This document shows, one piece after another, positions 1 through 64,000 of a stretch of 64,000 nt of DNA. The DNA comes from Escherichia phage PSa2. The number at the start of each line of letters is the position of its first letter. Position 1 is the stretch's first letter. Location of the stretch: sequence record OL770310. One strand, given 5' to 3'. Made by a program: the position numbers and the translations under genes. The notes under the pieces were generated by a model. The model saw nothing but the letters and a program-made list of their open reading frames with translations, was not told the origin of the DNA and did no database searches.

Positions 1-271
1 ATTTTATCTCGGCCTATTTCGAGAGTCTTGAGGAAGCTGAAAGTGCGATAAGGGAAGCACGTGAGAAAGTATGTGGTGAGTTCACAAACCACGGTTAATA
101 GCGCTAATTTGAAAATTTTGAAATTTCATAAGATTACACATGCGGATGTGCTCAGTGGGACGGGGGATAGTTAGTAGTCTAATAATCCCCCTGTGTTACT
201 ATTACCATGCTAACTGTTTCATCCTGTAACCATTTTTTAATTACAAGATGAAACTATTTTATTTTTAATTG

Positions 272-1006
272 TTAGGCAACTTTTAATTTATCAATGAATT
301 GTTGCGGTGTGGTACTATATTCCGCGCGTTCTTCCTCGGTCATACCTTCCCAACACATTTTTAAACGGTCGGCTAGGAATTGATAATCATTATCATCATC
401 TAATGATTCATCAATAAAGGTTTCACCTATCAATGTTACCCCGATTGATAGGATATCGTTAACGGCTTGAGCGTCCAGCGTTTTAAATCCAGCATTTGCC
501 GCCGCTGATAATACACCTTTATGATCATCAATCATCGTAAAATCAGCGTTAGGATATAGCTGTTTAAACAGTTCAAAGTAATAAGACTTATATACAGCGT
601 CTTTGCTGTGGTATATTTCGCTAACCTTACCCGCTTCAAAGTATTTATGTAATGTATCGCGGGAAAATACGCGAATATTACTATTTCCGCGCCCTCTTAG
701 ACTTTGTTTACGCAAGAAATAATAATCAGATTTACCCATTAAGCGAGCGGTACAAATAAGGTTTAAGGTATTGGGATCATTCATACATTGGCGCATATAT
801 TCAACCAATGGCAATAAAGAATCCTGCATAATTAAATCATGCTTGCAGGCTTCGCGGGAATATTTATTTAAATCTAAATTCCCGTTATCGTCAAAGCAAG
901 GCGCTACACGATGGAAAGAATTTATAATCGTTCCGTCTAAATCCCAAATCATAACGCGGGAAATATGCGGGAAAGTGCGGGTAATATTCATTTTAACTTG
1001 ATTCAT
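272..1006 (-). CDS. dmp: 5'-deoxyribonucleotidase, HAD-family phosphatase (T5 Dmp-like)
   Basis: 244-aa ORF; N-terminal HAD motif I (WDLDGTII); position at extreme left of the pre-early block as in T5. Confidence 0.65.
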   Translation of the reverse strand: MNQVKMNITRTFPHISRVMIWDLDGTIINSFHRVAPCFDDNGNLDLNKYSREACKHDLIMQDSLLPLVEYMRQCMNDPNTLNLICTARLMGKSDYYFLRKQSLRGRGNSNIRVFSRDTLHKYFEAGKVSEIYHSKDAVYKSYYFELFKQLYPNADFTMIDDHKGVLSAAANAGFKTLDAQAVNDILSIGVTLIGETFIDESLDDDNDYQFLADRLKMCWEGMTEEERAEYSTTPQQFIDKLKVA

Positions 1007-1093
1007 TTGTTACATTCTCCATTTAAGGGATTTAGGTTAATTCAATCTTGCCAGCTAATTATATTAGATTAGCTGGCAATGTTCAATTAACTA

Positions 1094-1486
1094 TTAATTA
1101 GTGAGGCCATACGCTAGCGCGTCACCAATAAAGCTAAGATCTTCACCATGTACGCTAGAACGAATCCCCGCGCAAGTATAAACCATTGCGCTAGCTTCTG
1201 GATTGCAGACCGGACACGGCTTAACAACTGCAAACGCTAGACCGGATTTAAGCGCATCAATAATAATTGTTTGCACTGTCAAAGTATCAGCGTAAACGCC
1301 TTTTGCTTTCGTATGGCTTGCCACTTTGCCGGTATCATAAGCAAAGGTAGTAACCTGCAAAGCGTCGTTATAATTCAGCAAATCAAAATTAACTTGCCCC
1401 GCCTCGACGTGATAACGTTCACCATTAGAATAAACTAGAACGATGGAAGAAGTAGCGCGGTCAAAAGGAATGTTTTGGTTTTTCAT
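1094..1486 (-). CDS. pre-early hypothetical protein (A2 candidate by size and position)
   Basis: 130-aa ORF between dmp-like and A1-like genes; no motif recognised. Confidence 0.45.
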   Translation of the reverse strand: MKNQNIPFDRATSSIVLVYSNGERYHVEAGQVNFDLLNYNDALQVTTFAYDTGKVASHTKAKGVYADTLTVQTIIIDALKSGLAFAVVKPCPVCNPEASAMVYTCAGIRSSVHGEDLSFIGDALAYGLTN

Positions 1487-1522
1487 GTTTATGACTCCAG
1501 ATTATTTAATTACGGGATTAAA

Positions 1523-1783
1523 TTATTTAATACTGATTTGCATTTGATAGCCGGTTAATTCGCCTTTGGTCGGATAATCATTATCATCTAACCATTCCGC
1601 AAAATCAGCGGTATTATTAAAGCAAATAACATCACTATCATTTGAATCTATAACTACAACGCCGTTATTATTTTCTGACTCAGCGGCGAATAAATGCCCG
1701 AATTGATAAACCTTGCCCGATAAAATATCATGAGCGTCTACTAAATCGGATTTATTTATATTCTTTGGTAACACTACATTCAT
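1523..1783 (-). CDS. hypothetical acidic protein
   Basis: 86-aa ORF, same strand, tight packing. Confidence 0.4.
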   Translation of the reverse strand: MNVVLPKNINKSDLVDAHDILSGKVYQFGHLFAAESENNNGVVVIDSNDSDVICFNNTADFAEWLDDNDYPTKGELTGYQMQISIK

Positions 1784-1836
1784 TTAATTTTACCTTTTAT
1801 TAATGGCGGTATATTTCAACCGCCGATTAAATTTAA

Positions 1837-3504
1837 TTATGCAAAGAATTTACCGTTTTTGAAATCAATCAAAGTACGTTGCCCGTTTGCATAGGTAATT
1901 AAATGCGTTTGCGTCCAGCTTGACGCGCCCACGTTGTAACCCATATCGAGACTACCAGCAACGCCAGCGGTATAAACGCCGCCGTAAATGCTAGCCGTAT
2001 GAGTATGACCAGTGTTAAGGCGTCCCAACTTTTTAAACTGCTTAGGATTGCCCCGACTGCCGTTAATGCCATTGTGACCATGTACGCCGCACTCAATTCC
2101 TGCAATCTTGAAAGATTGGTCAGTAGTCAGGAAAATAGCGTTAAATTCGCAACCTGCGACGTTCCGCAAGGCGTAATCTAGCACGTTAAAGGTATCATCC
2201 TTTTCAGCAATAGCGGCGTAAATCGCAGCGTTTAGACGGTGATACAATTCCGCGTTTGCGGGATCGTCTTTAATGTTAGCGTTACGATCATCAAGCCAGC
2301 GTGAAAGAGCTAAATCATGGTTAGATTCCACAATGATTGTTTGAGAGAAATCACGCTCCATAGACTCTAATACGCGGCCCGTATCGATAAGATCATCAAT
2401 AACTTTATCACGTCCGGCGGCGTATTGTTTAGCAAGGAATACACCACTTGCGCGGTTATGGTGATTGCGGGATGTAAAATCATGCACATCATGAATAAAT
2501 TGATATTTCGGTTTAAGAATATCAAGCAAGCTGTTTTCACTAGCCCATGAAGCGACGGCGCAATCATCATCTAGTTTTTCGGCGTGAATATCGCCATATT
2601 GCAAGCCTAGAACATGATCGGACGTTTCAAAACATCCGGTAGGCATAGCGCAAACATTCAAATCATAGAACATTCCGCTTTCATCCATTGTTTCAAGTTG
2701 GCGGCAATAAAATTCTCCGTCGTCGTCAAATTCTACCAGCAAAGCGCCGTAATTATGTAAAGCCTCGGCCTTTTGTCCTGCTTTCTGCTGAATGTAGTTT
2801 TTAAGCGTAGCCGTTCCGGTTGAATACATACGGCGCACTACTTCACCTTTTAACGCTGGTACACTTTCAGCGGTAATTTTTGCCGCACCAATTGCCAGAC
2901 CTTCAATATTTAAAGCCGTGGCGGTTTCTGCGAATCCTGTAAGCGGATAATCTGCCGTTGGTAATACGTTAATTTCAGACATGAAAGCAAAGCGGCGATT
3001 ATTCAGGAAAACATTTTTATCACAGATATATTTATCAAATGCGGGATCGTATTTAATTTTTTCTTTGCTGCCGTCGCCGTTCTGGAATCCATTTTTATTG
3101 TAAATGAATTTACTAACCAGCAATTCACCGCCGATATATTCAGCGAATTTTTCCAGACTTGCTAAAAAGTTTTTATGCGGGAAAGTATTATTTTGAATCG
3201 ACGTTAGAATAAAACGGCGACCGGATTTAACTTCCCATTGTTCCACGGTACTAGAAACAATCCCCGCCGCTTCGGGGCGATCATCATTTTTAATCGCCTT
3301 TTCAGCTTTTGCCGCTTTCGGTTTCGCTGGCTTGTTTGCTTCTAACCAGTCACAAATTGCGGTTGAATGTTTCGTTGTATCGTAAACAGCTTTTGAAATA
3401 TCGTCGCAAACTTCTAATTTAGTAGCGCGCAAACGCTTACCATAGAAATTAAAATCAGCGGCCATTTTCAGAATTTGAGCTTGTTTTTCTGCGGAAATAT
3501 TCAT
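1837..3504 (-). CDS. A1: A1-like pre-early protein with calcineurin-like metallophosphoesterase motifs
   Basis: 555-aa ORF; motifs LQYGDIHAEK, GHNGINGSRGN, GHTHT; size and position match T5 A1. Confidence 0.65.
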   Translation of the reverse strand: MNISAEKQAQILKMAADFNFYGKRLRATKLEVCDDISKAVYDTTKHSTAICDWLEANKPAKPKAAKAEKAIKNDDRPEAAGIVSSTVEQWEVKSGRRFILTSIQNNTFPHKNFLASLEKFAEYIGGELLVSKFIYNKNGFQNGDGSKEKIKYDPAFDKYICDKNVFLNNRRFAFMSEINVLPTADYPLTGFAETATALNIEGLAIGAAKITAESVPALKGEVVRRMYSTGTATLKNYIQQKAGQKAEALHNYGALLVEFDDDGEFYCRQLETMDESGMFYDLNVCAMPTGCFETSDHVLGLQYGDIHAEKLDDDCAVASWASENSLLDILKPKYQFIHDVHDFTSRNHHNRASGVFLAKQYAAGRDKVIDDLIDTGRVLESMERDFSQTIIVESNHDLALSRWLDDRNANIKDDPANAELYHRLNAAIYAAIAEKDDTFNVLDYALRNVAGCEFNAIFLTTDQSFKIAGIECGVHGHNGINGSRGNPKQFKKLGRLNTGHTHTASIYGGVYTAGVAGSLDMGYNVGASSWTQTHLITYANGQRTLIDFKNGKFFA

Positions 3505-3542
3505 AACTAATTCAACTCCTATAAAGGGATAAAGATTAAAGC

Positions 3543-3556
3543 TGGCAATATTGCCA
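3543..3556. promoter_or_regulatory. perfect 14-bp palindrome TGGCAATATTGCCA about 40 bp upstream of the A1-like start
   Basis: read directly; half sites TGGCAAT/ATTGCCA. Confidence 0.3.
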
Positions 3557-3613
3557 AATATAACGCCTTGCCTGAAGTGAGGACAATTTAAAAGGCGTTA
3601 TAATTTGCAACAT

Positions 3614-3838
3614 TTAATTAAGCGGCATTAAACTAGAACAAAAGCCAAATACAATGCCAATTGTAAGAAAGATAATTGACAGATATTTTTGAATGTTCGC
3701 GTTTTTGCGGAAATTATTTGCGGCGTAAACGTTATTAATTCCAATTATTGCCAGAATTGACCTCGTATAATTCAGAATAAAAGCGGCGGCAATAATAAAT
3801 AAACCTAAAATAAACGCTTCGCTAGGATAAAAGATCAA
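3614..3838 (-). CDS. small membrane protein (two hydrophobic segments)
   Basis: 74-aa ORF, hydrophobic stretches. Confidence 0.35.
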   Translation of the reverse strand: MIFYPSEAFILGLFIIAAAFILNYTRSILAIIGINNVYAANNFRKNANIQKYLSIIFLTIGIVFGFCSSLMPLN

Positions 3839-3858
3839 GATTATTCTCCTTTAAGGGT

Positions 3859-3880
3859 TAGCGGGGAATATTCCCCGCTA
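3859..3880. terminator. perfect 22-bp palindrome TAGCGGGGAATATTCCCCGCTA (hairpin, terminator-like)
   Basis: read directly; lies between two minus-strand ORFs; same arms as hairpin at 7308. Confidence 0.35.
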
Positions 3881-3888
3881 GTTAAAAT

Positions 3889-4305
3889 TTATTCACCTGC
3901 GGCCTGTTTTACTTCCTCCGCTACGCCTAACAATTGCGCTACAGCTTCCAGCGTTTCCAGTTTTGCACTTTCCAGACTTGCCAGATCGTCGGCGTCTTTA
4001 ATAACGCCGCTATCAATAGCGTGTTTAGCGATGACGCGCACATAGTGAGCTTTACGGACACTAGACCCGCCGCCAACTTTACGCGGTTTATCGCTTTTCT
4101 GGTATGCTTTTGCGCTTGTCAGTTTAGAACGTACAGAAACAGGACTTGCAGCGCCAACGGCGGCGGCAATTTCTTTCAGGCCGTCACTGTTAGCAAATTC
4201 AATTCCGCTTTTAGCGACCATTTCAGAATACATAGAAACAGCTTTTTCGGTGTTTTCTTCGTTCCAAGAGAATTTTGCGGTTTTTTCGGTTTTAACGTTA
4301 GACAT
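3889..4305 (-). CDS. hypothetical protein
   Basis: 138-aa ORF. Confidence 0.5.
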   Translation of the reverse strand: MSNVKTEKTAKFSWNEENTEKAVSMYSEMVAKSGIEFANSDGLKEIAAAVGAASPVSVRSKLTSAKAYQKSDKPRKVGGGSSVRKAHYVRVIAKHAIDSGVIKDADDLASLESAKLETLEAVAQLLGVAEEVKQAAGE

Positions 4306-4591
4306 AATTTAATACTCCATTCAATTATTAATTAAGGGATTATGATTAACTAAATGTTAATCGCTATATATTCTATTAGCTAGAATATATAACGGAAACA
4401 TTTTATTTTTATTTCCAGTTTCAAGCGGTTTATTAATTCCCGAATATATTTATATTCTCACCTTATCCGGCTTGCCAGAGAATTAATAAGGCAACATTGT
4501 ATTTATACGCTGTTTATTATTCCGTTCACGCTAGGAATATTTCGAGTTATCTTTATTGCCTAACTAAGCATGATATGTAAGGCGCATTAAT

Positions 4592-4843
4592 TTATGCGAT
4601 AGCTTGCCATTTATCATCTTTCTGAATGATTTTTACAACGTCGCCAGATTTAACACGGACGTTATAAATCGGCTTGCCGTTGTTACTGCGTTCCGTTTCC
4701 GCATAGACCGCTTCAATCTTATCAAAGGGATCAAGCGCCGCGCCTTTGATACGTTCGGCTTTTCCGGTTAATTCATCCGTTTTAGTTACAAAAGGAATGA
4801 ATACAGATTGACCTACTTTCGGCGCGGTAATAACGTTTTGCAT
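4592..4843 (-). CDS. hypothetical protein
   Basis: 83-aa ORF. Confidence 0.45.
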   Translation of the reverse strand: MQNVITAPKVGQSVFIPFVTKTDELTGKAERIKGAALDPFDKIEAVYAETERSNNGKPIYNVRVKSGDVVKIIQKDDKWQAIA

Positions 4844-5007
4844 TTTTAATACTCCGGTTTATTGGGGATTATTCCACAATAGCGCCTCGATACTTTGAAA
4901 CGCTATTAGATTATAATCCGCTAGGAGTTAGCCTAAACATTACCGTTATCCAAATTTTTAAAGAGCAGTTACTACAGGGAACATCTTAAAACCTATCGGC
5001 TAGCGTG

Positions 5008-5226
5008 TCAAGCGTTTTTTAAACTTTTTTCGATTTGATGGGAGTTATATAAATCAATCATTATATTACGCCACACCATTTCCAGACCTTGCTGCTTGCC
5101 TTTCTTGTATTGCTTGAATCGGTATTTTATCGATCGTTGCGCTACTGTCAACAAATTTTTTGTTCTGCTATCTAATGCACTAGCAGGTTTCGCACTAATC
5201 ACTAAAGCGTTTTTTGATTTGATCAT
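5008..5226 (-). CDS. small basic protein
   Basis: 72-aa Lys/Arg-rich ORF. Confidence 0.35.
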   Translation of the reverse strand: MIKSKNALVISAKPASALDSRTKNLLTVAQRSIKYRFKQYKKGKQQGLEMVWRNIMIDLYNSHQIEKSLKNA

Positions 5227-5602
5227 TATCGTCGATTCCTTATATTATATAAGTTTACCGCCGATAGGCTTTAAGATGTTCCCTAGTTTTTAAAGAGCGC
5301 GGCGGTAAACTTCCCCGCCGTGTAGTTCGTCATTGCCGCCCTACGTGATAAATAATAGGAGAATACCGAGAAGGGCGCAACCTTATTTTTGTAAAGAAAC
5401 GTAAAGATAAACGCCACTGCACCACGTCCAGCGGCGCACTAAATTTAATGAAACGGGCGCGCGAATAACACCAAAACAACCATTTTAGCAAGTAATTTTT
5501 TCATTTATATTTGCTTTGCCCTACTTGACAAAATCTAAAATCCTCGTGGTGAGGTTTTCTCGGTGTACCCCTTATGATTGCCTATCTTTTCCTTTGAGGC
5601 GC

Positions 5603-5629
5603 TTAGAATGCGTTACAGAGCGTTTTAGA
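5603..5629 (+). repeat. 27-bp direct repeat TTAGAATGCGTTACAGAGCGTTTTAGA, copy 1
   Basis: identical copy at 9681-9707; related TAGAATGCG motifs near 6107 (inverted) and 10778. Confidence 0.6.
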
Positions 5630-5946
5630 CCCTGTTAATAACTTATACAAAAAGCAAAAATGAAATTTAATGAGTTATCCACTTGATTTTTCAAAAAAGT
5701 ATTTTCTGCTATTATTTTTCATTGACAAATAAGTTTAGACGTGCATTGATTGGTTAGCAGACTAACAATCGCTAGGATGATAATCACGCTGGTGGATTGT
5801 AACAGCTGAAACAGTTAGCAGACTATTAATACTCTAAAAACCTATTAGCCAACTAACTATTTCATATTATATAATATACTTATAAATTAAAGAGAAATAA
5901 TAACTATAAGAAACTATCGGCTAAGTGAGAACCACTATCATTTAGG

Positions 5947-5967
5947 TTATTCACAAAGTTATCCACA
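5947..5967 (+). promoter_or_regulatory. two adjacent DnaA-box-like 9-mers (TTATTCACA, TTATCCACA)
   Basis: matches to DnaA box consensus TTATNCACA read directly. Confidence 0.5.
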
Positions 5968-6007
5968 GCACAAAATAACTTGACGCAATAGGTGACGTTT
6001 TGGCGAC

Positions 6008-6016
6008 TTATCCACA
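6008..6016 (+). promoter_or_regulatory. DnaA box TTATCCACA
   Basis: exact consensus 9-mer. Confidence 0.5.
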
Positions 6017-6036
6017 GACTTATATACAGGTTATCC

Positions 6037-6056
6037 TACTGTATAAATATACAGGG
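6037..6056. promoter_or_regulatory. LexA/SOS-box-like palindrome TACTGTATAAATATACAGGG
   Basis: CTGT-N8-ACAG with AT-rich spacer; about 17/20 match to TACTGTATATATATACAGTA. Confidence 0.5.
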
Positions 6057-6303
6057 TAAATAGGTAGCAGTAACAACCGCAATCAAATTTAAGCGGCCTA
6101 GAACGCATTCTAAGCGATTTTCTCACTGCTACCCTTATTATAATAAAGCCTTGTGTACGCTTACATAGAGCTAGAAATAGAAAACGCGCGGTTATCATAA
6201 AAACAGGCAGTAAGCAAGAAATAAAAAACCTTTTCTTTTTTCTTGCCCCTAGTGAACAATTATCTATATCATTCACTCACCGATTAACGAGGGAGACAAA
6301 GAA

Positions 6304-7299
6304 ATGTCTACTGTAAGAATTGCAGTACCAGCAAACGCCACTATTATTAAGGGTAGTTTGCGCAACCTGCTAGACGGATCAAGTCCAGCAAGCCTACAGC
6401 ATACGGCGGCAATGGTTGAAAAGATTCACGATGATATTTTAGATAATAATGATACTCATTATTGTTTAAGTGATTTCACACAACTACTAGACCCTACCCG
6501 CGTTCTAGTGCTTTACAACCGTGACTATCACATCATGCGAAATCAGCGGGGAAGCGATATTGATTTTATCATTGTAGGTCACGACGAAAAAAGCTATATT
6601 GCCCGTGGTTACAATGTACAAGAAAAGGAAATGGTTTTCGCTACTAGCGTAAATGGTATTAATTCCAGCGATGTAGAAGATTTACTATCTAGTATTTGGG
6701 GCGAATTGACAAGCGCCATTAAACGTGCTGATAGTGACGCAATCGAAACAACTGGCGTATTGTGTTTTGAACGCGCTAGCGGTAACATGTTGATCCCTAA
6801 CGATTATTTAGAGTATGGGAATGAATCAAACGTTGCAAACGCTGGATTTACACTTTTACCGCTTGACAATGTAACAAAACAGGATGTAAACTCTCAAACT
6901 TCAAGCGCAAATGCGCAAACTACTGAAAATAAAGGAAATATTATGTCTAAAGTATCTTCTATCGTTGCCGCTAACAAATCTGCCGTTGTAAACGCTGCTA
7001 AACTGGAAGCGGGTAAAATTGCACTAACTCAAATCACAAAAGTAGCGGCTAAAAAAGCGCCGTTTATGATCAAAGGTTATATTGATACTCCGATTGGTCG
7101 CGTAGTGATCGCTAACCTGTTAAGCGTAGCGGTTGACCAGTACGCCCCGACTAATGCGAAAGCGAAAGCGGTAGCAGGCGCAGCAATGGAAGCGGCAATG
7201 CTGGAAATGGTACAGAGTTTCAATATTGCTGAAATGATCGATGAAATGGTAAAAGGTATTGACATTTCTACCTTTACCCAAAACACCGAAACAGAATAA
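6304..7299 (+). CDS. hypothetical protein
   Basis: 331-aa ORF with GAGGGAG RBS; followed by hairpin terminator. Confidence 0.6.
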   Translation: MSTVRIAVPANATIIKGSLRNLLDGSSPASLQHTAAMVEKIHDDILDNNDTHYCLSDFTQLLDPTRVLVLYNRDYHIMRNQRGSDIDFIIVGHDEKSYIARGYNVQEKEMVFATSVNGINSSDVEDLLSSIWGELTSAIKRADSDAIETTGVLCFERASGNMLIPNDYLEYGNESNVANAGFTLLPLDNVTKQDVNSQTSSANAQTTENKGNIMSKVSSIVAANKSAVVNAAKLEAGKIALTQITKVAAKKAPFMIKGYIDTPIGRVVIANLLSVAVDQYAPTNAKAKAVAGAAMEAAMLEMVQSFNIAEMIDEMVKGIDISTFTQNTETE

Positions 7300-7307
7300 T
7301 AATTACT

Positions 7308-7336
7308 AGCGGGGATTATTTCCCCGCTTTACTATT
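7308..7336 (+). terminator. intrinsic terminator hairpin AGCGGGGA-TTATT-TCCCCGCT plus T-rich tail
   Basis: read directly downstream of 6304-7299. Confidence 0.5.
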
Positions 7337-7363
7337 TCCCTGTTAATTGTTAGGAGACTAATT

Positions 7364-7858
7364 ATGTCAGAAGAAAAATATGGCTTTTCGCTAGAAAGTG
7401 TGAATGAAGCTAAACACGATATGATCGTTTTAGTTGATTGTCATACTGGCTATTGCGGGGAGGGCTGGACGGAGGAACATTTTGTTCCCGCTGGCTGTGA
7501 TCTGGACGCTTTCGCAAACGAACACGCATATGATAATGCTTCTCGTTTCGGTAGTGACGGGGAAGAAGATGAAGAAACAGGGGAATGGATTGAAAATGAT
7601 AATGTATATGCGAGTATTTATCATTATCAATTGAGTAAGTCCGGTACTTATGTAAATGGCGGCGATCCTATTAATACCGTTATGAAACTAATTATTAAAC
7701 ACGGTGGCGCGGAAATAATTGGTAACAAGGCGTTATTATACGCAAATCGATTAAAACAGCTTGTTTATATTCCTGATAATTCCCGTTGGGATGAATATGC
7801 CGTTTTACAGAAAGAATTAAAACGCTGTTTCAACATTGAAGCATTAGAAATAGTCTAA
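7364..7858 (+). CDS. hypothetical acidic protein
   Basis: 164-aa ORF. Confidence 0.6.
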   Translation: MSEEKYGFSLESVNEAKHDMIVLVDCHTGYCGEGWTEEHFVPAGCDLDAFANEHAYDNASRFGSDGEEDEETGEWIENDNVYASIYHYQLSKSGTYVNGGDPINTVMKLIIKHGGAEIIGNKALLYANRLKQLVYIPDNSRWDEYAVLQKELKRCFNIEALEIV

Positions 7859-7874
7859 TGTAAAGTTTTGTAAA

Positions 7875-7900
7875 GGTCGCCTATGTTGGCGGCCTTTTTT
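7875..7900 (+). terminator. intrinsic terminator (GGTCGCC-TATGTT-GGCGGCC followed by TTTTTT)
   Basis: 7-bp stem with one G-U, T6 tract. Confidence 0.6.
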
Positions 7901-7965
7901 GTTATAATGCCTTTACACCTAAACGGTGGATTGAAAATTTTCCCTGATTTCTAGGAGGCGTTAAA

Positions 7966-8193
7966 ATGGTGCATTCATCATCTTCTGCAATTTTTAACGG
8001 TATGGAATGGGTATCCGTTCCCGCTATTGTCAGCGTTATGGTTTCTGAATTTGGGATCGGTAAAACTTATGTTACCATTCAGGAGCTTTACGACAACGAC
8101 AAGATTGACCAGCAAACCGCCGGATTTTTGCTGGATGAATTGAAAGCTAACCATTGCACCAAAAAGCAAGCGGCAAAAATTGTTTTAATGTAA
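7966..8193 (+). CDS. hypothetical protein
   Basis: 75-aa ORF with RBS AGGAGG. Confidence 0.5.
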   Translation: MVHSSSSAIFNGMEWVSVPAIVSVMVSEFGIGKTYVTIQELYDNDKIDQQTAGFLLDELKANHCTKKQAAKIVLM

Positions 8194-8200
8194 TTATTAA

Positions 8201-8219
8201 AGGGGATATATTATCCCCT
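8201..8219 (+). terminator. hairpin AGGGGATA-TAT-TATCCCCT (weak T tail)
   Basis: palindrome directly after 7966-8193. Confidence 0.3.
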
Positions 8220-8239
8220 AATTTCTAGGAGCTAATAAA

Positions 8240-8389
8240 ATGGTTATTTTTCGATCTATTCTGGCTAGTATCTTGGGCGCTATTTTATCGCTGTTTGTAA
8301 TAGCTTTCGGCGTTCACGTGGTTATTATTGGAGCAGGTATCGCGGGGTTTTCTTACTTGTTAGGCTGTATGACTGGTAAAGGGGAATAA
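8240..8389 (+). CDS. small hydrophobic membrane peptide (49 aa, below ORF-track cutoff)
   Basis: ATG at 8240 preceded by TAGGAG; MVIFRSILASILGAILSLFVIAFGVHVVIIGAGIAGF. Confidence 0.4.
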   Translation: MVIFRSILASILGAILSLFVIAFGVHVVIIGAGIAGFSYLLGCMTGKGE

Positions 8390-8391
8390 AA

Positions 8392-8604
8392 ATGTTAAAG
8401 AATGTTTCCCTTGCCCGTTCCAAAGGTTTTAAGCTGGTGGATGTTAACACGTTCGAGCGTCCAGATTGTAAAATCGAATATGTAGCACGCAACAAAAACG
8501 CTTTCCGTGTTACAGAAAAGAAATTTGACAAGCGCGGAAATTTGGTAGCCGAAACGGTTAAACACTTTGCCACCTTTTACGCTGCTTTTCGTGGGGTATT
8601 ATGA
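8392..8604 (+). CDS. hypothetical protein
   Basis: 70-aa ORF. Confidence 0.5.
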   Translation: MLKNVSLARSKGFKLVDVNTFERPDCKIEYVARNKNAFRVTEKKFDKRGNLVAETVKHFATFYAAFRGVL

Positions 8605-8713
8605 GATCCTTATATATTGCTCTAGCGTTTGCTACCGTTGGCGTTGTTTGCTCATTCGCTGCATTTGTTTTAAAAATGTACCTGATATTTTCCCAGCTTT
8701 AGGAGGTTGACAA

Positions 8714-9058
8714 ATGGTAATTTATGAGGGTAATCGTTTTGTTACTAATTGCCGTCCGGCATTATTAGCAAACTATTTAAATCAGCTTTCACCAGTTTAT
8801 AAAGGCGTAGTTAATATCTATGAGGGCAAAGCACATTATAAGATTAATGCCATTGTTGCCCGTGAACTAGCGTTTCAATTTTTAACTTTTGGGTCTTGTG
8901 ACGTTCAGGTTATGGGGGAAGCGTTAATAGCGGAAAATGAAAATGAATTTATTGACATTTTCCGCAAAGTATGTACAGAGCGCCTGATTATGAAAGGCGC
9001 ATATATTCAATCAACCGCTGATAGTATTGAAACAGCGTTTCGAAAGGTGGCGCAATGA
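8714..9058 (+). CDS. hypothetical protein
   Basis: 114-aa ORF with AGGAGG RBS. Confidence 0.55.
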   Translation: MVIYEGNRFVTNCRPALLANYLNQLSPVYKGVVNIYEGKAHYKINAIVARELAFQFLTFGSCDVQVMGEALIAENENEFIDIFRKVCTERLIMKGAYIQSTADSIETAFRKVAQ

Positions 9059-9267
9059 AAAAGTTTACTTTAGTTATTAATAATCGTGTAACTATTTCAC
9101 TGGAAGCGGTTACTATAGCCGGTTTTATTGCTAATCTTGCATCGCTAGGGATTTTAAGCGGATACCCTGAATTGTGGGACTGGCTACCTGATGTAAGAAA
9201 CAAGGGAGGCGAATTATACGGAATTACTATTCGCGCAAAATTAACTATAGAGAATTTAAAACCGTGA
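9055..9267 (+). CDS. hypothetical protein
   Basis: 70-aa ORF, start overlaps upstream stop. Confidence 0.5.
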   Translation: MKKFTLVINNRVTISLEAVTIAGFIANLASLGILSGYPELWDWLPDVRNKGGELYGITIRAKLTIENLKP

Positions 9268-9310
9268 ATAGCTGGTGGCGAAAAACACAAAGCCATAAAT
9301 CTAATAATAC

Positions 9311-9341
9311 CGCTGGGAAACATTCCCAGCGTTTACTATTT
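9311..9341 (+). terminator. intrinsic terminator CGCTGGGAAACATTCCCAGCG plus T-rich tail
   Basis: read directly. Confidence 0.5.
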
Positions 9342-9397
9342 GGTAATGGCTTTACAATGATATTGATAATCATTCTCATTCTAGGAGCGATGGCGTT

Positions 9398-9592
9398 ATG
9401 AGTGATAAAATTGTTGTAACTAAAACTACTGTTACCGTTGATACTTTCTTTGTGCCTGATACGCTGGAAAATCGGCAAGCGGTGGAGCGTGGCGATTATG
9501 ATATAGTGATTTATGATAACGATGGTTACTACCAACATTTGGTAGACTCCTACGGCGAAAGCGAAAAGATCACACATCGACTACCAGACTAA
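9398..9592 (+). CDS. hypothetical protein
   Basis: 64-aa ORF with AGGAG RBS. Confidence 0.5.
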   Translation: MSDKIVVTKTTVTVDTFFVPDTLENRQAVERGDYDIVIYDNDGYYQHLVDSYGESEKITHRLPD

Positions 9593-9598
9593 TAATAA

Positions 9599-9628
9599 CG
9601 GGGCGCAACTATCGGCCCCGCCTTTTCT
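9599..9628 (+). terminator. intrinsic terminator CGGGGC-N10-GCCCCG followed by CCTTTTCT
   Basis: read directly after last plus-strand cassette gene. Confidence 0.55.
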
Positions 9629-9680
9629 GCCTGCAAACAAATTTCCCCTTATTAAAGTACCTCCTCCAAAAATAAACGCG

Positions 9681-9707
9681 TTAGAATGCGTTACAGAGCG
9701 TTTTAGA
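9681..9707 (+). repeat. 27-bp direct repeat TTAGAATGCGTTACAGAGCGTTTTAGA, copy 2
   Basis: identical to 5603-5629. Confidence 0.6.
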
Positions 9708-9737
9708 GCTATATTAGAGTTATTCACTACGTAGGAA

Positions 9738-9757
9738 TACTGTATAAATATACAGTA
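9738..9757. promoter_or_regulatory. LexA/SOS box TACTGTATAAATATACAGTA
   Basis: 19/20 match to SOS-box consensus; embedded in a ~28-bp element inverted relative to the copy at 6030-6056. Confidence 0.55.
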
Positions 9758-9838
9758 GAATAACCTGTTGATAAGTCTGTTGAAAACGTCTCAAAATCGC
9801 TAGGATTTTGTCAAGTCAAATCGTGCTGTTAATAAACC

Positions 9839-9847
9839 TGTGGATAA
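9839..9847 (-). promoter_or_regulatory. DnaA box (TGTGGATAA on plus)
   Basis: exact reverse complement of TTATCCACA. Confidence 0.45.
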
Positions 9848-9882
9848 CTTAAATAACAGTGTTTCTCACTTCGCTTTGTAAA

Positions 9883-10023
9883 TGCGAGTCATTCTCATTA
9901 TGCGACTCATTCGCATTCCGCCAATCAAATGATAACCATTCTCATTCCTCTTTCTAAACGCGAATCATTCTCATTCGCATTCAACTTCTCAAATGCGAAT
10001 CAATCTCATTATCATTTGCATTT
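9883..10023 (+). repeat. array of about 5 degenerate direct repeats GCGA(A/G)TCATTCTCATT
   Basis: copies near 9883, 9901, 9932, 9960, 9994. Confidence 0.55.
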
Positions 10024-10060
10024 CGGCAGGCAGGGCATTTTCTATTTGCCCTGCGCTTTT

Positions 10061-10663
10061 GTGCAAATCCGACATTTGCCCCCACGGATTACGTGCCAGC
10101 GTGTATGTGCGAATCCGACAATTTTTGGTGGTGTGCAAATCCGATGGGAAATATTTTTATAATGTGCGAATCCGACAATGAATTTTCCTAAAAACTCCAG
10201 CAATCACGAGCGTGGCTCGATTCCTGTGGAATTAGCTAGAATATGTGCAGAACCGACAAGCGTTAAGGTGTGCGAATCCGACAAGATTTTTGTGACTTCG
10301 ATGAGAGGGTGTGTAATTGTGTGAGTTTGGGGAGAAGTGCGAATCCGACGAGGTTTTTGGGAGGAACTATGGAGGGTGCAGCTGTAGTGGTGCTTCAGCA
10401 CCGGTTTGCTGCGTTTTTGGGGATAATGTGGGATGTTTTGGCTAGAATTGAGATTAGTGGAGATAAAGCGAAATTTTTATTAGCAAAATGGGGCAAAATC
10501 GCTTGACAAGTGAAAATTCCTGTGGCTCCAAAAACTCAGGCAATCAAGGGCCTTCGGCCCGAAATAATGCTGCTATTTTCAGGAGAGTATGTGTTCATGA
10601 AAACTTAGGCAATTGTGCAAATCCGACCATAAATTTCTAGAAACACAATGTGCAAATCCGACA
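10061..10663 (+). repeat. array of 9 dispersed direct repeats TGCGAATCCGACA (variants TGCAAATCCGACA, TGCAGAACCGACA)
   Basis: copies near 10061, 10108, 10133, 10164, 10246, 10270, 10338, 10616, 10651, all same orientation, irregular spacing. Confidence 0.65.
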
Positions 10664-10707
10664 GTAATTTCCAGAAATGTGTTTTCAAAAAAATGTTGTC
10701 TAGAAAT

Positions 10708-10779
10708 AACCGCCCTCCCTATAACCGCCCTGTATAGGAAACCGCCCTAGGATATCTATAGTAGGTGAGAAACTGCCCT
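10708..10779 (+). repeat. four direct repeats AACCGCCCT (one AACTGCCCT)
   Basis: copies at 10708, 10723, 10740, 10771. Confidence 0.55.
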
Positions 10780-11197
10780 AGAATGCGTGAGAAACAGATT
10801 TAAAGTTTGATGTAAACTCTAGAGTTAGTGCTCAACTATTCCTAGAAACTTAGGAGTCTAGAGGAAAGTGTTGTGCCATCCTAGCAGATGAGCGGCAACA
10901 GGTGTATCATCTTGAACATAAATATTGCCTTTAAATATTTATAAGGTAAATAAAAGTAAATATACCCCCATTTCATGAGAGTTAGCCCCTCTAGGCGCGT
11001 GCGATTTGATACATCCTCCTGAGTCTCGGGGAGGAAGAACAATTGACGAGAACCTGCAAGCAGAACCGTCATCAAGTGTTTTCCTACGAGGAATGATGTA
11101 AATCTACGGCCTAGAGGTAAAAACAAGTTGATGTTTTTAATCTATGAGATTATTATAACATGCAGCTCAAATAATGTCAAGAAGATTTTATTAACAT

Positions 11198-11584
11198 TTA
11201 TACATCGTGATTGACTTTGAGTATGACTCCCTTCGATGCCATGAAAAGGAATGTTGCTAAGTAAGATGACTCGGAGTTTAGCGCAGAATAATCTACACTT
11301 CCTCTAGGTCTAGTTTCTTGTTTAGTGTCAAGAATTGTTGATATATCAAACTTAACAAAGTTAGCAATCTTTCTAGCTTGCTCGGGATCACGTAAGAGTT
11401 CATAATGCGCTGCATTTAGAATATTAGTGGATTCAATTACATCATCATTAATTATACTTAGATGAACCTGCGCAAGTATCGAGACAATCCCTAGCTTTAA
11501 CTCAGATACAGAAGAATAAGGTGGTTCTACTTTCTTTGTAAGTCTAGGAAGATGATCATATTTACATTGTTTTTGTGGAATCAT
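11198..11584 (-). CDS. hypothetical protein; reading frame stays open upstream to 11917 (possible frameshifted 238-aa gene)
   Basis: 128-aa ORF from ATG 11584; same frame has no stop back to TAA at 11918-11920; ATG at 11927 lies in +1 frame across an A7 run. Confidence 0.4.
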   Translation of the reverse strand: MIPQKQCKYDHLPRLTKKVEPPYSSVSELKLGIVSILAQVHLSIINDDVIESTNILNAAHYELLRDPEQARKIANFVKFDISTILDTKQETRPRGSVDYSALNSESSYLATFLFMASKGVILKVNHDV

Positions 11585-11923
11585 CAGAATGTTGGGATAA
11601 CATTCTAAACATGACTTTGCATTTCCTTCTTTAAAATGTGGGAGTTCTTTATCAGCAAAGACATGGAATGAATCTGCTGAGAATCCTTTAATAGTAGGGT
11701 CAACAGTTTGAATCAGACGACGTAGACTAATGTATGAAGGAGCTAATGTAACTTCTTCTGCATCTTTATTATACTTGGGCTGTCCACTAGCATTAATATA
11801 TGCAGGATAAAACTCTGCACAAAATGCTATTGCATGTGCCTCTAACTCATTAAGCTGAGAAACACATTTTCCATTACAAGCTCTAGCTAATTTAATAATC
11901 TCTGCTAAATTCTTTTTTTATAC

Positions 11924-12232
11924 TCATATATAATCATCCGGTCTGGGTTTAAGTTCTGTTATTGATTTTGCTGAGGGCTCTAACTTAATCCATGTAAATC
12001 CTAGCTGTTCTGATAGGTGAGAGATATTTCTAGGTGTTATCTTTATATCTGGAGGTAATTTAAATACTAGGTCTTTAAGTAACTTCATATCATCTGAACC
12101 AATGAAGAGAATATACTGCATTTCATCTCTTAGTTCATATTCAGATTCACTCAGGGAGCTAACACCAGCAGTAAATTTATTGAGTTGGGCCACTTTGCAG
12201 CGACCCACGGTAAACTGAGTAATTATATCCAT
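11924..12232 (-). CDS. hypothetical protein
   Basis: 102-aa ORF; start overlaps upstream stop, stop overlaps downstream ATG. Confidence 0.5.
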   Translation of the reverse strand: MDIITQFTVGRCKVAQLNKFTAGVSSLSESEYELRDEMQYILFIGSDDMKLLKDLVFKLPPDIKITPRNISHLSEQLGFTWIKLEPSAKSITELKPRPDDYI

Positions 12233-12843
12233 TAACGACCTCTAGCCTTATCTGCATCAATAGCTTCGAATACTTTCGTTAACATTTCTTCAAGCTCTCC
12301 ATCTTTGCTAGGGTTGCTCAGATGAATAGTATATGAGTTCCTAGAAACTCCGGAGTCTTCCTGTGCTCCGCGATCTTTAGCAAAACTCATCATTGTAACA
12401 CCAGCTTTGTTCCACTCATCTACGTTAGACGCTTCCCCAAACTTATATGACTGTGTACTATTTACTATACCACCACACTTAATATTGTGCATATCCGACA
12501 TTAATCTTTTATCAGAATTATTTAACATCGTGATTGGTCCAGACTGCCACGGATCTCGAATAGTCACTGGAGTACTAGGGCGGTTCACCTCAGTCTTCAC
12601 AAGTTTGTATCCAGCATCGATTAGTGAATTAATCAGATTATCAGCCGGGATGCGAGCCGTGCCAAAGATCTTACTAGCATTCATAAGTTTAGCCTGAAAC
12701 TCTTTGCAAGCCTGAAGATCAATGTGCAAAAACGACAGCTGCATAGATTTAAACTGTACTGTAGCAGTCAGATCTTTAAAGTTGTAATCCCATGTATCGA
12801 GTTCATGATCTGCAACTACTTTAATGGTTTGTTGTGTAAACAT
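12232..12843 (-). CDS. hypothetical protein
   Basis: 203-aa ORF; translationally coupled on both sides. Confidence 0.55.
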   Translation of the reverse strand: MFTQQTIKVVADHELDTWDYNFKDLTATVQFKSMQLSFLHIDLQACKEFQAKLMNASKIFGTARIPADNLINSLIDAGYKLVKTEVNRPSTPVTIRDPWQSGPITMLNNSDKRLMSDMHNIKCGGIVNSTQSYKFGEASNVDEWNKAGVTMMSFAKDRGAQEDSGVSRNSYTIHLSNPSKDGELEEMLTKVFEAIDADKARGR

Positions 12844-13028
12844 TATCTATTCTCCAGTTTATCTAACAGCTTACGAGCTGCGATATTGTGTTGTTTAATT
12901 TCTCTGTTAAGAATCTCGTTCTCACAGTTTAACTCTAGATTCTTAGTATTAAGACGACTGCAGATCAGTATCAAGCCTAGAATAGTTAAGAGGGATACGC
13001 CAAGTATTATTAGTAATAAGGTTTCCAT
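12843..13028 (-). CDS. small single-pass membrane protein with coiled-coil tail
   Basis: 61-aa ORF; N-terminal hydrophobic helix LLLIILGVSLLTILGLILI. Confidence 0.45.
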   Translation of the reverse strand: METLLLIILGVSLLTILGLILICSRLNTKNLELNCENEILNREIKQHNIAARKLLDKLENR

Positions 13029-13261
13029 TATTTGATTCCCATGTAACGTTTAAGATAAACAATGAAGTCTTCCGCTGTATGTTCTAGGCTACCTTGAGCC
13101 ACGAATAACTTGAGAGACTCACGTTGTAATTTAAGAGTAGCTATCTCGCCACGTAACTTCACGTTATCGTCAATAATCTTATTAGCTTCACGAGTCTTGT
13201 GCACAGCAGTGTTAATGGCAAAGACTAATACGATTGCTAAGATAATTAATACATATTCCAT
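13028..13261 (-). CDS. small single-pass membrane protein with coiled-coil tail (paralog-like of 12843-13028)
   Basis: 77-aa ORF; N-terminal hydrophobic helix VLIILAIVLVFAI. Confidence 0.45.
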   Translation of the reverse strand: MEYVLIILAIVLVFAINTAVHKTREANKIIDDNVKLRGEIATLKLQRESLKLFVAQGSLEHTAEDFIVYLKRYMGIK

Positions 13262-13548
13262 TAGTTACTCCATATTAGCATCCAGCTCTTGTCGAACGTG
13301 GCTGCTCTATTAATTAATTCGCCCATGGAGACGTTATTGTCGTCTATGGCTTCTTGTACAAACTCTTTACCGAAATCATCTACTAGGTATTCTGTACCAT
13401 TTATAATAATCTTGTAGAGAGCTGGGACTAAAGGATGTTGATGATTAAGAGGACTCTCGTTAACAATTATCTCATTCTTTCCCCATGTCGTCTTGAACAG
13501 TTTGTGGGAGAGTAGAGCTAATGGGTTTGACCAGACTACGTACTCCAT
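13261..13548 (-). CDS. hypothetical protein
   Basis: 95-aa ORF; 5' end overlaps 3' end of 13472-14014 in another frame. Confidence 0.4.
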   Translation of the reverse strand: MEYVVWSNPLALLSHKLFKTTWGKNEIIVNESPLNHQHPLVPALYKIIINGTEYLVDDFGKEFVQEAIDDNNVSMGELINRAATFDKSWMLIWSN

Positions 13549-14014
13549 CTTTCTTTAACTCCTGTTTTAACTTTTGATCTTTATTATACCAAATTATATG
13601 CTCACCGTCAACTACAAATTTGTGGAAAGGTGCTGGTACAGTGTACACTCCATATTCTGTTAAGCGTGTCACAACTTTATGAGCACACAATCGGCAACCA
13701 TGTCCTTCTAAGTGAGACCGTGCAGTTTGCAAGAAGTAACCATCGTGATCTGGACAATAGATCTCAACCTGCTGTTGCATCGTTCTATATTTAACTCTTT
13801 CATACCCAAAGAACTTATCATGTGCTTCAACAGCTCTTCTGATAAAGATAAGATTAAGTGCGTCTTGCTGGAAGTCTGGATGAAGTTGTTTGAGCTTAGT
13901 TCTATTAATAGATCCATCTGATTTAGTGAATCTATTTATGGGGAATTGTAATGCTTCCTCATAAAGTAATTCGTTTATTTTATCTCTCATAGTATACACG
14001 AAAGGCCAGAACAA
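13472..14014 (-). CDS. hypothetical Cys/His-rich protein (possible zinc-binding nuclease)
   Basis: 180-aa ORF; CPDHDG...HLEGHGCRLCAH cluster. Confidence 0.45.
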   Translation of the reverse strand: MFWPFVYTMRDKINELLYEEALQFPINRFTKSDGSINRTKLKQLHPDFQQDALNLIFIRRAVEAHDKFFGYERVKYRTMQQQVEIYCPDHDGYFLQTARSHLEGHGCRLCAHKVVTRLTEYGVYTVPAPFHKFVVDGEHIIWYNKDQKLKQELKKDGVRSLVKPISSTLPQTVQDDMGKE

Positions 14015-14028
14015 TTAAGTCCTGGCCT
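14003..14028 (-). terminator. hairpin AGGCCAG-N12-CTGGCCT
   Basis: inverted repeat downstream of 14036-14458. Confidence 0.3.
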
Positions 14029-14035
14029 CTAGAAA

Positions 14036-14458
14036 TTAGGTAGCGTCAATGCTCACTAAATCCGTTATAAATTCACCTGATTCCATAGGGATAGAGATCG
14101 CAGGGTCACATTCACAGGAGGTTATCCATTCGTCCCATTTACTATCAAGTAAAGAGATAAAGCTATCAGGACTTCCTCTTTCTTTATACCTAGCTAAATA
14201 TTCTTCTTTTAGCTCTCGTTCTGGATAAAGCAGAATAAAATCTATTCCAGCAGCATGAAGAGCATCTCGTACTTCTTTATGGCTAGAAACTAAGATCAGT
14301 TTACCTTCTTCTATAGCTTGTGAAATGTGCTCAATATAGTTCGCTGGAAAGTTATCCTTCGGGAACTTAGAAGAATCTGAATCTAGTACACGTGGAAAAC
14401 ACTTAGTAAAGTAAGTCTTACCACACCCTGGAAAAGCAGATATAACGTTAAATTGCAT
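14036..14458 (-). CDS. small P-loop NTPase (Walker A GCGKT)
   Basis: 140-aa ORF; AFPGCGKTY. Confidence 0.5.
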   Translation of the reverse strand: MQFNVISAFPGCGKTYFTKCFPRVLDSDSSKFPKDNFPANYIEHISQAIEEGKLILVSSHKEVRDALHAAGIDFILLYPERELKEEYLARYKERGSPDSFISLLDSKWDEWITSCECDPAISIPMESGEFITDLVSIDAT

Positions 14459-14468
14459 AATTATTTCC

Positions 14469-14852
14469 TTAGTGAAGTTTCTTGCCGTTTAAGGCCATAT
14501 CAGCAGTTTCTAGAAGAGATTCAGTAATCTCACGAGATACTGAATACTCATTAATTGCATGGCGACGTTTATAAGCATAGGCATTAACAACCAGATCTAC
14601 AGCACCAAGAACATCTTGAACAGTAACTTCTTCACCATTATCAATCTCTTCCTGAGTAATGTCCATTAACTGGCCAACTGCCATTAAGAGACCAATAAGA
14701 TCTGCTGTTTCACCTGCAACGATTGGGTCAACATGGTCTGTAGTAAGATCGAAGGCATGATTAACAATATCTCGACCTTCTAGAGTACCTTCCTCAATCC
14801 GCTTCTCCAACTGCTTCATCTGCTCTAGCACTGGATTTTTCTTTTGTGTCAT
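14469..14852 (-). CDS. hypothetical acidic protein (possible MazG-like pyrophosphohydrolase)
   Basis: track ORF 14469-14918 trimmed to internal Met; Glu/Asp-rich helices. Confidence 0.35.
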   Translation of the reverse strand: MTQKKNPVLEQMKQLEKRIEEGTLEGRDIVNHAFDLTTDHVDPIVAGETADLIGLLMAVGQLMDITQEEIDNGEEVTVQDVLGAVDLVVNAYAYKRRHAINEYSVSREITESLLETADMALNGKKLH

Positions 14853-15261
14853 GATAAAGATTTCCTGTATCAGTTGGAAGGAATGCCGATTGTGCCTTCG
14901 GCGGATGTTGTTTTGCAATCCAGTTGAGGATCAGTACACGGCTAGGAACGATATCAGTATTATACCAGAAGTCATGAACCCAATGTCGTGCATCTTCGAA
15001 CTTACCAAATTTATATGCTTTCTTAAACAATTCAAAACCAAAACAGTCAGGTGCAAAATCTACATCACGATAAGGAATTACCTTAGAACCTGTGAGATCT
15101 TGGATAGCTGCATTAATTTCTGTGTGGGAGTATTTCGACTCATGGAATGTATTGAAGAAGCGATAATTGAAGCGTCCATTTGTTTCGACAAACAACTGAA
15201 TGAATAAATCATTAAATTGTCCATCAAACCAGTAATTCTGTAATCTTTGCAGTGCTGTCAT
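14794..15261 (-). CDS. hypothetical protein
   Basis: 155-aa ORF. Confidence 0.5.
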   Translation of the reverse strand: MTALQRLQNYWFDGQFNDLFIQLFVETNGRFNYRFFNTFHESKYSHTEINAAIQDLTGSKVIPYRDVDFAPDCFGFELFKKAYKFGKFEDARHWVHDFWYNTDIVPSRVLILNWIAKQHPPKAQSAFLPTDTGNLYHDTKEKSSARADEAVGEAD

Positions 15262-15458
15262 TTACGAACTCCATTAATTGCTGCGATAACGCCTTCATAC
15301 ATGAAGGGAAGAACTTGTGAAACGTGGAAATCTTGAATTGTCCAGCCCGCTTCTTGATACATAATGTTAATGATTGCACAACTTAACATAAAAGCGGGTA
15401 GAATTATAAAGTAATCCCACGTTGCTTTCTGCAAGTTAGGGTTATAAAAATTAATCAT
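15258..15458 (-). CDS. small membrane protein
   Basis: 66-aa ORF. Confidence 0.4.
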   Translation of the reverse strand: MINFYNPNLQKATWDYFIILPAFMLSCAIINIMYQEAGWTIQDFHVSQVLPFMYEGVIAAINGVRK

Positions 15459-15558
15459 CTATTTTTAAGTCTCCGTATTACTTTGGCCTGCTCAACGATT
15501 ATGAAAATGGCAACCACTAAACCGAAGATTAGGATTGCCATAACAGTTGTTAAATCAA

Positions 15559-15891
15559 TCAAGGTAGACGCCAAACGTAATGGGCTGTCCAAAGTGTTTC
15601 TGGTTCATCGTCATGATGCATCACTAAGGACTCTGGAGAATAACTATTAGCTAGTTCTTTACGAACCATCTCACGTTCTTCACCAGTTTCAATATTTTTA
15701 ACAATCACTTTCATATTAAGAGGAGTTAACTCAGAAAGCGGTCGCCATAAATCTTCCAGATCTGTTTTAGTTTTATTCTGGATAGATTGAAGGACTTCTA
15801 GTGTCTGGGGGTCTACGTTAATAAACCCACGTTCAGTAACAAAACCTAGAAACTCGTCCAGCAGGGTTAATTCACTAAAATTAAGCTTCAT
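15559..15891 (-). CDS. hypothetical protein
   Basis: 110-aa ORF. Confidence 0.5.
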   Translation of the reverse strand: MKLNFSELTLLDEFLGFVTERGFINVDPQTLEVLQSIQNKTKTDLEDLWRPLSELTPLNMKVIVKNIETGEEREMVRKELANSYSPESLVMHHDDEPETLWTAHYVWRLP

Positions 15892-16126
15892 CTTTCAGAA
15901 TATCCTCGATCATGTCAGAAGATTGCTGTAGTTCGTCTACAATGCGTTTAACGTCAGTTTTTGTCACTTTACCAGCCAACATCGTGAACAGCATTGCAAC
16001 GATGATGATAGGAACTGACAGAACAAACAGTGCTACTTTACCAACGTTCTTCGGGGTCCAGGTATGATACTTAGTAACCAGAACACCAACAATAACCAGA
16101 TAAAAAGCTAAGATAATTAACATCAT
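15881..16126 (-). CDS. small membrane protein
   Basis: 81-aa ORF, two hydrophobic segments. Confidence 0.45.
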   Translation of the reverse strand: MMLIILAFYLVIVGVLVTKYHTWTPKNVGKVALFVLSVPIIIVAMLFTMLAGKVTKTDVKRIVDELQQSSDMIEDILKDEA

Positions 16127-16404
16127 TTCTTAATCTCCGTGATTACCTGAGCGCGCAGGACTTTAATAGGAAGTTTAGTGTTACCAACAAGAGTTTCAAT
16201 ATTCGTTAGCTTTTCTTTAAGAAGATCTGAACGTCTTTGCGTGTCCTCAATATCTTTCTCAGCAGCTATATACTTTTCCCATAGTGCATTGTTGGTGGCC
16301 TTCATTGCTTCCATATTTTTATTAGCATTAATAATACCAATGATTCCACCAATTGCTGCTAAAGTCGTGAGAACCAGTAATCCAATTAAAATTTCTGTAA
16401 TCAT
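16123..16404 (-). CDS. single-pass membrane protein with coiled coil
   Basis: 93-aa ORF. Confidence 0.45.
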   Translation of the reverse strand: MITEILIGLLVLTTLAAIGGIIGIINANKNMEAMKATNNALWEKYIAAEKDIEDTQRRSDLLKEKLTNIETLVGNTKLPIKVLRAQVITEIKK

Positions 16405-16808
16405 TTAAATACTCCATTAGCACACCACATGGATGGTGGGACTTCTTCTACATTTCCATAAAATTTGATCTTAAATAAGACACTACCTTTATTTTGGCAG
16501 AAAATCTTTCCTTCCTCTACCATAATTTTTGCTTGATTTGTGTCACCAGATCTTAAAACATCTATTACTGTAACCCCTGTAAATCTGGAGAATTGTTCAT
16601 CAGCATATTCACCTTGTTGACGGTGTCTCTGCTCCATTTCCATGGCTGCTTTCTTTGCCTCTTCCCATTTATCCTTATGCTGAGTTGGGGCTTCCTTAAC
16701 TTCTACTTTATCACGCTGGTTAAGCATGAAATCGGTAACACCGAGTGTGATAGCTAGAGAGACTAGGGCATTCAGCCCTAGTACAAGTAAGAATTTTCCG
16801 TTAGTCAT
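16401..16808 (-). CDS. membrane-anchored protein
   Basis: 135-aa ORF, N-terminal hydrophobic segment. Confidence 0.5.
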   Translation of the reverse strand: MTNGKFLLVLGLNALVSLAITLGVTDFMLNQRDKVEVKEAPTQHKDKWEEAKKAAMEMEQRHRQQGEYADEQFSRFTGVTVIDVLRSGDTNQAKIMVEEGKIFCQNKGSVLFKIKFYGNVEEVPPSMWCANGVFK

Positions 16809-17077
16809 TATTTCTTACCTTTTAGTTGCTTAACTTCACGCTCAAAAGATGCTGCACGACGTTCGGCGGTTGCCTGATGCTCTTTCGCAAAACGTACTTC
16901 CTGTTTAGCGAGGTTGAATGCCATAGCATTCTTGTTCAGAGAATCATACATCTTTTTCATTGCCGGAATAGACATCTTCATAAGCTGACCTTCAAAACCC
17001 TGCATATCGAGGAGAATTGCCAGAACGTTAGCCATTTCAGTTTTAGTCATGTTTTCCATTAGAATTTCCTCTCTCAT
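16808..17077 (-). CDS. hypothetical protein
   Basis: 89-aa ORF. Confidence 0.5.
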   Translation of the reverse strand: MREEILMENMTKTEMANVLAILLDMQGFEGQLMKMSIPAMKKMYDSLNKNAMAFNLAKQEVRFAKEHQATAERRAASFEREVKQLKGKK

Positions 17078-17091
17078 TAATTTATGAACTT

Positions 17092-17120
17092 ATTATACAG
17101 AATTTTAAAGCTAAAAGCAA
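17092..17120 (-). promoter_or_regulatory. sigma70 early promoter (TTGCTT-17-TGTATAAT on minus strand)
   Basis: -10 complement at 17092-17097, -35 complement at 17115-17120, 17-bp spacer. Confidence 0.6.
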
Positions 17121-17137
17121 CTGAATTTTTTAATTAC

Positions 17138-17569
17138 TTACCAATCGTTAACGAAACCTGAGAACTCAGAAGCAAATACTAGCTCAAATTTCTCAGCAAT
17201 TTCAGGGTGATCTTTACAGATCAGTTCAATGCACTTCTCAGGTTCCATACCATCTTCCTCAGGATCACCGTAATACTTGTCCCAAAGATCATCAGGAATA
17301 ACTTGCTCAGCTAGATCTTGGAAGTTCACTAACTGATAGCGTGGAGTATCCTCATTAATAAAGATCTCATGCAATTCCTCAGATACTTCTCCCTTATAAT
17401 CGGAAATTAGCAGAGCATTGCAAGCAAAACATTCCCACATCATCAAACGCTCAGAAATCGGGTTCGATTTGTCTTGAACATAGGACTGAAAGACTGCCTT
17501 AAAAGTAGCTTTAACTTGCTCAAACTTATCTGCTGTTGCGATTAAAAGTGCTTTATCAATCTTTTGCAT
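17138..17569 (-). CDS. hypothetical protein
   Basis: 143-aa ORF. Confidence 0.55.
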   Translation of the reverse strand: MQKIDKALLIATADKFEQVKATFKAVFQSYVQDKSNPISERLMMWECFACNALLISDYKGEVSEELHEIFINEDTPRYQLVNFQDLAEQVIPDDLWDKYYGDPEEDGMEPEKCIELICKDHPEIAEKFELVFASEFSGFVNDW

Positions 17570-17599
17570 TTTGATTCCTTCTCATCAATTTATAAAGTA

Positions 17600-17627
17600 A
17601 TTATACAGAAAACTAAGCATTTTAGCA
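17600..17627 (-). promoter_or_regulatory. sigma70 early promoter (TTGCTA-17-TGTATAAT)
   Basis: same architecture as promoter family. Confidence 0.55.
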
Positions 17628-17730
17628 AATGAAGTTTTAAAATAAAAGGCCTAAGCCTAGGCCCGTAAAGAAAGAGATAAGAACTACTATCCCTATTGCT
17701 ATAAATATCTCACGAGCCATGCCATCAAAA

Positions 17731-18321
17731 TCAAACATTGATATCTCCCCTCAATACCGCTGCCACATCTTCATCAATTTGGAGTACTTCACCAGTAGTA
17801 CAGTTAACCACTTTATCATAGCTTGTGAATTTGCCAGACACAATATCCTCTAGAGGAATAGGAGTCTTGCTCATCTCAAAAGAGACGTTGATATAACGTG
17901 GGTCACGCACAGAATTAGTATGCACATGTCCGTGAATGTTTAGCCTACCACGAAGTTCTGCTTCATGCAATGGACAATGTGACAGCCAAAACTTCTTGCC
18001 ACCACCTGTTTGCTTACCTAGAGCCTGAATATCATCATAAACGTCTATAAGATCTTTAATATGCAGACCCTGACGCTCAGCATCGTGGTTTCCCATAATT
18101 AGTTGGTTAGGCACGTTGTGGATAACCGACTTCAACTTGGCCAACCCTTCTCGCCCCACGGCACTATCTCCTAGCAGCACAAGTTTTGTACGCTTGCCAA
18201 TGTGCTTGGACAAAGTATCTAGGATATACTCATCGTGCTCTTTCATGTTCTTAAACCAGGGGCGAAAACGAAGAATCCCTGGGTGGTCTAAGTGGAGTTC
18301 ACTCCAGAATTTAACTTTCAT
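17731..18321 (-). CDS. calcineurin-like metallophosphoesterase
   Basis: 196-aa ORF; motifs LGDSA, GNHD, HGHVH. Confidence 0.6.
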   Translation of the reverse strand: MKVKFWSELHLDHPGILRFRPWFKNMKEHDEYILDTLSKHIGKRTKLVLLGDSAVGREGLAKLKSVIHNVPNQLIMGNHDAERQGLHIKDLIDVYDDIQALGKQTGGGKKFWLSHCPLHEAELRGRLNIHGHVHTNSVRDPRYINVSFEMSKTPIPLEDIVSGKFTSYDKVVNCTTGEVLQIDEDVAAVLRGDINV

Positions 18322-18527
18322 TATTTATTCCTTACACATGTGGATGTAATAGTATAACTATCGTAGAATATACCTTTTGTGAGTCCAATTTGAATACTGG
18401 AATAATCTAGCTCACCTCCAGCTACATCACATAAGTGTTTTGTATCTTCTGCAGTAAATCTCATATTATCGTCGTAGGAATCACATCCAGCTAACAGTAA
18501 TGTAGATAAGAATACCAGCTTTTTCAT
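18321..18527 (-). CDS. small lipoprotein
   Basis: 68-aa ORF; signal peptide with lipobox LLAGC. Confidence 0.5.
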   Translation of the reverse strand: MKKLVFLSTLLLAGCDSYDDNMRFTAEDTKHLCDVAGGELDYSSIQIGLTKGIFYDSYTITSTCVRNK

Positions 18528-18826
18528 TAATACCTCTTTTTAGTTAACCAATACATATTGTGCTCATATTGATAGCGATTCCACTTATCTTTAAATTCAT
18601 TCATATGATTAAAGATATGTTTGGCTAAATCGTTAGCATTCTCTAGTGTTTTAGCGTAAAGTTTTACTGGTTCGCCATTTTCATATGAGATAATAATAAA
18701 GAGCCTATTATCTTCTTCAAATGCGGGGGATATAGAACGTATCCCCTTAACATCAATAAAGCCAGCCCAGCCTAGAGACTCAAAGTTACAATACTTAGTA
18801 ATTGTTGGTATAATAGGTTTTTCCAT
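18527..18826 (-). CDS. hypothetical protein
   Basis: 99-aa ORF. Confidence 0.5.
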   Translation of the reverse strand: MEKPIIPTITKYCNFESLGWAGFIDVKGIRSISPAFEEDNRLFIIISYENGEPVKLYAKTLENANDLAKHIFNHMNEFKDKWNRYQYEHNMYWLTKKRY

Positions 18827-19704
18827 TACAGAATCCTCTGTACACCACAGCTATCATTTTTATCTGTGGTAAATGTCATGATCTTACCGGCTTCATCATT
18901 AACTTGCGCAACCGTCAACTGCCCGTTGAAAACACCGCCAGTATCGAGATAAACACGGTTCTTGTACAGAATTGGGTAAGGAACACCAGTGTGGCCATGG
19001 AATACGAAATCTACACTTTCAACTTCTGGCACTTCCACAGTCAGTTCATCTTTAAATCCTGCATAACGCTGGAAATAGGGGTGCTCTGCACCTTGCTTAG
19101 ACAGATGAAAACCAATTTCCTGAATTACATCACGATCCCATAGATACGGCTCAATGTAATAGCTAGGATGATCATTAGGATCATTTTCACTTGCAGCGAT
19201 ATGATCAATAATATCATCCCAATTAGGTGTATGTACATCGAATCCAGCATCTTTATACTGAAACGGTATTCCGCCATGAACAACACCGTATTTCTTGCCA
19301 CGATGGAGTACGGTCATGAATACAGGCATTTTAGCTGCCATATCTTCTGCGATACCTTTAATTGTATCGGTATCCAGATCATTCATTGCCCACATCCCTC
19401 CATTATACATCCAGTTGGCATAGTCACCCGCAATCATAAACTGATCATGGTTGCCACGAACGCTACGGAAGCGTGGGTTATATAAGAATTTGGCTAGGAC
19501 CTGTAAGTTCTGCGGGCCACGGTCAATTAAGTCGCCAACACAGACAACATAGTCACGCTTTTCTTTATATCCTGCTAGTTTAAGAGCATCTTCCAGCATA
19601 TCATTACAGCCGTGAATATCTCCTACGAAGAACAGGTTAACATCGTCTGGTACTACTAACATTTCGTGCAGGTTAAATTCTTTTTTCATTATCGAGTCAT
19701 CCAA
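18826..19704 (-). CDS. Ser/Thr protein phosphatase (PPP-family metallophosphatase)
   Basis: 292-aa ORF; GDIHGC, GDLIDRG, GNHD, HGHTG motifs. Confidence 0.7.
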   Translation of the reverse strand: MDDSIMKKEFNLHEMLVVPDDVNLFFVGDIHGCNDMLEDALKLAGYKEKRDYVVCVGDLIDRGPQNLQVLAKFLYNPRFRSVRGNHDQFMIAGDYANWMYNGGMWAMNDLDTDTIKGIAEDMAAKMPVFMTVLHRGKKYGVVHGGIPFQYKDAGFDVHTPNWDDIIDHIAASENDPNDHPSYYIEPYLWDRDVIQEIGFHLSKQGAEHPYFQRYAGFKDELTVEVPEVESVDFVFHGHTGVPYPILYKNRVYLDTGGVFNGQLTVAQVNDEAGKIMTFTTDKNDSCGVQRIL

Positions 19705-20069
19705 TTAGTGTGTTTTTCAGCTTCTGTATCATTTGGCTCAAAGACAACGTGACAGTCTACTACTTCCCAGAAAGATTGACGGATGATAGCATTTTGTTCT
19801 GCAATATCCAATCCTTCCCATTCTTCAAGTGTTTCTAGATCTGTATCAACTTCGGTATCACAGCCCACCAGCCCCAAAGTAACAACAATAGTAACACGGC
19901 CTTCACGTTCTTCGGGATAAACTTCAGCATATTCCCAAGCAGCCTGTTCAACATAGTATTCTTGCTCCGATTTAGACAAAGAGTTATACTTTTCTTCTGT
20001 GATTCCCATCTCTACAGCACGAGTACCACAGACCACGTTGTTATGTATTATAAGATATGCGTAATTCAA
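19689..20069 (-). CDS. hypothetical acidic protein
   Basis: 126-aa ORF. Confidence 0.5.
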   Translation of the reverse strand: MNYAYLIIHNNVVCGTRAVEMGITEEKYNSLSKSEQEYYVEQAAWEYAEVYPEEREGRVTIVVTLGLVGCDTEVDTDLETLEEWEGLDIAEQNAIIRQSFWEVVDCHVVFEPNDTEAEKHTNWMTR

Positions 20070-20100
20070 TGTGATACTCCCCTCATCAATTTATACATAT

Positions 20101-20130
20101 ATTATATCAAAATTTTTAGCAGAAAGCAAG
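20101..20130 (-). promoter_or_regulatory. sigma70 early promoter
   Basis: promoter family motif. Confidence 0.5.
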
Positions 20131-20132
20131 TA

Positions 20133-20164
20133 ATAAAAAACCCAGATCAGCTAAGATCTGGGTT
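20133..20164 (-). terminator. intrinsic terminator AACCCAGATC-AGCTAA-GATCTGGGTT with U6 tail on minus strand
   Basis: 10-bp stem, A6 on plus immediately 5' of hairpin. Confidence 0.65.
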
Positions 20165-20171
20165 AGATTTA

Positions 20172-20462
20172 TTAATCTTCTGGATTATCTTCCAGGAAGT
20201 TTTTGATTGCGTCATGCATAGTTTCTTTACGAAGTTGACGACCAATCAGAATGTGGTTGGCTTCCACACGACCATTAGGGAGACGATCTGCTAGAACTAC
20301 TACAGGAACCTGACGAACGCCAAATTTCTGCATAAGTTCTGCATTATCAGTCTCTTTATGAACTTCTAGACTGTAGTCCTGTACTACTTTATCGAATACA
20401 GGCTCGAACATTTTGCACGGATTGCAGGTAGATCCCTTCAATAGATATACTAATTTACTCAT
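20172..20462 (-). CDS. thioredoxin/glutaredoxin-like protein
   Basis: 96-aa ORF; CNPC redox motif. Confidence 0.5.
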   Translation of the reverse strand: MSKLVYLLKGSTCNPCKMFEPVFDKVVQDYSLEVHKETDNAELMQKFGVRQVPVVVLADRLPNGRVEANHILIGRQLRKETMHDAIKNFLEDNPED

Positions 20463-20865
20463 GTTTATTAACTGCCTCTAAAAACGCACGCATCACTTTT
20501 ACTGTTGCAGTGCTAAGATCTAAGGTAGCACCTAAGCACTCAGATACAGCAGCCTGATAAGGGGCTTTTAGCCTGCCTTCCGGTACTTGTACTTTCTTAT
20601 AGGTTTTCTTTTTGACTTTATCCAGCATCGTTTCAAGAACATTGAGAGGCAACTTCTGACCTTCAATATTCACGCCAAGCTCTTCCATTAGCATGGTATT
20701 TAAGTCAATACGAGTAAGTTTCTTGCCCTTGCTAGACATACGAATTCCCGCCTTTTTCTCAAGTTTTGCACGCTCTGGTGAATCGAGGTCACGTAATGCG
20801 ATGTTCAATTCATACGGAGCCATATTGTAATGGTTAGCCATCTGAGTGTAGTAACGATCTGACAT
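20455..20865 (-). CDS. hypothetical protein
   Basis: 136-aa ORF. Confidence 0.5.
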   Translation of the reverse strand: MSDRYYTQMANHYNMAPYELNIALRDLDSPERAKLEKKAGIRMSSKGKKLTRIDLNTMLMEELGVNIEGQKLPLNVLETMLDKVKKKTYKKVQVPEGRLKAPYQAAVSECLGATLDLSTATVKVMRAFLEAVNKHE

Positions 20866-20898
20866 TTGTGAAACTCCTCTGATTCAATTTATACAAAT

Positions 20899-20928
20899 AT
20901 TATATAAAAATTTCAGCGGAAAGTCAAC
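20899..20928 (-). promoter_or_regulatory. sigma70 early promoter (TTGACT-17-TATAAT)
   Basis: promoter family motif. Confidence 0.5.
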
Positions 20929-20940
20929 TACTTTTTTATA

Positions 20941-21357
20941 TTAATGTGCTTGATGTGGGAATCTCTTCCTAACTAGGTACATTGTTATTGGATATATTGA
21001 ATACATAAGTATAGGGGAGAAAAGGGTGAAATAAGCCGTGACTCCCCCAGCTAACATCAGTGGTATCAATGCTAGAGTAAGGGCCATAAGAATCATACCG
21101 AATGAGACAGCCAGGGCTACTGTTATGCAGTTCTCTAACTCCATCCAAAGCCAACAATATTTCGTATTTCTCTGGCAGTTGCATTTGCAAACGCCGAATG
21201 TGCCCATAATTATATACTCTAGCCCATGAACGACTTTCTTTAATGTGTCATTTTGGGTAACTAGTGCGACAACCGTAAGAATTATCATTAAAATGAAAAC
21301 TACTAGGCTTATCTTCCATATTCCTAGTAACATCATGGTGAATAGTTCTGCAAACAT
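20941..21357 (-). CDS. membrane protein (lysis-associated candidate)
   Basis: 138-aa ORF with several hydrophobic segments, downstream of endolysin. Confidence 0.45.
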   Translation of the reverse strand: MFAELFTMMLLGIWKISLVVFILMIILTVVALVTQNDTLKKVVHGLEYIIMGTFGVCKCNCQRNTKYCWLWMELENCITVALAVSFGMILMALTLALIPLMLAGGVTAYFTLFSPILMYSIYPITMYLVRKRFPHQAH

Positions 21358-21432
21358 GGCTTTCTCCTATCATTAAGTTTTTAAAGCCCCCTTTGCTTTA
21401 AAAGGCGGGAATTACCCCACCTTGATTTATTA

Positions 21433-21846
21433 TCAGACTAATTCTACGTGACCACCGTCGTAAGTACCACGATCGATCTCATCATGATAATCACCAGAAC
21501 TATTCCAGTCGGCACCAAAACGAAGTTTGACACCAAGTTCCTTACCAGCTTGTTCAAAAGCCTTCTTAACAGCCCAAAATGCTTCCAGATCTTTCCAATC
21601 AATCTTACCATTAATATATGGTGCAAAATCGATAGCGTCTCCAGTTACATGCTTACTTTTGCTAGGGTCTTTCAAAAATGAAGTACCATTAGCAATGTTT
21701 TGGGCACTTTGTGCTACTGTACGAATACCTTGTACGATTGTGAAATCATATGGGGATAGTTCTAAAGCCCTACGAGCTACCTTTTGTAGCTCGGGCTTAA
21801 CAGTTGCTAATTGTTTTTCGCTATTTTTACCAAATTTAAAACTCAT
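21433..21846 (-). CDS. lys: endolysin, L-alanyl-D-glutamate peptidase (T5 Lys-like)
   Basis: 137-aa ORF; His/Asp zinc-peptidase residues; size and neighbourhood match T5 endolysin. Confidence 0.7.
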   Translation of the reverse strand: MSFKFGKNSEKQLATVKPELQKVARRALELSPYDFTIVQGIRTVAQSAQNIANGTSFLKDPSKSKHVTGDAIDFAPYINGKIDWKDLEAFWAVKKAFEQAGKELGVKLRFGADWNSSGDYHDEIDRGTYDGGHVELV

Positions 21847-22499
21847 ATAGATCTACCTAATGATCTTTGCTGCGGTGAGCAAAGCTTTGTTAAGTACTCC
21901 TTAAATTGTTCCGAGTCAGCTGTATCTACGGGTTTATCCTTCCAGGCAATACCTATGTATCCAGCATAGATATTATTTAGGTTGAAATACGGACAAGTAT
22001 AGACGTAATTAAAAGTAACGTTCTTAAACGCGGGTATATTTGACCCCATATATTTATTTACTTTTACACTTAAATCCGAAGCGTAGTTAAAGCCTTCCAG
22101 GTGACGTCTATAAAGTTCAGACGTCTTGTTTACTGCTTTATCGGCCAAGTCAGCCCTATCCAATTGCGCATTGCTTTCCCATGCAATAATGTTCGAATAA
22201 TCGTTTATAGCATCGGGTTTATACTTGACTACAAAAACAGCATCCGCACCCGTCTGAGAGAAAAGAACCATGCTCTTTTCTCGTGCTACATTAGGAAAGT
22301 TATCTATCCTTTGGGTTTGAACATCCTGTAAAACCGCAGACGTGGAGAAAGTCTTTAAAAATGACATCACCTCGCTAGTGTTACTTACAAACAAGAAAAT
22401 AATGACAGCAACTAAGATAGTTAGCAGACGTTTTAGTAGCGAAGCTGGATCTTTCGCTTCTTGGAGCAGTACCGTTAATAGTTGTAGAAACTTTTCCAC
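21843..22499 (-). CDS. holin candidate
   Basis: 218-aa ORF directly upstream of endolysin; TM segment LLTILVAVIIFLFV. Confidence 0.5.
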   Translation of the reverse strand: MEKFLQLLTVLLQEAKDPASLLKRLLTILVAVIIFLFVSNTSEVMSFLKTFSTSAVLQDVQTQRIDNFPNVAREKSMVLFSQTGADAVFVVKYKPDAINDYSNIIAWESNAQLDRADLADKAVNKTSELYRRHLEGFNYASDLSVKVNKYMGSNIPAFKNVTFNYVYTCPYFNLNNIYAGYIGIAWKDKPVDTADSEQFKEYLTKLCSPQQRSLGRSI

Positions 22500-22607
22500 T
22501 TGTAACCTCCTCTAACCATTACCATTATACTAATTCTAGAGGAAAATTACAACGTGTTTTTAAAGATCACTTCTGGAGCATAATTTTTTGTCGTTGTCAA
22601 GAAGAAT

Positions 22608-22647
22608 TTTAGGCAAAAGAAAAGCCAGAGTCGTTAAACTCTGGCTT
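22608..22647 (-). terminator. intrinsic terminator AGCCAGAGT-CGTTAA-ACTCTGGCT with U-rich tail
   Basis: read directly downstream of ClpP-like gene. Confidence 0.55.
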
Positions 22648-22655
22648 AAAACTAC

Positions 22656-23255
22656 TTACACTTCTCCATGTTCTTCTGGATGCGGAGCTTGAGCTTTACT
22701 ATATTGCTCTTTGCGATAATTCGCCAAAATTTCAATACGCTTATTGATTTCTTTACTGTTGAGGTAGATATTCTTATTCTCTTTTACCATGTCCTCGATC
22801 TCGTCAATAGAGAAGAACGGGAAGTAAACATCGAGCATCATATCTTCTACAAACTGGTTGTAAGATTCATAGGCTTTCTTGATTTCTTGACCTTTCTCAC
22901 AGAATCCGCCAGAGAACGTATGTCCCATAAGCGTAGCATGTGGATGTACAACCCAACCGTGGCAAGACAGGAAGATTGTGCAGTAAGCAGAAGCACTAGG
23001 ACCGAGCAGGTGTCCAATAACCGTTCCACGACAGTTAGCGATTAGGTTAGATAGTTGTGCAGCAGTATCAACGTAACCACCAGGCCCATTAATCATCAGA
23101 TTAATTTCATCATCTTCACCAGCCTGCATCAGTATCATGGATAGGTCACGATACTCATCCGGTGAGCCTAATTCTTCATCAAAGAAAAAGGTATATTCGT
23201 TAGATTGGCGAACAGTGTGAAACAGGTTAGTCTTTTCTTCTTTCTTATTAGTCAT
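22656..23255 (-). CDS. ClpP-like serine protease
   Basis: 199-aa ORF; NGPGG, GPSASAYC, HPHATLMGH resemble ClpP catalytic motifs. Confidence 0.6.
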   Translation of the reverse strand: MTNKKEEKTNLFHTVRQSNEYTFFFDEELGSPDEYRDLSMILMQAGEDDEINLMINGPGGYVDTAAQLSNLIANCRGTVIGHLLGPSASAYCTIFLSCHGWVVHPHATLMGHTFSGGFCEKGQEIKKAYESYNQFVEDMMLDVYFPFFSIDEIEDMVKENKNIYLNSKEINKRIEILANYRKEQYSKAQAPHPEEHGEV

Positions 23256-23267
23256 AGTGATCCTTAA

Positions 23268-24020
23268 TTATCCAACTAGTGGTTCTAGCTCTAAGTCACA
23301 GAAGTGGTACACATCGGTACGAAGTGCATCAAGTCCGTTGAAGGTATTCTCAAATTTATGAGAAATGTATTTTTCAGGAATACCGCTTTCAGACGGATGA
23401 TCTGTCTCGATGCGATACTTATTAGTAATACCAGATTCAACCTTAATAAGCATGGAATCCATATCTAGAGTATTGGTTTCCATGATTAGCTCTCCCTCAT
23501 TGGGGAAACGCACATCGGTAACGATTGCGACGTCTGGGTCGTCTTTATCGATGGATTGCTCCAGAATTATGAGCCAAATGCGTTCATGCACCAGCTGCCT
23601 TCCTAACTCAGTACCTACAAGCTGTAGCATTTTTCTTGGGGAGATAAATACGCTATACAGCGCATCATCAGCTTGCCCAATTAACTGCTGAGGATCAAGG
23701 TATTTTCCTTCAAAAATCGGCCAAACGTACGAGAAGTCCTCAAACTTATCGATACCATACTTAAACCATACGTCTCTAGCTCGCTCCAATTGAGATTGTG
23801 TGACTGTAAACCATTGGTCAATCTCTTTTCCCCTGCGCTCTCCCAGAAACTCTGGAGTTACCCCGAGGATTACGGATGCAAGTTCGTAAACGGGTTTAGC
23901 AAAACTGTAACTACGGGATAAACACGTTGGGAACGTGTCATTACACCAGTCAATCATTAATTCTGCAACGGTATCTTTTCCCGCACCAGCCTCACCATGT
24001 AAACCGACTAATACTGACAT
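23268..24020 (-). CDS. dnk: deoxynucleoside monophosphate kinase
   Basis: 250-aa ORF; Walker A GEAGAGKDT. Confidence 0.55.
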   Translation of the reverse strand: MSVLVGLHGEAGAGKDTVAELMIDWCNDTFPTCLSRSYSFAKPVYELASVILGVTPEFLGERRGKEIDQWFTVTQSQLERARDVWFKYGIDKFEDFSYVWPIFEGKYLDPQQLIGQADDALYSVFISPRKMLQLVGTELGRQLVHERIWLIILEQSIDKDDPDVAIVTDVRFPNEGELIMETNTLDMDSMLIKVESGITNKYRIETDHPSESGIPEKYISHKFENTFNGLDALRTDVYHFCDLELEPLVG

Positions 24021-24373
24021 TAATCTTTCCTATTTGTAATGGGTGGATAGTAAACTAAGCAACGTTTTTCTTGTAAATCTTGACGATAGAAGCAAACCAT
24101 ACCGGTCAGTCGTGAAATGTAAGAGTAAACTGCTTCCTCGCATTTTGCTTTTGCATTCCAATCTTTGTAAGGTACAACAACTACTACGCCATCTTCACCA
24201 TTTGTAGCTAATTTCTTTTCGAATTTGAAATCAAAGCTACACGGCTGAAGTCCTTTAGGCCAGTCAACATGAGCTTGTTTTAACTCATGGGATGGCTCCG
24301 GTTTTATTTCTTCTGCACAGCCTGTGATTGTGATTGCGGCTGCGAGCAGTACTCCAAGTTTCCAGTTAAACAC
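24020..24373 (-). CDS. lipoprotein (o-spanin candidate)
   Basis: 117-aa ORF; signal peptide with lipobox ITGC; 5' end overlaps 3' end of 24304-24753. Confidence 0.45.
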   Translation of the reverse strand: MFNWKLGVLLAAAITITGCAEEIKPEPSHELKQAHVDWPKGLQPCSFDFKFEKKLATNGEDGVVVVVPYKDWNAKAKCEEAVYSYISRLTGMVCFYRQDLQEKRCLVYYPPITNRKD

Positions 24374-24753
24374 GCTAATCTTTCCTCGAACTCTTTATTC
24401 TGCTTTTTAGCAATTAATGTTACCAATCCAGGCTTTGCAGCGATAACATCTTGACGACTAAGAGCTTTATCTAACTGCTTAATCTTTTTGTCTAGATCTG
24501 CTTGCGAAATATTATTCATTGTGAAATACTGGTTCATTCGAGTCTCACGAAGTTCACTCTCAGTTTTCACTTTATTAAGATAAGTCTCTAGAGTGGAGAT
24601 CTTTTTAGTCGCAACTGCAAGATCTCCCGCTAAAGTTTCAACCTTATTTACTAAATGATAAGCACCGAATCCGATACCTATCGCAAGACCAGCTCCCAGG
24701 ATATACCACTTACCTTGCCATATTCCTGAAAGAAGTTTTTGTATCAAATCCAT
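24304..24753 (-). CDS. N-terminal TM plus coiled-coil protein (i-spanin candidate)
   Basis: 149-aa ORF; TM helix YILGAGLAIGIGFGAY then helical region. Confidence 0.45.
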   Translation of the reverse strand: MDLIQKLLSGIWQGKWYILGAGLAIGIGFGAYHLVNKVETLAGDLAVATKKISTLETYLNKVKTESELRETRMNQYFTMNNISQADLDKKIKQLDKALSRQDVIAAKPGLVTLIAKKQNKEFEERLACLTGNLEYCSQPQSQSQAVQKK

Positions 24754-25408
24754 GTGCTGCTAACCTGTCTTTATCTGATACGGTAATCATATCAGGCTCA
24801 CCAGTTCCTAGTACACCGAAGATATACTGTTCGAGAACTTGGTGTAAACGGTATAAGTTACTTTCAATTTCCTGCCACGGAATACCTGACTGATGGAAAC
24901 GAATGTTTGTCTGAATTACGAAGTTACGAATATCATCGTTATCGTTCTTCTTAATACCTTTCACATATGCAATTGGTACGCGCAGTTCAGATAAGATACG
25001 TTCTGCTTTAGGTTTTGCTTCAACCAACATATCTCGCATGGTTTCACGAACATCACCACGATTCTTGTCTAGTAAGTAAGAACGGGCATGTAATCCCATT
25101 TCTTCCATTTTATCAAATACAGCATCGATGTTGAACGTTTTGAAACTGAATGCCGGATGCCAGCAGGACAGCTCATGTAACCAGTAAACTTCACCTGCAA
25201 TAAACAGCGGATTTACTGAGTATTCGAAATCACCACGGAAGGATAAGGAACCTTCACGAAACACCTGACGATTATGAACAATATTCTTTTCTACATCGTC
25301 GGTTACTTTTACTAGCAGCTCTTCAGTTTTACGCTCCCAGACACGATCTGGATCAAATAAACTATTCTGCAAATCGTATACATCATTGAACTTTGAAATG
25401 ATTCTCAT
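24710..25408 (-). CDS. hypothetical protein
   Basis: 232-aa ORF. Confidence 0.55.
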   Translation of the reverse strand: MRIISKFNDVYDLQNSLFDPDRVWERKTEELLVKVTDDVEKNIVHNRQVFREGSLSFRGDFEYSVNPLFIAGEVYWLHELSCWHPAFSFKTFNIDAVFDKMEEMGLHARSYLLDKNRGDVRETMRDMLVEAKPKAERILSELRVPIAYVKGIKKNDNDDIRNFVIQTNIRFHQSGIPWQEIESNLYRLHQVLEQYIFGVLGTGEPDMITVSDKDRLAAHGFDTKTSFRNMAR

Positions 25409-25437
25409 AAATTATCCTTTTGCCTCAATCTATAAAC

Positions 25438-25468
25438 ATATTATATAATACTTGTGGCGTCTGAGCAA
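25438..25468 (-). promoter_or_regulatory. sigma70 early promoter
   Basis: promoter family motif. Confidence 0.45.
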
Positions 25469-25554
25469 CTGAAATTTTATTACAAAAAATAGCCCAGCCT
25501 GCAATTTTGCGACTGGGCTTTGTCATTATTATTCTTGCTAGGAGGTGATTATCA

Positions 25555-25944
25555 TCACTCTTGTTTACTTAATTCTCTAGCACGACGTAGCGATCCAGCG
25601 GTTCTCCATAGTTTAATGTCGTCAATAACTTCTTTGTAAGGAGCAATAGTAAGACCTAGCGGTCCTGCTACCAACAGTCCAAAGAAACCAATTACACGCA
25701 TGTATAGCAAGCATTCTTTGGGAGTCATTGACTGGACAGCCTGCCTTTCCTCATCACTGTCGAACTCGTATTCTTGATCGTCTAAACGTAGGTACTTAAT
25801 AAACCATTCAGCAGAATATTCATCCAGATGACTAATAACTGCAATAGCATAGCCTAAACCAATAATAAACCATGCTGCTACAATGAATAAAATAAAGCTC
25901 ATGATATCTCCAGTTAAAGTTGAGGTCCGCGACCAACTCACCAC
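25555..25944 (-). CDS. membrane protein
   Basis: 129-aa ORF. Confidence 0.5.
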   Translation of the reverse strand: MVSWSRTSTLTGDIMSFILFIVAAWFIIGLGYAIAVISHLDEYSAEWFIKYLRLDDQEYEFDSDEERQAVQSMTPKECLLYMRVIGFFGLLVAGPLGLTIAPYKEVIDDIKLWRTAGSLRRARELSKQE

Positions 25945-26018
25945 TTACCGCACTAAGGGGCACGACTCCCTTATCCGTAACAGTTGCAGGTGACGCAACT
26001 CGGTCCTACGCGAGTTCT

Positions 26019-26303
26019 TTACTTGCTCTGCATTTCAGCACGGAATTTTTTCATCTTACGAGTTTTACGGAAGAAGAAATAAGTAGCTACTGGCCCGAAC
26101 AAGGTGTCCATAATAAGCATACCTGACATGATGAATTTGAACATCTTTTCATCGTCAAATTCTGCTAATTCTGGTGGACGATATTTGTTTATAACATAAA
26201 GAATAACATCTTTATTTTTAGAGATATACAGATCATCAATCAGACTGTAAATCGCGACAACTGCACCAATAACAAACCACAAAGCAAATGGAGAGATAAT
26301 CAT
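26019..26303 (-). CDS. membrane protein
   Basis: 94-aa ORF. Confidence 0.45.
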   Translation of the reverse strand: MIISPFALWFVIGAVVAIYSLIDDLYISKNKDVILYVINKYRPPELAEFDDEKMFKFIMSGMLIMDTLFGPVATYFFFRKTRKMKKFRAEMQSK

Positions 26304-26596
26304 TTAAGATCCTTTTCATCAATTAGAATAGTAACAAACAAGGGTACACAACCTGGGCACAAATCTTTACCAAACTTTTCCATTACATCCCAAAGTGGTA
26401 AGGTAATCATATCATTCTTAACTCTAGGATCTGTATACTCAGCTATTCGTTTATCCGCGAATGTTATTGCACTAGAAGTTTCTTCGTACTGTTCTGCATA
26501 GTTAGTCCAGAACTTAATATGTTCCTGTTTGAGGAAGCCTAGTACAGCATCAGTTGCTGGAATCTGTACTAGACTGTTGAGATTTAGCTCTTTCAC
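26300..26596 (-). CDS. hypothetical protein
   Basis: 98-aa ORF. Confidence 0.5.
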   Translation of the reverse strand: MKELNLNSLVQIPATDAVLGFLKQEHIKFWTNYAEQYEETSSAITFADKRIAEYTDPRVKNDMITLPLWDVMEKFGKDLCPGCVPLFVTILIDEKDLK

Positions 26597-27047
26597 GTTC
26601 TGCTCTCCGACGTTTGCGTTCTTTCATCATGTAAGCTGCTACAACTTCATGATAGTAGTCATTAATGTTATCTTCTGGCAAGAAATGTTTAATTGTTTCT
26701 AGCTGACAGATAACACGGTAAAGATGTTTATTTGGCAAACATAATTTCATGCCCATAACAAATCCAGAGAAACCTGGAACACTGAACGTGGGTTGGGCTT
26801 CTACGTTGCCCTCGGGATTGATACTAAGTTCAATCGAGATACCCATTTTCATACTATAAAGCTGACAACCCTCACCATTACCGAATTTTGACCAAACAGT
26901 GAAATCCTCATCGATTTGATCTTGGATTTCTTCGACTGCAAGTTTAATTCTAGGGTCTAAATTACTCATCTTCACCTTCAAAGCCGCAGTCATAACGGCA
27001 AGTAAAAGAATCAGAACTATTAGTACGTTGAGTAGTGATTTCACCAC
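26550..27047 (-). CDS. hypothetical protein
   Basis: 165-aa ORF. Confidence 0.5.
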   Translation of the reverse strand: MVKSLLNVLIVLILLLAVMTAALKVKMSNLDPRIKLAVEEIQDQIDEDFTVWSKFGNGEGCQLYSMKMGISIELSINPEGNVEAQPTFSVPGFSGFVMGMKLCLPNKHLYRVICQLETIKHFLPEDNINDYYHEVVAAYMMKERKRRRAERERAKSQQSSTDSSN

Positions 27048-27327
27048 GTTTACTAACAGTAATAGCCGGAGTAGAGAAGTTTTTATTAGTATATATTTCT
27101 ACTTTGCCATTACGTTCTTTTACATCACGTACTTTACCATATTCGGTGGTAATGCCATTCTGCTGAACTTTAACATTACCATTTTTCATAGAAACTTTGG
27201 TAGATGCCAGAGAACCGAAACTAACTGCTGAGATTACTAGAGCAATAATAAACTTATTCATCTTCATCGTCCTCTTTACAGTCACGGCATACATCATAAT
27301 CATTGAAAGAATGTTCGTGAGCTTCAC
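26962..27327 (-). CDS. secreted protein (signal peptide)
   Basis: 121-aa ORF. Confidence 0.45.
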   Translation of the reverse strand: MKLTNILSMIMMYAVTVKRTMKMNKFIIALVISAVSFGSLASTKVSMKNGNVKVQQNGITTEYGKVRDVKERNGKVEIYTNKNFSTPAITVSKRGEITTQRTNSSDSFTCRYDCGFEGEDE

Positions 27328-27553
27328 ACCACCAAGAACAAGAATCGCACAAGAAAATTTCTGTTTTCTCTATTGCCTGTCCAAGCAGTTCGTCTGCTTC
27401 ATCTTCGGTGATTTTCAAACTACAAACATCAGCAACACGTTTAACAATCATTCTGCCTGCTTCATGATAGGACATACAAGTCCCAACAACATCATGCTCA
27501 AGTACATGAACAGCACAGTCTAAGCGAGTTTTCATTTCAAAGCTCCTTATCAA
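27254..27553 (-). CDS. Cys-rich small protein
   Basis: 99-aa ORF. Confidence 0.45.
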   Translation of the reverse strand: MIRSFEMKTRLDCAVHVLEHDVVGTCMSYHEAGRMIVKRVADVCSLKITEDEADELLGQAIEKTEIFLCDSCSWWCEAHEHSFNDYDVCRDCKEDDEDE

Positions 27554-27564
27554 TTTATATAAAT

Positions 27565-27593
27565 ATTATACCAAGAAAAGAGGGTTTTAGCAA
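27565..27593 (-). promoter_or_regulatory. sigma70 early promoter
   Basis: promoter family motif. Confidence 0.55.
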
Positions 27594-27610
27594 ATGAATT
27601 ATTTACGAAA

Positions 27611-27967
27611 TTAGTCGTAGCACCACCATAATCCTTTCTTTCTCAGATCATGGTCTCGGTTATAGTCATAATTATCCGGATCTTTTAATACGCGGTGTAG
27701 TTCAATACGATTGCTCTGACGTACCAGTTTGTTTGAGTGCCACTTAACACTCTTACTAATGGAATTCCACCAGTGCCCATCCTTCTTCTCGTTATTAACG
27801 ATGCCTCTTTGAATCTCAGCATCAATCTCATCCCATGAGAGTACTTCGAATTCTTTTACTTCACAAAATCTAATTCTAGCGCACATATTAATACGGTAGT
27901 TCCACTTAGAACGATGTGCATCACGCCAGTGACGATTACCAGATTGTTTACGATATGTACGGCTCAT
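27611..27967 (-). CDS. hypothetical basic protein
   Basis: 118-aa ORF. Confidence 0.5.
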   Translation of the reverse strand: MSRTYRKQSGNRHWRDAHRSKWNYRINMCARIRFCEVKEFEVLSWDEIDAEIQRGIVNNEKKDGHWWNSISKSVKWHSNKLVRQSNRIELHRVLKDPDNYDYNRDHDLRKKGLWWCYD

Positions 27968-28025
27968 ATTACCTCCATTAAGTCTTTTAAATTAACTTAA
28001 TGTGGACGAACTTCAAAATATAACA

Positions 28026-28211
28026 TTAGTAATCTCCGTTGTCGTTGTATACTACCCCACTGCTAGGGAGTTCTTCTACTGTCAGATTCTCGAATTCTAT
28101 AGAACTTCTATGATTTCTAGCCAGTTCGATTGCTTCTTCCGCAGTTTCCGCAACAACAATAGCTGTACCACCTAACCACAGGCCGCTATAGTTCACTTTA
28201 AAAATTTTCAT
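28026..28211 (-). CDS. hypothetical protein
   Basis: 61-aa ORF. Confidence 0.4.
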   Translation of the reverse strand: MKIFKVNYSGLWLGGTAIVVAETAEEAIELARNHRSSIEFENLTVEELPSSGVVYNDNGDY

Positions 28212-28229
28212 TTCGAAAATCCTATATAC

Positions 28230-28270
28230 AAGAAAACCCCAGACTACGTATTCAATAGCTGGGGTTTATT
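28230..28270 (-). terminator. hairpin AAACCCCAG-N16-CTGGGGTTT
   Basis: 9-bp inverted repeat downstream of 28276-28575. Confidence 0.45.
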
Positions 28271-28275
28271 ATTAA

Positions 28276-28575
28276 TTAGATAATTTCGACAATATCCTGA
28301 GTTACAAAACCGTCGAATTCATCAGAGATACCACCTGTAAAGGTGATGCCCATAATCATTGCATCCATCTTTTTAATCTCCGAAATTTTCATGCCTGCTT
28401 TACTATTCTTATAGTATTTGCGAGGATTCCCACACATCCAACAAGAACAGATGCAAGGAGTGGTAGTGATAATGCCTAACCTCTTAGGGCTTTCTTCATG
28501 TGGGAAGACTGTCCAATACTTCTTGCGATTGTTTTTCACACGTTGCCGATGATGGCGTCTTAATGCTCGATCCAC
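28276..28575 (-). CDS. Cys-rich small protein
   Basis: 99-aa ORF. Confidence 0.45.
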   Translation of the reverse strand: MDRALRRHHRQRVKNNRKKYWTVFPHEESPKRLGIITTTPCICSCWMCGNPRKYYKNSKAGMKISEIKKMDAMIMGITFTGGISDEFDGFVTQDIVEII

Positions 28576-28656
28576 ACATTTCTCCTAAAACTTGGGAGAT
28601 AAATGGAGTTTGCTCGACTACTTTGCGTAGCTGGGAGAAATCGTATCCAAACCCCA

Positions 28657-29025
28657 TTATATCGCCTGAGTAAATGTACGACTAATAACGTCGTTCTGTT
28701 GTTCACGCGTCAGTGCATTAAATCGAACAGCATAGCCAGAGACACGAATGGTCAACTGAGGGTATTTTTCAGGATGTTTCTGTGCATCCAAAAGCTGATC
28801 ACGACTTAACACATTGACATTTAGGTGCTGACCTCCCTCGACCTGAGGAATTACTTCAACATCTACGATGCGAAAGGCTTCAGGATCAAAGTGAGGTGTA
28901 ATACCTTCTAGATCTTCAACTAGAACTTTTTGTTTAAGTTCACCATCTTTAGAGTATAATTGAATGATCTGATTGTCATGAACAAGGTTAATTACGCCGG
29001 ATTTAAGGTTTTGGTACGCTTTCAT
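28657..29025 (-). CDS. hypothetical protein
   Basis: 122-aa ORF. Confidence 0.5.
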
Positions 29026-29208
29026 TAGATCTCCCTGATGTTAGAATTTGGCTCAGCTTTTTGTTAACCCAGAAGCAAGATAAAAACTGGGAGGCAGGCT
29101 GTTTATTAAGTGAATACCCGATAATCGCTCGTAGTCCGGCTTGTGGATTGATAGTCCCATTCAGTTTAATAAACACAGAGATCTGGCACAAAGGCCTGAT
29201 CTTATCTT

Positions 29209-29284
29209 TGGTAGTTAGTAGTGGATTTGAACCACTGTAGTCGCTCCGTATGAAGGAGGTGCATAACCTCTCTGCCAACTAACT
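29209..29284 (-). tRNA. tRNA, anticodon CAU (Met / fMet / Ile2 type)
   Basis: hand-folded: acceptor 7/7 Watson-Crick, T-arm AGTGG-TTCAAAT-CCACT, anticodon loop UUCAUAC, CCA encoded. Confidence 0.55.
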
Positions 29285-29380
29285 ATTATGTTTTACTAGA
29301 CTAAGTAAGTATTCTTTATACTCTTTAGACCAATTAGCTTTTTTAAACTTTCCTGGACGCATAGTCTTACTTCCTAAATT

Positions 29381-29457
29381 TGGTACTCCAGGAGGGATTT
29401 AAACCCCCGATCTCTCGGTTATCAGCCGAGTGCTTTAGATCGCTAAGCTACCGAAGC
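29381..29457 (-). tRNA. tRNA-Ile (GAU)
   Basis: hand-folded: anticodon arm CUCGG-CUGAUAA-CCGAG; acceptor stem has 3 G-U pairs. Confidence 0.5.
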
Positions 29458-29458
29458 A

Positions 29459-29665
29459 TTAACATTTAATTACAGAACGTTTACCATTTCTAGGCGCACC
29501 TGGAAGTCGTGCACGTTCTGCCATTCTTCGCTTAATCTTTGGGATATTTTCTAGTGTTTGTTCTTCAGGCTTAATACCTGAAACACTACACCACTGATTA
29601 CCATCCCATGCGGTAATGATCATAACACCATTACCCATAATCTTTTCTGTGAAAGTAATTCTCAT
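29459..29665 (-). CDS. hypothetical protein
   Basis: 68-aa ORF. Confidence 0.4.
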   Translation of the reverse strand: MRITFTEKIMGNGVMIITAWDGNQWCSVSGIKPEEQTLENIPKIKRRMAERARLPGAPRNGKRSVIKC

Positions 29666-29958
29666 TATAACAACTCGTCTAAGTAAGAGGTATACTGGTA
29701 TTTAGCTTCACCAGTTTTATCTACTTCGACTTCTGTTCTAGGTACTTTTCGTACCAGACCGTGAATCATCTTATATTGAATAGATTTAGATGGTTCGTGA
29801 TCTTTAGGAAAGACCTGCTTAACTGTAACTACTTTAAATCCCTCACGTGGTGTTAGTACAACAACTTGATCACCTTCTTTGATTTTCCAAGACTCAGGAA
29901 ATTCATAAGTGTAGCGTTGACCACCGGTAAGGAATATAACAGAAAGATAACGTTTCAT
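29665..29958 (-). CDS. hypothetical protein
   Basis: 97-aa ORF. Confidence 0.45.
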   Translation of the reverse strand: MKRYLSVIFLTGGQRYTYEFPESWKIKEGDQVVVLTPREGFKVVTVKQVFPKDHEPSKSIQYKMIHGLVRKVPRTEVEVDKTGEAKYQYTSYLDELL

Positions 29959-29988
29959 TTGGTTTTCCTCTCATTAATTTATACAAAC

Positions 29989-30018
29989 ATTATATCAAGA
30001 AATAAGAGGAAAGGCAAA
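29989..30018 (-). promoter_or_regulatory. sigma70 early promoter
   Basis: promoter family motif. Confidence 0.5.
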
Positions 30019-30032
30019 TGAATTTTTAAATT

Positions 30033-30107
30033 TGGTGCTCCCACCAGGAATCGAACCCGGTTCAGATGCTTACAAGGCAACTGCATCGCCAGCAATGCTT
30101 TAGGAGC
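30033..30107 (-). tRNA. tRNA-Thr (UGU)
   Basis: hand-folded: T-arm CCGGG-TTCGATT-CCTGG, loop CUUGUAA. Confidence 0.55.
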
Positions 30108-30274
30108 AATAAACCCGTTATTTCAACGGGATTTCTTTTTCAAATACAGGAGACTTATCAGACATTACTGTCATAGCCAACTGCTGTAGAAATTCGAATG
30201 AGAGTTTTAAACGTTCTTCGCCCAACTCAACCTCAACGCGCTTCATTCGTTTATCTACCTTTATCTTTAGATTA

Positions 30275-30496
30275 TCAGCCATCTTCGGGTTCTCTTTGCT
30301 CAGCTATTGCTAGCCAGTCTGGTAAAAGAAACTTAGTACGAAATTCTTCATATGTTTCTTCCGGATGAAAGCTATAGCCTTGCTTTTCATCATTTAATAA
30401 AACCGAACCGTCTTCCTGCTCATAAGCTCGGTATGTTTCACCAATAATTAAAACTCGCCTATTAGGGTTTTTATTACGAAACTCAAAAACGTCCAT
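30275..30496 (-). CDS. hypothetical protein
   Basis: 73-aa ORF. Confidence 0.4.
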   Translation of the reverse strand: MDVFEFRNKNPNRRVLIIGETYRAYEQEDGSVLLNDEKQGYSFHPEETYEEFRTKFLLPDWLAIAEQREPEDG

Positions 30497-30511
30497 AACG
30501 TTTCCTTAAAT

Positions 30512-30586
30512 TGGTGCGGGATACGAGAGTCGAACTCGTGTCTACTGGTTGGAAGCCAGTTATTCTAGCCACTGAACTAATCACGC
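30512..30586 (-). tRNA. tRNA-Gly (UCC)
   Basis: hand-folded: anticodon arm ACUGG-CUUCCAA-CCAGU; 3' half resembles bacterial tRNA-Gly. Confidence 0.6.
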
Positions 30587-30592
30587 ATAAAT

Positions 30593-30668
30593 TGGCTGGA
30601 GAAGGAGGAATCGAACCTACCATTAACGGAGTCAAAGGCCGTTGTGCTAACCGTTACACTACTCTCCA
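30593..30668 (-). tRNA. tRNA-Gln (UUG)
   Basis: hand-folded: loop CUUUGAC, 3' end CCAGCCA as in bacterial tRNA-Gln. Confidence 0.55.
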
Positions 30669-30674
30669 AGTATT

Positions 30675-30750
30675 TGGCTGGGATGCCACGGATCGAACGT
30701 GGAACCTTCGGAGTCAGAGGCCGACGATCTGCCAATTGATCTACATCCCA
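30675..30750 (-). tRNA. tRNA-Gln (CUG)
   Basis: hand-folded: acceptor 7/7, loop CUCUGAC. Confidence 0.55.
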
Positions 30751-30758
30751 ATAATTTT

Positions 30759-30959
30759 TTATTCTTCAGGAACCGTGGCTATTGGATCTGGTTCTTCTAG
30801 ACGTTTACCATTATGATCGACACGAATAATGCCACAACCTTCACAGATTACAACAGCACCATAGCCTTCTTTAACTTCGGCTTCTGTAATCAGACCAGAT
30901 AAATCACCAGTATCTTTGCCCCACATATCAATAGAGCATTCTTTGCAGAAATCAGCCAT
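30759..30959 (-). CDS. zinc-ribbon-like small protein (CxxC...CxxC)
   Basis: 66-aa ORF. Confidence 0.4.
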   Translation of the reverse strand: MADFCKECSIDMWGKDTGDLSGLITEAEVKEGYGAVVICEGCGIIRVDHNGKRLEEPDPIATVPEE

Positions 30960-30983
30960 ATTTTATTTCCTATTTAAGTTAAT

Positions 30984-31058
30984 TGGTGCATCCTCAGGGA
31001 ATCGAACCCCGATCGTAAAGTTCGTAGCTTTACATTCTTTCCGTTGAAATAAGGACGC
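30984..31058 (-). tRNA. tRNA-Arg (ACG)
   Basis: hand-folded: anticodon arm UAAAG-CUACGAA-CUUUA. Confidence 0.6.
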
Positions 31059-31064
31059 AATATT

Positions 31065-31141
31065 TGGGGTGGCTAGTGGAATTCGAATCCACATAGGCCT
31101 GATTCACAATCAGGATCATTAACCAATTATGATATAGCCAC
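31065..31141 (-). tRNA. tRNA-His (GUG)
   Basis: hand-folded: anticodon arm CCUGA-UUGUGAA-UCAGG, discriminator C. Confidence 0.6.
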
Positions 31142-31502
31142 AATTGAAAACTCGTAGGGTTAGCGAAACCATCCTCAAATAGTATTTTCTAGAATACTAA
31201 TCAAGTTATCTCCTATTGCACGAAGCTCAAGACGAGTACGAATTTTCAATTGTGGCGGCTCTCCGAAACTCATCACACTAACAACTAGTTGATTACACCT
31301 GGATTCTCGCCCAGGAAATTCTCTAGAAAGGTGCACCGTTACTCTTTGAGCCATTGAATATCAAGAAGCAGAAGGACTTGAACCTTCATGAGATAGACCA
31401 TTTATCTCAGCCTCGTTTTCGGGTATCTTATGAGGAGTGGATGTTCCCCTTACGCCCTTTAGGAAGCCCCGTCTACCGATTCCGGCATACTTCAAGAATT
31501 AT

Positions 31503-31706
31503 TTAAAACTTGTAACCTTCGGGAACCTTATCCTTAACACCAATATACTCAGCTTGGATGTAGTATGTTGGCACATGATCTTTAGGTAGATCTTTATTTA
31601 CATCATTAACTTCCATCAAGGCTTCGGCCTCGGTGTCAAATGGACGATACCAGATTTCACCACCCCAGCCACGTTCGCTTTCGGTATACTTAACAATGTG
31701 TTTCAT
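31503..31706 (-). CDS. hypothetical protein
   Basis: track ORF 31503-31757 trimmed to internal Met so it does not overlap the tRNA. Confidence 0.4.
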   Translation of the reverse strand: MKHIVKYTESERGWGGEIWYRPFDTEAEALMEVNDVNKDLPKDHVPTYYIQAEYIGVKDKVPEGYKF

Positions 31707-31724
31707 AAGGTTTTCCTTATTAGT

Positions 31725-31814
31725 TGGAGGAAGGTAATGGAGTCGAACCATCACCATATCGCTACAGCGGGCAGGTTTTCAAGACCTGTTACATACCACT
31801 ATGTCCTACCTTCC
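31725..31814 (-). tRNA. tRNA-Ser (UGA), long variable arm
   Basis: hand-folded: acceptor 7/7, loop CUUGAAA, ~90 nt. Confidence 0.55.
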
Positions 31815-31821
31815 AGTTGTT

Positions 31822-31914
31822 TGGCGGAAGAAGAGAGATTCGAACTCTCAAGCCTGCTTTCACAAGTCAGCCACTTTCCAAGCGGTTTTCGTCACCTAAT
31901 CGATTTGCTCTTCC
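31822..31914 (-). tRNA. type II tRNA, anticodon tentatively GGA (Ser)
   Basis: acceptor and T-arm (GAGAG-TTCGAAT-CTCTC) clear; anticodon arm assignment uncertain. Confidence 0.4.
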
Positions 31915-32088
31915 GTAGATCTTAGGATTAAATCATAAACCTCATTAGCGCATACTGGAAGTATGAGATTGTACATCTTTTGGTCGTACCTCTGACCATA
32001 TTCTATAAACACATACTCTTTAGTTAATGTATTAATAGCCAACCAGATATCAGTTACAGGAGTTTTCATCGTGATTTAATCCAATGTT

Positions 32089-32169
32089 TGGTAGGGATGG
32101 AGGGACTCGAACCCACACCCGAAGACTAGAACCTAAATCTAGCGCGTCTGCCAATTTCGCCACATCCCC
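32089..32169 (-). tRNA. tRNA-Leu (UAG)
   Basis: hand-folded: anticodon arm CUAGA-UUUAGGU-UCUAG. Confidence 0.45.
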
Positions 32170-32176
32170 ATTTTAT

Positions 32177-32395
32177 TTAGTTAGAAATAAATAATAATCC
32201 CGCAACAATGGAACCTACGCCACTGAATACCATTATCAGCATAGCTTCTAAGCTGATAAAGCGGACAGTATATGGAGCGCCCCAAGAATAATCAGTAAAG
32301 AAAGTTTTCTTTTCTTTAGCTAAATCTTTAACAATTCTAAAATAGATAGCTAGTGCTAAAGCTGCAAGAACTACAGAGGCTGCTAAGAATACCAT
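32177..32395 (-). CDS. small membrane protein
   Basis: 72-aa ORF, two hydrophobic segments. Confidence 0.4.
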   Translation of the reverse strand: MVFLAASVVLAALALAIYFRIVKDLAKEKKTFFTDYSWGAPYTVRFISLEAMLIMVFSGVGSIVAGLLFISN

Positions 32396-32415
32396 ATTAT
32401 TTCCTTAATTTGTTT

Positions 32416-32490
32416 GGTGGAGTCACTCAGAATTGAACTGAGTTCCACTGCTTGCAAGGCAGTAAGTTTAACCAAATAACCTATGACCCC
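32416..32490 (-). tRNA. tRNA-Ala (UGC)
   Basis: hand-folded: G3-U70 pair present, loop CUUGCAA. Confidence 0.55.
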
Positions 32491-32496
32491 GAATTT

Positions 32497-32570
32497 TGGT
32501 GGAGAAAGAGGGAGTTGAACCCTCGTCTTCTGCGTGCAAAGCAGATGTTCTACCATTAAACTATATCCCC
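32497..32570 (-). tRNA. tRNA, anticodon UGC by simplest fold (Ala-like, second copy)
   Basis: hand-folded: anticodon arm UCUGC-UUUGCAC-GCAGA, G3-U70; one acceptor mismatch. Confidence 0.45.
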
Positions 32571-32925
32571 AAAATCTTTAAGTTTACTAAGGCTATTAGC
32601 TCGGTGTGCGTACTGCCCTCAGACATTAGCCAGTAGAGAACAGCCGCTCTTCACAAACCCGATACACTATTCAGTTGCCGCTGAATCTAGTGGACTAATC
32701 TAGAACTTATTGCAAAGTATCCCCCGCCATTAGGGGTCTAATTGCAACTGTGCTTGTTGGCAGCCAGTCCTAGGTCGAGCTAATACCTTAGTGAACTAAA
32801 TTGATGGATATCAGACTAATTTTGCTACGGCGTTTATCCTGAGGATCTCTTTTTCGGTAGCTCTGCTAGTGTAGACGTCATACACCTGATATCTAGGCAG
32901 CTATTTTCACATCAATTTATATAAA

Positions 32926-32955
32926 TATTATAACAAGAAATTAAGCATCAAGCAA
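32926..32955 (-). promoter_or_regulatory. sigma70 early promoter
   Basis: promoter family motif. Confidence 0.5.
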
Positions 32956-33307
32956 GTACATTTTTAGCAATTTCTTGTAGTTCCTTAACGTCACTAACGA
33001 AAAGGTAGTCAGAGCTTCCAGAGTGCATACTCTGCATAACCACACCACCATCCGGTGCATCTTCTTTCAAGGTAAGTCCTAACCAGAACTCGGCAAAACT
33101 AGGTGTTACCTCACCTTGACTTGCCTTGAACACATCGCCTTCTGTGATCTCTTGACCAGTGGAGAGTCCCATGTATGGTACGTTCAGATCAATATCTTTG
33201 TAGAACTCAGCTAGATCTTGCTCGAAATCCCAACCTTTAGAGATAGCGAACTCCATTGTTACATGACCGAAATAGCCTTGAACCTTGCTTGATAATTGCA
33301 TTTGCAA
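32948..33307 (-). CDS. hypothetical protein
   Basis: 119-aa ORF. Confidence 0.5.
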   Translation of the reverse strand: MQMQLSSKVQGYFGHVTMEFAISKGWDFEQDLAEFYKDIDLNVPYMGLSTGQEITEGDVFKASQGEVTPSFAEFWLGLTLKEDAPDGGVVMQSMHSGSSDYLFVSDVKELQEIAKNVLA

Positions 33308-33326
33308 TTCCTTATTTTGAGTTAAT

Positions 33327-33400
33327 TGGTACTCGGTGATAGAATCGAACTATCGCAACCGCCGTGTAAAGACGGGGTTCTCCCATTAAACTAACCGAGC
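33327..33400 (-). tRNA. tRNA-Val (UAC)
   Basis: hand-folded: T-arm GATAG-TTCGATT-CTATC, loop UUUACAC. Confidence 0.55.
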
Positions 33401-33404
33401 AATT

Positions 33405-33482
33405 TGGTGGATTGCCTGGGATTCGAACCCAGAACTGACGGATTAAAGGTCCGCTACTCTTATCCAGTTGAGCTAGCAATCC
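33405..33482 (-). tRNA. tRNA-Lys (UUU)
   Basis: hand-folded: acceptor 7/7, loop CCUUUAA (C at position 33). Confidence 0.5.
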
Positions 33483-33868
33483 AATTTTTCTACTAATAAT
33501 TTAAAAGCATCTAGTACAGGTACTTCAAACCATTCTCCAGATACTCTATAATCTTTAAGAAGATTATGTAATTCTTTCTCTGTACGTCTTTTATCCGACG
33601 AAAATCTGAAATGGTATAGCTTGTAGTCTCTATTAGGTGAATAAGTTTGATAACTTGTTAACCTCTCATTCACATCTATAGTCATACCTATTTTATACAT
33701 GCCTGGCCATGCTGGATTACCAATTACATATACAAAACCTTCCGTTATAGGTATTTTATGCTCCCTTTTATACTTTAAGAGATTTAAGGCTGCCATTCGA
33801 TAACAGAATCTAAACTCTGAAGTTTTTAACTTACCTTCTTTACCTGAAATTTCGTTATATTTGCTCAT
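33473..33868 (-). CDS. T5orf172 / GIY-YIG-like domain protein
   Basis: 131-aa ORF; GFVYVIGNPAWPGMYKIGMT ... GEWFE pattern. Confidence 0.55.
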   Translation of the reverse strand: MSKYNEISGKEGKLKTSEFRFCYRMAALNLLKYKREHKIPITEGFVYVIGNPAWPGMYKIGMTIDVNERLTSYQTYSPNRDYKLYHFRFSSDKRRTEKELHNLLKDYRVSGEWFEVPVLDAFKLLVEKLDC

Positions 33869-34122
33869 ATAAGCTCTTATGAGCTTATCATCTATAATGA
33901 AGTTATCAGGAAGGTTTAAGGCAGCTAAAAACTTTATTAATTAGCATAGACTTCTTTAATAGAGTAAACTTTTAAGTAAGGATGATTAATACCAAATTCC
34001 GCCATCACTTCATTTTCATCTTTACCGTAATAGGCTAATGGATACTTCTTACGATCTTTACTAGAACGTAAATCACTTACTTTTAAACGAAATAATTTCA
34101 TTTCGAAATCCTTCTATTAAAT

Positions 34123-34200
34123 TGGAAGCGGGTGCAGGAATCGAACCTACCTCTTTCTAGCTTATGAGACTAGAGATCTCTACCAGAGATCTAACCCGCA
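34123..34200 (-). tRNA. tRNA-Met (CAU)
   Basis: hand-folded: D-arm GATC/GATC, loop CUCAUAA; one acceptor mismatch. Confidence 0.5.
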
Positions 34201-34206
34201 ATTGTT

Positions 34207-34284
34207 TGGTCTCCGTGGGAGGATTTGAACCCACGACCCTATCGCCCCAAACGAAACGCTCTGGCCAAACTGAGCTACACGGAG
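34207..34284 (-). tRNA. tRNA-Pro (UGG)
   Basis: hand-folded: acceptor 7/7, loop UUUGGGG. Confidence 0.55.
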
Positions 34285-34317
34285 AATATTCTTTGTTAAC
34301 TCACTTTATAAAATATA

Positions 34318-34346
34318 TTATACAGAGAATTAAGCTAAATAGCAAC
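34318..34346 (-). promoter_or_regulatory. sigma70 early promoter
   Basis: promoter family motif. Confidence 0.5.
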
Positions 34347-34593
34347 TACATTTTTTAATAAATTTACTTATTAGGTAAGTCACCGAGCTATCAACTCATG
34401 CTAGCGAGAAAGTTTGCGAGACCTTCTTTAAGTACTAGAACACACCCGCCGATGTGTCGGACTTACTTAATAAGTAAACTTTCGTTTACTTACACCTACC
34501 TGGTCGGGAGGATTTTCAGCGACTAGAACCGGCCGGAAACTCATCGCCTTGTTTATCTAGGAGTCCGTTCTCTAGGAAGCAGAAACCTAAATT

Positions 34594-34667
34594 TGGTGCG
34601 GTCGGAGGGAATCGAACCCTCAACTTTTGGTTGGCAACCAAAAATTATACCTTTTAACTACGAACGC
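34594..34667 (-). tRNA. tRNA-Gly (GCC)
   Basis: hand-folded: anticodon arm UUUGG-UUGCCAA-CCAAA. Confidence 0.55.
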
Positions 34668-34669
34668 AT

Positions 34670-34880
34670 AATAAGTCAATCTAGGCAGGACTTGAACCTG
34701 CTATCACTTGTGCGGATTTACGAGAACCATTCTTTCACTCGAATCGAACGAGCTTCTACCCTCGGCAAGCTGGTGTCCCCTCTCCACCACGCTAGAATGA
34801 TAATTAATGCCTGCTCCTTTGAATCAAGAAGTCCACCCCGGACTTTGGGTCTTTGCAGTACATCACGCTGCTCTGATGTT
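34670..34880 (-). other. tRNA-like segment: two canonical T-arm motifs but no pairing acceptor stems found
   Basis: minus-strand GCAGG-TTCAAGT-CCTGC and GCTCG-TTCGATT-CGAGT without matching 5' acceptor strands. Confidence 0.3.
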
Positions 34881-34956
34881 TGGTACACCCACTAGGACTT
34901 GAACCTAGAACCCTCCGCTTAAGAGGCGGTAGCTCTAACCATTGAGCTATGGATGT
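34881..34956 (-). tRNA. tRNA, anticodon CUU by simplest fold (Lys-like)
   Basis: hand-folded: T-arm CTAGG-TTCAAGT-CCTAG, loop CUCUUAA. Confidence 0.45.
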
Positions 34957-35032
34957 ATTATTATGTTTTGCAGTGCTCTAAATATAGACACTTCCCACGC
35001 GGTGGTTATCTATACCAGCGTCCTGCAAAAAT

Positions 35033-35109
35033 TGGCGCGACCGATGGGATTCGAACCCACATTTTCTCCCGTGACAGGGGAGTACCATTACCAAGCCAGC
35101 CCCGATCGC
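35033..35109 (-). tRNA. tRNA-Asp (GUC)
   Basis: hand-folded: anticodon arm CUCCC-CUGUCAC-GGGAG. Confidence 0.6.
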
Positions 35110-35118
35110 ATAATTTAT

Positions 35119-35304
35119 TTACTCAGTTTTGAGTTTTTCGATAGCTTCCTCAACCTCTTTTAGAGCTTCACGACGGGCATTCTGTTGCTGCATATCTTGA
35201 ATTAATGTCAGTTTTTGGTTTTCAATTTCTTGATCCCAAACCTTAATATTATTAATCAGACTATCACGATCAGCTTCTAGTCGAGCAATTGCACGAGTTG
35301 TCAT
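35119..35304 (-). CDS. small coiled-coil protein
   Basis: 61-aa ORF. Confidence 0.4.
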   Translation of the reverse strand: MTTRAIARLEADRDSLINNIKVWDQEIENQKLTLIQDMQQQNARREALKEVEEAIEKLKTE

Positions 35305-35405
35305 ATCTATTTCCTCAGTTATTAATGAAAATGGTATCTGTGACTGAATTCAATATCAGTAATGATAGCTGGTTGGCTACCGGTTTACTTAACTCTACAC
35401 AGAAT

Positions 35406-35488
35406 ATGGCGGGCCGTGTAGGATTCGAACCTACGTTGTCTTTCGACATGGATTAACAGTCCACCGCCAAACCGCTTGGCTAACGACC
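35406..35488 (-). tRNA. tRNA with anticodon GUU (Asn) and an unusual 13-nt variable arm
   Basis: hand-folded: anticodon arm GUGGA-CUGUUAA-UCCAU; variable hairpin GTCGAAAGAC. Confidence 0.4.
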
Positions 35489-35495
35489 CTAAAAT

Positions 35496-35571
35496 TTGGA
35501 CGACCGCATGAGATTCGAACTCACATAAGGAGGTTTTGCAGGCCTCCGCCTAAGCCATTCAGCCAACGGTC
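35496..35571 (-). tRNA. tRNA, anticodon tentatively GCA (Cys), enlarged anticodon loop
   Basis: acceptor and T-arm clear; anticodon stem GGAGG/CCTCC encloses a 9-nt loop. Confidence 0.35.
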
Positions 35572-35750
35572 GAGTTATCTTGCTTTTCGAGATTAGTAAA
35601 CTCTAGATCTTTAGAATGTCCTATAGATCTAGCATAATAGCCATCTCCAGCATCATAGCCTGATTTACCACACTTACACATCTTAAACTCGCGTAAACGT
35701 GTAAATATATGTTCAGAACCACAACACTTAAATTTAACTAGCTTTTTCAT
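35559..35750 (-). CDS. Cys-rich small protein
   Basis: 63-aa ORF; 3' end overlaps tRNA, true extent uncertain. Confidence 0.35.
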   Translation of the reverse strand: MKKLVKFKCCGSEHIFTRLREFKMCKCGKSGYDAGDGYYARSIGHSKDLEFTNLEKQDNSTVG

Positions 35751-35989
35751 CCAACACGCTCCGGCAGGTCTTCCAGTTTATATTCAGTAGCCACATTAGC
35801 AGCATCTAGTAACAAACCCATATGTTTAAGAATTCTAGTGATAGCCTCGCCTTCTGCTTCTTCTACAAAGCAGCGTAGTTGCATGAAGTCAATACCACCA
35901 TCCATACCAGAGAAAATGTTAAGTAAGCGAAGCATTACCAGCTTACGTTCTTTCAATTCTTGTTCTGTCATGTTGCTTCTCCAGTTCAA
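35747..35989 (-). CDS. hypothetical protein
   Basis: 80-aa ORF. Confidence 0.45.
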   Translation of the reverse strand: MNWRSNMTEQELKERKLVMLRLLNIFSGMDGGIDFMQLRCFVEEAEGEAITRILKHMGLLLDAANVATEYKLEDLPERVG

Positions 35990-36000
35990 TTTATGAAATA

Positions 36001-36030
36001 ATTATACAGAACTTTAAGCGGTTAAGCAAC
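36001..36030 (-). promoter_or_regulatory. sigma70 early promoter
   Basis: promoter family motif. Confidence 0.55.
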
Positions 36031-36309
36031 TACATTTTTCAGAAATATGATGCCTTTCTTTTTCTTCTTATACTTCCACGTTAACGGGTTCTGTCTATTA
36101 TGAACGCTTGAGATCTTTGTCTCGTCAAAGTTCTTCAATACCATGTAATCACAGGCCAACTGTTCTAGTGGAATGTGATCTCCGTCAAAAGCGTAAACGT
36201 AAGGCTGTTGACTGGCACGATAATGATAGACTTTGTTAATTCTGCGTTTCAGTGACTTATCCGCACAGTAAATAAAGAAGTTTTCAGGATGCATCAGCAT
36301 CTCCTTCAA
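36022..36309 (-). CDS. hypothetical protein
   Basis: 95-aa ORF. Confidence 0.45.
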   Translation of the reverse strand: MKEMLMHPENFFIYCADKSLKRRINKVYHYRASQQPYVYAFDGDHIPLEQLACDYMVLKNFDETKISSVHNRQNPLTWKYKKKKKGIIFLKNVVA

Positions 36310-36311
36310 AT

Positions 36312-36386
36312 TGGTGCACCCTGTTCGAATTGAACGAACCTCTCAAGCTCTTCAGGCAAGCGCTAATCCATCTCAGCTAAAGGTGC
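36312..36386 (-). tRNA. tRNA-Phe (GAA)
   Basis: hand-folded: T-arm GTTCG-TTCAATT-CGAAC, loop CUGAAGA; weak anticodon stem. Confidence 0.45.
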
Positions 36387-36392
36387 AAATAT

Positions 36393-36470
36393 TGGCAAAC
36401 CTACTAGGACTCGAACCTAGACCGTACGGTTTTGGAGACCGACATGCTGTCCAGTAACACTCTAGGAATG
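36393..36470 (-). tRNA. tRNA-Trp (CCA) candidate
   Basis: anticodon arm UCGGU-CUCCAAA-ACCGU resembles bacterial tRNA-Trp; acceptor pairing poor, 5' end uncertain. Confidence 0.35.
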
Positions 36471-36477
36471 CAGAAAT

Positions 36478-36554
36478 TGGCGTCCTGTGCGGGGATCGAA
36501 CCCGCAAATCCTACCTTGAAAGGGTAGTGACTTTACCAGTTTGTCTAACAGGAC
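36478..36554 (-). tRNA. tRNA-Glu (UUC)
   Basis: hand-folded: acceptor 7/7, T-arm GCGGG-TTCGATC-CCCGC, loop CUUUCAA. Confidence 0.6.
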
Positions 36555-36561
36555 TTAAATT

Positions 36562-36652
36562 TGGTGTTGGATGATGGAGTCGAACCACCCGAGACCCTTC
36601 CGAGTCGGCAGATTTACAGTCTGCTTCGCTACCTCTACGATACTAATCCAAC
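36562..36652 (-). tRNA. tRNA-Tyr (GUA), long variable arm
   Basis: hand-folded: acceptor 7/7, anticodon arm GCAGA-CUGUAAA-UCUGC. Confidence 0.6.
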
Positions 36653-36777
36653 ATATTTGAATGAAAAGTAAGTCGGTTAAACTCAAGGTGGAATATTTCA
36701 GGATTTCCTGACTTTACCCATAAAAGTAACTCGCTTAGTTACTTCTCATTCAGATATGTTTTCCAAATTAGATAACT

Positions 36778-36807
36778 ATTATATCAAGTTTTGAAGGACT
36801 GAGCAAG
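36778..36807 (-). promoter_or_regulatory. sigma70 early promoter
   Basis: promoter family motif, degenerate. Confidence 0.4.
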
Positions 36808-36842
36808 TCAAATTTTAAAGAACTTGCTCAGTGCTACATCAG

Positions 36843-37118
36843 TTACTCGAAGCTAGGAGTGACACTCAGTTTGAATGGAAGCTCGAACACTTCTTCATAA
36901 TCATCATTGAGCGTAATTACACGACCTTCTAGCTTAGTCATGGTGATTTCGATATCAGCCCTTGCATCAGGAGCCATACCAGCTTCCACACATTTAGCTT
37001 TAACTTCCGGCAGAAGTTCTACATCGTAGAAATAAAGCCATTCAATCTCACCTTCCCAGCCACCCCAGGATTTACAAACAGCACTTTCAACACCAGTTGC
37101 AGTAACACGTTTTGACAT
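36843..37118 (-). CDS. hypothetical acidic protein
   Basis: 91-aa ORF. Confidence 0.5.
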   Translation of the reverse strand: MSKRVTATGVESAVCKSWGGWEGEIEWLYFYDVELLPEVKAKCVEAGMAPDARADIEITMTKLEGRVITLNDDYEEVFELPFKLSVTPSFE

Positions 37119-37148
37119 TCGTTAACTCCTTCATCAATTTATATAACT

Positions 37149-37179
37149 ATTATAACAGAAATCTTAAGTAAAAAGCAAG
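37149..37179 (-). promoter_or_regulatory. sigma70 early promoter
   Basis: promoter family motif. Confidence 0.5.
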
Positions 37180-37208
37180 TACATTTTTAAAATTTCTGCT
37201 TGGAGGAG

Positions 37209-37460
37209 TTAAACTCCTGATTCTTCAGCCAGATCAAGCCCAACCAACGTGATTGCCATAATAGCCGCGCCATGTTCTTTCTCTCCTAGCTCTTTGGCTT
37301 GAGTGAGAATATTAAGGAATTGCTTTTGAAAATCTGCAACTTCTTCTGTCATGCCTGCTTCAGCAATGATTCCTTTCAGCATAAAGCGTTGTGCCGTAAT
37401 TTCAGAATTAGCCATTTGTTTTCTCCAGTTGTTTAGAATGTAAGCCAAACTTAGGATCAT
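37209..37460 (-). CDS. hypothetical protein
   Basis: 83-aa ORF. Confidence 0.45.
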   Translation of the reverse strand: MILSLAYILNNWRKQMANSEITAQRFMLKGIIAEAGMTEEVADFQKQFLNILTQAKELGEKEHGAAIMAITLVGLDLAEESGV

Positions 37461-37566
37461 AGCGATCGTAAGTAGTACCGTTAGTTGAAGCCTTGATGCT
37501 ATGAAAACGACAGTACATAAATTTACGTAGTGCTTTCTTAATAGCTTTCATTTTATTTCCTTAATT

Positions 37567-37643
37567 TGGTAGGGGTGGTGGGATTCGAACCCACAAAACC
37601 TGAATTTTAAGTCCAGTACCTATGCCAATTCGATTACACCCCC
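37567..37643 (-). tRNA. class I tRNA with anticodon UAA by simplest fold (Leu-decoding)
   Basis: hand-folded: T-arm GTGGG-TTCGAAT-CCCAC, anticodon arm CUGGA-CUUAAAA-UUCAG, short variable loop. Confidence 0.4.
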
Positions 37644-37651
37644 ATGTAATC

Positions 37652-38005
37652 TTAGCGAATCTCTAAACCCTGGAAATATCGAGGGAATGGAGAGCCAACT
37701 TCAAAATTGATGCCCCAATTAAGTTCAACGAGTTCAGATTTATTAAGATCTAGGCCATTACCTTCAAAGATATAGCCGTAAACCGCAGGGAACATAGCTG
37801 CTAGATCTTCCATATCGGAATGAGCATTGTGTTCTTCACGGAACTGCTCAAACTCTTCAAAGAACTTTTCTAGGAAGAACTCAGGTACGATGAACGTTAC
37901 CACATCAGTAGAATCATCGGTACGATACACCGTAGCTTGGAACAAGCCAACACCTAAAAGGTTTATTGCCGGAGTAGTAAAAATATCCATCTTAGCCTCG
38001 CTCAA
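37652..38005 (-). CDS. hypothetical protein
   Basis: 117-aa ORF. Confidence 0.5.
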   Translation of the reverse strand: MSEAKMDIFTTPAINLLGVGLFQATVYRTDDSTDVVTFIVPEFFLEKFFEEFEQFREEHNAHSDMEDLAAMFPAVYGYIFEGNGLDLNKSELVELNWGINFEVGSPFPRYFQGLEIR

Positions 38006-38177
38006 TGTCTAGACAAATTGCATATTCAGGGTTGATACCAGTACCTTTACATGTAGGACATTCCCATTCTCTACAGAAAATATCCCCAGGTTCTGCATCA
38101 TCCTGCCTACCACCACCATGACAATCCTTACACCGACATTCTTCTAAGGCTTTCTTCATTTCATAGAATCTAGACAT
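37992..38177 (-). CDS. zinc-finger-like small protein
   Basis: 61-aa ORF; CRCKDCHG ... CPTCKGTG. Confidence 0.4.
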   Translation of the reverse strand: MSRFYEMKKALEECRCKDCHGGGRQDDAEPGDIFCREWECPTCKGTGINPEYAICLDIERG

Positions 38178-38194
38178 ATAGTCTCCTAGTTAAT

Positions 38195-38272
38195 TGGTGG
38201 CTCCCGGAGGATTCGAACCTACCTACCTTTCGCTTATGAGGCGACGGCTCATACCAAATGAGCTTGAGAACC
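38195..38272 (-). tRNA. tRNA, anticodon CAU (Met / fMet / Ile2 type)
   Basis: hand-folded: D-arm GCTC/GAGC, loop CUCAUAA. Confidence 0.5.
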
Positions 38273-38277
38273 AAATT

Positions 38278-38371
38278 TGGAGGAAGATGCCAGATTCGAA
38301 CTGGCACACCGTGTCTCCACAGCTACTGGCTGTTTAGCAAACAGCTCCCTTACCTTTAGGGTTAATCTTCC
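38278..38371 (-). tRNA. tRNA-Ser (GCU), long variable arm
   Basis: hand-folded: acceptor 7/7, anticodon arm GCUGU-UUGCUAA-ACAGC. Confidence 0.5.
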
Positions 38372-38386
38372 GAATTTATGAATATA

Positions 38387-38414
38387 TTATACAGAAAATT
38401 TCGGCATTAAGCAA
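38387..38414 (-). promoter_or_regulatory. sigma70 early promoter
   Basis: promoter family motif. Confidence 0.55.
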
Positions 38415-38422
38415 GTGAAATT

Positions 38423-38719
38423 TTACTGAACACTGCACTGATACACTTGTTTGATACGTGTCACTGACTTCTTAGTTGGATTGATAGAAGAACCTTGCCA
38501 CCAACGTGATTCTGAGCTGAGAACAGCACCAGGAACAGCTTGTTCTTTTGGCAGAACAATATCAAAACATTGCTCACCCATATTATCTTTAATGTGTGAC
38601 CAAATATCCAAAGTAAATCGTTCTAACTTATTACAAACCTGAACTTGACAAAGTTCCTGTTGCGGAGCAGCAAATACAGAAGTAGATACTAGAGTCAATG
38701 CAAGTACAGTGCGTTTCAT
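38423..38719 (-). CDS. secreted small protein (signal peptide)
   Basis: 98-aa ORF. Confidence 0.45.
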   Translation of the reverse strand: MKRTVLALTLVSTSVFAAPQQELCQVQVCNKLERFTLDIWSHIKDNMGEQCFDIVLPKEQAVPGAVLSSESRWWQGSSINPTKKSVTRIKQVYQCSVQ

Positions 38720-38749
38720 GTTTGATTCCTCTCTCGAATTTATAAATAT

Positions 38750-38778
38750 ATTATACAGAAATTTTCTATATTAAGCAA
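38750..38778 (-). promoter_or_regulatory. sigma70 early promoter
   Basis: promoter family motif. Confidence 0.55.
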
Positions 38779-38795
38779 GTGAAAATTTCTGTATA

Positions 38796-38818
38796 ATAGC
38801 CCTCTAAGCGAGGGCTAT
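38796..38818 (-). terminator. hairpin ATAGCCCTC-TAAGC-GAGGGCTAT downstream of pnuC-like gene
   Basis: 9-bp inverted repeat. Confidence 0.45.
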
Positions 38819-38825
38819 AACTACT

Positions 38826-39518
38826 TTATTTGTTAACGCGTACAAAGTATCCTTTATAAGCTCCAAGAATAGAGTTGCCTAAGAATACTAGCCACATTGC
38901 TAGGATTGCGTAAGATGCACCTGTAGATTGAGCAGTTACAAGCCAAATATATACAGTACCAATATTAATAGCAATCCAGATCAGCCACTGCTCGGCGTAC
39001 TGCTTAACCATAAGCCACATAGCGATCACACTACCTACCGCAGTAAATGCATCCAACATTGGGAATGGATCAGCCGTAGTAGCTAAGAAACTACCATACC
39101 CTAACGTGGCTACTGCTAGAATCCCTAGAGTTAGCAAAGCTTGGGCTTTAGTCAGAATCTTAGTTGGAACATCCGGCAGATTACTTGGCTTATTTTTATG
39201 CCATAAGTACATTCCATAAAACTGCATAGGAACGTAGTATAGCAGGTTTAGTGCAGCGTTACCATAAAGATCTGCGTTTAAAGCTGTAATACCATATGTA
39301 AGAACACCCACTAAGCCCCAAATATAGTTGGAAACACGTCCTTTTGCAACCAGAATAACACAAACCACATTGGTTATTGCAGTAGCCCAATCTAGAGCTG
39401 TACCATTATAGTTTGCTAAACTAATAAAGGCGACTGCTATAAACAGCCACAGATATTCCAGAGGTTTCCAGTTTTTAAAGTCATTTACGAGATAGTTAGT
39501 CATATTAAAACTCTCCAA
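38826..39518 (-). CDS. pnuC: nicotinamide riboside transporter PnuC-like
   Basis: 230-aa polytopic membrane ORF with PnuC-like pattern. Confidence 0.65.
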   Translation of the reverse strand: MESFNMTNYLVNDFKNWKPLEYLWLFIAVAFISLANYNGTALDWATAITNVVCVILVAKGRVSNYIWGLVGVLTYGITALNADLYGNAALNLLYYVPMQFYGMYLWHKNKPSNLPDVPTKILTKAQALLTLGILAVATLGYGSFLATTADPFPMLDAFTAVGSVIAMWLMVKQYAEQWLIWIAINIGTVYIWLVTAQSTGASYAILAMWLVFLGNSILGAYKGYFVRVNK

Positions 39519-40578
39519 CGTTAAAGTGATGAATCAGCCAGTCTACTGCGTTTACTGCTTCGTCCATACGAACTTTGTAGTCCGGAGAGTCGATGTAAAC
39601 AGTACGCCCTTCAGGGAACTGATTTGGAAATTCTTTCTTCATCTGCTCGAACAGTTCAGAAGTAATTGAACGATCGGAGTTAATACGTAAACCATCATCT
39701 ACCCACTTGACAGTAGGCGCTAGAACAATTACTAAATCGTAATGTTCTTCTTTTGCAATTGCTGTAACCACAGGGTTCTTACTATGTTCATAAAGTCTGT
39801 GGTAGAACTCAGTAATAAAAGCATTTGTATCCACAAACATGATCTTATTTGCAGTACGTTCTGCTTCAAACTCTAGCTCTTTGTGTCTGAACGCAATTTT
39901 ACTATAGTCTTCGCTGGTAAGCAGATTTTCGTTACCAACTAGATCAACTTCACAATACGTTCGGCCATATTCTTCTACCCACGAAGTGTTGTATAGCTTC
40001 GCAAGGTATTTTGTTAAAGTAGTCTTTCCTGAGCTTTCAGTCCCAATGATTACAACCTTACGCACGTAATCTTTACGAACTACGCTAGGAAGAAACTCCC
40101 AATACTTCATAAGATCATTACGAATCATTGTAGCTGAGACTGGAACACGAGTCCGATCAGAATCTACAATATAATGACCAAACTTCGGCAGATATTTCTT
40201 ATATTCTGCATCATAGTCTAGTTCGCTAGAGAAAATGGTGATCTCAGGCAAATGTCCGTAATTTTCATTAAGGATTCTAGCATATTCCGGCCAACCATTC
40301 GGATATTCAGGAATATCATCTTCAATAATGTACTCTACCGAAATGTGCTCAATATCCGCGTAAGTTTGTTCTAACCAACGAAGTCGATTCTTTAACTGTA
40401 ATACTTCCTGATCACGTGTGTTCTGCTTATCCAGCCAACGATTATCATGACTAACTACAATAATAACTCGTTCACACATAGTTGCTGCTGTGTTTATTAG
40501 GTTAATATGACCACGCGTTAATGGCGCGAACTTACCAATTACTAGACCAGTCTTAATCATATTTGATTCCTCTCTCAA
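39505..40578 (-). CDS. nadR: NadR-like bifunctional NMN adenylyltransferase / ribosylnicotinamide kinase
   Basis: 357-aa ORF; N-terminal GKFAPLTRGH motif, C-terminal Walker A GTESSGKTT. Confidence 0.65.
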   Translation of the reverse strand: MREESNMIKTGLVIGKFAPLTRGHINLINTAATMCERVIIVVSHDNRWLDKQNTRDQEVLQLKNRLRWLEQTYADIEHISVEYIIEDDIPEYPNGWPEYARILNENYGHLPEITIFSSELDYDAEYKKYLPKFGHYIVDSDRTRVPVSATMIRNDLMKYWEFLPSVVRKDYVRKVVIIGTESSGKTTLTKYLAKLYNTSWVEEYGRTYCEVDLVGNENLLTSEDYSKIAFRHKELEFEAERTANKIMFVDTNAFITEFYHRLYEHSKNPVVTAIAKEEHYDLVIVLAPTVKWVDDGLRINSDRSITSELFEQMKKEFPNQFPEGRTVYIDSPDYKVRMDEAVNAVDWLIHHFNVGEF

Positions 40579-40590
40579 ATTTATAAATAT

Positions 40591-40619
40591 ATTATACAGA
40601 TAATTTAGCGTTCAAGCAA
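40591..40619 (-). promoter_or_regulatory. sigma70 early promoter
   Basis: promoter family motif. Confidence 0.55.
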
Positions 40620-40776
40620 TCGAATTTTTAAACTTTTTAGTGGAAAAATCTCAAGGCATTTAGTGGTAGCACGTTGTTGCTACAATAATAGTATATGATT
40701 CTAAAGAATTAAAGAATTAAATACTAAAGACCTTAGTTGAATAACTTATGGGCTTTTCTTTTGCCTTAAATACAGA

Positions 40777-40808
40777 AAAGCCCGCGCTCTCGGAGGAAAC
40801 GCGGGCTT
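40777..40808 (-). terminator. hairpin AAAGCCCGCG-N13-CGCGGGCTT
   Basis: GC-rich inverted repeat downstream of SPFH gene. Confidence 0.5.
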
Positions 40809-40831
40809 GGTTCGAAGATTACGTGTAACTA

Positions 40832-41776
40832 TTACTTGTTACGCATATCCATGATCATTTGACCATCGTAGCCAGTACCAACAACAGTCTGCGGTACACC
40901 ACCTTGGTATTTTTCAGCACGAAGCATTTCAACTTCCAGCTGCTTCCAACGAATCATTTCAGGAGTAATGGTACGTTGCAGAGCGGCGTTAGCTTCAGCC
41001 TCTTTCTTAGCTGCGTACAGTTTAGCATCTGCGTCACGTTCGTTAGCTACTGCCATGTTTTCACGAGCGGAACGATCTGCCTCAGCTTGCTTAACTTTCT
41101 GCTGTGCTTCTTGTTCAACACGAGCCAGTTCAGCTTTTGCAGCGTTAACTTGTTCTTCACGAACTTTGGTGTTCTGTACCTGTTCCATGATTACCGGTGG
41201 CAGAGTAATATCCTGAAGGAATACTTGCTTAACGGTGTAACCATAAGGACGCGCATACTCTTCTACTTCTTGCTGAATAGCGGTTTGCAGTTGAGCCTGA
41301 ATCTTAGCGTCGAACAGATCTTGTGCTTTTGGTACAGACTTACCAAACTCACGAATCGTAGATAGCATCTTCTCTTCAACGTACTTGTTCAGAGCTTGAT
41401 CCTGAGTACCTGCGTTAACACGGTTCATAGGAGCTTTAGCTCCATCAAACTGCAACATAACGGTAATGTCAACAGTAGACTTAAACTTATCCTGGCTAGG
41501 AACCTGAAGTTTATCCAGTTTCATAGAAATATCTTTCGTACTAAAAGTATCAAAAGAAGCAAATGGGTTAACAATATGGAAGCCTGGCAATACAGGATTA
41601 GGGCTAACTTTACCCAGGAAAGTTTGGGTCTTAACAGTACCATCCTGAACAACTGTATAGGAATTGAGAGCCAGAATAAGAGCACCAAGACCAACAGCAG
41701 CACCAACACCCCAACGTTTAATAGTACGAATTACTTTTTGCTCAGAAGTCAGTTCTTTAGTGTTTTTAGTAAACAT
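40832..41776 (-). CDS. SPFH/band-7 (prohibitin/HflC-like) domain membrane protein
   Basis: 314-aa ORF; N-terminal TM, SPFH-like core, Ala/Glu/Gln-rich coiled coil. Confidence 0.55.
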   Translation of the reverse strand: MFTKNTKELTSEQKVIRTIKRWGVGAAVGLGALILALNSYTVVQDGTVKTQTFLGKVSPNPVLPGFHIVNPFASFDTFSTKDISMKLDKLQVPSQDKFKSTVDITVMLQFDGAKAPMNRVNAGTQDQALNKYVEEKMLSTIREFGKSVPKAQDLFDAKIQAQLQTAIQQEVEEYARPYGYTVKQVFLQDITLPPVIMEQVQNTKVREEQVNAAKAELARVEQEAQQKVKQAEADRSARENMAVANERDADAKLYAAKKEAEANAALQRTITPEMIRWKQLEVEMLRAEKYQGGVPQTVVGTGYDGQMIMDMRNK

Positions 41777-41787
41777 ATATTTCCTTA

Positions 41788-41988
41788 TTATTTAGAAGAG
41801 TTAGCTACTACAGTTACTTTAGTTGCAGAAATAAACAGGCTAGCATCCACAGCAAATTCAGGAGCTTTGATATCTCCATTATGAAATATGACTATACCGG
41901 AGACTACTTCAAATGCTAGTGCTGTAACATCGGTGGTATTTACTTGTGAATGTTCACCTACTACTTTTACTATATATCGTGTTTTCAC
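41788..41988 (-). CDS. hypothetical protein
   Basis: 66-aa ORF. Confidence 0.4.
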   Translation of the reverse strand: MKTRYIVKVVGEHSQVNTTDVTALAFEVVSGIVIFHNGDIKAPEFAVDASLFISATKVTVVANSSK

Positions 41989-42014
41989 TTTATTTTCCTA
42001 GCAGTTAATAAAAT

Positions 42015-42089
42015 TGGCCGAGGTGACAGGATTCGAACCTGCATAAAGGAATTTAGAAGACTCCTGCCTATCCCTTAGACTACACCCCG
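42015..42089 (-). tRNA. tRNA-Arg (UCU)
   Basis: hand-folded: D-arm GUCU/AGGC, anticodon arm GGAGU-CUUCUAA-AUUCC. Confidence 0.55.
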
Positions 42090-42099
42090 TTTAGGTATT

Positions 42100-42900
42100 T
42101 TTAAGAACTCTCGTAAAAGTCCTTAAAGATACCCGACGGTAGGTAGGGTCAGCCCCCTCAGATTAAGCTCTGCAGCCCTTCCGTCAGACAATATCTTCCA
42201 GTTTAAGTCAAGGTGACTTTGTGGTTATGTTCTCCGTATGTGAAGAACTCGGTTAGGCTTAGGTCATGACTCCCAGCCTACTGCTGCCGCTCAACAGGAA
42301 TTATCGCGAATTACCTGTACTATTGGGCACCATTAGTGACATCTCTCATGTCAGCGTTTCCCACTCTCATATTCACGCGGTCTGTTAGAATCGCACCTCC
42401 GATTTTCGATGCGAAGCTGGATGCCTAGTCTCAGGTTAAACGGGGTACACACTAGGCAGTGATCCCGAGTTCCGAGTTTGGTTGAGGCCGTCAGGTTTCC
42501 TCGTGGTTTAGCTGTTTCGATTCTAACCTAATACTGATCAGGCGGCGTACCTCCTGAACCGTCATAGTATGTACTCCAGCAGCGAATGCTTATCCGGTAT
42601 AAGCCCGAGTTATCCGATTCTTTCCAGAAGGAGCAGTGAAGCTCAATGTCAGCCTGTGAGCATCTGGCAGTGTTATCACATAAGTCAGTTCGACACCCCA
42701 CTAACATAAACTAGAGAAGAGTTTACGAGATTTCGGGACAGCTCCCGAGTTTTCCACAGATTTTCAGTTCCCTATCAATAGCAATAAGCGTTAGCTCGTA
42801 GCCTCTCTCAGAGTACTTACTAGTCTCCAACTCACCGACTCTATTCAGTGGAATAGCTATCCTACTAGGAATCACTAAACTCACTCAGCGTAATCGGCTC
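42100..42900 (-). other. ORF-free, GC-richer 0.8-kb transcribed leader (candidate structured RNA)
   Basis: no ORF of 60 aa or more on either strand; between promoter at 42914-42942 and tRNA-Arg. Confidence 0.35.
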
Positions 42901-42913
42901 GCTGTTCTCTAAT

Positions 42914-42942
42914 TTATGAATCTATTATACAGAATTTTAAAG
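42914..42942 (-). promoter_or_regulatory. sigma70 early promoter
   Basis: promoter family motif. Confidence 0.55.
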
Positions 42943-42960
42943 CATTTAGCAAATCAATTT

Positions 42961-43404
42961 TTAATTAAATTCGCCAGCAACCTGAGCAGCAATGCCACCG
43001 TCGTAACGACCAGGAAACTCTTCCTTAATCGCTTTCATCAGCATACCCTTTGTAATCCCAGGATTCAGCTTAACTAATTCTGCGAAGTATTTGCGAATCT
43101 CAGAATCAGATAGCTGAGGAGGCAAATACTGCTGTAACCATTTGTTCAGTATATATTCATACTGAGCAGACTGCAAGCTATAATTATCAAGGTCTTGACC
43201 GTGAAGTTTAGCTTTTGTCTGATTAATGCTTTTCAGTTGAGCTTTTAGATAAGATACAAACTGTTCAGAAGTAATGAAGTCTTTATCAACACGCTGAAGA
43301 TCTCCGATTATGGTTTGGTAGCTTTTAGCTACTTCTTTATCAGAACCATCAACCTTAGATTCCTGCAAAGCCCTACGCAAAACATCTAGAATATTCTCTT
43401 CCAT
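42961..43404 (-). CDS. GatB/YqeY-domain-like protein
   Basis: 147-aa ORF; C-terminal pattern resembles YqeY family. Confidence 0.45.
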   Translation of the reverse strand: MEENILDVLRRALQESKVDGSDKEVAKSYQTIIGDLQRVDKDFITSEQFVSYLKAQLKSINQTKAKLHGQDLDNYSLQSAQYEYILNKWLQQYLPPQLSDSEIRKYFAELVKLNPGITKGMLMKAIKEEFPGRYDGGIAAQVAGEFN

Positions 43405-43574
43405 TATTTAATTCCCAGTGCTTGGTTAAAAGATTGTTCTGTCATAACTGCCGAGACTTTAGCGAAATCAAACTTCTTAGGGTTTGTAGTAATTTCAGCA
43501 ACGTTAGTAGTTTTAACTGTTTTCGTAGTACGGATACCACGAGTATTAACACCAATAATTACAACTGATTTCAT
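43405..43574 (-). CDS. small protein (56 aa, below ORF-track cutoff)
   Basis: stop immediately abuts ATG of 42961-43404. Confidence 0.35.
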
Positions 43575-43606
43575 ATTTCGCTTCCTCTCATTAATTTATG
43601 AAAGTA

Positions 43607-43634
43607 TTATACAGAAATTTAAGGCTTTAAGCAA
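43607..43634 (-). promoter_or_regulatory. sigma70 early promoter
   Basis: promoter family motif. Confidence 0.55.
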
Positions 43635-43642
43635 TCGAATTT

Positions 43643-44110
43643 TTAAGTTTTCTTAACCACAGGCTTGTAGAACGTATGGCCTTGAATCTTCGTTGTTTTC
43701 TTAAACTTCTTTGTCCAGTACGGTTTATCTTTACCACTATGGAAGTATAACGCTCCATGTGTTGGATCTTGTGGTAAATCAACGTAGTATATCACTCTAG
43801 CTAAATTCTTAGCAACTTGCCAAGCCTCATCGGTTTTATCAACTTTTGGTCTCTTGGCCACCCAAGAGAACTGGTTAGACTGATATACTACTTTACAGTA
43901 AGAATCAGGAAAAGTACCAGAGTTAACACGGTTTTTAGTAACCTGTGCAACTGCGATCATTCCTTTAGTGCCCTCACCTCGTGCTTCGAAGTAGATATTT
44001 TTTGCAATGCAATCAATCTGCTTTGAGTCGTAGGTCGCATGACTATTGAAGCTATAGGTTAGGGCAGCTATTAAAAGCAAAGCTGCCTTCATTTTATTTA
44101 CTCCGGCCAA
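43643..44110 (-). CDS. secreted cell-wall hydrolase, SleB/Hydrolase_2-like
   Basis: 155-aa ORF; signal peptide; NIYFEARGEG and VAQVTKNR motifs. Confidence 0.5.
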   Translation of the reverse strand: MAGVNKMKAALLLIAALTYSFNSHATYDSKQIDCIAKNIYFEARGEGTKGMIAVAQVTKNRVNSGTFPDSYCKVVYQSNQFSWVAKRPKVDKTDEAWQVAKNLARVIYYVDLPQDPTHGALYFHSGKDKPYWTKKFKKTTKIQGHTFYKPVVKKT

Positions 44111-44415
44111 TCGTACTCAATACGATTAGGGCTTTCTTGATACCCTTCGTCTAAGAGATCATTACGCATGGTCTCTTTAGCTACTGGGTTCGAGGTTACT
44201 AGTACCACTTTCTTGGGTCTCTGACCAAATTCTAGGAGTAAACGAAGAATTTGATAACCTTCCATACCCTCTACAGCCAGATCGTTATCCATATAAACGA
44301 AATGACCTGTGGTATCGGTTTTATTCAGAAACTCAACAGCGGCTTCGGGGGTTCTAATGATAATGTCCATTCCATGAAGGTTACGCACATCATCAATCAG
44401 AATATGAAAAATCAT
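44098..44415 (-). CDS. hypothetical protein
   Basis: 105-aa ORF. Confidence 0.45.
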   Translation of the reverse strand: MIFHILIDDVRNLHGMDIIIRTPEAAVEFLNKTDTTGHFVYMDNDLAVEGMEGYQILRLLLEFGQRPKKVVLVTSNPVAKETMRNDLLDEGYQESPNRIEYDWPE

Positions 44416-44445
44416 AATAGCCTCGTCTCATCAATTTAAAAATAT

Positions 44446-44473
44446 ATTATACAGAAAACTAAACTAATTAGCA
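44446..44473 (-). promoter_or_regulatory. sigma70 early promoter
   Basis: promoter family motif. Confidence 0.55.
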
Positions 44474-44858
44474 AATACATTTTTAAATTGAGAGACTAGT
44501 AAACCGATAAACAGCCTAGAGGCGCCACAGGCCATATCTTATGAGCCATGTACCTTTGATCTAGGGTTTGAATCATCAACGAATACTTTGCATCTTTTAG
44601 CTTTAGAAGGTTAGAAGTTTGAGTGCTTTTAACTTTTCAGCTTTCATACTTGAGCGTTGATCTTTGAAGTTGTGTTGGTACTACCAACGACCTTTTGTTT
44701 TTACGTGTCAGATTAAATGTCTGATGTAATAAACATAATCTCCAATAGATTATACTTTATAGTATGGTCAGCGGTCTTATTTAACCTCGTATTTCAACCG
44801 CTGCTGCGAGGTAAGATGCTTGGGCTTTCGTCTACCGATTTACTAGTCTTTTAAATTA

Positions 44859-45497
44859 TTACTCTACTTCGATAAAAGTAGAGGCGTTGGACTCAGACAG
44901 AACAAAGTCAACGTTAGTTGCAAAGTCCTGGTATTCTTCGTCGTGTTGCTTGATCAGCTTTTCCAGCTCCAGCGGATCGATCAGGAACGGAGTGTTCTTG
45001 AGTTCCAGCAGGTTAAGCTGCATCTTAACTTCATCCTCGGAAGTCTTCTTGTCGCGGGTAGCCATGGTATCCTGCAAACGCTCATACTTGGCATCAAACT
45101 GAGCCTTCTGAGTGTTAAACTTAACAGTAGCAGCATGGAACTGCTTACGCATGTTAGCCAGCAACTGAGCCTTGAGTTCCATAGAACGCTTAGCTTCGAT
45201 TGCTTCCGCAACAGTCATAGAGCGAGAGCCGATCTCTACAACAGTTTCAGCATTGCTCTTGATCAGCGCAGCTTTCAGACGATCACGCTGGGACATCATA
45301 TCCAGCAGAGACTGGAAATCAGTCTTAATACGAGTAGACAGAGCATCTACTTCGATTGCAGCGCCAACTACAACTTGGTTCTTGTCCTTACCTTCACCAA
45401 CAGCAATCAAAAGCTGTTGTTCAGTAGCTTTACGGATTTTAGCTTCCAGAGACTTGATAGTTGCCAGAGCACGAGTTTTAGAGATACGAGTAGTCAT
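44859..45497 (-). CDS. coiled-coil protein
   Basis: 212-aa ORF, helical, Ala/Lys/Glu-rich. Confidence 0.5.
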   Translation of the reverse strand: MTTRISKTRALATIKSLEAKIRKATEQQLLIAVGEGKDKNQVVVGAAIEVDALSTRIKTDFQSLLDMMSQRDRLKAALIKSNAETVVEIGSRSMTVAEAIEAKRSMELKAQLLANMRKQFHAATVKFNTQKAQFDAKYERLQDTMATRDKKTSEDEVKMQLNLLELKNTPFLIDPLELEKLIKQHDEEYQDFATNVDFVLSESNASTFIEVE

Positions 45498-45550
45498 TAT
45501 TTGCTTCCTTATACGAAGTTTGAGATTTGAATTTGTTTTAAAATGGTCTA

Positions 45551-45733
45551 TTACAGACCGATTGCCAGCAGAGTGCGCAGAACAGTATCAGAACTGTTAT
45601 CAATATTCGTATTAGCGCGATTCAGCACGTTAAAGATTTTCTGGATGCCGGACTGACGCTCAGCCATACGACGCAGACCCAGGTTACGTTTTGCTACTTT
45701 ACCATTTTTACGGACGTTTTTAGATACTGGCAT
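45551..45733 (-). CDS. small basic protein
   Basis: 60-aa ORF. Confidence 0.35.
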   Translation of the reverse strand: MPVSKNVRKNGKVAKRNLGLRRMAERQSGIQKIFNVLNRANTNIDNSSDTVLRTLLAIGL

Positions 45734-45773
45734 AATTATTTTCCTTTTGTTGTTCTCTCAAATTTATGAATAT

Positions 45774-45802
45774 ATTATACAGAATTTTGGAGCTGAAAGC
45801 AA
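45774..45802 (-). promoter_or_regulatory. sigma70 early promoter
   Basis: promoter family motif. Confidence 0.55.
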
Positions 45803-45803
45803 A

Positions 45804-46505
45804 TCAAATTTTGATTTTTTCGATCATGATGGCTACACAATAACTTTCAACTAAAGCATCGAATGCGGGATCATGTTTCACTGGATAGATTCCATAACGA
45901 ATGGTATCCATCTTTTCCATTTTAGCTTTTGCCCAGCTAGCACCTTCGGCTTCTAGATCTTTATAGCTATAACCAGCTTGCATCCACTGATTACGGAAAG
46001 ATCGAACGTTACCTAAGTTCCAGAATTTCCACGGAACTATTTCTTCATGGGTTCCGGCATGGAACGTATTTGCAGAGTAGATTGTCATATCAAACTCTGG
46101 GCCATTGCCGTAATACAGAGCATTATCTCCTAGAGACAATTCCATAATGTTCTGAGCCATAGAGAAGGCAGCATAATTAGAGCCTACGTCATTAGTGCAG
46201 TGATGCTTACCATCACGGAAGGCAATCAGTTTAGGATTACGACCATTTAGAGCCTCCATAATATGGAGCGCAGATGGACTGTTTTTAGCTTGATCCATCC
46301 AGAATGCAATAGTAGAGGCAGTTACCTTAGCACCCGCATTAAGCTGATCTTGAACGTCTAGAGTAACGAATACCAGATCAGGATCTTTATCAATTCCGTG
46401 CATCGCTACAAAAGCGAAAGAAGGCATTGCAATATGAGTAGTACCGCAATTTCCTGGAGTACCTAGAGATTCAATGTCCAGCATACCAAAGGGCTTGAAT
46501 TTCAT
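45804..46505 (-). CDS. hypothetical protein (possible DEDD-type exonuclease)
   Basis: 233-aa ORF; N-terminal MLDIESLG resembles exonuclease motif I. Confidence 0.4.
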   Translation of the reverse strand: MKFKPFGMLDIESLGTPGNCGTTHIAMPSFAFVAMHGIDKDPDLVFVTLDVQDQLNAGAKVTASTIAFWMDQAKNSPSALHIMEALNGRNPKLIAFRDGKHHCTNDVGSNYAAFSMAQNIMELSLGDNALYYGNGPEFDMTIYSANTFHAGTHEEIVPWKFWNLGNVRSFRNQWMQAGYSYKDLEAEGASWAKAKMEKMDTIRYGIYPVKHDPAFDALVESYCVAIMIEKIKI

Positions 46506-46535
46506 AATTATGTCCTTTATTGTTGTAGAAAACTA

Positions 46536-46748
46536 TTAAAGAGCTGTCTCTTTAATAGACTCCCACTGTTTGGGGTCTTTCAGAGGAAGTTCCTCTTCTT
46601 CAAACAGGTCTGTTCCATTTTCACTAACATCCCAGTTTTCTTCCATGATTTCTTCTAGAAGCTCATGTTTAGAAAGACGAGTGTAGTCTCTAGCAGACTT
46701 GTGAGTGCTAGCACGGTTAAAATCATTCTTTGCAACGAAGTTACGCAT
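46536..46748 (-). CDS. hypothetical protein
   Basis: 70-aa ORF. Confidence 0.45.
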   Translation of the reverse strand: MRNFVAKNDFNRASTHKSARDYTRLSKHELLEEIMEENWDVSENGTDLFEEEELPLKDPKQWESIKETAL

Positions 46749-46763
46749 AGTTTCTCCAAATAA

Positions 46764-46781
46764 GAGGGGCTTTCGCCCCCT
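46764..46781 (-). terminator. intercistronic hairpin GAGGGGC-TTTC-GCCCCC
   Basis: same hairpin core as 47043-47058. Confidence 0.4.
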
Positions 46782-46789
46782 GATTTAAA

Positions 46790-47059
46790 TTACTTGCCAA
46801 GCAGTTTAAGGATATTTTCCTTAATAGTTTGAGCAGATTTTTCACTCTTATTGGTTTCAGCCAGTTTCAGAGCGAGTTCTTCCTGCTGTTTCTGAATATC
46901 AGCAGCAGTTTTCTGATCAGCTTCAATACGAGCTTGAAGTTCGTCAGTAATAGTGGTAAAGGAAGCAACGATTTCAGTAACGGAACGTGGTTTCTTAGAG
47001 AACATAAAATATCCTTGATTAGTCAGAGAAAGAGTTAGTATATGGGGCTTTCGCCCCAT
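46790..47059 (-). CDS. coiled-coil small protein
   Basis: track ORF begins at TTG 47062; ATG at 47059. Confidence 0.45.
   Translation of the reverse strand: MGRKPHILTLSLTNQGYFMFSKKPRSVTEIVASFTTITDELQARIEADQKTAADIQKQQEELALKLAETNKSEKSAQTIKENILKLLGK
47043..47058 (-). terminator. intercistronic hairpin TGGGGC-TTTC-GCCCCA
   Basis: overlaps start region of 46790-47059. Confidence 0.35.
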
Positions 47060-47065
47060 CAATCA

Positions 47066-47590
47066 TTACTTCGCTTTACGCTTACGAGCAGGTTTAGCGG
47101 ATTTAGCGGATTTACGATCAGAAGCACCAGTAAACTTAATACCGATACCATAGCACAGAGCGCGAACGTTGTCACGGCTATACTCTACCCCGAAGATATT
47201 CGGTTTAATGGAGCCAAACTGTCCACGGGATTCACGCATTACGTCGGCCATTGGCTTACGCTTCTGATTGACTGCTTTTTCGTAGTCTTTCAGAGCCATA
47301 CCGTTGCGGGCGAACATCTCAGCACCGCCGTTAAAGCTCAGAGTTACCGGTACAGACTTATGACCTTCACCCTTGATGAACACAACCTGCTTAGCAGTTG
47401 CGCGAGTAGAGTTCTTGGCCTTCGGCTTCTGGCGAACCGGAGCCGCAGACTTCAGGGCAGTCTGAGCCTGAGCATCAGTAGGATGCTTACGCAGATGACG
47501 TTCCAGACGAGCCTTACGATTGGCTTCGGTCTGAGCGAAAGTTTTAACTGCCGGAGCTGCCTGAGTTTTTGCGTTTTTCTGCTTAGCCAT
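47066..47590 (-). CDS. basic Lys/Ala-rich protein (possible nucleic-acid-binding)
   Basis: 174-aa ORF. Confidence 0.5.
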   Translation of the reverse strand: MAKQKNAKTQAAPAVKTFAQTEANRKARLERHLRKHPTDAQAQTALKSAAPVRQKPKAKNSTRATAKQVVFIKGEGHKSVPVTLSFNGGAEMFARNGMALKDYEKAVNQKRKPMADVMRESRGQFGSIKPNIFGVEYSRDNVRALCYGIGIKFTGASDRKSAKSAKPARKRKAK

Positions 47591-47628
47591 TATTTGTTTT
47601 CCTTTTTGTTGATCAATTTATGAGATAT

Positions 47629-47657
47629 ATTATACGAAATTTTGAAGCGTTTAGCAA
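47629..47657 (-). promoter_or_regulatory. sigma70 early promoter
   Basis: promoter family motif. Confidence 0.55.
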
Positions 47658-47673
47658 ATGAATTTTTTAAAAA

Positions 47674-47952
47674 TTATCTGCCGATCATCTTAGCTTGTTC
47701 CTCACTGAAAACGTACTGATAACCACCCTTGTTATATGCAGGAGCAGTACACAGTTTCTTGCGCTCAATTTCTTCTTGAGCTTTGCGTTCCCTTTCGGCT
47801 AATTCTTCATCTAGGTAAACTAGACGTTGCTCCGGAGGTGGTGGAAGCCTAGTTTCTGGCTCACCAATATTTGCCTTTCTGATCTGACGCGGAGATTGTG
47901 CGCGTTTTCTCAAAGGTTTAAATCCTAATGAATTTGAGTTGTAAATTCGCAT
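47674..47952 (-). CDS. hypothetical protein
   Basis: 92-aa ORF. Confidence 0.45.
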   Translation of the reverse strand: MRIYNSNSLGFKPLRKRAQSPRQIRKANIGEPETRLPPPPEQRLVYLDEELAERERKAQEEIERKKLCTAPAYNKGGYQYVFSEEQAKMIGR

Positions 47953-47978
47953 AAAGCCCTCCTCACTTTCAATACGAA

Positions 47979-48008
47979 TATTATACTAAATTCGAGGGCT
48001 TTAAGCAA
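47979..48008 (-). promoter_or_regulatory. sigma70 early promoter
   Basis: promoter family motif. Confidence 0.5.
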
Positions 48009-48028
48009 GTGAATTTTTAAATTATTTA

Positions 48029-48517
48029 TTACATCTCAGCAAGTTCTTGCTCAGTAATTACAGTATTGCATAGAGCATCAACTTCTTCATTACCACGAAT
48101 ACCTGAGTGACCTTTAACCTTAACAAAGGTTGGATTGGTATCATGGAAGTTAATATACTGTTGAGTTAGTTTAAATGCTTCTTGCCAGAGTTCTAGATTA
48201 AGAGGAGTTTCACCATCTCCCTTCTTCCAGCCTTTCTTCTGCCAAGACCACATCCAGCTTTCCATACCATTTTTGCAGTAAGCAGAATCAGTATAGATAA
48301 TTACTGGACGATTATCTTTCTTAGTAGACCAACGAAGAACTTCTACAATTGCAGTGAGTTCCATTTCGTTATTAGTAGTTTTAGGACTGAAGCCGGATTT
48401 AGATCCGATACGATCATCATTATCATTATAGACAACGAATCCCCATGCACCTAACCCAGGATTGCCTTTACATGCACCATCTGTATATATGTGGAAAACT
48501 GACATTATTTGCTCCAA
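48029..48517 (-). CDS. rnhA: ribonuclease HI
   Basis: 162-aa ORF; TDGACKGNPG, NNEMEL, TDS pattern collinear with E. coli RNase HI. Confidence 0.75.
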   Translation of the reverse strand: MEQIMSVFHIYTDGACKGNPGLGAWGFVVYNDNDDRIGSKSGFSPKTTNNEMELTAIVEVLRWSTKKDNRPVIIYTDSAYCKNGMESWMWSWQKKGWKKGDGETPLNLELWQEAFKLTQQYINFHDTNPTFVKVKGHSGIRGNEEVDALCNTVITEQELAEM

Positions 48518-48774
48518 TCAATTTCAAGCCAAAAACCTTCACGCTGCTCATACTTAGCTTCCACAACATAACCTAGTTTACTAAGTTTTTGCATGACGCT
48601 ATTTCTAGCGTTTTCTGAGTATTCAGTCAGTCCCTGGATGTGGCAATTAAATTCTTTATCTTTGATGGCTTTGTCAATCTCTACGGCAATAAGTGACTCT
48701 AAGTCAATTACTTCCTTTTTAATACTAGCAATAGTATTTTGTTTTGCTTCTAAAGCAGATAAAAGAATAGACAT
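48505..48774 (-). CDS. hypothetical protein
   Basis: 89-aa ORF. Confidence 0.45.
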   Translation of the reverse strand: MSILLSALEAKQNTIASIKKEVIDLESLIAVEIDKAIKDKEFNCHIQGLTEYSENARNSVMQKLSKLGYVVEAKYEQREGFWLEIDWSK

Positions 48775-48776
48775 AT

Positions 48777-49355
48777 TTATTCTCCAATTACTAAAACATC
48801 ATGTTGGGAAGATACACCACACATATAATCTGCACAATGCGTAAAAGCCAGATCAATGATTTCAAATATATCATCTACATCTAAATCTGTGGCTCGACAA
48901 TCCGCAATAGCTAAACCTGTACGAATACTGGAAAGTACATCTTCTCCTCCACAGCCTACACCGGCATATTCAACTTCTAGAATAGAAGCATTAGATTGGA
49001 AAATAAAGATTCTTCCTTTGTAGAGCATAATAAATTGTCCCAGATTAGGTTCAGCATATTTTTCATTTTTCTTTTCGCCAAAGTCTTTCTGGTTAAACAT
49101 ATCACGTAATTTAGGTACTATTTCCGTATATAAATATTTATCATCGGAAATATCTGCTAAACGTGGTGGTACAGTAAAGCTATGCTCTAGTAATTGTCCC
49201 ATGTAGAAGGAACTAGTGTATCCGAAGTACAAATCATCAGAGATTTTGAATACTTTCGGATTTTTAACCAGCAGTTTCGTATAGCCATTAGAACCCATAC
49301 GATCACCAGCTAAGTATACTTTATCTTTATATTTAAATGCTACTATGGCTGTCAT
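48777..49355 (-). CDS. hypothetical protein, possible Ntn-hydrolase (HslV/proteasome beta-like) fold
   Basis: 192-aa ORF; N-terminus MTAIVAFKYKDKVYLAGDR resembles HslV start. Confidence 0.35.
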   Translation of the reverse strand: MTAIVAFKYKDKVYLAGDRMGSNGYTKLLVKNPKVFKISDDLYFGYTSSFYMGQLLEHSFTVPPRLADISDDKYLYTEIVPKLRDMFNQKDFGEKKNEKYAEPNLGQFIMLYKGRIFIFQSNASILEVEYAGVGCGGEDVLSSIRTGLAIADCRATDLDVDDIFEIIDLAFTHCADYMCGVSSQHDVLVIGE

Positions 49356-49386
49356 TATTAAATCCTTCTGTCAAATTAGAAGTATA

Positions 49387-49415
49387 TTATATTTGAATTT
49401 CACTCAGTAAGCAAA
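49387..49415 (-). promoter_or_regulatory. sigma70 early promoter
   Basis: -10 complement at 49387-49392, -35 complement at 49410-49415, 17-bp spacer. Confidence 0.55.
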
Positions 49416-49431
49416 TGAAATTTAAATATAA

Positions 49432-49449
49432 TAGCCCCGAAGGGCTATT
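49432..49449 (-). terminator. hairpin ATAGCCCC-GAA-GGGGCTAT with U-rich tail
   Basis: read directly downstream of 49454-49807. Confidence 0.5.
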
Positions 49450-49453
49450 TGAA

Positions 49454-49807
49454 TTAGATTATAATCAAGATTATTAGAGCGTATGTCAGATAATGCAGTA
49501 ACTGATCAAATCCTAAAGCTATCCAAAACTTAGCATCGCTTATAGCGTATTTACAGCGTTGTGCTTTCCAATAATCTATAATAAAGTGTAGAATTAATTC
49601 CATAATAGCTAAAGCTATAGACATTCCTGGTGATGTGAATAGGATTAGAATTGCAAATGTTAATCCAGCATGTACTAGCGAATGGGTTAATAATGGAAGT
49701 TTCCACCCTATTTTATGCGTCTTTCTTAGCATATATGGTGTTTGGAGTGGATAATCGGCCATAAAATGTTTTAGAAAGAATATGACAAATAATAGTATAA
49801 TTAACAT
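49454..49807 (-). CDS. membrane protein
   Basis: 117-aa ORF, multiple hydrophobic segments. Confidence 0.45.
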   Translation of the reverse strand: MLIILLFVIFFLKHFMADYPLQTPYMLRKTHKIGWKLPLLTHSLVHAGLTFAILILFTSPGMSIALAIMELILHFIIDYWKAQRCKYAISDAKFWIALGFDQLLHYLTYALIILIII

Positions 49808-49810
49808 ATG

Positions 49811-50665
49811 CTACACCGTAAATGGATATGCAATAGCAGGATGGTGTTCATAGCCACGAACAGTAAAATCATCCTTACTTACCCACGTTAATACATCATC
49901 CAAAGTTCTAATATTTGGATTGATTTCTAAAGTAGGAGGTGCAAAAGGTTCACGATCGAATTGCTTGTGCTCCATCAGAACATTATACTGATCTTCATAG
50001 ATATGAAGATTGATAATCTTTTGACGAGCAATACCTGGCTTAAGACCTGTAATCTGTGCCATAATAGCTAGAAGTGCATAGCATTGTACCATATTAAATA
50101 CTTGGCCCAGCAAGAAATCATTAGACCTCTGGAAAGAGTTTAGGTATAGTGTATCACCTAAAATAGAGAATTGATGGGTATGCATACACGGACGTAGGCA
50201 TCCTTTACGAAATTCCCCAGGGTTCCAAAAAGTTAAAATTTCTCCACGATCGTCAATCCCTCTTTTCAAATTATGATAGACTTTGGCTAACTGATCAAAT
50301 ACCATACCATCAGAATTAGTCCAATGACGTCCTTGAACACCATAGACTCGTCCCATATCATCTTCGCCTTTACGGAATGGATTACCTAGCCAGGCAATAT
50401 TTTCATTTGCATTAGCATTCCATGTATTAACACCAATAGCGCGGAATTGTGCTGCTGAGTCGTACCCACGGAGATATCCGATCATTTCCATTATTGCTTG
50501 TTTAGCAAATGCTTTACGAGTAGTTACTAGCGGCAGTTCTCCTGCTCCTACGTTAAAGGTAAAGTCTGCATCAATAATGGTTAGGCAACGAACCCCCGTT
50601 CTAGGATTCGTTACCCATACACCCTCTTCTAGAATACGTTTTCCAGTTTCAATATATTGCTTCAT
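49811..50665 (-). CDS. thyA: thymidylate synthase
   Basis: 284-aa ORF collinear with E. coli ThyA incl. catalytic Cys region [10 protein letters not shown]. Confidence 0.85.
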
Positions 50666-51192
50666 TTAAATATCACCAATTCTTGTAAGAAAGAAAGTGT
50701 TTTATCTGCATTCTGTCCTGCTACATAGTCCATTCTAGTTGCCATTGAATTAGTTAAAGTAATGTGATGATGCAGATGTACATCAGCAGATAATGGTGTA
50801 GCTGAAGTAATAGTAGAGATATACGCCATATCTAGATGATTTTTGACATACATTTCAAGAAGCAGAGTTGCTCCCCCTAATACTACAGTTACTTCTTCCT
50901 TGAGGAAATCAGGTAGACTGTATCCAATGTTACTTATGCGTGTGGCTGATCCTACAGAGTTAGGTAGTGGTCTATTTGCATAAATAAATAGGTCAGAATC
51001 TCCTAGTATTCTTTTTTGCAGAGTCTCAGGGAATGCTAACCAAGTTCCTGCTCCTACAATAATATTGTCAGGTGCTAGAGAATCCAAAGTAGCATAGAAG
51101 ATATCTAGTTCTTCTTTGAAAGAACCCCAAGGGAGCTTACCATTGAGGCCGAACTCCCCATTCGGCCCAGTTGCATAGATTGCTGCTATCAT
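50662..51192 (-). CDS. folA: dihydrofolate reductase
   Basis: 176-aa ORF; N-terminus [22 protein letters not shown] resembles DHFR; overlaps thyA start. Confidence 0.65.
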
Positions 51193-52337
51193 TAGAACAT
51201 ATCCTCAAATTCGTTGCCAAGATCTTTCAGAGTATCAGCAGAGGTTTCAGTTACTTGACCTACACGGTACGCTGCACCAATCTGAATCTCTTGCGGAGCA
51301 GGTTGTAAAGATGTAGTATCCAACCAGTTCATAATCCACGGAATAGGGTTCTTAGTAATTACAGGTAAGTGGCTTGGCCATTCTACACCAATGTGCATAA
51401 ATGCGTTACGTCCTACAAAGTAAAGGTATTCTTCAAGCAGTTCTGCATTCAAACCAATCAGACTGCGGCCTTTAAAAATAAAGTGACCCCATTCAATCTC
51501 AGTTTTCAGAGTTTTCAGGAGTTGTGCTGGTGCTTTAGCTAATGCTTCATCTACCAGATCTTTATCAAACTGCTGGAACATAATCTGGATGATAGCTTTA
51601 GACATTTGAGTATGCAGAGCTTCATCTTTAGCGATTAATTGCAGGTTCTTAGCAATACCTTGCAGAATATCGTTCTCTGCTAGAGCAAAGGTACATGCAA
51701 AAGATGCGTAGAACTGCATTGCTTCCAGACCGTAGATTGCAAAGTAAGCATCTAACAGCTTAGCCTGAGTTTCACGTTTAACTTCAGGGAACTCAGTTTC
51801 TGGATAAGTATTATCACCCTGATGATCACGTACTGCAAGGAAATACTGACCTAACAGATACAATTCATCAAACAGTTCAACAGAATCTGCGATACGTGCA
51901 AATGCTTCTTGGTTTTTAGTTACAGAATCAATAAATTCTGCTGGGTCAGTCAGAACGTTACGAATAATGTTACTATACGCACGGCTATGTAGATCTTCGA
52001 AGTAGCTCCACTGCTTGAGCATACCTTCCAATTCAGGACGGCTTACAAGTGGCATAATAGCTGCCTCAGGAGCACGACTAATGAAAGAATCTGTTTGAGT
52101 TTGCCACGCTAAGTTCAGGAGAGTAATTTCCTGGATATCACGCGGAAGGTTTGGCCATTGTTTCTTATCAGCTTCCAGACTGATTTCAGTTTCAGTCCAA
52201 AATTGAGAACGTTGCAGAAGTGCTAGACGCTCAAGTTCAGGATGTGCTACACGAACGTAATCTGCGATACCAAGAGAATCGCCCAGGAAAAGGTCAGCGT
52301 TAGTATGATCCCAATTCAGGTTTAGTAAAGTAGTCAT
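51192..52337 (-). CDS. nrdB: ribonucleotide reductase small subunit
   Basis: 381-aa ORF adjacent to nrdA, ferritin-like helices. Confidence 0.75.
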   Translation of the reverse strand: MTTLLNLNWDHTNADLFLGDSLGIADYVRVAHPELERLALLQRSQFWTETEISLEADKKQWPNLPRDIQEITLLNLAWQTQTDSFISRAPEAAIMPLVSRPELEGMLKQWSYFEDLHSRAYSNIIRNVLTDPAEFIDSVTKNQEAFARIADSVELFDELYLLGQYFLAVRDHQGDNTYPETEFPEVKRETQAKLLDAYFAIYGLEAMQFYASFACTFALAENDILQGIAKNLQLIAKDEALHTQMSKAIIQIMFQQFDKDLVDEALAKAPAQLLKTLKTEIEWGHFIFKGRSLIGLNAELLEEYLYFVGRNAFMHIGVEWPSHLPVITKNPIPWIMNWLDTTSLQPAPQEIQIGAAYRVGQVTETSADTLKDLGNEFEDMF

Positions 52338-52367
52338 TGATTTTCCTCTTTCTCACTATTTCAGGAA

Positions 52368-52397
52368 TATTATAGCAAATCTGGTAGCGATTAGCAA
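52368..52397 (-). promoter_or_regulatory. sigma70 early promoter
   Basis: promoter family motif. Confidence 0.5.
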
Positions 52398-52404
52398 GTA
52401 AAAT

Positions 52405-52440
52405 TTCAAAGAAAAAGGAGACCCGAAGATCTCCTTGTTT
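52405..52440 (-). terminator. intrinsic terminator AAGGAGA-N8-TCTCCTT flanked by A/T runs (bidirectional)
   Basis: read directly downstream of nrdA. Confidence 0.6.
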
Positions 52441-52443
52441 TTA

Positions 52444-54834
52444 TTACAGGTTACAACCACCTGATGCACAACCTGCTGCTTCTTCACCAGCTCCACCACC
52501 ATTTTCAGTGTTGAAGTTAGCGTAGTACCAAGTTTTCCAACCGTACTTAACAGCAGTCATGAAATCACGAACTACTACTGGACCAGGAATGATTTCATTC
52601 TCAAACTTGGTGTAGTCATAGTACATATTTGTACTGATAGACTGACTGAAAAATTTCTGCATGGTTGCTACCCATTTGATCCACTCGATACGATCTACAT
52701 CATAAGCCAGTTTATAGCTCATTAATGTATCCCAATTAGTTGCACCTGGAGCAATTGCAATTACTTTATTCACTGCACTACCCTTGATAGATACGATCTT
52801 ACGAGGCGGTTCGATAGAGTTAGTAACACCTAGCAGTACAGAGGAACTTTCACCTGGCATCTGAGCAGTCAGAACAGAGTTACGCATACCATATTTCAGA
52901 ATATCTGCACGCAGAGATTCCCAATCCATTTCTAGACCTACAGTTACCAGTTCATCAACAGTTTTCTTATACGTGTCGATTACCAGAGTTCCTTGTGAAG
53001 GCTTAGTACGATTAAACCAGTCACATGCACCCTGTTCTTTGGCCAGACGTACAGAGGCTTTGTGCAGGAAGTAGGACAGCTTTTCAGCTTCACGGTGAAT
53101 CCAGTTACGTGCTTCAACACCTTCGTAAGCCAAACCTTCTGCTGCCATTGCACCTGCTGCGTTCATCAGACCAATACCAACGTTACGACGTTTCTTAGCC
53201 GTGTATTCCATAGTTGGGAATGGATAATCCTGAATCTCAATGATTGTATCAACGAATTTCAGAAGGATGTAGCAAGTTTTCTCCCATTCAGCCAGAGATT
53301 CCATGCGGCCTAGTACAACACCACCTAAGTTACACAGAGATACTTCACCAATATCTTCTGGACGCATATCGTCTAACTGATCTTGGGTTTTATACAGTTC
53401 CGTAACGTGATGGAATGGACGGGTTGGCTGAGTAATTTCAACACAAAGGTTGGTCATACGAATCGGGTCAAGGAAGTTACCATGACGGTTAGATTCACCA
53501 ATGTGATGAGCATACATACGCCCTGTTTCCATACGGATACGTAACCAAGTATCTAGGATTTCTTTTGCAGAGATTCTAGGAGCTGCTGGAATTGTTTTTC
53601 CTTCGTGGTCGATCTTTGTAAGAGATGCCACACGTTTCTCCGCTGCCACGTAGATTTCTTCAAACTTAGCCTCATCTTCACCATAAAACGCTTCATGAAC
53701 TTCTGGTGCGTAGAAGTAGGACATTAGCGTAATATCTTCGTTTTTCAGGTAACGTTTTAACAGAAGGTTGTTAAAGCTCAGAGAATAATCCATCTTATCG
53801 ATTTTATTCTCGTCTGTAGCACGTTGCTGCTTAACCTGCATCAACTGAATGATTTCAGGATCGAAGTATGGATAAGACACAGTAGCAGAACCGCCACGGG
53901 TTTGCTGAGTGTTAGCTTTTACTGAACGGTCAATGTGTCGATAATATGGCAGTTTTCCGGAATGCGGGAATGCCCCATTTCGCACCGGATCAGCAATTGA
54001 TCGGCTTTCAAGATGATACCCGATTCCCGCTCTGGCTGCGACCATTTTGAAGACGATATGCTCGGCTGTGTCGATTGAATCGAGGGTATCAGTACTATCA
54101 ACAAGACAACAAGAAGCAAAACCGCGGTCGCTGCTCCTAAGACCCACGAGAGGTGGAGTCGGCACGTTGATTTTATGGAGTGACATTGCGTTGTAGAGGT
54201 CGATTGCATCGAGAATTGTCCAGTTAGGTTGAGATAACATCGCCATTGCCATACCCATATAGGCAAACTGCGGGGTTTCATAAATTTCACCAGTTGCAAT
54301 ATTACGACGAGAATACTTGTCGAAGAACTGTTTCAGTCCACCACTGGTGAATAAACGATCACGATCATGATCAATAACTTGGTTCAGAGCGTCAAACTGA
54401 TCATCGCTAATCCATGCACTCATGTCTTCCCAAGCGCCTGCACGAACCATATGATCGTGGAAGAAACGCAGAGAAGGAGGTTCAAAGGAATCATATAGGC
54501 GTTTACGCATCTGCGCAAGACGTAATTCCTTTGCTACAGTATCATATGCTGGGTTGTCTTTGATAAGACCTTCAGCGGCTTTAATTAACACATCTTGGAG
54601 TGTATCGGAGTCTACAACACCTTTGGGTAGATTTTTCAGGGCAGCCATAACTACGGCAGACCAACTTACGTCAGTATCTTTACATGCCCATGCAGCCCAA
54701 TCATTGAGTTTTTCAGGAGCAAAGTCCTGAACAGTACCGTCACGTTTAATTACTTTTTCGATGCGATGGCTCATTTGGCTTTCCTTTTTGTAGTTATCAG
54801 GATTTAGGAAATATTCTACTTTGTTTTGGGTCAT
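52444..54834 (-). CDS. nrdA: ribonucleotide reductase large subunit (class Ia)
   Basis: 796-aa ORF; N-terminal ATP-cone (VIKRDGTVQDF), RNR core. Confidence 0.85.
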   Translation of the reverse strand: MTQNKVEYFLNPDNYKKESQMSHRIEKVIKRDGTVQDFAPEKLNDWAAWACKDTDVSWSAVVMAALKNLPKGVVDSDTLQDVLIKAAEGLIKDNPAYDTVAKELRLAQMRKRLYDSFEPPSLRFFHDHMVRAGAWEDMSAWISDDQFDALNQVIDHDRDRLFTSGGLKQFFDKYSRRNIATGEIYETPQFAYMGMAMAMLSQPNWTILDAIDLYNAMSLHKINVPTPPLVGLRSSDRGFASCCLVDSTDTLDSIDTAEHIVFKMVAARAGIGYHLESRSIADPVRNGAFPHSGKLPYYRHIDRSVKANTQQTRGGSATVSYPYFDPEIIQLMQVKQQRATDENKIDKMDYSLSFNNLLLKRYLKNEDITLMSYFYAPEVHEAFYGEDEAKFEEIYVAAEKRVASLTKIDHEGKTIPAAPRISAKEILDTWLRIRMETGRMYAHHIGESNRHGNFLDPIRMTNLCVEITQPTRPFHHVTELYKTQDQLDDMRPEDIGEVSLCNLGGVVLGRMESLAEWEKTCYILLKFVDTIIEIQDYPFPTMEYTAKKRRNVGIGLMNAAGAMAAEGLAYEGVEARNWIHREAEKLSYFLHKASVRLAKEQGACDWFNRTKPSQGTLVIDTYKKTVDELVTVGLEMDWESLRADILKYGMRNSVLTAQMPGESSSVLLGVTNSIEPPRKIVSIKGSAVNKVIAIAPGATNWDTLMSYKLAYDVDRIEWIKWVATMQKFFSQSISTNMYYDYTKFENEIIPGPVVVRDFMTAVKYGWKTWYYANFNTENGGGAGEEAAGCASGGCNL

Positions 54835-54897
54835 TTTGCAAGTACAATTTTACAGATAAAAAGAGCCCGGATATTTTCATACCCAGGCTCGTCTGTC

Positions 54898-55140
54898 TTA
54901 CCATTTAAGTTTATCGGCTTGATCAAGTAACTGCTGTCGTATTTCTCGGTTAAAGAGAATATCTACAGAAGTACTTAGTTCATTATAGTTGAAAGGCCGA
55001 TTTGGATTAGAGGCTACAATTTTCCACGCTAGGGTAGTCTTAGGACTTTCTTCCCCTTCCTTACGTGTAATCATATTAGCAGCACTCAATGAAGTACGGT
55101 GGATCTTAGTTTTGCGGTGCAGATGTACGACGTTTCCCAT
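54898..55140 (-). CDS. hypothetical protein
   Basis: 80-aa ORF. Confidence 0.4.
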   Translation of the reverse strand: MGNVVHLHRKTKIHRTSLSAANMITRKEGEESPKTTLAWKIVASNPNRPFNYNELSTSVDILFNREIRQQLLDQADKLKW

Positions 55141-55141
55141 A

Positions 55142-55903
55142 TTACACCTTCCCCATATCCTTAAAGATATCGTAGAATGCTTTAGACTCTGGTGAGCGAA
55201 CGTTGTCGATCAGTTCGATCATAGAGAAAGGAGAGTTTTCGTACTTCTCATAGACTTCCATAAGAAGTGCTAGACCTGAATCACCCTTGATGTCTTTCTG
55301 AGCTATATCCCCACAGATAATTAAACGACAATCTTGTCCTACACGAGTCAGGAGACAGATCATTGCTTCAACGGAGATATTCTGAGCTTCATCGACAATA
55401 ACATAGGAGTTGTTGAAAGTTCGGCCACGGGCATGTTCGATAGCCAGGAATTTGATTTTCTGACGTTCGACATATCCTTTGTAGGCGTGATCACCGATTG
55501 CCCATTTCATGCCATCGGCTATTGGTTCCAACCAAGGCTCTAGCTTTTCTGCTAGATCACCTGGGAGCATACCAAGAGATTTACCTAGAGGTTCGTTCGG
55601 ACGCACGAGGATCACTTGCTCAATATCTGAGTGAATGTCTACGAGTTCCTGAGCTGCAATAACGGATGGAATAAAGGTTTTACCAGTACCTGGTTCACCA
55701 ATACCCACAGTCACTGTGTTGTTCTTGATCATATTGATATATGATTTTTGCTCACGGTTTTTACCAACTAGGGATTTAGCAACTGGATTGGCGTAATCAC
55801 CAGAGAAATCTGCTTGAATTACGTTACTCTCATACTTGTTGCCACGCTTTCTTGAACCATTGCGGTTCTCTCTTTTTTGACGTGCTTTTCCCATAAATAA
55901 CAC
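55142..55903 (-). CDS. phoH: PhoH-like ATPase
   Basis: 253-aa ORF; Walker A GEPGTGKT, PhoH-like core. Confidence 0.8.
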   Translation of the reverse strand: MLFMGKARQKRENRNGSRKRGNKYESNVIQADFSGDYANPVAKSLVGKNREQKSYINMIKNNTVTVGIGEPGTGKTFIPSVIAAQELVDIHSDIEQVILVRPNEPLGKSLGMLPGDLAEKLEPWLEPIADGMKWAIGDHAYKGYVERQKIKFLAIEHARGRTFNNSYVIVDEAQNISVEAMICLLTRVGQDCRLIICGDIAQKDIKGDSGLALLMEVYEKYENSPFSMIELIDNVRSPESKAFYDIFKDMGKV

Positions 55904-55967
55904 TCCTATAGTGTACTTCGCTAACAGAGGATCAACAAAAAGATCTTGTTTATCAACTTACAAATAT

Positions 55968-55997
55968 ATTATACCAATATATGCGGGAGAAAGCAAC
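55968..55997 (-). promoter_or_regulatory. sigma70 early promoter for phoH operon
   Basis: -10 complement at 55968-55973, -35 complement at 55991-55996. Confidence 0.55.
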
Positions 55998-56188
55998 TAC
56001 AATTTTAAATAAGCCTATGATATTGCATTTAAATAAAAAATTTGCTTGCTTTTATTGGGAGATGTATGGTACTAGATAATCATTTTATATCGCGTACACG
56101 GGCGCGTGATTATACTATTTTTAATAGAGGTTGGCAAATAAAATTTTTTGACTCAGATCAATTTACAGAATGTTATAGTAAAATATTG

Positions 56189-56217
56189 TTGACATCCGCC
56201 TTCGAATGAGTTATAAT
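56189..56217 (+). promoter_or_regulatory. consensus sigma70 promoter TTGACA-17-TATAAT for nrdD
   Basis: TTGACA at 56189-56194, TATAAT at 56212-56217. Confidence 0.65.
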
Positions 56218-56246
56218 AGTAGTCTTAGTTAGAGAAGGAGGGTATA

Positions 56247-58121
56247 ATGAATCGCAATGAAGAACTAAAGTATAAAGGAATGCAGTCCTTGATTCGAAAC
56301 TGCAAAGAAATTATCGAAGGTTCAGCAGATGAAGAACTGCTGTTTAATAATGCCAATAAGCCCTCAGAACGTTTCCCTACACAAAGGGACATGCTTGCAG
56401 GGGAATTGAGTAAATATCTGATTCTGGAAGAAATGCCAATCCAGATTCGAAATGCTCACATGATTGGTGATATTCACTTCCATGATGCTGATTACGCTGC
56501 GTTAGGTATGACTAACTGTTGCCTGGTTGCTTTGGAAGATATGTTGAAAAACGGTATGAAGGTTGGTAATGCTGAAATCAGTACGCCAAACTCCATTACT
56601 ACTGCGGCTGCTATTACAGCTCAGATTATTACTCAGGTTAGCTCCCATCAATATGGTGGTACTTCTGTAGACCGATTAGATGAAGTACTGGCTCCTTATG
56701 TTCGTAAGTCTTATGATAAGAATCATGCGTTTGCAAAGCGTTGGACTAAGGATGAAGCCAAAGCATCTGTAATGGCTACGGAAATGACTGAGAAAGAAGT
56801 TTACGATGCCTGTCAAGGTCTAGAGTATGAAATCAATACGATGTTCAACTCTAATGGTCAGAGTCCATTTATTACCTTTGGTTTTGGTCTAGGAACTTCC
56901 TGGGAAGCACGTCTTGTACAGAAAGCAATCTTAGAAGTGCGTATGGATGGTTTGGGTATCAATAAACGTACAGCTATCTTCCCTAAACTGGTATTTGTTT
57001 TGCGTGATGGCGTAAACATGAAACCTGGTGATGTTAACTATGATATCAAGAAGTTAGCTATGAAATGTACTGCTGAACGTATGTATCCTGACTACATCAG
57101 TTATGATAAGGTTGTAGAAGTTACGGGAGACTACAAAGTCTCTATGGGCTGTCGTTCATTCCTGGCTGCTGCGGAAGATGGTGAAACTTCTGGTCGTAAC
57201 AACTTAGGCGTTGTTTCCGTAAACCTTCCTCGAATCGCTATCGAAGCGGAAGGAAATATTGATCTATTCTTCGATCTGCTTGAGCTGCGTGTGGATACCG
57301 CGTTAAAAGCATTGGAGTGGAGGGTTGATCGCTTAAAATACATTCAAGCTAAAGCTGCGCCCATCCTCTATATGTCAGGAGCCTTTGGATTACGTCTGGG
57401 ACCCGATGAATATGTATTTGATCATTTCTACAAGCGTGCTTCTGTATCTCTAGGATATATTGGTTGCCACGAAATGTTGCAGCTCATGTTTGGTAAAGAT
57501 GTAGATACAATGTCTGAGTCTTGTATCAAGTTCGTTCAACGTGTGCTACAATATATGCGTGATCGTGCTGATCAGAAGAAGGAAGAGACTCAATTAGGTT
57601 ATAGTCTGTATGCTACACCATCTGAATCTCTATGTGATCGCTTTTGTCGCCTAGACCGTGAGTATTTCCCAGAGCATGAAGATATTCTGGCTAAAGGATA
57701 TTACACTAACTCCCATCACCTTGATGTAGAACGTAAGGTTGCTCCAAACGTGAAGTTTGATTATGAGTCTAACTTTACCCCTATTGCTTCTGGTGGGTGC
57801 ATTTCCTATGTGGAACTACCGGATATGAAACGATTCCCAGATGCGCTGGAATGGGTTATTAACTATGCCGCAAGTAAAGTTCATTACTTCGGTATTAATA
57901 CTCCAGTAGACTCTTGTGGGGAATGTGGGTTCTTGGGTGAAACTATAGCTTCTGAGGATGGTTTCAAATGCCCTATTTGTGGCAACCATGATCCTGAGAC
58001 TCTTGAGGTAACTCGTCGAGTTTGTGGCTATCTTGGAAATCCAGGTGCTCGTCCGTTTAACCCAGGTAAACAACATGAGGTTATGGGTCGAGTGAAACAT
58101 CAGGACATTCGCGCTAAATAA
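56247..58121 (+). CDS. nrdD: anaerobic ribonucleoside-triphosphate reductase
   Basis: 624-aa ORF; C-terminal glycyl-radical motif RRVCGYLG; RBS AGGAGGG. Confidence 0.85.
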   Translation: MNRNEELKYKGMQSLIRNCKEIIEGSADEELLFNNANKPSERFPTQRDMLAGELSKYLILEEMPIQIRNAHMIGDIHFHDADYAALGMTNCCLVALEDMLKNGMKVGNAEISTPNSITTAAAITAQIITQVSSHQYGGTSVDRLDEVLAPYVRKSYDKNHAFAKRWTKDEAKASVMATEMTEKEVYDACQGLEYEINTMFNSNGQSPFITFGFGLGTSWEARLVQKAILEVRMDGLGINKRTAIFPKLVFVLRDGVNMKPGDVNYDIKKLAMKCTAERMYPDYISYDKVVEVTGDYKVSMGCRSFLAAAEDGETSGRNNLGVVSVNLPRIAIEAEGNIDLFFDLLELRVDTALKALEWRVDRLKYIQAKAAPILYMSGAFGLRLGPDEYVFDHFYKRASVSLGYIGCHEMLQLMFGKDVDTMSESCIKFVQRVLQYMRDRADQKKEETQLGYSLYATPSESLCDRFCRLDREYFPEHEDILAKGYYTNSHHLDVERKVAPNVKFDYESNFTPIASGGCISYVELPDMKRFPDALEWVINYAASKVHYFGINTPVDSCGECGFLGETIASEDGFKCPICGNHDPETLEVTRRVCGYLGNPGARPFNPGKQHEVMGRVKHQDIRAK

Positions 58122-58127
58122 TGAATC

Positions 58128-58162
58128 AGCCAGGTTGCTAGTCGACCTGGCTTTTATTTTAT
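58128..58162 (+). terminator. intrinsic terminator AGCCAGGT-N9-ACCTGGCT plus TTTTATTTTATTT
   Basis: read directly after nrdD. Confidence 0.65.
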
Positions 58163-58219
58163 TTGCTTTCTAGCTAAAACTTATGTATAATTGATTTATA
58201 AATTTGAGAGGAGAAAGCT

Positions 58220-58501
58220 ATGAGTGAATTGCTTCCTAAAGTAGATGTTTCCCATCTTGGAGAGCCTAGTGAAGAACGTAAGGCTCTAGATTGGTTGGGC
58301 GGATTTGATTATCGTCGTGTTGTTGCAACATGGAATGATAAGAAAGTTAAGAAGTTTCGGGTACATTATGTAGGTAAAGACAAGTGGCTCTGGATTGATT
58401 ATGAAGAATCGAAGGGGTCTACTAAGGCTGTGAAAATTTATCGTATGTATGGGTATTATTATGCTCACTGTGATAAGAATGAATTTACAGTACAGAACTA
58501 A
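58220..58501 (+). CDS. hypothetical protein
   Basis: 93-aa ORF with GAGAGGAG RBS. Confidence 0.5.
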   Translation: MSELLPKVDVSHLGEPSEERKALDWLGGFDYRRVVATWNDKKVKKFRVHYVGKDKWLWIDYEESKGSTKAVKIYRMYGYYYAHCDKNEFTVQN

Positions 58502-58510
58502 GGAACAAGA

Positions 58511-58714
58511 ATGAAAAACGTAAAACATCTCAAATATCGCTTAATTTACAACGGACGTATGGAAACAGAAGATCTAGCTCAGCTAGCGATCAATTCAGAT
58601 GAAGTTACAGTTCGTGCTTTGTCCATCGAGAAGCTGCGTGCTTCTTACGAAAATCGTATTATGGAATTGGAGGAAAAACTTTATGGACTTCTTGAATCAG
58701 AATCTAAAAAGTAA
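58511..58714 (+). CDS. hypothetical protein
   Basis: 67-aa ORF. Confidence 0.45.
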   Translation: MKNVKHLKYRLIYNGRMETEDLAQLAINSDEVTVRALSIEKLRASYENRIMELEEKLYGLLESESKK

Positions 58715-58877
58715 TTTAGAAAATATGCTCATGGAGCAGTGGAATGCTGGGTATAATGCTGGAGTAGCTACCTGTATTGCTGGTTTGGATATGCTTATTA
58801 AGCAAGAGAAGGTTCGCCCAGAAGAAGCAATTCTGCTCCAAAATATCATCGAAGGATTCAAGCAAGGAATCGTATAA
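58683..58877 (+). CDS. hypothetical protein
   Basis: track ORF 58599-58877 trimmed to internal Met preceded by GGAGGA. Confidence 0.4.
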   Translation: MDFLNQNLKSNLENMLMEQWNAGYNAGVATCIAGLDMLIKQEKVRPEEAILLQNIIEGFKQGIV

Positions 58878-59092
58878 TGCGTAGACTAATCGTTGTTAGT
58901 GGTGCAGGTTTGAGTGTAGATAGTGGTGTTCGTGCTTTCCGTACTGATACTGCTAGTGGGAAATCCTTGTGGGATGAGTACGATCTAGAGGAAGTATGTA
59001 ATATTCATGCCTTTCGTGGTAATTTTACCATAAAACTCATATGTTTTACAACAAACGTCGTGAAGAGTTACAAACTGTTGAACCTAACCTAG
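58877..59092 (+). CDS. Sir2-family NAD-dependent deacylase, N-terminal fragment (frame-interrupted)
   Basis: VVSGAGLSVDSGVRAFR matches sirtuin GAGIS..SGI..FR motif; ORF ends soon after a T4 run. Confidence 0.5.
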   Translation: MRRLIVVSGAGLSVDSGVRAFRTDTASGKSLWDEYDLEEVCNIHAFRGNFTIKLICFTTNVVKSYKLLNLT

Positions 59093-59691
59093 CTCATTTG
59101 CGTATTGGTGAATGGTATAAACGGTATCCAAATCAAGTGGTAAACCTTACTACCAATGTTGATGATCTAATCGAACGTGCTGGAGTGCCGAGAGAAGATA
59201 TACTCCATATTCATGGATATCTGAAAGAAATTATTGTAGAGCATGCGTTCGACCAGACACGTGATGTTATTGATATTGGGTATAGTTCTATTGATCCAGA
59301 TGACTTTGATTGGGTTAAACCTAACGTTATCTTCTTTGGTGAGGTTGCTCCTGCCTATAAAACAATGTATGAGGTTTTTGATGGTATCACCAGTCATGAT
59401 ATGATCATCATTGTTGGGTGCTCTAACCAAGTAATTAACTTCTACTGGGAGCTATTTCCTGTTCTGAATCTTACTGCTGCAAAACTTATGGTAGTTAACT
59501 ATTACGATAGTGCAGTAGCTATGGAACCAGGCTATCAGGGCATGACTCGTAGTGAAATGTATCAGTTAGAAGAACGTGGTATTCCTTACTGGAGTAAAGG
59601 TGCTGTGGATGCCTTTAGTGATCCCGATTTTATTGCTCGTGTGGAAGCTCATCTAGAAGGTAAACCCTATGTTCAACAAAAGCATGTGTGA
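59041..59691 (+). CDS. Sir2-family NAD-dependent deacylase, C-terminal part
   Basis: FYNKRREEL, NVDDLIERAG, HIHG, VIFFGE collinear with CobB-type sirtuins; frame is -1 relative to N-terminal fragment. Confidence 0.55.
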   Translation: MFYNKRREELQTVEPNLAHLRIGEWYKRYPNQVVNLTTNVDDLIERAGVPREDILHIHGYLKEIIVEHAFDQTRDVIDIGYSSIDPDDFDWVKPNVIFFGEVAPAYKTMYEVFDGITSHDMIIIVGCSNQVINFYWELFPVLNLTAAKLMVVNYYDSAVAMEPGYQGMTRSEMYQLEERGIPYWSKGAVDAFSDPDFIARVEAHLEGKPYVQQKHV

Positions 59692-59851
59692 TCTTTTAGT
59701 GTGGCCGGATGGTAGTTGGTGCTACCGTTTCGAATTTGCTACCGATGATTTCTCATGGAAGAGTGATGATTTCTGTGTTATCTATGAAGATACAGCAGAA
59801 TGGAAAGAGTTCCTTATTAAGGAGGGAGAATATGGTGAAGAAGATTTTTAA
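59669..59851 (+). CDS. hypothetical acidic protein
   Basis: 60-aa ORF. Confidence 0.35.
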   Translation: MFNKSMCDLLVWPDGSWCYRFEFATDDFSWKSDDFCVIYEDTAEWKEFLIKEGEYGEEDF

Positions 59852-60017
59852 GGGTATCTGGAAAGGTCTAGTATGGTTTGTCAACCTAATCGGTATGATT
59901 ACCATTTATTCTCTGTTCCTATCTGTTATGTGGGGTAAAGGTGAGCTGAAGGTTCCAGTTCCTTTTACTGATGAAGTTAAAGTCTGGACGTGGGATGCTA
60001 CTGGTGGAAATAAGTAA
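59832..60017 (+). CDS. small membrane protein
   Basis: track ORF 59709-60017 trimmed to Met preceded by AGGAGGGAG. Confidence 0.45.
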   Translation: MVKKIFKGIWKGLVWFVNLIGMITIYSLFLSVMWGKGELKVPVPFTDEVKVWTWDATGGNK

Positions 60018-60510
60018 TACTCCTATAATTTTCCTGGATATTGATGGGGTGCTCAATTCGAGCATCTCTCACCATCATGCTCCAGATAGTGAAAAGCTAT
60101 TCTTTGGTAGTGATTGGGTTTATAAGCCATTACTCCAGGCTTTTCAGAACTTCCTTAAACCTTCTCCAATAATGATTGTTGGGGTATCTTCATGGTTTTC
60201 TGTACGAAACGAGATGGAGAACGTCCAGATTATGACCGGACTCGGTTTGATCGATCGTTTCCTTGGTACAACAGATTTTACTGGAGGTGGTTTATCTCGA
60301 GGTAATTCTGTCTTACGTTTCGTAGAAAAACATAAGCTCAAGCATTGGTGCGTCCTAGATGATGCTGGTGCTATGATGTACCAATTTCCTACTGTTATTG
60401 TAAATGGCAGGACTGGAATAAACCTTCAAGATTTAAATACTATCAGCTATATGCTGGAATTTAGTCCAGATCTTGAAATGTGTAAGGCTCTTCAGAAACT
60501 CAAGGTGTAA
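59971..60510 (+). CDS. HAD-like phosphatase
   Basis: 179-aa ORF; HAD motif I FLDIDGVLN; exact start uncertain. Confidence 0.5.
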   Translation: MKLKSGRGMLLVEISNTPIIFLDIDGVLNSSISHHHAPDSEKLFFGSDWVYKPLLQAFQNFLKPSPIMIVGVSSWFSVRNEMENVQIMTGLGLIDRFLGTTDFTGGGLSRGNSVLRFVEKHKLKHWCVLDDAGAMMYQFPTVIVNGRTGINLQDLNTISYMLEFSPDLEMCKALQKLKV

Positions 60511-60512
60511 AT

Positions 60513-60941
60513 ATGTTCGATAATCTTTTCATGAAAGAGGTAAATCCTATGCTCCTCAACTTCTGGCGTTCTCTCCCTAATGGTATGTATAATGAAACCA
60601 TCAATCTGCTCAAGATTTGGTGTGAGAATAACGATATCTTCTTATCCTTTAAAGGCCCACTAGAGGAAGCTCCGTGTATTGGAGTTAGCGTGGATTTAGG
60701 GGAGGGAGTAGAAGAGATTGTAGACTGGAAAGAACTCGATGAAATGGGTCTGGTTTTTGCCTTGAACCATAAGCTGTTTATGCCTGCAAATCACCGTCTT
60801 ATTGTAAATTATCGCACTGGTGAAGCTCCTGCTTTCCAGGTAAATGAACGTGAGGGCTGGTCATATTCGCCCGAGGAAGTAAATGAGGGGATTCAGAAAC
60901 TTCGTCGTTTCGGGTATATGATCCCAGGTTTAACTGCTTAA
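60513..60941 (+). CDS. hypothetical protein (paralog pair member 1)
   Basis: 142-aa ORF; shares WxELxxMGL...TGExP...PGL pattern with next ORF. Confidence 0.5.
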   Translation: MFDNLFMKEVNPMLLNFWRSLPNGMYNETINLLKIWCENNDIFLSFKGPLEEAPCIGVSVDLGEGVEEIVDWKELDEMGLVFALNHKLFMPANHRLIVNYRTGEAPAFQVNEREGWSYSPEEVNEGIQKLRRFGYMIPGLTA

Positions 60942-60950
60942 GGAGGCAGA

Positions 60951-61346
60951 ATGGAACAAGTATTTTGGCGTCAGATAGATCCTAGTTTGGTAGAGCGTGC
61001 TGAGGGGCTCCTTGCACGTTGGTTGGGGGTTGACAAGGTTAGTGTAACATTTCCGTTTACTTCTGTAACAGACCCTAGTGTAGGTGTCTTTGTGGACGAA
61101 GATGAAGATGATGGTTGGGAAGCTGACTGGAATGAATTGTCCAGCATGGGCTTGATTGTTGCCCTCAACTTCTCTATATTCCACCCACGTGGTTTAGCTA
61201 TTACACGTGATCCCGAAACCGGTGAATCCCCTTATCTTTTGCAAGTAGAAGATGATATTTGGGAGTACACCGAAGGTATTCTCGAAGAAGCTAAAGGTCA
61301 ATTAAATCGTATTGGGATCTATGTCCCGGGCCTAAATGATGATTGA
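60951..61346 (+). CDS. hypothetical protein (paralog pair member 2)
   Basis: 131-aa ORF with AGGAGG RBS. Confidence 0.5.
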   Translation: MEQVFWRQIDPSLVERAEGLLARWLGVDKVSVTFPFTSVTDPSVGVFVDEDEDDGWEADWNELSSMGLIVALNFSIFHPRGLAITRDPETGESPYLLQVEDDIWEYTEGILEEAKGQLNRIGIYVPGLNDD

Positions 61347-61369
61347 TTTTCATTAGCTCAATCCTGATT

Positions 61370-61397
61370 ACCGAGTCATTTTGGCTCGGTTTTCTCT
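61370..61397 (+). terminator. hairpin ACCGAG-N9-CTCGGT followed by TTTCTCT
   Basis: read directly after 60951-61346. Confidence 0.45.
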
Positions 61398-61437
61398 GTG
61401 CTCAAAGACACTGATAGCACCTTCGGAAAAATTTTAC

Positions 61438-61466
61438 TTGCAGGATGCTCAAAATCTTGATATAAT
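61438..61466 (+). promoter_or_regulatory. sigma70 promoter TTGCAG-17-TATAAT
   Basis: TTGCAG at 61438-61443, TATAAT at 61461-61466. Confidence 0.5.
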
Positions 61467-61962
61467 ATTTATATTGAATTGAGAGACATTAGTAAAAATT
61501 GATTTTGCTAATTTTTCTTGTTTACAATCCGCAATACGGAACAGTTAGGCTGCCCCATTAAGGGTTGTTTTAACTATTACTAGTGTTTATACTGCATTAG
61601 TTAATTATCAATTAAGTGATCTGCGTACCCTGAATTCGGAAAGGTAAATCCAAACCGTGCATATTTAGCTCGTTATATAGGCAGAGCTTTATATGGGGGT
61701 GCGAACGAAAAGAGCAGCGAATGGTGACACGTCCAGTAGCCACCTACCAATAGGATAGTGAGGGCAATCAGAATCGGCTTAGCGGCCAATGACCTAGGTT
61801 CTGATCTGGATAAGAGTTAAGAGAGCGCAGCACTGAGGTATGATAACTTATTCATACTGCTTGATGATGATTAATGTTTGTGTAAATGGTAGTAATAGTT
61901 GTTCTATTCTTTTGAATAGTCCTAAAGAAAGATATTCGAATAACCAACATAGGAGTATTGTT

Positions 61963-64000
61963 GTGTTCTCAATCCTACAAGGCCACGCAGGATTTTCCAG
62001 AGATAAAGCTACTGGCATCTGGAAAGAGATCAAAGTGGAAGATTATACCTTTGCAAAGCGATTCTCTAAAGAGCATCCAGAAGGTAAACCAGCTTCCATG
62101 CCCTTCAAATTTGATGTACTTGAAGAACTTGACCCGCAAAACCTTGCTGAAATGTTACCTATCATGCGTCGTCTTACCAAAGACCCGCATATTGTAGCTA
62201 TTCGGGGTAAATGTCTAGCTCCAAAAGATAATGTGCGTCGTACCAGGGGAAACTTTAACGTATCCAATCCTAGTCATATTATTGCTATGGACGTGGATGG
62301 TATTGTAGATACTGGTGGCTATGACAAGTTTAATCTTGTTGGCATGGCACGTCATATTATTAAGATGTTGAATAGTATTAGTGAGGATATGTTTCCTCTT
62401 GATGCAGGGTTTATTGCCCATGCATCGTCTTCGGCTGGGTTAAAACCAGGTATCCGAATGCACTTAATGCTAGAATCTAATGTCAAGGTAACGCAGGGAC
62501 AGTTAAAGTTCTTATTTACATCTATCAATGATAGTAGTAAGCAAAAGTACGGCTTTGATATTGCTGACTTAGCTTATTATTCTTCTGTTCAGCTTCACTA
62601 TTTCGCAGATCCCTTATTTGATGATGGTATAGTCGATCCGTTTAAAGCGGAGAATAAACCACGTCTTGTGTATGTTAAGGGTTCGAAGGTAAATCTACCT
62701 AATAACCTAGTTGACTTTGAAACAACTAGAGGTGAGTTTAAAGAAGAGTTCTACTCCTTACTTGACCAAATTAAAGGCAAGAAGGCTGCATCTGATAAAG
62801 TGGAAGAAACCATCAGCGAACTAGAAGAAGCTGAGGATGGAGTGTACCTGCGTATTATTCCAAAACTTTATCACAGAGCGTTAGAAGATGGTGTTGACTT
62901 TACGTGGTTAGAACGTGAGATTAAACCAGCTTTATCTGAGTATATTGCGACTAAAGATAATAGTCGTAATATTCAAGATTACTTTAATAACGGTCGTAAG
63001 CAGGCTCTCAAAGCCTTTGTAAATAACTCCAAACGTGAGATTCCACCAAACTTAAAAGGTGTACCATTAAAACGTCTAGACACAGATTCTCCACCAGAAG
63101 TTCCATACCTGAAAATTAACATTGTACCACCAAAAGGACATTTAACATTTGTTAAGGCAAGTCTTGGTACGGGTAAAACTACAGCAGTAACTAAGTGGCT
63201 AGATGCAGGTGTTCTTCCAGGGAACTTTATTGCAATCACAAATACTAGAGCACTTGTATCTTCTAACGCGAAGAAATTCGGTGCTGGCCAGTATGATAAG
63301 TCAGTTGATATGCTGAACTTCAAACGTGGTGCTATTGATCGTATGTCTTCAACTATTCACTCTATCCATAAGTTCAAGAGCTTTGTGGGTCAGATTGATA
63401 CGATCTTTATTGATGAATGTGACGCAGTAATGAATGATCTGTTATTCGCTCCGGTTGTTAAAAACCGTCGTGAATGTATTCAGGTTCTTCGTGATATCCT
63501 TATTACTGCTAAAACTGTTATCTTATCTGATGGTGATATCAGTGCAGAAACGATTGAAGCCTATGGTTCTTTGATTGATTTTGATAAACCAGTTGCATTC
63601 TATAATCATCACCGTAAAATGCTGGCGAAAGCTCACGCTTATGAATTCCCTGACGAATCCAGTATTTGGGTTGCACTTCAAACATCTCTAGAGATGGGTG
63701 AGAAGTCAATCCTAGTATCTGACTGTGGACCAGATGAACTGAATGAAAAGGGAATGGCGTTACGTCGTAATACTGGTGCGTTAGTTAAAGAAATTCACTC
63801 AAACTCTACGTCTGATATAGATATCCGACGTATTCTGGATTATACAACTAATGAGCTAATTGATCAACAGATTGATTGTTTGTTATGTAGTCCATCTGTA
63901 ACGAGTGGTGTTGACTTTAACTATTTTGATAACGTATTCGTAATCACTAGAACCTCAAACCAAGCGCCAAACATGCGTTTTCAAGCAATCAGGCGCGACC
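61963..64000 (+). CDS. replication protein, P-loop NTPase (primase/helicase-like), 5' partial in window
   Basis: open frame from GTG 61963 preceded by AGGAG, runs to window end (>675 aa); Walker A LGTGKTT, Walker B IFIDECD. Confidence 0.5.
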   Translation, partial: MFSILQGHAGFSRDKATGIWKEIKVEDYTFAKRFSKEHPEGKPASMPFKFDVLEELDPQNLAEMLPIMRRLTKDPHIVAIRGKCLAPKDNVRRTRGNFNVSNPSHIIAMDVDGIVDTGGYDKFNLVGMARHIIKMLNSISEDMFPLDAGFIAHASSSAGLKPGIRMHLMLESNVKVTQGQLKFLFTSINDSSKQKYGFDIADLAYYSSVQLHYFADPLFDDGIVDPFKAENKPRLVYVKGSKVNLPNNLVDFETTRGEFKEEFYSLLDQIKGKKAASDKVEETISELEEAEDGVYLRIIPKLYHRALEDGVDFTWLEREIKPALSEYIATKDNSRNIQDYFNNGRKQALKAFVNNSKREIPPNLKGVPLKRLDTDSPPEVPYLKINIVPPKGHLTFVKASLGTGKTTAVTKWLDAGVLPGNFIAITNTRALVSSNAKKFGAGQYDKSVDMLNFKRGAIDRMSSTIHSIHKFKSFVGQIDTIFIDECDAVMNDLLFAPVVKNRRECIQVLRDILITAKTVILSDGDISAETIEAYGSLIDFDKPVAFYNHHRKMLAKAHAYEFPDESSIWVALQTSLEMGEKSILVSDCGPDELNEKGMALRRNTGALVKEIHSNSTSDIDIRRILDYTTNELIDQQIDCLLCSPSVTSGVDFNYFDNVFVITRTSNQAPNMRFQAIRRD

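What the first reader, a model, noticed from the sequence alone, without database searches (positions are those of the whole stretch)
48777..49355. Possible Ntn-hydrolase (HslV-like) protein, in addition to a ClpP-like protease at 22656-23255
The 192-aa ORF begins MTAIVAFKYKDKVYLAGDR, which resembles the N-terminal threonine and first strand of HslV/proteasome beta subunits. With the ClpP-like protein elsewhere in the window, the phage may carry two protease-type enzymes. The Ntn call rests on a short N-terminal resemblance only.
Basis: inference. Interest (0 to 1): 0.35.

Follow-up and report, generated by a model that had tools for sequence, protein, structure and literature searches.

The report
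Phage-encoded proteasome-like threonine peptidase gene
The ORF is a real, apparently catalytically intact relative of the proteasome/HslV proteases, carried as an optional early gene by some T5-like phages; public phage genomes already annotate it this way, but nobody has shown what it does.

Summary
The 192-aa ORF exists at 48777-49355, on the minus strand. Pfam Proteasome (PF00227) matches end to end above its cut-off. A confident AlphaFold model (pLDDT 89.7) has HslV and BPH as its best solved-structure matches. Thr1 (after the initiator Met), Asp17, Lys33 and the oxyanion Gly are invariant in 159 family representatives.

It is not an HslV orthologue. No HslV NCBIfam model matches, identity to HslV is 16-20%, the loop after helix H2 is about 10 residues longer, and no hslU or other AAA+ gene is linked in any of 30 loci. 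It belongs to a large, phage-rich proteasome-like family that best fits the "AAH" group of Fuchs et al. 2021.

The window is an Epseptimavirus (T5-like). The identical protein is already deposited in more than 100 phage genomes, some labelled "peptidase HslV family" or "proteasome subunit-like".

The gene is an accessory cassette placed directly behind the conserved T5 rnh early promoter. T5 lacks it, and a phage of the same genus carries an unrelated 84-aa ORF in the same slot.

The ClpP-like ORF at 22656-23255 is also real and is core to T5-like phages.

Verdict: correct and ordinary, with function experimentally unknown.

The parts
48777..49355 (-). ORF192: proteasome-family N-terminal-threonine hydrolase. 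By Met-inclusive numbering: Thr2, Asp18, Lys34, Gly45, and a Gly134-Cys135-Gly136 motif in place of the proteasome GSG.
49386..49414 (-). Sigma-70 early promoter: -35 TTGCTT (49414..49409), 17-nt spacer, -10 TATAAT (49391..49386). It is homologous to the annotated T5 promoter upstream of rnh.
   Evidence: Sequence read; alignment to the T5 rnh-thy intergenic region; T5 annotation. The simple consensus scan did not list it, because TTGCTT matches only 3 of 6 positions of TTGACA. That TTGCTT is the usual T5 -35 hexamer is my own knowledge of T5 promoters such as PN25.
49363..49369 (-). Shine-Dalgarno-like AGAAGGA, 7 nt upstream of the ATG at 49355
   Evidence: read from the sequence
49430..49449 (-). 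Conserved 8-bp GC-rich hairpin (AUAGCCCU-UCGG-GGGCUAUU) after the DUF3307 gene. Probable terminator or boundary of the upstream thy unit.
   Evidence: -12.2 kcal/mol, z -4.2; conserved in T5. Not called by the terminator scan because the T-run is weak.
48786..49379 (.). Swappable cassette (5' leader plus ORF192). Flanks are 96-99% identical in Salmonella phage vaffelhjerte, which carries an unrelated 84-aa ORF here instead.
48505..48774 (-). ORF89 (phrog_13270, unknown function). It starts 2 nt after the ORF192 stop, and its stop overlaps the rnh ATG (TAATG). Same transcription unit, but not a conserved partner.
48029..48505 (-). RNase H (rnh), the downstream gene of the same unit
49454..49807 (-). 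DUF3307 membrane protein (phrog_2470) between thy and the hairpin. Absent from T5 and distributed independently of ORF192.
22656..23255 (-). ClpP-like protein (the second protease-type gene named in the finding). Core to T5-like phages.

Best explanation
ORF192 encodes a catalytically competent member of the proteasome-like branch of the Ntn-hydrolases, that is, a threonine peptidase.

Shown here:
- It has the proteasome/HslV fold.
- It has no propeptide. The protein starts Met-Thr, so removing the initiator Met would expose Thr1 as the nucleophile.
- Asp17, Lys33 and the oxyanion Gly are present, in register with HslV, and invariant in the family.
- The gene sits directly behind the conserved T5 rnh early promoter and is followed, tightly coupled, by ORF89 and rnh.
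- It is an optional cassette: absent from T5 and replaced by an unrelated ORF in a phage of the same genus.
- No AAA+ unfoldase gene is linked to it in any phage or bacterium examined.

Inferred:
- Host methionine aminopeptidase removes Met1. Thr is a permitted P1' residue (established enzymology, not tested here).
- The subunits assemble into a homo-oligomeric ring or double ring, like the nearest structural relatives HslV and BPH.
- The particle acts early in infection as an unfoldase-independent peptidase (like BPH, which also has a long loop after H2) on peptides or unstructured or specific host or phage proteins. This would give a conditional advantage in host takeover or counter-defence rather than an essential function.

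Confidence is about 0.9 for the enzyme-class part and about 0.4-0.5 for the assembly and role part; the single figure given (0.65) is for the statement as a whole.
For: - Pfam PF00227 matches over the full length and above its cut-off; PHROG_1040 also matches.
- AF2 model: pLDDT 89.7, with strand/helix order S-S-S..H1-H2..S-S..H3-H4-S.
- Foldseek PDB: HslV and BPH on top, then 20S beta. BFVD: 26 phage proteins with the same fold, TM up to 0.84.
- Catalytic positions in 159 family representatives: T2, D18, K34, G45, G106 and G134 at 100%; G136 at 99%; position 135 is Cys 61% / Ser 32%.
- 160 of 167 family members start 'MT', and nearly all profile matches start at residue 1.
- Register with HslV.
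- Promoter homology with T5.
- Cassette swap and absence from T5.
- No conserved neighbour in 30 loci; no second proteasome-like ORF in the window.
- Fuchs et al. 2021 (PMC8665760) likewise found no co-occurring AAA+ partner for these families.
- The loop after H2 is 18 residues (family median 15), about 10 longer than in HslV. Fuchs et al. link a long pore loop with unfoldase independence in BPH.
Against: - No activity, oligomeric state or substrate is known for this family. Literature searches found no experimental work.
- The proteasome Ser129 equivalent is Cys here, with unknown effect.
- Related Ntn proteins can be ligases (connectase) or inactive.
- The monomer model says nothing about ring formation.
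- Being an optional cassette shows it is dispensable for the basic lytic cycle, but does not identify a role.
Confidence: 0.65

Rival explanations
1. Surrogate HslV: the phage protein docks onto the host's HslU ATPase (E. coli and Salmonella both have HslUV) and redirects ATP-dependent degradation to new substrates.
For: The best fold matches are HslV structures. The best PDB sequence-profile hit is T. maritima HslV, E 4.9e-6. The phage encodes no unfoldase next to the gene.
Against: - No NCBIfam HslV model matches at E<=1.
- Identity to HslV is only 16-20%.
- There is a ~10-residue insertion in the loop after H2 relative to HslV.
- The family also occurs in Actinobacteria and in Gordonia phages, whose hosts lack HslUV by my own knowledge (not checked here); no hslU is linked in the 30 loci examined.
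- HslU-docking residues were not tested.
Confidence: 0.1
2. A non-proteolytic Ntn enzyme: a specific ligase or transpeptidase like connectase, or an amidohydrolase acting on a small molecule or a modified protein.
For: Connectase shows that a proteasome-like fold can be a monomeric, highly specific ligase, and Ntn hydrolases are functionally versatile (Fuchs et al. 2021). No partner or context fixes the function.
Against: The protein keeps both helix pairs H1-H4 and has no insertion between strands S3 and S4, which is the signature of connectase. Its closest structures are the ring proteases HslV and BPH, not connectase.
Confidence: 0.15
3. A catalytically dead scaffold or decoy, for example one that poisons host HslV rings or binds a host factor.
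For: Inactive proteasome-type subunits exist (alpha subunits and some eukaryotic beta subunits; established knowledge).
Against: Every catalytic position is invariant across 159 divergent representatives. That pattern is expected for an active enzyme and not for a scaffold.
Confidence: 0.05
4. A morphogenetic (prohead or tail maturation) protease.
For: Phages commonly encode maturation proteases.
Against: The gene lies in the early nucleotide-metabolism and replication block behind the rnh early promoter. It is missing from T5 and swapped out in a same-genus phage that makes normal virions. T5-like phages have their own capsid maturation protease (cited in PMC12887010).
Confidence: 0.03

Closest known systems
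[quoted passage not shown]
   Same: Compact ~180-190-aa subunit with H1-H4, no propeptide, no insertions and no C-terminal S12/H5. Found in Alphaproteobacteria, Actinobacteria, Firmicutes and many phages. No AAA+ partner and no known function.
   Different: Assignment is by description only. The AAH reference sequence (WP_035979212) and the authors' HMMs were not available, so CPH or an unnamed sister cluster cannot be excluded.
HslV (ClpQ), the peptidase of bacterial HslUV
   Same: Best fold match. Thr1/Asp17/Lys33 in identical register and a G-x-G-G motif. Similar size.
   Different: Only 16-20% identity. No HslV NCBIfam hit. Cys instead of Ser in the GSG motif. The loop after H2 is about 10 residues longer. 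No hslU gene alongside.
BPH (beta-proteobacterial proteasome homologue; PDB 5ovu, 5ovs)
   Same: Highest TM-scores normalised to the query (0.67-0.70). Long loop after H2 and no dedicated unfoldase.
   Different: Weak sequence relation (E 4.4e-3 to the family profile). BPH's loop is highly acidic, whereas this one is charge-balanced (4 K/R, 4 D/E). BPH is not reported in phages. Ring stoichiometry here is unknown.
[quoted passage not shown] 2021
   Same: Phage-borne group I proteasome homologue of Proteobacteria-infecting Caudoviricetes.
   Different: PPH has ~140 residues and lacks helix H2. ORF192 has 192 residues, and H2 is present in it and in all 159 family representatives.
Identical deposited proteins, e.g. 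Escherichia phage Eps7 AGC_0103 / YP_001837026.1 'peptidase HslV family'; Salmonella phage S133 'proteasome subunit-like protein'; INF11 'threonine-type endopeptidase'
   Same: 100% or 99.5% amino-acid identity and the same genomic position.
   Different: None. In most records it is still labelled 'hypothetical protein'.

Membership tests
Proteasome-like Ntn hydrolases (Pfam PF00227) | Significant full-length match to the family model | tested here: met
   38.5 bits against a cut-off of 22.4; residues 2-189 on profile positions 5-188 of 189
Proteasome-like Ntn hydrolases (Pfam PF00227) | Alpha-beta-beta-alpha Ntn sandwich with beta core and helices H1-H4 | tested here: met
   AF2 pLDDT 89.7; Foldseek top hits are HslV, BPH and 20S beta, probability 1.00
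Proteasome-like Ntn hydrolases (Pfam PF00227) | Nucleophile Thr at the mature N-terminus | tested here: inconclusive
   The sequence starts Met-Thr, as do 160 of 167 family members. Actual removal of Met1 cannot be tested with these tools.
Proteasome-like Ntn hydrolases (Pfam PF00227) | Asp17 and Lys33 of the catalytic triad, and the oxyanion Gly (Gly47 in 20S, Gly45 in HslV) | tested here: met
   D18, K34 and G45 (Met-inclusive numbering) are 100% conserved in 159 representatives and in register with HslV
Proteasome-like Ntn hydrolases (Pfam PF00227) | Ser129-type residue in the G-S-G motif | tested here: inconclusive
   This protein has Cys135. The family has Cys 61% / Ser 32%, flanked by invariant Gly residues. 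This is a conservative variant whose effect is unknown.
Proteasome-like Ntn hydrolases (Pfam PF00227) | Peptidase activity and ring assembly | not testable with these tools
   Needs biochemistry, EM, or multimer modelling
HslV (ClpQ) proper | Match to the curated HslV family model | tested here: not met
   NCBIfam gives no HslV hit at E<=1. The only hits are far sub-threshold 20S models (14.7 bits against 191.9).
HslV (ClpQ) proper | Linked hslU AAA+ gene | tested here: not met
   None next to the gene in the window, in Eps7, in other phages or in bacterial loci
HslV (ClpQ) proper | Very short pore loop after H2 | tested here: not met
   18-residue loop, about 10 residues longer than E. coli HslV in the hhalign alignment.
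PPH (Fuchs et al. 2021) | About 140 residues, helix H2 missing | tested here: not met
   192 residues, H2 at 71-89. H2 is occupied in 159 of 159 representatives.
AAH (Fuchs et al. 2021) | Compact group I subunit without propeptide, insertions or S12/H5 | tested here: met
AAH (Fuchs et al. 2021) | Distribution in Alphaproteobacteria, Actinobacteria, Firmicutes and others, plus phages | tested here: met
   Devosia, Leisingera, Actinoallomurus, Amycolatopsis, Paenibacillus, Oceanobacillus, Planctomycetes and others; many phages. The sample was limited to one peptide pattern.
AAH (Fuchs et al. 2021) | Clusters with the AAH reference WP_035979212 or the authors' HMM | not tested
ClpP family (for ORF 22656-23255) | Family model match with catalytic Ser and His | tested here: met
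   PF00574 at 30.8 bits against a cut-off of 20.2. Ser in 'GPSASAY' and His in 'LMGHT' align to ClpP 'GQAASAG' and 'VMIHQ'. The catalytic Asp was not checked.

The most novel reading that the evidence does not exclude
ORF192 is a stand-alone viral 'mini-proteasome'. It assembles without any dedicated ATPase and is deployed early from a hot-swappable accessory slot to destroy a specific host protein, such as a defence or stress-response factor. That would make it a proteolytic counter-defence or host-takeover effector, and the natural with/without-cassette phages would be ready-made isogenic test pairs.
Probability: 0.2. Interest if true: 0.6.

Novelty: already known. Interest (0 to 1): 0.25.

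Why it matters
Phage-encoded proteasome homologues are widespread: 836 clusters at E<=1e-30 in this family alone and 26 structural relatives in the viral structure library. Even so, no function, substrate or assembly state is known for any of them, and the 2021 survey (PMC8665760) explicitly asked for experiments.

This copy offers a convenient test system. It is in E. coli K-12-infecting T5-like phages of the BASEL collection, such as IrmaTschudi, TrudiRoth and SuperGirl. It is expressed from a known strong early promoter. Nature has already made near-isogenic phages with and without it.

The finding adds no new biology beyond what public annotation and the 2021 survey already contain.

Tried and rejected
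1. HslV orthology was rejected: no NCBIfam HslV hit, low identity, a longer loop after H2 and no hslU.
2. PPH membership was rejected: the length is wrong and H2 is present.
3. ORF89 and DUF3307 as functional partners were rejected. Their phage distributions differ from ORF192's (223 and 232 records against 196). ORF89 occurs with other cassettes. Neither appears beside ORF192 homologues in other loci.
4. A second proteasome-like paralogue in the window, as in Aeromonas phage 4L372D, was sought with a family HMM run without filters over all ORFs. None was found.
5. A conserved neighbour or AAA+ partner was sought by all-against-all clustering of ORFs from 30 loci. None was found.
6. A defence-system relationship was tested: no PADLOC hit for ORF192.
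7. The window's ClpP-like protein and the ClpP-like gene next to the jumbo-phage homologue are not detectably related by BLASTP.
8. Pfam found no domain in the C-terminal extensions of long family members.
9. Six literature searches for experimental work on phage proteasome homologues found only the 2021 bioinformatic survey. One earlier search attempt failed on a term that was too short.
10. The Epseptimavirus SIY1lw paper does not discuss the gene.
11. The simple promoter/terminator scan did not flag the promoter or the hairpin. They were identified by homology to the annotated T5 region instead.

Full report
**1. Observation**

The ORF listing finds a 192-aa ATG-to-stop ORF at 48777..49355 on the minus strand, beginning MTAIVAFKYKDKVYLAGDR. 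The plus-strand reading of the same interval is full of stops. The small plus-strand ORFs that overlap it (83, 55 and 43 aa) come from the mechanical ORF listing only, and nothing else supports them. The ClpP-like ORF named in the title is at 22656..23255, also on the minus strand, and has 199 aa.

**2. What the protein is**

- Pfam PF00227 (Proteasome) matches residues 2-189 to profile positions 5-188 of 189, at 38.5 bits against a gathering score of 22.4.
- PHROG_1040 'peptidase HslV family' matches at E 1.9e-21.
- A single-sequence search of PDB sequences is weak: the best hit is a Plasmodium beta-7 subunit at E 0.013.
- A profile of 18 homologues (A1) hits T. maritima HslV at E 4.9e-6, then mycobacterial 20S beta subunits and BPH at about 1e-3.
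- AlphaFold2 with that alignment gives a confident model (mean pLDDT 89.7, pTM 0.87). Its order of elements is strands, H1 (50-59), H2 (71-89), strands, H3 (137-153), H4 (160-177) and a final strand.
- Foldseek against the PDB returns HslV from five organisms and BPH at the top (E 1.5e-9 to about 2e-8, probability 1.00, TM 0.63-0.74, 16-20% identity), followed by 20S beta subunits.

**3. Catalytic apparatus**

Positions below use Met-inclusive numbering.

- In A1 the invariant columns include M1, T2, G17, D18, K34, G45, G134 and G136.
- An exhaustive profile search of 1.84 billion representatives found 6704 clusters at E<=1e-3, 4398 at E<=1e-10 and 836 at E<=1e-30. Nearly all are about 180 aa and match from residue 1.
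- Of the 167 sequences in hand, 160 start 'MT'.
- In an alignment of 159 of them, T2, D18, K34, G45, G106 and G134 are 100% conserved and G136 is 99% conserved. Position 135 is Cys 61% / Ser 32%.
T2, D18 and K34 align with HslV Thr1, Asp17 and Lys33. G45 aligns with the HslV oxyanion Gly. GVGCGG aligns with HslV AIGSGG.

The protein therefore has the full proteasome catalytic set. The one variation is Cys in place of the Ser129-type residue.

There is no propeptide. The nucleophile would be exposed by removing the initiator Met, which is plausible because Thr is an accepted P1' residue for methionine aminopeptidase (established enzymology, not tested here).

**4. What it is not**

- *Not HslV proper.* NCBIfam gives no HslV hit at E<=1 and only far sub-threshold 20S models. 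The loop after H2 is 18 residues (family median 15) and about 10 residues longer than in HslV.
- *No linked unfoldase.* No hslU or other AAA+ gene is adjacent in the window, in Eps7, in an Enterobacter T5-like phage, in an Aeromonas phage, in a 121Q-like jumbo phage, in metagenomic contigs or in 23 bacterial loci. All-against-all clustering of ORFs from 30 loci finds no conserved neighbour.
- *Not a known defence protein.* PADLOC has no hit.
- *No paralogue nearby.* The window has no second proteasome-like ORF.

**5. Placement among known proteasome homologues**

Fuchs, Alva & Lupas 2021 (PMC8665760) described 22 new proteasome-like families. Three of their group I families occur in phages:

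- PPH: about 140 aa, lacks H2, found in Proteobacteria and their phages.
- AAH: found in Alphaproteobacteria, Actinobacteria, Firmicutes, Bacteroidetes and 'many phage genomes'.
- CPH.

Group I families are compact, with no propeptide, no insertions and no S12/H5. No function or AAA+ partner is known for them.

ORF192 has H2, as do all 159 representatives, so it is not PPH as defined. Its cellular relatives occur in Devosia, Leisingera, Actinoallomurus, Amycolatopsis, Paenibacillus, Oceanobacillus, Planctomycetes, Polyangiaceae, Deinococcus and others. Structural relatives occur in Vibrio, Gordonia, Erwinia and Aeromonas phages.

This fits AAH best. I could not compare it directly with the AAH reference sequence, so the subfamily name is an inference.

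**6. Genomic setting**

The window is an Epseptimavirus (T5-like, Demerecviridae). The 6.5-kb region is 98-99% identical to many Salmonella and Escherichia phages.

ORF192 is 100% identical to Eps7 AGC_0103 ('peptidase HslV family') and to proteins of dozens of other phages. Those are labelled variously 'hypothetical protein', 'proteasome subunit-like protein', 'threonine-type endopeptidase' or 'ATP-dependent protease'.

Gene order on the coding strand:

1. nrdB, DHFR and thy
2. DUF3307 membrane protein
3. Conserved hairpin (49449..49430; -12.2 kcal/mol, z -4.2)
4. Promoter: TTGCTT, 17 nt, TATAAT (49414..49386)
5. Shine-Dalgarno sequence AGAAGGA
6. ORF192
7. ORF89, after a 2-nt gap
8. rnh, with a TAATG overlap

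The hairpin and promoter region aligns with the T5 thy-rnh intergenic region, where T5 has an annotated promoter. ORF192 is therefore most likely an early gene co-transcribed with rnh. That is an inference from homology; no expression data were available.

**7. It is an optional cassette**

- In T5, rnh directly follows that promoter, with no ORF192, ORF89 or DUF3307.
- T5 still carries a 12-codon relic of ORF89's C-terminus, REGYWVTINWSK* against REGFWLEIDWSK*, overlapping the rnh start. The empty T5 slot therefore looks like a deletion.
- In Salmonella phage vaffelhjerte (same genus), the DNA is 99% identical down to window position ~49380, just after the -10 box. It is 96% identical again from ~48785. 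Between those points, an unrelated 84-aa ORF replaces ORF192.
- Phage Tennessee has a different 93-aa ORF there.
- Enterobacter phage KKP_3711 has a 63-aa ORF plus a 56%-identical ORF192 homologue, and no ORF89.
- About 125 phage records carry ORF192 at >=90% identity, against about 207 that cover most of the 6.5-kb region. ORF89 is found in 223 phage records and DUF3307 in 232, against 196 in all for ORF192.

ORF192 is therefore dispensable for the basic T5-type lytic cycle. It behaves like the accessory genes that occupy variable early slots. That is compatible with a host-takeover or counter-defence role, but it is not evidence for one.

**8. The second protease-type gene**

ORF 22656..23255 matches Pfam CLP_protease above its cut-off, and matches phrog_1827 'ATP-dependent protease'. 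Its Ser and His align with the catalytic residues of solved ClpP. About 440 T5-like phage records carry it at >=80% identity, so it is core to the group, unlike ORF192. It lies among lysis and nucleotide-kinase genes, not in a head-assembly module.

**9. Mechanism and confidence**

The enzyme class, a proteasome-type Thr-Ntn peptidase, is well supported (about 0.9).

Three further points are inferred by analogy with HslV and BPH and from the genomic setting (about 0.4-0.5): that it forms a homo-oligomeric ring, that it works without a dedicated unfoldase, and that it acts early on host or phage proteins.

Rivals:
- Surrogate HslV using host HslU: 0.1
- Non-proteolytic Ntn enzyme: 0.15
- Inactive decoy: 0.05
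- Morphogenetic protease: 0.03

**10. Novelty and verdict**

The exact protein, its homology and the existence of phage proteasome homologues are already in public annotation and in the 2021 survey. No experimental characterisation was found in six literature searches.

The finding is correct and well founded, but ordinary. Its residual value is as a tractable E. coli/Salmonella system for the open question of what viral proteasome homologues do.

Noticed in passing
window 48786-49379, compared with L011 (Salmonella phage vaffelhjerte) 1729-1989, L012 (phage Tennessee) 1720-2001, L004 (Enterobacter phage KKP_3711) 3310-4079 and L003 (T5) 5890-6022: The position directly behind the rnh early promoter is a variable slot in T5-like phages. 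It holds ORF192 here, unrelated 84-aa and 93-aa ORFs in two relatives, a 63-aa ORF plus an ORF192 homologue in a third, and nothing in T5. The break in identity starts right after the -10 box.
   Followed up: yes
L003 (T5) 5889-5927 minus strand; window 48505-48543 minus strand: T5 keeps a 12-codon relic (REGYWVTINWSK*) of ORF89's C-terminus (REGFWLEIDWSK*), overlapping the rnh start codon and preceded by an in-frame stop. T5's arrangement therefore looks like a deletion of the cassette plus most of ORF89.
   Followed up: yes
L005 (Aeromonas phage 4L372D) 3501-4052 and 4070-4954; L007 (metagenomic contig) 5001-5552 and 5568-6455: In Plateaulakevirus-type phages, the ORF192 homologue (183 aa) is followed immediately by a second, 294-295-aa gene. 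The L005 copy is proteasome-like (PHROG_1040 E 5e-51, Pfam Proteasome 24.8 bits); the L007 copy was not scanned. This may be a two-subunit phage particle. The window has no such paralogue.
   Followed up: partly
L006 (Escherichia jumbo phage vB_EcoM_E9.1) 2565-7585: In 121Q-like jumbo phages the ORF192 homologue sits in a cluster: a ClpP-like 'protease', an 86-aa ORF and the HslV-like gene, then Sir2, Nudix and PhoH. This ClpP-like protein is not detectably related by BLASTP to the window's ClpP-like ORF.
   Followed up: partly
proteins P0031, P0036, P0041, P0047, P0061, P0074, P0096 (family members of 301-388 aa): Some family members carry C-terminal extensions of 120-200 residues in which Pfam finds no domain. 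This recalls the 'RPC' type (with a C-terminal extension) of Fuchs et al. 2021.
   Followed up: partly
window 22656-23255 (minus): The ClpP-like ORF (phrog_1827) retains the Ser and His that align with ClpP's catalytic residues. About 440 T5-like phage records carry it. It lies next to lysis genes and a nucleotide kinase rather than in a head-assembly module, so its role is also unclear.
   Followed up: partly
window 29209-42089 (minus): There are 29 tRNA genes in a 13-kb block, including three tRNA-Met and two adjacent tRNA-Ala(TGC) copies.
   Followed up: no
family alignment positions 3 and 135 (window residues A3 and C135): Most of the family starts MTC (Cys at position 3 in 79%), whereas the T5-like clade has MTA. 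The proteasome Ser129-equivalent is Cys in 61% and Ser in 32%. Two conserved cysteines close to the active site might make the enzyme redox-sensitive. This was not examined.
   Followed up: no
window 49454-49807 (minus): The DUF3307 membrane-protein gene is left unannotated in several near-identical deposited genomes (for example Klebsiella phage 150049, SIY1lw and SE3 show 'none' under the match). In the mechanical ORF list the ATG start lies 15 codons upstream of the start used in Eps7.
   Followed up: no
(phage database records): Records named 'Campylobacter phage A148', 'Listeria' phages, 'Klebsiella phage 150049' and 'Obesumbacterium phage Ob_P' match this enterobacterial T5-like region, the first and last at 100% protein identity and the Klebsiella record at 98.3% DNA identity. 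This suggests mislabelled hosts or contaminant phages in those submissions.
   Followed up: no

What the first reader, a model, noticed from the sequence alone, without database searches (positions are those of the whole stretch)
58877..59691. Sir2-like NAD-dependent deacylase gene split by a -1 frameshift at a T4 run
ORF 58877-59092 carries the sirtuin Rossmann start motif (VVSGAGLSVDSGVRAFR) and ORF 59041-59691 carries the following conserved blocks (FYNKRREEL, NVDDLIERAG, HIHG, VIFFGE). They are in different frames and join across AATTTTAC at 59021-59028: reading ...HAFRGNF then shifting -1 gives YHKTHMFYNKRR... . This is either a homopolymer error, a pseudogene or programmed frameshifting. 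A phage Sir2 next to an NAD salvage module is notable because Sir2 domains are common NAD-depleting effectors in defence systems.
Basis: partly seen in the sequence, partly recalled or inferred. Interest (0 to 1): 0.6.

Follow-up and report, generated by a model that had tools for sequence, protein, structure and literature searches.

The report
Frameshift-broken sirtuin gene in T5-like phage
A sirtuin-like gene that is intact in hundreds of T5-like phages is cut in two here by the loss of one T from a run of five; this is an ordinary, recent inactivating mutation shared with phage Eps7, not programmed frameshifting.

Summary
ORF 58877-59092 (71 aa) and ORF 59041-59691 (216 aa) are the two halves of one Sir2/CobB-like gene, separated by a -1 frame change at AATTTTAC (59021-59028). 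Intact relatives read AATTTTTAC and encode one 816-nt, 271-aa gene, so the cause is a one-base deletion (T5 to T4). The window matches Escherichia phage PSa2, a T5-like Epseptimavirus. The T4 allele was found in only one other genome, Eps7, out of about 400 phage records carrying this gene. The two phages are identical over the 951 nt that contain it, and their flanks differ by 2-6%. Upstream of that block the window carries sequence from another phage lineage, so the allele has passed through recombination and is probably real. Changes specific to this haplotype are 7 synonymous to 1 non-synonymous, so the break is young. Programmed frameshifting is not supported: there is only a bare U_UUU tetramer, no slippery heptamer, no downstream RNA structure, and no conservation. 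The published rate for such sites is about 0.15%. The 216-aa fragment lacks the NAD-binding GAGxS/FR segment and has no ribosome-binding site. The "adjacent NAD salvage module" (PnuC+NadR, the published NARP3) lies 18 kb away on the other strand. Ordinary; low interest.

The parts
58877..59691 (+). Whole disrupted Sir2/CobB-like gene (815 nt; 816 nt and 271 aa in intact relatives)
58877..59092 (+). ORF1: 50 native N-terminal residues (Rossmann strand 1, GAGLS, AFR cofactor loop) followed by 21 out-of-frame residues and a premature TAG at 59090-59092. AAGGA lies 8 nt upstream of the ATG, and the ATG overlaps the stop of the upstream ORF (TAATG).
   Evidence: exact product is UIR90687.1 of Escherichia phage PSa2
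59023..59026 (+). T4 run, site of the one-base deletion (T5 in intact relatives). It is also the only site where a -1 slip of tRNA-Phe (UUU to UUU) would restore the exact wild-type protein.
   Evidence: Alignments; allele counts
59041..59691 (+). ORF2: Sir2 residues 55-271 (FYNKRR helix, TNVDD, catalytic HIHG, VIFFGE, VGCS). No Shine-Dalgarno sequence lies before its ATG, and no earlier start codon exists in this frame.
   Evidence: product identical to Eps7 ACB97560.1 and PSa2 UIR90688.1
58994..59944 (.). 951-nt block identical to phage Eps7. It contains the T4 run, the rest of Sir2 and the next small ORF, and it is the longest identical run between the two genomes.
58960..58993 (+). Window-specific patch of 8 SNPs (codons 28-39) whose haplotype matches another Sir2 lineage. 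It marks a recombination junction about 25 nt upstream of the T4 run.

Best explanation
The gene is a conserved accessory Sir2/CobB-like gene of T5-like phages that has recently lost one T from a T5 run (AAT TTT TAC to AAT TTT ACC). Ribosomes starting at 58877 make a 71-aa peptide and stop at 59090. The downstream 216-aa frame has no ribosome-binding site and lacks the GAGxS/FR NAD-binding segment. The phage is therefore a natural null, or at most a severe hypomorph, for this enzyme. Spontaneous -1 slippage of tRNA-Phe on U_UUU would yield the exact wild-type protein, but only at roughly 0.1-0.2% of translation. The allele arose once on a haplotype now shared by Eps7 and this phage (PSa2), and it has been carried through recombination. 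Shown here: the anatomy, the one-base cause, the rarity of the allele, the shared identical block, the chimeric upstream junction, and the lack of frameshift signals. Inferred: that the base is truly absent in the phage DNA, that the product is non-functional, and that the gene is dispensable under the conditions these phages experienced.
For: (1) The only length difference from intact relatives is one T. KFSSM, SB6, bombadil, Th1, Spc35, AKFV33 and phiR2-01 each carry a single 816-819-nt ORF. (2) T4 is found only in Eps7 among 50,697 phage records, while T5 is found in at least 50 records with the same local sequence. Two IMG/VR contigs carry T5. The 71-aa product is on record only for PSa2 and Eps7 among about 15 billion proteins. 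(3) The window and Eps7 are identical over 58994-59944 in a background of 2-6% divergence; this is the longest of 603 identical runs, with a median of 14 nt. They share 7-8 derived SNPs absent from 4-5 outgroups. (4) The window does not share Eps7's roughly 50 other 1-nt indels, so it is not a copy of the Eps7 record. Immediately upstream it carries a patch 100% identical to more than 100 other phages, making the gene a natural chimera. (5) The window's assembly looks sound. Of 11 isolated 1-nt indels against SB6, 7 are intergenic, 3 lie within 21 nt of a CDS end, and only Sir2 is deep in a gene (coding fraction 0.79; P(4 or fewer of 11 in CDS) = 0.003). Only 2 of 117 shared ORFs are frame-disrupted. 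(6) Derived changes downstream of the break are 7 synonymous to 1 non-synonymous (P about 1e-4 under neutrality), so there is no decay. (7) Homologues occur in 997 phage records, 852 of them near full length in one place. The intact state is the norm, and sporadic breaks occur elsewhere (INF11 at about codon 130).
Against: No reads are available, so the base call cannot be verified. Eps7 is itself an indel-rich record, which weakens it as independent confirmation. The 7:1 synonymous excess is equally expected if the frameshift is old but the gene is still expressed through recoding. Zero divergence between the two carriers means selection after the frameshift cannot be tested. Nothing here measures protein output or dispensability.
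Confidence: 0.75

Rival explanations
1. Sequencing or assembly artefact: the phage DNA really has T5 and the gene is intact. The missing T would be a homopolymer under-call, or was carried over from the Eps7 record during reference-guided assembly or polishing.
For: The difference is a one-base homopolymer length change. Eps7 (a 2008 record) shows about 50 such indels relative to the window, with truncated nrdA, phoH and DHFR annotations. PSa2's product names copy those of Eps7, so Eps7 was used at least for annotation. Another record, MET_P1-197_41, shows how error-derived splits look in this gene.
Against: The window shares none of Eps7's other indels. Its own indels avoid coding sequence as real polymorphisms do. 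A T4/T5 run is short for a consensus-level miscall. Records with the identical 49-nt context all read T5, so there is no context-specific systematic error. The block sits in a fine-scale natural mosaic. Error-type records show several scattered deletions (five in MET_P1-197_41), not one.
Confidence: 0.13
2. Compensatory or programmed -1 ribosomal frameshifting at U_UUU_A restores the reading frame at a biologically useful level, so the gene remains functional, possibly at a deliberately low dose.
For: A -1 slip of tRNA-Phe from UUU (59024-59026) to UUU (59023-59025) re-pairs perfectly and yields exactly the wild-type sequence GNFYHK. U_UU.U is among the more shift-prone tetramers when a pseudoknot is present (PMC4066793). 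'Savior indel plus low-level frameshifting' has precedent in HSV thymidine kinase (PMC5009743). The 7:1 synonymous excess is compatible with continued selection.
Against: There is no X_XXY_YYZ heptamer (the site reads U_AAU_UUU). Tetramers without a stimulator gave 0.147% against 0.112% background in E. coli. The 104 nt downstream fold no better than shuffles (z = -0.48). The flanks are identical to those of intact relatives, so nothing has evolved to promote shifting. The allele is seen in only two genomes, which share one identical block. A 4-nt run is too short for transcriptional slippage (my own knowledge; known productive runs are 6-9 nt or longer).
Confidence: 0.06
3. Functional split enzyme: the 71-aa and 216-aa products are both made, the second by reinitiation after ORF1 terminates 51 nt downstream of its ATG, and they assemble non-covalently into an active sirtuin.
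For: The two ORFs overlap by 52 nt, so termination-reinitiation is conceivable. Together they carry all the conserved motifs. phiR2-01 annotators chose the same internal ATG.
Against: There is no Shine-Dalgarno sequence before 59041. Residues 51-54 would be lost and 21 junk residues added. The cut separates Rossmann strand 1 and the GAGxS/FR loop from the rest of the fold (alignment to CobB). phiR2-01 actually has the full ORF open. No relative other than Eps7 has two ORFs.
Confidence: 0.03

Closest known systems
Sir2-like protein of phage T5 and other Demerecviridae (phrog_2162; e.g. T5 YP_006930.1, bombadil QIN99464.1, SB6 QDB70783.1)
   Same: Orthologous gene at the same position, downstream of nrdD and upstream of a HAD-like gene. 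The repaired protein is 98% identical to bombadil's and matches phrog_2162 end to end.
   Different: Here, and in Eps7, one T is missing, which gives two ORFs instead of one 271-aa product.
E. coli CobB, NAD-dependent protein deacylase (PDB 1S5P, 6RXJ)
   Same: Best solved-structure match by sequence (E 8e-19), aligned over residues 3-187 and continuous across the junction. GAGxS, FR, the N-x-D motif and the catalytic His (HIHG against HMHG) are conserved.
   Different: The phage protein has only two cysteines (41 and 182), so it lacks the Cys4 zinc module. QNID is TNVD. There is an extra C-terminal region of about 80 aa. Activity and substrate are unknown.
Frameshift 'savior indel' alleles with leaky decoding (HSV thymidine kinase G-run mutants; reviewed in PMC5009743)
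   Same: A one-base change in a homopolymer of a viral accessory enzyme, where slippage at the same run would recreate the wild-type protein.
   Different: The run is only 4 nt, against 7-8 G in HSV TK. No selective agent is known and no leaky product has been shown.
Programmed -1 frameshift sites of bacteria and phages (dnaX A_AAA_AAG; IS3/IS911; phage tail chaperone G/GT)
   Same: A -1 frame relation between two overlapping ORFs, with a run of identical bases at the overlap.
   Different: There is no heptamer, no Shine-Dalgarno or structural stimulator at functional spacing, and no conservation. The two frames encode one ancestral domain, not a core plus an extension.

Membership tests
Sirtuin / Sir2 family (Pfam PF02146) | Profile match above the curated threshold, covering the domain | tested here: met
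   The repaired 271-aa protein scores 82.9 bits against a cut-off of 24, over profile positions 1-178 of 180. ORF2 alone scores 54.5 bits. ORF1 alone scores 18.5 bits, below the cut-off.
Sirtuin / Sir2 family (Pfam PF02146) | Rossmann GAGxS motif and FR cofactor-loop residues | tested here: met
   SGAGLSVDSGVRAFR aligns to CobB TGAGISAESGIRTFR. In this window these residues are on ORF1 only.
Sirtuin / Sir2 family (Pfam PF02146) | Catalytic histidine (HG motif) and N-x-D NAD-ribose contacts | tested here: met
   HIHG aligns to CobB HMHG, and TNVDDL aligns to QNIDNL. These residues are on ORF2 only.
Sirtuin / Sir2 family (Pfam PF02146) | Cys4 zinc-binding small domain of canonical sirtuins | tested here: not met
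   There are only two cysteines in the whole protein (positions 41 and 182). The region aligned to CobB's Cys-containing segment has none. The same holds for the intact relatives' sequences.
Sirtuin / Sir2 family (Pfam PF02146) | NAD-dependent deacylase, ADP-ribosyltransferase or NADase activity | not testable with these tools
   Needs an enzyme assay on the repaired protein or an intact orthologue.
Programmed -1 ribosomal frameshift site | Slippery heptamer X_XXY_YYZ allowing tandem re-pairing | tested here: not met
   The frame-0 codons are GGU AAU UUU ACC, so the heptamer would be U_AAU_UUU. Only the tetramer U_UUU is slippery.
Programmed -1 ribosomal frameshift site | Stimulatory element (downstream stem-loop or pseudoknot, or an upstream SD-like sequence at about 10-14 nt) | tested here: not met
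   59027-59130 folds at -18.4 kcal/mol against -17.1 +/- 2.7 for shuffles, z = -0.48. The only SD-like string (GUGGU, 59016-59020) lies 3 nt from the shift codon, not at the -1 spacing.
Programmed -1 ribosomal frameshift site | Conservation of the two-frame arrangement among relatives | tested here: not met
   The arrangement is present only in Eps7 and this window, within one identical 951-nt block. At least 50 records read T5 in the same context, and 59 of 60 sampled homologues are a single piece.
Programmed -1 ribosomal frameshift site | Trans-frame protein product detected | not testable with these tools
   Needs mass spectrometry, western blot or a reporter assay.
Recent frameshift (pseudogene) allele of a conserved gene | Intact orthologues exist, and a single indel accounts for the disruption | tested here: met
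   Inserting one T restores a 271-aa ORF that is 98% identical to bombadil's.
Recent frameshift (pseudogene) allele of a conserved gene | Secondary decay (further stops or indels, relaxed dN/dS) if the lesion is old | tested here: not met
   There is no second lesion. Lineage-specific changes are 7 synonymous to 1 non-synonymous. The lesion is therefore young, or the gene is still under selection.
Recent frameshift (pseudogene) allele of a conserved gene | The base is truly absent in the phage DNA (not a sequencing error) | tested here: inconclusive
   Indirect support comes from the shared haplotype, the recombinant context and selection-filtered indels elsewhere. No reads are available.

The most novel reading that the evidence does not exclude
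The T4 allele is kept because switching off, or strongly dosing down, an NAD-consuming phage sirtuin is advantageous in some hosts, for example where NAD-depleting defences operate and the phage depends on its NARP3 NAD-rebuilding cassette. In this reading, about 0.1% slippage at U_UUU, or reversion from T4 to T5, supplies the exact wild-type enzyme when needed. That would make it a 'savior indel' or crude on/off switch in a lytic phage.
Probability: 0.05. Interest if true: 0.45.

Novelty: already known. Interest (0 to 1): 0.12.

Why it matters
It matters little for biology at large. The gene family is known and annotated in hundreds of T5-like phages, and the split is already visible as two adjacent CDSs in the public Eps7 and PSa2 records. 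Three modest uses remain. First, annotation hygiene: the two CDSs should be one frameshifted gene, and 'putative transferase' is a misnomer for the N-terminal piece. Second, Eps7 and PSa2 are ready-made natural knock-outs of the uncharacterised, zinc-less T5-type sirtuin. They could be compared with near-isogenic T5-allele phages to learn what the enzyme does, including its interplay with the NARP3 NAD-rebuilding cassette in the same genome. Third, the allele shows that this sirtuin is dispensable for propagation on laboratory hosts.

Tried and rejected
(a) A selection test after the frameshift was not possible, because the two carriers are identical from codon 40 to the stop. (b) The 'Sir2 (x2)' labels in RefSeq for Th1, Spc35, L6jm, SaI_NFG_5581 and MET_P1_179_112 looked like further splits. 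They are not: the second 'Sir2' is the downstream HAD-like gene, mislabelled through phrog_18062. (c) phiR2-01's 216-aa annotation looked like an independent two-ORF case, but the full 271-aa frame is open there (AAT TTC TAC). (d) MET_P1-197_41 has CDSs with the same geometry, but its break is a different deletion 10 nt upstream, one of five in the gene, which marks it as a poor assembly. (e) The metagenome scan returned one 28-nt hit that is a chance match in unrelated DNA, and the genome scan returned none. (f) The Eps7 genome paper (PMC9021807) is not held, and no paper on Escherichia phage PSa2 was found. (g) A downstream frameshift-stimulating structure was rejected. (h) I did not run the large protein-database searches or a structure prediction, because the phage-record comparisons already answered the question.

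Full report
**1. What is in the sequence**

The region holds two overlapping ORFs on the + strand: 58877-59092 (71 aa) and 59041-59691 (216 aa). The second is in the -1 frame relative to the first. AATTTTAC lies at 59021-59028. The -1 frame opens at 59023, just after a TAA at 59020-59022. Frame 0 ends at TAG 59090-59092.

Pfam SIR2 (PF02146) matches the pieces as consecutive parts of one domain:
- ORF1: profile positions 1-37 (E 2e-3, below threshold on its own).
- ORF2: positions 48-178 (E 1.8e-14).
- The protein made by stepping back one base after ...GNF: one continuous domain at positions 1-178 (82.9 bits, E 3.5e-23).

The joined protein aligns without interruption to E. coli CobB (1S5P, E 8e-19) across the junction: FRGNFYHKTHMFYNKRREELQ against FDRD-PELVQAFYNARRRQLQ. 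It also matches phrog_2162 'Sir2' end to end (E 2e-115).

**2. Which genome, and what relatives look like**

The window is a T5-like phage of the genus Epseptimavirus (Demerecviridae). It is 97-98% identical to SB6, PMBT27, GRNsp8, Eps7 and 3-29 over 19 kb. The exact 71-aa and 216-aa products are on record as UIR90687.1 and UIR90688.1 of Escherichia phage PSa2.

In KFSSM, SB6, bombadil, AKM_ECS, Th1, Spc35, AKFV33 and phiR2-01 the same locus is a single 816-819-nt ORF of about 271 aa. Alignment shows the only length difference: relatives read GGT AAT TTT TAC CAT, and the window reads GGT AAT TTT ACC. Inserting one T restores a 271-aa protein that is 98% identical to bombadil's.

Homologues are widespread, in 997 phage records, 852 of them near full length in one place. 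In a 60-record spread sample, 59 are a single piece. So the intact gene is the norm and is conserved.

**3. How rare the T4 allele is**

- A 48-nt query in which every 28-mer seed spans the T4 run hit only Eps7 (one genome, two accessions) among 50,697 phage records.
- The T5 version hit 50 records.
- Two IMG/VR contigs with this local sequence both carry T5.
- The metagenome scan gave only a chance hit, and the genome scan gave none.
- Among about 15 billion proteins, the 71-aa ORF is on record only for PSa2 and Eps7.

Several apparent further splits dissolved on inspection:
- RefSeq 'Sir2 (x2)' labels include the downstream HAD-like gene.
- phiR2-01 is intact but was annotated from the internal ATG.
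- MET_P1-197_41 has five scattered one-base deletions and an intact T5 run, which points to a poor assembly.
- INF11 is broken at about codon 130, an independent event.

**4. Real mutation or error?**

The window and Eps7 differ by 8 nt in the gene, all in codons 28-39. From 58994 to 59944 (951 nt) they are identical, while the flanks differ by 2-6%. This is the longest of 603 identical runs between the two genomes; the next is 594 nt and the median is 14 nt. Within the block they share 7-8 derived SNPs not seen in four or five outgroups. So they carry one distinctive haplotype, and the deletion arose once on it.

Eps7 is an indel-rich record. It has about 50 one-base differences from the window, several inside nrdA, and truncated annotations for nrdA, phoH and DHFR. 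By itself it is weak evidence. But the window shares none of those other indels, so it is not a copy of the Eps7 record.

The window's own assembly looks clean:
- Only 2 of 117 ORFs shared with SB6 are frame-disrupted.
- Of 11 strictly isolated one-base indels against SB6, 7 are intergenic, 3 lie within 21 nt of a CDS end, and only Sir2 is deep inside a gene.
- The coding fraction is 0.79, so P(4 or fewer of 11 in CDS) = 0.003. That is the signature of selection-filtered real polymorphism, not random error.

Finally, the 8-SNP patch just upstream (58960-58993) is 100% identical to more than 100 other T5-like phages with a different Sir2 lineage. The window's gene is therefore a natural chimera, with a junction about 25 nt upstream of the T4 run. 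The T4-bearing block has taken part in recombination in nature.

I put a real mutation at about 0.75-0.8 and an artefact, including reference carry-over, at about 0.13. Only reads can settle this.

**5. How old, and is it decaying?**

Derived changes on the window+Eps7 haplotype downstream of the break are 7 synonymous and 1 non-synonymous (Q174H) in the repaired frame. With 20.7% of random changes synonymous, P(7 or more of 8) is about 1e-4. There is no second lesion.

The gene therefore evolved as an intact coding sequence for essentially all of this lineage's history. Either the break is very recent or the gene is still under selection despite it. These data cannot separate the two, because the two carriers show no divergence after the break.

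**6. Is it programmed frameshifting?**

The evidence is against it.
- The site is a bare U_UUU tetramer, and the heptamer would be U_AAU_UUU.
- In E. coli, Z_ZZN tetramers without a stimulator gave 0.147% -1 frameshifting against 0.112% for non-shifty controls (Sharma et al. 2014, PMC4066793).
- The 104 nt downstream fold no better than shuffled sequence (z = -0.48).
- The flanks are identical to those of intact relatives, which need no shifting.
- The arrangement is not conserved (section 3).
- A 4-nt run is too short for transcriptional slippage (my own knowledge).

A slip of tRNA-Phe from UUU to the overlapping UUU would recreate exactly the wild-type protein, so a trace of full-length enzyme of the order of 0.1% is expected. 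The review by Atkins et al. (PMC5009743) describes such 'savior indel plus leaky decoding' cases. That remains the most novel reading not excluded, at about 5%.

**7. Consequence for the protein**

ORF1 has a good start: AAGGA 8 nt upstream, and TAATG coupling to the preceding ORF. It contributes only residues 1-50 (Rossmann strand 1, GAGLS, AFR) plus 21 unrelated residues. ORF2 starts at Met55 within the FYNKRR helix. It has no Shine-Dalgarno sequence and no earlier start codon in its frame. It lacks the GAGxS/FR NAD-binding residues, which are required in sirtuins (established knowledge; alignment). A functional two-piece enzyme is therefore unlikely, at about 3%.

**8. Context**

The gene sits downstream of nrdD (56247-58121) and three small ORFs. 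It lies upstream of a HAD_SAK_2-type gene (59971-60510) and two DUF7415 paralogues.

The NAD salvage genes are PnuC (38826-39518) and a NadR-like NMN adenylyltransferase/NR kinase (39505-40578) on the minus strand. They are about 18 kb away, with RNase H, thyA, DHFR, nrdB, nrdA, phoH and nrdD in between. This pair is the recently published NARP3 NAD-reconstitution counter-defence cassette (PMC13464706). So the link 'Sir2 next to an NAD salvage module' holds only at the level of the genome.

By sequence the protein is nearest to CobB/Sir2Af/SIRT5-type deacylases. It has only two cysteines and so no Cys4 zinc site. Its activity is unknown.

**9. Verdict**

This is a correctly observed but ordinary feature: a recent one-base deletion that breaks a conserved accessory sirtuin gene. 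It is shared with Eps7 and is already visible as two adjacent CDSs in public records. Programmed frameshifting is not supported. Interest is low (0.12). Its main value is as an annotation correction and as a natural knock-out for anyone studying the T5-type sirtuin.

Noticed in passing
window 59971-60510 (+): The gene downstream of Sir2 is a HAD-family protein (Pfam HAD_SAK_2, E 5e-19; DIDGVLN motif). Its orthologues are labelled 'Sir2 (NAD-dependent deacetylase)' in several RefSeq and other records (Eps7 AGC_0120, Th1 gp093, Spc35_0095, SaI_NFG_5581). The mislabel traces to phrog_18062, a 92-aa profile annotated 'Sir2' that in fact matches this protein's C-terminus. In Tequintavirus the HAD gene overlaps the end of Sir2 by 20 nt, which suggests co-expression.
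   Followed up: partly
window 38826-40578 (-): A PnuC-like NMN/NR transporter (38826-39518) and a NadR-like NMNAT plus NR kinase (39505-40578) form the two-gene NARP3 NAD-reconstitution cassette described in 2026 (PMC13464706). A Band_7/SPFH protein follows at 40832-41776.
   Followed up: partly
window 58877-59691 (repaired protein), and relatives in L002-L004: The T5-type phage sirtuin has only two cysteines (positions 41 and 182), so it lacks the Cys4 zinc module of canonical sirtuins. It keeps GAGxS, FR, N-x-D and the catalytic His. QNID is replaced by TNVD.
   Followed up: partly
window 58960-58993: Eight SNPs within 34 nt set the window apart from Eps7, KFSSM and SB6. The haplotype (58940-59000) is 100% identical to more than 100 other T5-like phages (bobsandoy, bux, ende, 118970_sal2 and others) whose Sir2 is otherwise divergent. 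This is a fine-scale recombination patch ending about 25 nt before the T4 run.
   Followed up: yes
L015 (Eps7 CP000917 36000-66000) against window 35381-64000: Eps7 differs from the window by about 50 one-base indels, many in homopolymers and several inside nrdA (window 53206-54478). Its annotation has truncated nrdA (1230 against 2394 nt), phoH (300 against 753 nt) and DHFR (411 against 528 nt). The 2008 record probably contains many sequencing errors.
   Followed up: partly
L007 (PV785641.1 MET_P1-197_41) 601-1411: The Sir2 gene of this 41.7-kb record has five scattered one-base deletions and is annotated as three fragments ('sirtuin-5', 'cobB', hypothetical). This is the pattern of an error-prone assembly.
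   Followed up: yes
L008 (phiR2-01 HE956708.2) 601-1416; L014 (INF11 PV692321.1) 301-1130: phiR2-01's Sir2 is annotated as 216 aa from the internal ATG, although the full 271-aa frame is open. INF11 has an independent split of its Sir2 homologue at about codon 130, annotated as two 'NAD+ binding protein' CDSs.
   Followed up: partly
window 8161; 47006; 58414: Other frame-affecting homopolymer differences against SB6. A5 against A6 at 8161 changes the last ~20 aa of an 87-aa ORF. A4 against A5 at 47006 lies at the 5' end of ORF 46790-47062 and is window-specific, since Eps7 and SB6 both have A5. SB6 has a 2-nt G-run insertion at 58414 that truncates its copy of the 93-aa ORF 58220-58501.
   Followed up: partly
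window 41850 and 47093: In-frame 9-nt tandem-repeat copy-number differences against SB6. The window lacks one CAGCAAATT unit at 41850 and has one extra TTTAGCGGA unit at 47093. Eps7 also differs at the second site.
   Followed up: no
window 60513-60941 and 60951-61346 (+): Two adjacent paralogous genes each carry two DUF7415 repeats (Pfam PF24187, E 9e-37 and 3e-28). Their function is unknown.
   Followed up: no

What the first reader, a model, noticed from the sequence alone, without database searches (positions are those of the whole stretch)
61467..61962. Long (~500 nt) untranslated leader before a GTG-initiated primase/helicase-like gene
A plus-strand promoter (61438-61466) is followed by about 500 bp with no convincing ORF before the GTG start at 61963 of a large P-loop replication protein. 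The leader could hold regulatory RNA structure, small ORFs or an origin-associated element.
Basis: seen in the sequence. Interest (0 to 1): 0.35.

Follow-up and report, generated by a model that had tools for sequence, protein, structure and literature searches.

The report
Conserved structured RNA before T5 helicase
The roughly 490-base "empty" stretch in front of the phage T5-type D2 replication helicase gene is a long, elaborately folded RNA that is conserved across T5-like phages, matches no catalogued RNA family, and has no known function.

Summary
The window is a T5-like phage (Demerecviridae). A T5-type early promoter (-35 at 61438-43, extended -10 at 61458-66) is followed by about 490 nt with no conserved ORF. 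Then come a Shine-Dalgarno site (61951-55) and the GTG start (61963) of gene D2, a primase-like domain fused to a UL9-type SF2 helicase.

The leader is a multi-domain structured RNA:
- a 5'-terminal hairpin;
- a near-invariant hairpin (AUACGGAACAGUUAGGCUGCCCCAU);
- a roughly 330-nt domain closed by a 35-bp AU-rich rod, enclosing two three-way junctions and an invariant CUUAGCGG loop;
- a terminal hairpin.

On 16 related leaders, 29 of 147 predicted pairs show compensatory double changes, against 5.8±1.7 in shuffles and 1-6 in slid controls. Pairing is 98% canonical on the + strand and 84% on the - strand. The architecture recurs upstream of D2 in Klebsiella, Pectobacterium and Providencia phages. 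The motif hairpin alone also recurs in Proteus and Aeromonas relatives.

Nothing in Rfam 15 matches, and I found no paper or annotation describing it.

The function is not shown. My best guess is an RNA-level module tied to D2, either controlling its expression or acting as a protein platform, and possibly released by RNase III. The main rival is an origin-associated transcript that forms an R-loop or primer.

The parts
61370..61390 (+). Intrinsic terminator hairpin plus T-run that ends the upstream DUF7415 gene operon.
   Evidence: 9 pairs, then TTTCTCTG. Annotated as a terminator in T5 and HdH2. Conserved.
61426..61466 (+). T5-type early promoter: A/T tract 61426-37, -35 TTGCAG 61438-43, extended -10 TGATATAAT 61458-66. 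Inferred transcription start at about A61473.
   Evidence: Sequence. T5 promoter annotations. Conserved. Promoter module repeated 7 times in the window.
61481..61519 (+). P1, the 5'-terminal hairpin (61481-97 pairs with 61503-19). Its 5' strand, UGAGAGA, overlaps the conserved early-promoter downstream motif.
   Evidence: helix 1. Cross-lineage compensatory changes. Retained when the promoter is replaced, as in L025.
61524..61568 (+). PL, a near-invariant hairpin (61524-45 pairs with 61549-68). Core motif AUACGGAACAGUUAGGCUGCCCCAU at 61534-58.
   Evidence: helix 2. 96% identical in My1, whose D2 is only 65% identical. Covariation GG/CC to AG/CU in Klebsiella. Unique in the window.
61571..61611 (+). 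5' arm of the AU-rich rod: outer helix 61571-90, inner helix 61594-61611.
   Evidence: repeat I1. (helices 3 and 4; A-U to G-C and many G-U transitions).
61615..61626 (+). Helix Pa, 5' strand (core CUGCG 61621-25). It closes the GC-rich core and pairs with 61825-34.
   Evidence: helix 5 (4 covarying pairs). Six different complementary versions across lineages.
61627..61700 (+). 5' subdomain, a three-way junction: P2 (61627-31 with 61696-700), P2a (61637-57) and P2b (61660-95).
   Evidence: helices 6-9. The same topology occurs with different sequence in group C, L065, L079, My1 and Klebsiella.
61701..61730 (+). Conserved junction GCGAACGAAAAGAGCAGC plus GAAUGGUGAC. The latter corresponds to the GAGAAGUGAU junction motif of other lineages.
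   Evidence: Invariant between the window and phiR2-01. Motif seen.
61731..61811 (+). 3' subdomain, a three-way junction: Pc (61731-36 with 61806-11), Pd (61739-65), Pb (61767-75 with 61797-805) and Pm GGCU-UAGC-GGCC (61776-87). The CUUAGCGG motif lies at 61778-85.
   Evidence: helices 13-16 (11 covarying pairs). CUUAGCGG is present at the corresponding place in every locus fetched by then that carries the D2 gene (L001-L035). Pb is flanked by the motif in 7 of 12 lineages as a contiguous 7-9 bp helix.
61825..61834 (+). Helix Pa, 3' strand (CGCAG 61826-30).
   Evidence: helix 5.
61837..61858 (+). Hairpin Pe, inserted in the 3' arm of the rod.
   Evidence: helix 17 (3 covarying pairs). A positionally equivalent hairpin with a loop of the type RUUGCCAYC occurs in other lineages.
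61861..61901 (+). 3' arm of the rod: inner helix 61861-77, outer helix 61882-61901.
   Evidence: helices 3 and 4.
61904..61919 (+). Terminal hairpin Pt (CUAUUC/GAAUAG). It is not followed by a U-run.
   Evidence: helix 18 (invariant within the lineage). Different complementary versions occur in L065, L079 and PR1. No terminator is called there.
61951..61965 (+). Shine-Dalgarno AGGAG (61951-55) and GTG start codon (61963-65) of D2.
61963..64000 (+). Gene D2, which runs off the window end: an N-terminal primase-like domain fused to a UL9-type SF2 helicase.

Best explanation
The leader is a functional, multi-domain structured RNA of roughly 440 nt (61481-61919). It is transcribed by host sigma-70 RNA polymerase from a strong T5 early promoter, as the 5' part of the D2 mRNA.

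Shown:
- It folds on the + strand into a 5'-terminal hairpin (P1), a near-invariant hairpin (PL), and a roughly 330-nt domain. In that domain an AU-rich rod of about 35 bp closes a GC-rich core made of two three-way junctions.
- Loop and junction sequences are invariant while helices change by compensatory substitution.
- In this phage no terminator separates the RNA from D2.
- No protein is encoded in it.

Inferred (my commitment):
- The RNA acts as RNA, as a specific protein-binding platform functionally coupled to the D2 replication-initiation helicase.
- P1 protects the 5' end from 5'-end-dependent decay.
- The rod is a plausible RNase III site. Cleavage there would release the folded core and re-tailor the D2 mRNA.
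- The invariant loops (PL, CUUAGCGG, GAGAAGUGAU) are the contact sites of a phage or host protein, D2 itself being the obvious candidate. That protein would set the dosage or timing of D2, or would work with D2.

I hold the first layer (a conserved functional RNA structure) at about 0.9. I hold the specific mechanism at about 0.35-0.4.
For: Structure:
- The + strand MFE has z = -4.3, against -2.6 for the - strand.
- RNAalifold on 16 leaders gives 147 pairs, 29 of them with both sides changed and the pair kept.
- The count of structure pairs: 98.0% of cells are paired. 29 pairs covary, against 5.8±1.7 in shuffles (0 of 500 reach the observed value) and 1-6 when partners are slid. The covariation score is 0.108 against 0.069 in shuffles and 0.011-0.032 when slid.
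- Group C analysed alone: 99.9% paired, 5 compensatory and 13 one-sided pairs, against 0-1 compensatory pairs in shifted controls.
- Strand test: 311 G-U cells against 9 A-C cells, which gives 98.0% canonical pairing on the + strand and 84.3% on the - strand.
- Across lineages, P1 and PL have 13 of 37 pairs with compensatory changes.
- Pa, Pb, Pm, Pe and Pt occur in different complementary versions in Klebsiella phages, My1, L065, L079 and PR1. Pm and Pb also recur in Stubb and Aeromonas TS3.

Context:
- The element always lies directly upstream of D2 on the same strand, although the upstream neighbours differ.
- No terminator lies between the RNA and D2 in this phage.
- P1 stays at the 5' end even where the promoter has been replaced or a homing endonuclease gene is inserted upstream.

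Not protein-coding.

Not a known RNA family: no Rfam 15 match even at E<=10 for the window region and E<=1 in 12 divergent loci.
Against: - No expression data were available, so the transcription start and any processing are inferred.
- No expression platform is visible. There is no attenuator terminator, and in the consensus fold the Shine-Dalgarno site sits in a hairpin loop rather than being sequestered.
- In relatives the RNA is separable from the D2 mRNA. Proteus phage Stubb has a perfect TTGACA-18-TATAAT promoter 37 nt before the D2 ATG. Aeromonas TS3 and Vibrio 70E34 have terminator-like hairpins between the noncoding region and D2. This weakens a purely cis-regulatory role.
- The core is dimorphic. 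Window type and group C type share only 59% identity at equal length, while the flanking RNA shares 91% and D2 shares 83%. That is unusual for a simple cis-regulator.
- Homology of the Vibrio leaders is unproven. The Ceto leader has z = +0.2.
- Much of the covariation comes from one divergent sequence, phiR2-01, together with the window-group (3 distinct rows) versus T5-group split. The events are few and related by descent.
Confidence: 0.4

Rival explanations
1. Origin-associated transcript. The promoter and structured RNA form part of a T5 replication origin placed next to the initiator gene. The folded, purine-rich transcript would form a persistent R-loop or be processed into a leading-strand primer, as with ColE1 RNA II or T4 oriF/oriG. 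Alternatively it would recruit D2.
For: - D2 combines a primase-like N-terminal domain with a UL9-type origin-binding-protein helicase. Origins commonly sit beside initiator genes (general knowledge).
- Synteny with D2 is kept even where the RNA has its own terminator or D2 has its own promoter. An origin explains this better than a leader does.
- In Vibrio and Aeromonas relatives the region lies exactly between divergently transcribed blocks, nrdD and D2.
- The RNA-like strand is G- and A-rich at 61650-61850 (GC skew up to +0.43, AT skew +0.33), and the flanks are AT-rich at 26-34% GC.
- The length of about 490 nt from promoter to the end resembles RNA II.
- T5 origins have never been mapped at sequence level. 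Only multiple internal origins seen by electron microscopy are cited.
Against: - There are no iterons or significant direct repeats.
- There is no conserved antisense promoter. The site at 62070-62042 is not conserved.
- In this phage the GC-skew minimum and strand switch lie at about 56 kb, 5.5 kb away.
- An R-loop primer alone does not need 15 or more conserved helices and invariant loops.
- There is no direct evidence of initiation here.
Confidence: 0.25
2. Trans-acting ncRNA with a function unrelated to D2, for example a decoy or sponge against a host defence or host RNA-binding protein. It would be excised from the leader, and its position before D2 would be historical.
For: - The core is dimorphic and mosaic while the flanks are conserved. 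Group C shares 59% identity in the core against 91% in the flanks. phiR2-01 combines a window-type 5' subdomain with a Klebsiella-type 3' subdomain. This pattern is typical of loci under diversifying selection or cassette exchange.
- The long rod is a plausible RNase III excision stem (helices 3 and 4).
- The RNA is an independent transcription unit in TS3, and D2 has its own promoter in Stubb.
Against: - Synteny with D2 is strict across the whole family.
- No complementary target for the invariant motifs exists elsewhere in the 64-kb window.
- No known defence system is implicated.
Confidence: 0.15
3. Generic mRNA stabiliser or spacer. The structure only protects or insulates the D2 mRNA and has no specific ligand.
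For: - A 5'-terminal hairpin is a classical stabiliser.
- The RNA is co-transcribed with D2 here.
Against: - Invariant loop and junction sequences persist across phages whose D2 proteins are only 55-73% identical.
- A conserved multi-junction architecture is far more than stability requires.
Confidence: 0.08
4. Hidden coding sequence or a longer D2. Either a small protein is encoded in the leader, or D2 starts upstream at ATG 61841 as one relative annotates it.
For: - The D2 reading frame is open from about 61840.
- SpoonbillGilly annotates that start and two small CDSs.
Against: - The stretch 61841-61962 is not conserved as protein.
- Homologues begin at the codon equivalent to 61963, with ATG in My1 and Klebsiella phages and a Shine-Dalgarno site in front.
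- No ORF is shared across lineages.
- Substitutions follow base-pairing rather than codons.
Confidence: 0.02

Closest known systems
Large 'ornate' phage-associated ncRNAs of unknown function (ROOL, GOLLD)
   Same: It is several hundred nucleotides long and phage-encoded, with multi-junction architecture, invariant loops and junctions, covarying helices and an unknown function.
   Different: There is no sequence or structure match to their Rfam models. Here the RNA is a 5' leader fixed in front of one particular gene and is restricted, as far as seen, to Demerecviridae.
ColE1 RNA II pre-primer and T4 oriF/oriG origin transcripts
   Same: A strong promoter drives a structured, non-coding transcript of about 500 nt next to replication functions. 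The RNA-like strand is purine-rich.
   Different: No antisense regulator promoter is conserved. No origin has been mapped here. RNase H or R-loop involvement is untested. Here the RNA continues into an mRNA.
RNase III processing stems of T7 early mRNAs and rRNA operons
   Same: A long, imperfect double-stranded stem (two coaxial helices, about 35 bp) is formed by sequences flanking a folded domain within a phage early transcript.
   Different: Cleavage is untested. T7 sites are short hairpins between genes, not stems enclosing a 200-nt core.
Phage translational operators (T4 gene 32, gene 43, regA) and riboswitch-type leaders
   Same: These are 5'-leader RNA structures in front of a replication gene, and autoregulation is plausible.
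   Different: This element is 5-10 times larger than those operators. No expression platform (terminator or Shine-Dalgarno sequestration) is evident. No Rfam riboswitch matches.
phi29 pRNA and HEARO/omega RNA-type protein-partner RNAs
   Same: A structured phage or mobile-element RNA is encoded beside the nucleic-acid motor or nuclease it serves. HEARO, like this RNA, lies in the 5' UTR of its partner.
   Different: This is pure analogy. There is no homology and no evidence that D2 binds the RNA.

Membership tests
Any Rfam 15 family (4227 covariance models, including riboswitches, RNase P, 6S, tmRNA, group I/II introns, ROOL, GOLLD, HEARO) | A covariance-model match at or near the family's gathering score. 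| tested here: not met
   Across the window only tRNAs reach gathering score. At E<=10, positions 61300-62050 give only four weak matches (13-16 bits), all over the terminator region 61300-61397. At E<=1, 12 divergent homologous loci give nothing in the leader.
Conserved structured RNA (generic criteria) | Compensatory base changes exceed controls and pairing is strand-specific. | tested here: met
Riboswitch or attenuator leader | An expression platform: an intrinsic terminator or Shine-Dalgarno-sequestering helix that alternates with the aptamer. | tested here: not met
   No terminator lies between 61473 and 61962. The Shine-Dalgarno site lies in the loop of a small hairpin in the consensus fold. 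Alternative folds were not explored exhaustively.
ColE1 RNA II-type origin | An antisense regulatory RNA promoter within the pre-primer. | tested here: not met
   The only good - strand promoter-like site (62070-62042) is not conserved in relatives.
ColE1 RNA II-type or T4-type R-loop origin | A persistent RNA-DNA hybrid, and DNA synthesis starting at the processed 3' end. | not testable with these tools
   This needs DRIP-seq, marker-frequency analysis or 2D gels.
Iteron-type replication origin | Several direct repeats that serve as initiator binding sites. | tested here: not met
   Only two-copy chance-level repeats of 9-16 nt were found.
RNase III processing stem | At least about 20 bp of near-continuous double-stranded RNA. 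| tested here: met
   Helices 3 and 4 give 19 + 16 pairs separated by a 3-nt internal loop. Cleavage itself cannot be tested here.
5'-terminal stabiliser hairpin (ompA type) | A stem-loop within a few nucleotides of the 5' end. | tested here: inconclusive
   P1 starts about 8 nt after the inferred transcription start. The start is inferred, not mapped.
Protein-coding gene or small ORF | An ORF conserved in frame and position across relatives. | tested here: not met
D2 as a primase-helicase (AEP-like N-terminal domain plus helicase) | N-terminal domain homologous to the primase domains of primase-helicases, with catalytic DxD, H and D residues. | tested here: inconclusive
   Remote homologues (E from 1e-9 to 1e-3) carry PriCT-2, D5_N/Pox_D5, DUF5906 or VapE-like C-terminal parts. 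Invariant D110, D112, S155, H167 and D202. No Pfam or PDB sequence match to a primase was found. The single-sequence AlphaFold model was unusable, with pLDDT 38.6.

The most novel reading that the evidence does not exclude
The RNA is an obligate partner of the D2 primase-helicase, either as a ribonucleoprotein initiator or as an RNA-defined origin. The folded leader, excised at its rod, would bind D2 and either target it to the locus through an R-loop or supply the 3' end that the primase-like domain extends. T5 replication initiation would then be specified by a structured RNA rather than by protein-DNA iterons. The two 'allelic' core types would be specificity variants.
Probability: 0.12. 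Interest if true: 0.9.

Novelty: new variant of a known kind. Interest (0 to 1): 0.62.

Why it matters
T5 is a classical model phage, and its relatives are widely used in phage therapy and biocontrol. Its replication origins and the control of its replication genes are still unmapped at sequence level.

A large structured RNA, conserved across much of the family and fixed in front of the initiator-like D2 helicase, is a concrete and testable handle on that question. It would also add a new class to the short list of large bacterial and phage RNAs with complex folds.

In practice it corrects annotations. Spurious small CDSs and an over-extended D2 start occur in deposited genomes. It also marks a region that should not be treated as dispensable spacer when T5-like phages are engineered.

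Tried and rejected
- Rfam at permissive thresholds on the window and on 12 relatives: nothing.
- ARAGORN: no tRNA or tmRNA in the leader.
- RNase P-like reading of CAGAAUCGGCUUAG: a resemblance recalled from memory, not supported by Rfam. The motif is a simple hairpin loop.
- Antisense promoter at 62070-62042: not conserved.
- Iterons or direct repeats: none.
- MITE or transposon reading of the long inverted repeat: rejected, because internal helices covary and G-U pairs are strand-specific.
- Targets complementary to the invariant motifs elsewhere in the window: none.
- Global MAFFT or anchored alignment of all lineages followed by RNAalifold: the alignment was too poor in the core. I therefore did not build a covariance model. 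Cross-lineage support for the core rests on inspecting per-lineage folds and on a contiguous-helix test that is significant in only 7 of 12 lineages.
- The search for homologous proteins for the D2 N-terminal domain returned only two fragments.
- A metagenome scan added few new lineages.
- AlphaFold on a single sequence was unusable. The PDB profile search was empty.
- One of my own shuffle scripts timed out.
- Literature searches found nothing on this leader, no T5 transcription-start or RNA-seq map in the held library, and no paper containing the motif sequences. Bourguignon 1976, on T5 origins, is not held.
- The 86-nt insertion found in some relatives is not repeated in the window and is not notably structured.

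Full report
**What the window is.** The region is 99% identical to Escherichia phage SpoonbillGilly and about 90% identical to T5 and Tequintavirus genomes. In all, 538 phage records match, every one of them from T5-like phages (Demerecviridae). The window carries 29 tRNA genes at 29-42 kb. The gene that starts at 61963 is T5 D2 (T5.108 / T5p106). D2 is the 'unusual bipolar helicase' of Wong et al. 2013 (PMC3632103). Its only Pfam match is the herpesvirus origin-binding-protein helicase family, PF02399. Its only matches among solved structures are UL9-type proteins.

**Checking the observation.**
- A terminator hairpin (61370-61390) ends the upstream operon of two DUF7415 genes.
It is preceded by an A/T tract, conserved in all aligned relatives, and annotated as a promoter in two T5 records.
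- It belongs to a repeated early-promoter module, TATAAT-N(5-18)-TGAGAG, with 7 copies in the window against 0.28 expected. By analogy with T5 promoter PN25 (from my own knowledge), the start is about A61473.
- GTG 61963 is the true start. AGGAG lies 7 nt upstream. The N-terminus MFSIL(E/Q)GH is conserved, and Pectobacterium My1 and Klebsiella phages have ATG at that codon.
- The in-frame ATG at 61841 used in the SpoonbillGilly annotation, and its two small CDSs, fall in non-coding sequence.
- No ORF is conserved across nine lineages.

**What is there.** The leader is a structured RNA.
- The + strand folds with z = -4.3, and none of 100 dinucleotide shuffles folds as well. The - strand gives z = -2.6.
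- I aligned the window with 14 sequences of the window and T5 lineages plus Yersinia phage phiR2-01 (alignment A3). RNAalifold predicts 147 pairs in 18 helices, and 29 pairs keep pairing after changes on both sides.
- With the pair-counting tool, 98.0% of cells are standard pairs. The 29 covarying pairs compare with 5.8±1.7 in 500 column shuffles, none of which reaches 29, and with 1-6 when the 3' partners are slid by 1-3 columns. The covariation score is 0.108, against 0.069 in shuffles and 0.011-0.032 when slid.
- My own script gave the same result.
- A second lineage, group C (which includes DT57C-type phages), analysed separately is 99.9% paired. It has 5 compensatory and 13 one-sided changes, against 0-1 compensatory in shifted controls.
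- G-U cells outnumber A-C cells 311 to 9. The pairing is therefore 98.0% canonical on the + strand and only 84.3% on the - strand. The folding strand is the one downstream of the promoter.
- Caveat: the sequences are related, and many compensatory events come from phiR2-01 and from the split between the window group and the T5 group. The number of independent events is modest.

**Anatomy (window coordinates).**
- P1, a 5'-terminal hairpin: 61481-97 pairs with 61503-19.
- PL, a hairpin: 61524-45 pairs with 61549-68. It carries AUACGGAACAGUUAGGCUGCCCCAU (61534-58). That motif is 96% identical in phage My1, although the D2 proteins are only 65% identical.
- An AU-rich rod of two coaxial helices: 61571-90 with 61882-901, and 61594-611 with 61861-77.
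- Helix Pa, which closes a GC-rich core: 61615-26 with 61825-34.
- A 5' three-way junction (61627-61700).
- A conserved junction (61701-30).
- A 3' three-way junction (61731-61811). Its arm Pb/Pm presents the loop of GGCU-UAGC-GGCC.
- Hairpin Pe (61837-58).
- Terminal hairpin Pt (61904-19).
- About 30 nt further on come the Shine-Dalgarno site and the start codon. No terminator intervenes.

**Distribution.**
- Every Demerecviridae relative examined has a long non-coding gap upstream of D2. The sizes are about 600 nt in Klebsiella Sugarlandvirus, about 470-620 nt in My1 and Providencia PR1, about 700 nt in Proteus Stubb, 730-1100 nt in Vibrio phages, and 1600 nt in Aeromonas TS3.
- The octamer CUUAGCGG occurs once, at the corresponding place, in every locus fetched by then that carries the D2 gene (L001-L035). 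It also occurs in Stubb and, in two copies plus a UUUAGCGG variant, in TS3.
- Per-lineage folds show the same order of elements in the enterobacterial-type lineages. Their helix sequences differ but remain complementary. Pa, for example, occurs as CUGCG/CGCAG, CUGUG/CACAG, CCAUA/UAUGG, CUACA/UGUAG, CUGUA/UACAG and GCUGG/CCGGC.
- In Stubb and Aeromonas TS3 I traced only the Pm/Pb motif hairpin.
- Across four lineages, P1 and PL have 13 of 37 pairs with compensatory changes.
- The helix flanking the invariant loop is a contiguous 7-9 bp stem in 7 of 12 lineages and is bulged in the others.
- Homology of the Vibrio leaders is not established. They show only UAGCG-containing loops by eye, and the Ceto leader has z = +0.2.

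**An unusual feature.** The inner rod and core exist in sharply different forms at the same length. The window and group C share 83% nucleotide identity in D2 and 91% in P1, PL, the outer rod and Pt. They share only 59% in 61584-61889. phiR2-01 combines a window-type 5' subdomain with a Klebsiella-type 3' subdomain. The subdomains therefore behave as exchangeable cassettes between conserved flanks.

**How it may work.**
- What is shown is a conserved RNA fold that is co-transcribed with D2 in this phage.
- Nothing shows what it does.
- A simple riboswitch or attenuator is unlikely, because no expression platform is visible.
- A purely cis-acting leader is weakened by the relatives. Stubb has a perfect consensus promoter 37 nt before the D2 ATG, downstream of its 700-nt structured region, which has z = -2.8. 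TS3 ends its structured region (z = -3.05) with a strong hairpin and U-run about 80 nt before D2. Vibrio 70E34 has two terminator-like hairpins there.
- The persistent adjacency to D2, whatever the transcript linkage, points to a functional tie to D2 or to the locus. That tie could be an RNA partner or regulator of D2, or an origin beside its initiator gene.
I hold this at about 0.4.
- I put the origin-transcript model at about 0.25.

**Evidence bearing on the origin model.**
- The N-terminal domain of D2 has remote homologues (E from 1e-9 to 1e-3) whose C-terminal parts are PriCT-2, D5_N/Pox_D5, DUF5906 or VapE-like. These are classical primase-helicases. DxD, H and D residues are invariant. 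D2 therefore looks like a primase-helicase initiator.
- In Vibrio and Aeromonas phages the region lies at the divergent nrdD/D2 junction.
- The RNA-like strand is purine-rich and is flanked by AT-rich DNA.
- Against the model: there are no iterons and no conserved antisense promoter. In this phage the GC-skew minimum and strand switch lie at about 56 kb.

**Comparison with what is known, and novelty.**
- No Rfam 15 family matches, even at permissive thresholds, in the window or in 12 divergent relatives.
- The T5, DT57C, HdH2 and phiR2-01 records annotate nothing between the promoter and D2.
- Five literature searches and a search for the motif strings found no description. The held library is incomplete, so an earlier description in a subscription journal cannot be excluded.
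- I rate it as a new class within a known kind, namely large structured phage RNAs and 5' leaders. It is not a categorically new system, because no new mechanism has been demonstrated.

Noticed in passing
window 17071-17097, 29968-29994, 40572-40596, 43585-43611, 45755-45779 (- strand); 58186-58210, 61461-61485 (+ strand): A repeated T5 early-promoter module, TATAAT-N(5-18)-TGAGAG, occurs 7 times against 0.28 expected. The 5' strand of leader hairpin P1 reuses the conserved downstream TGAGAG motif.
   Followed up: partly
L016, L003, L018, L033 (insertion after the position equivalent to window 61511): A module of about 86 nt (…GAAGCTGACAAGGGATTTACGGCGAGAGGAATCGATGACCCGTAAAT…) is inserted between P1 and PL. 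It appears sporadically in three different lineages and is bounded by a TTTTTCTT duplication. It is not repeated in the window and folds weakly (z = -1.4).
   Followed up: partly
relatives L012, L015, L025; phage records NC_048203 (mar003J3) and MT843274 (BB1); equivalent to window ~61362-61461: Some relatives carry an insertion of about 600 nt upstream of the leader. In mar003J3 and BB1 a homing endonuclease gene is annotated at the match. The insertion replaces the terminator and promoter but leaves the RNA intact from UGAGAGA onward.
   Followed up: partly
window 61381-61482 (+), 61612-61743 (-), 61841-61962 (+): In the near-identical phage SpoonbillGilly (PP925828) two small 'hypothetical protein' CDSs and a D2 start 122 nt too far upstream are annotated here. 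All three appear to be gene-caller artefacts.
   Followed up: yes
window 61963-63102 (D2 residues 1-380): The N-terminal domain of D2 has no Pfam match. It is remotely homologous to the N-terminal domains of PriCT-2/D5/VapE-type primase-helicases. D110, D112, S155, H167 and D202 are invariant, which suggests an AEP-like primase domain fused to the UL9-type helicase.
   Followed up: partly
window 60513-60941 and 60951-61346: Two tandem paralogous genes, each with two DUF7415 repeats, lie immediately upstream of the leader. Their function is unknown.
   Followed up: no
window ~55900-56250: Gene orientation switches from - to + here, and the cumulative GC skew reaches its minimum. In Vibrio and Aeromonas relatives this divergent junction directly abuts the noncoding region upstream of D2. 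In enterobacterial phages about 5 kb of + strand genes (Sir2-like, DUF7415) lie in between.
   Followed up: partly
window 29209-42089 (- strand): A cluster of 29 tRNA genes, including three tRNA-Met and duplicated Gln, Ala, Gly, Lys, Leu, Ser and Arg.
   Followed up: no
L067 (Proteus phage Stubb) 705-733 and 1435-1464; L085 (Aeromonas TS3) ~2165-2225: Stubb has two perfect sigma-70 consensus promoters, one before the long noncoding region and one just before D2. TS3 has a 1.6-kb noncoding region with two CUUAGCGG hairpins plus a UUUAGCGG variant, ending in a strong terminator. This suggests tandem or expanded versions of the RNA.
   Followed up: partly
window 61499-61528: A second promoter-like site (TTGATT-18-TACAAT, 9 of 12 matches) lies inside the invariant P1/PL region. 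The number of such sites in the region is at chance level, so it was not pursued.
   Followed up: no
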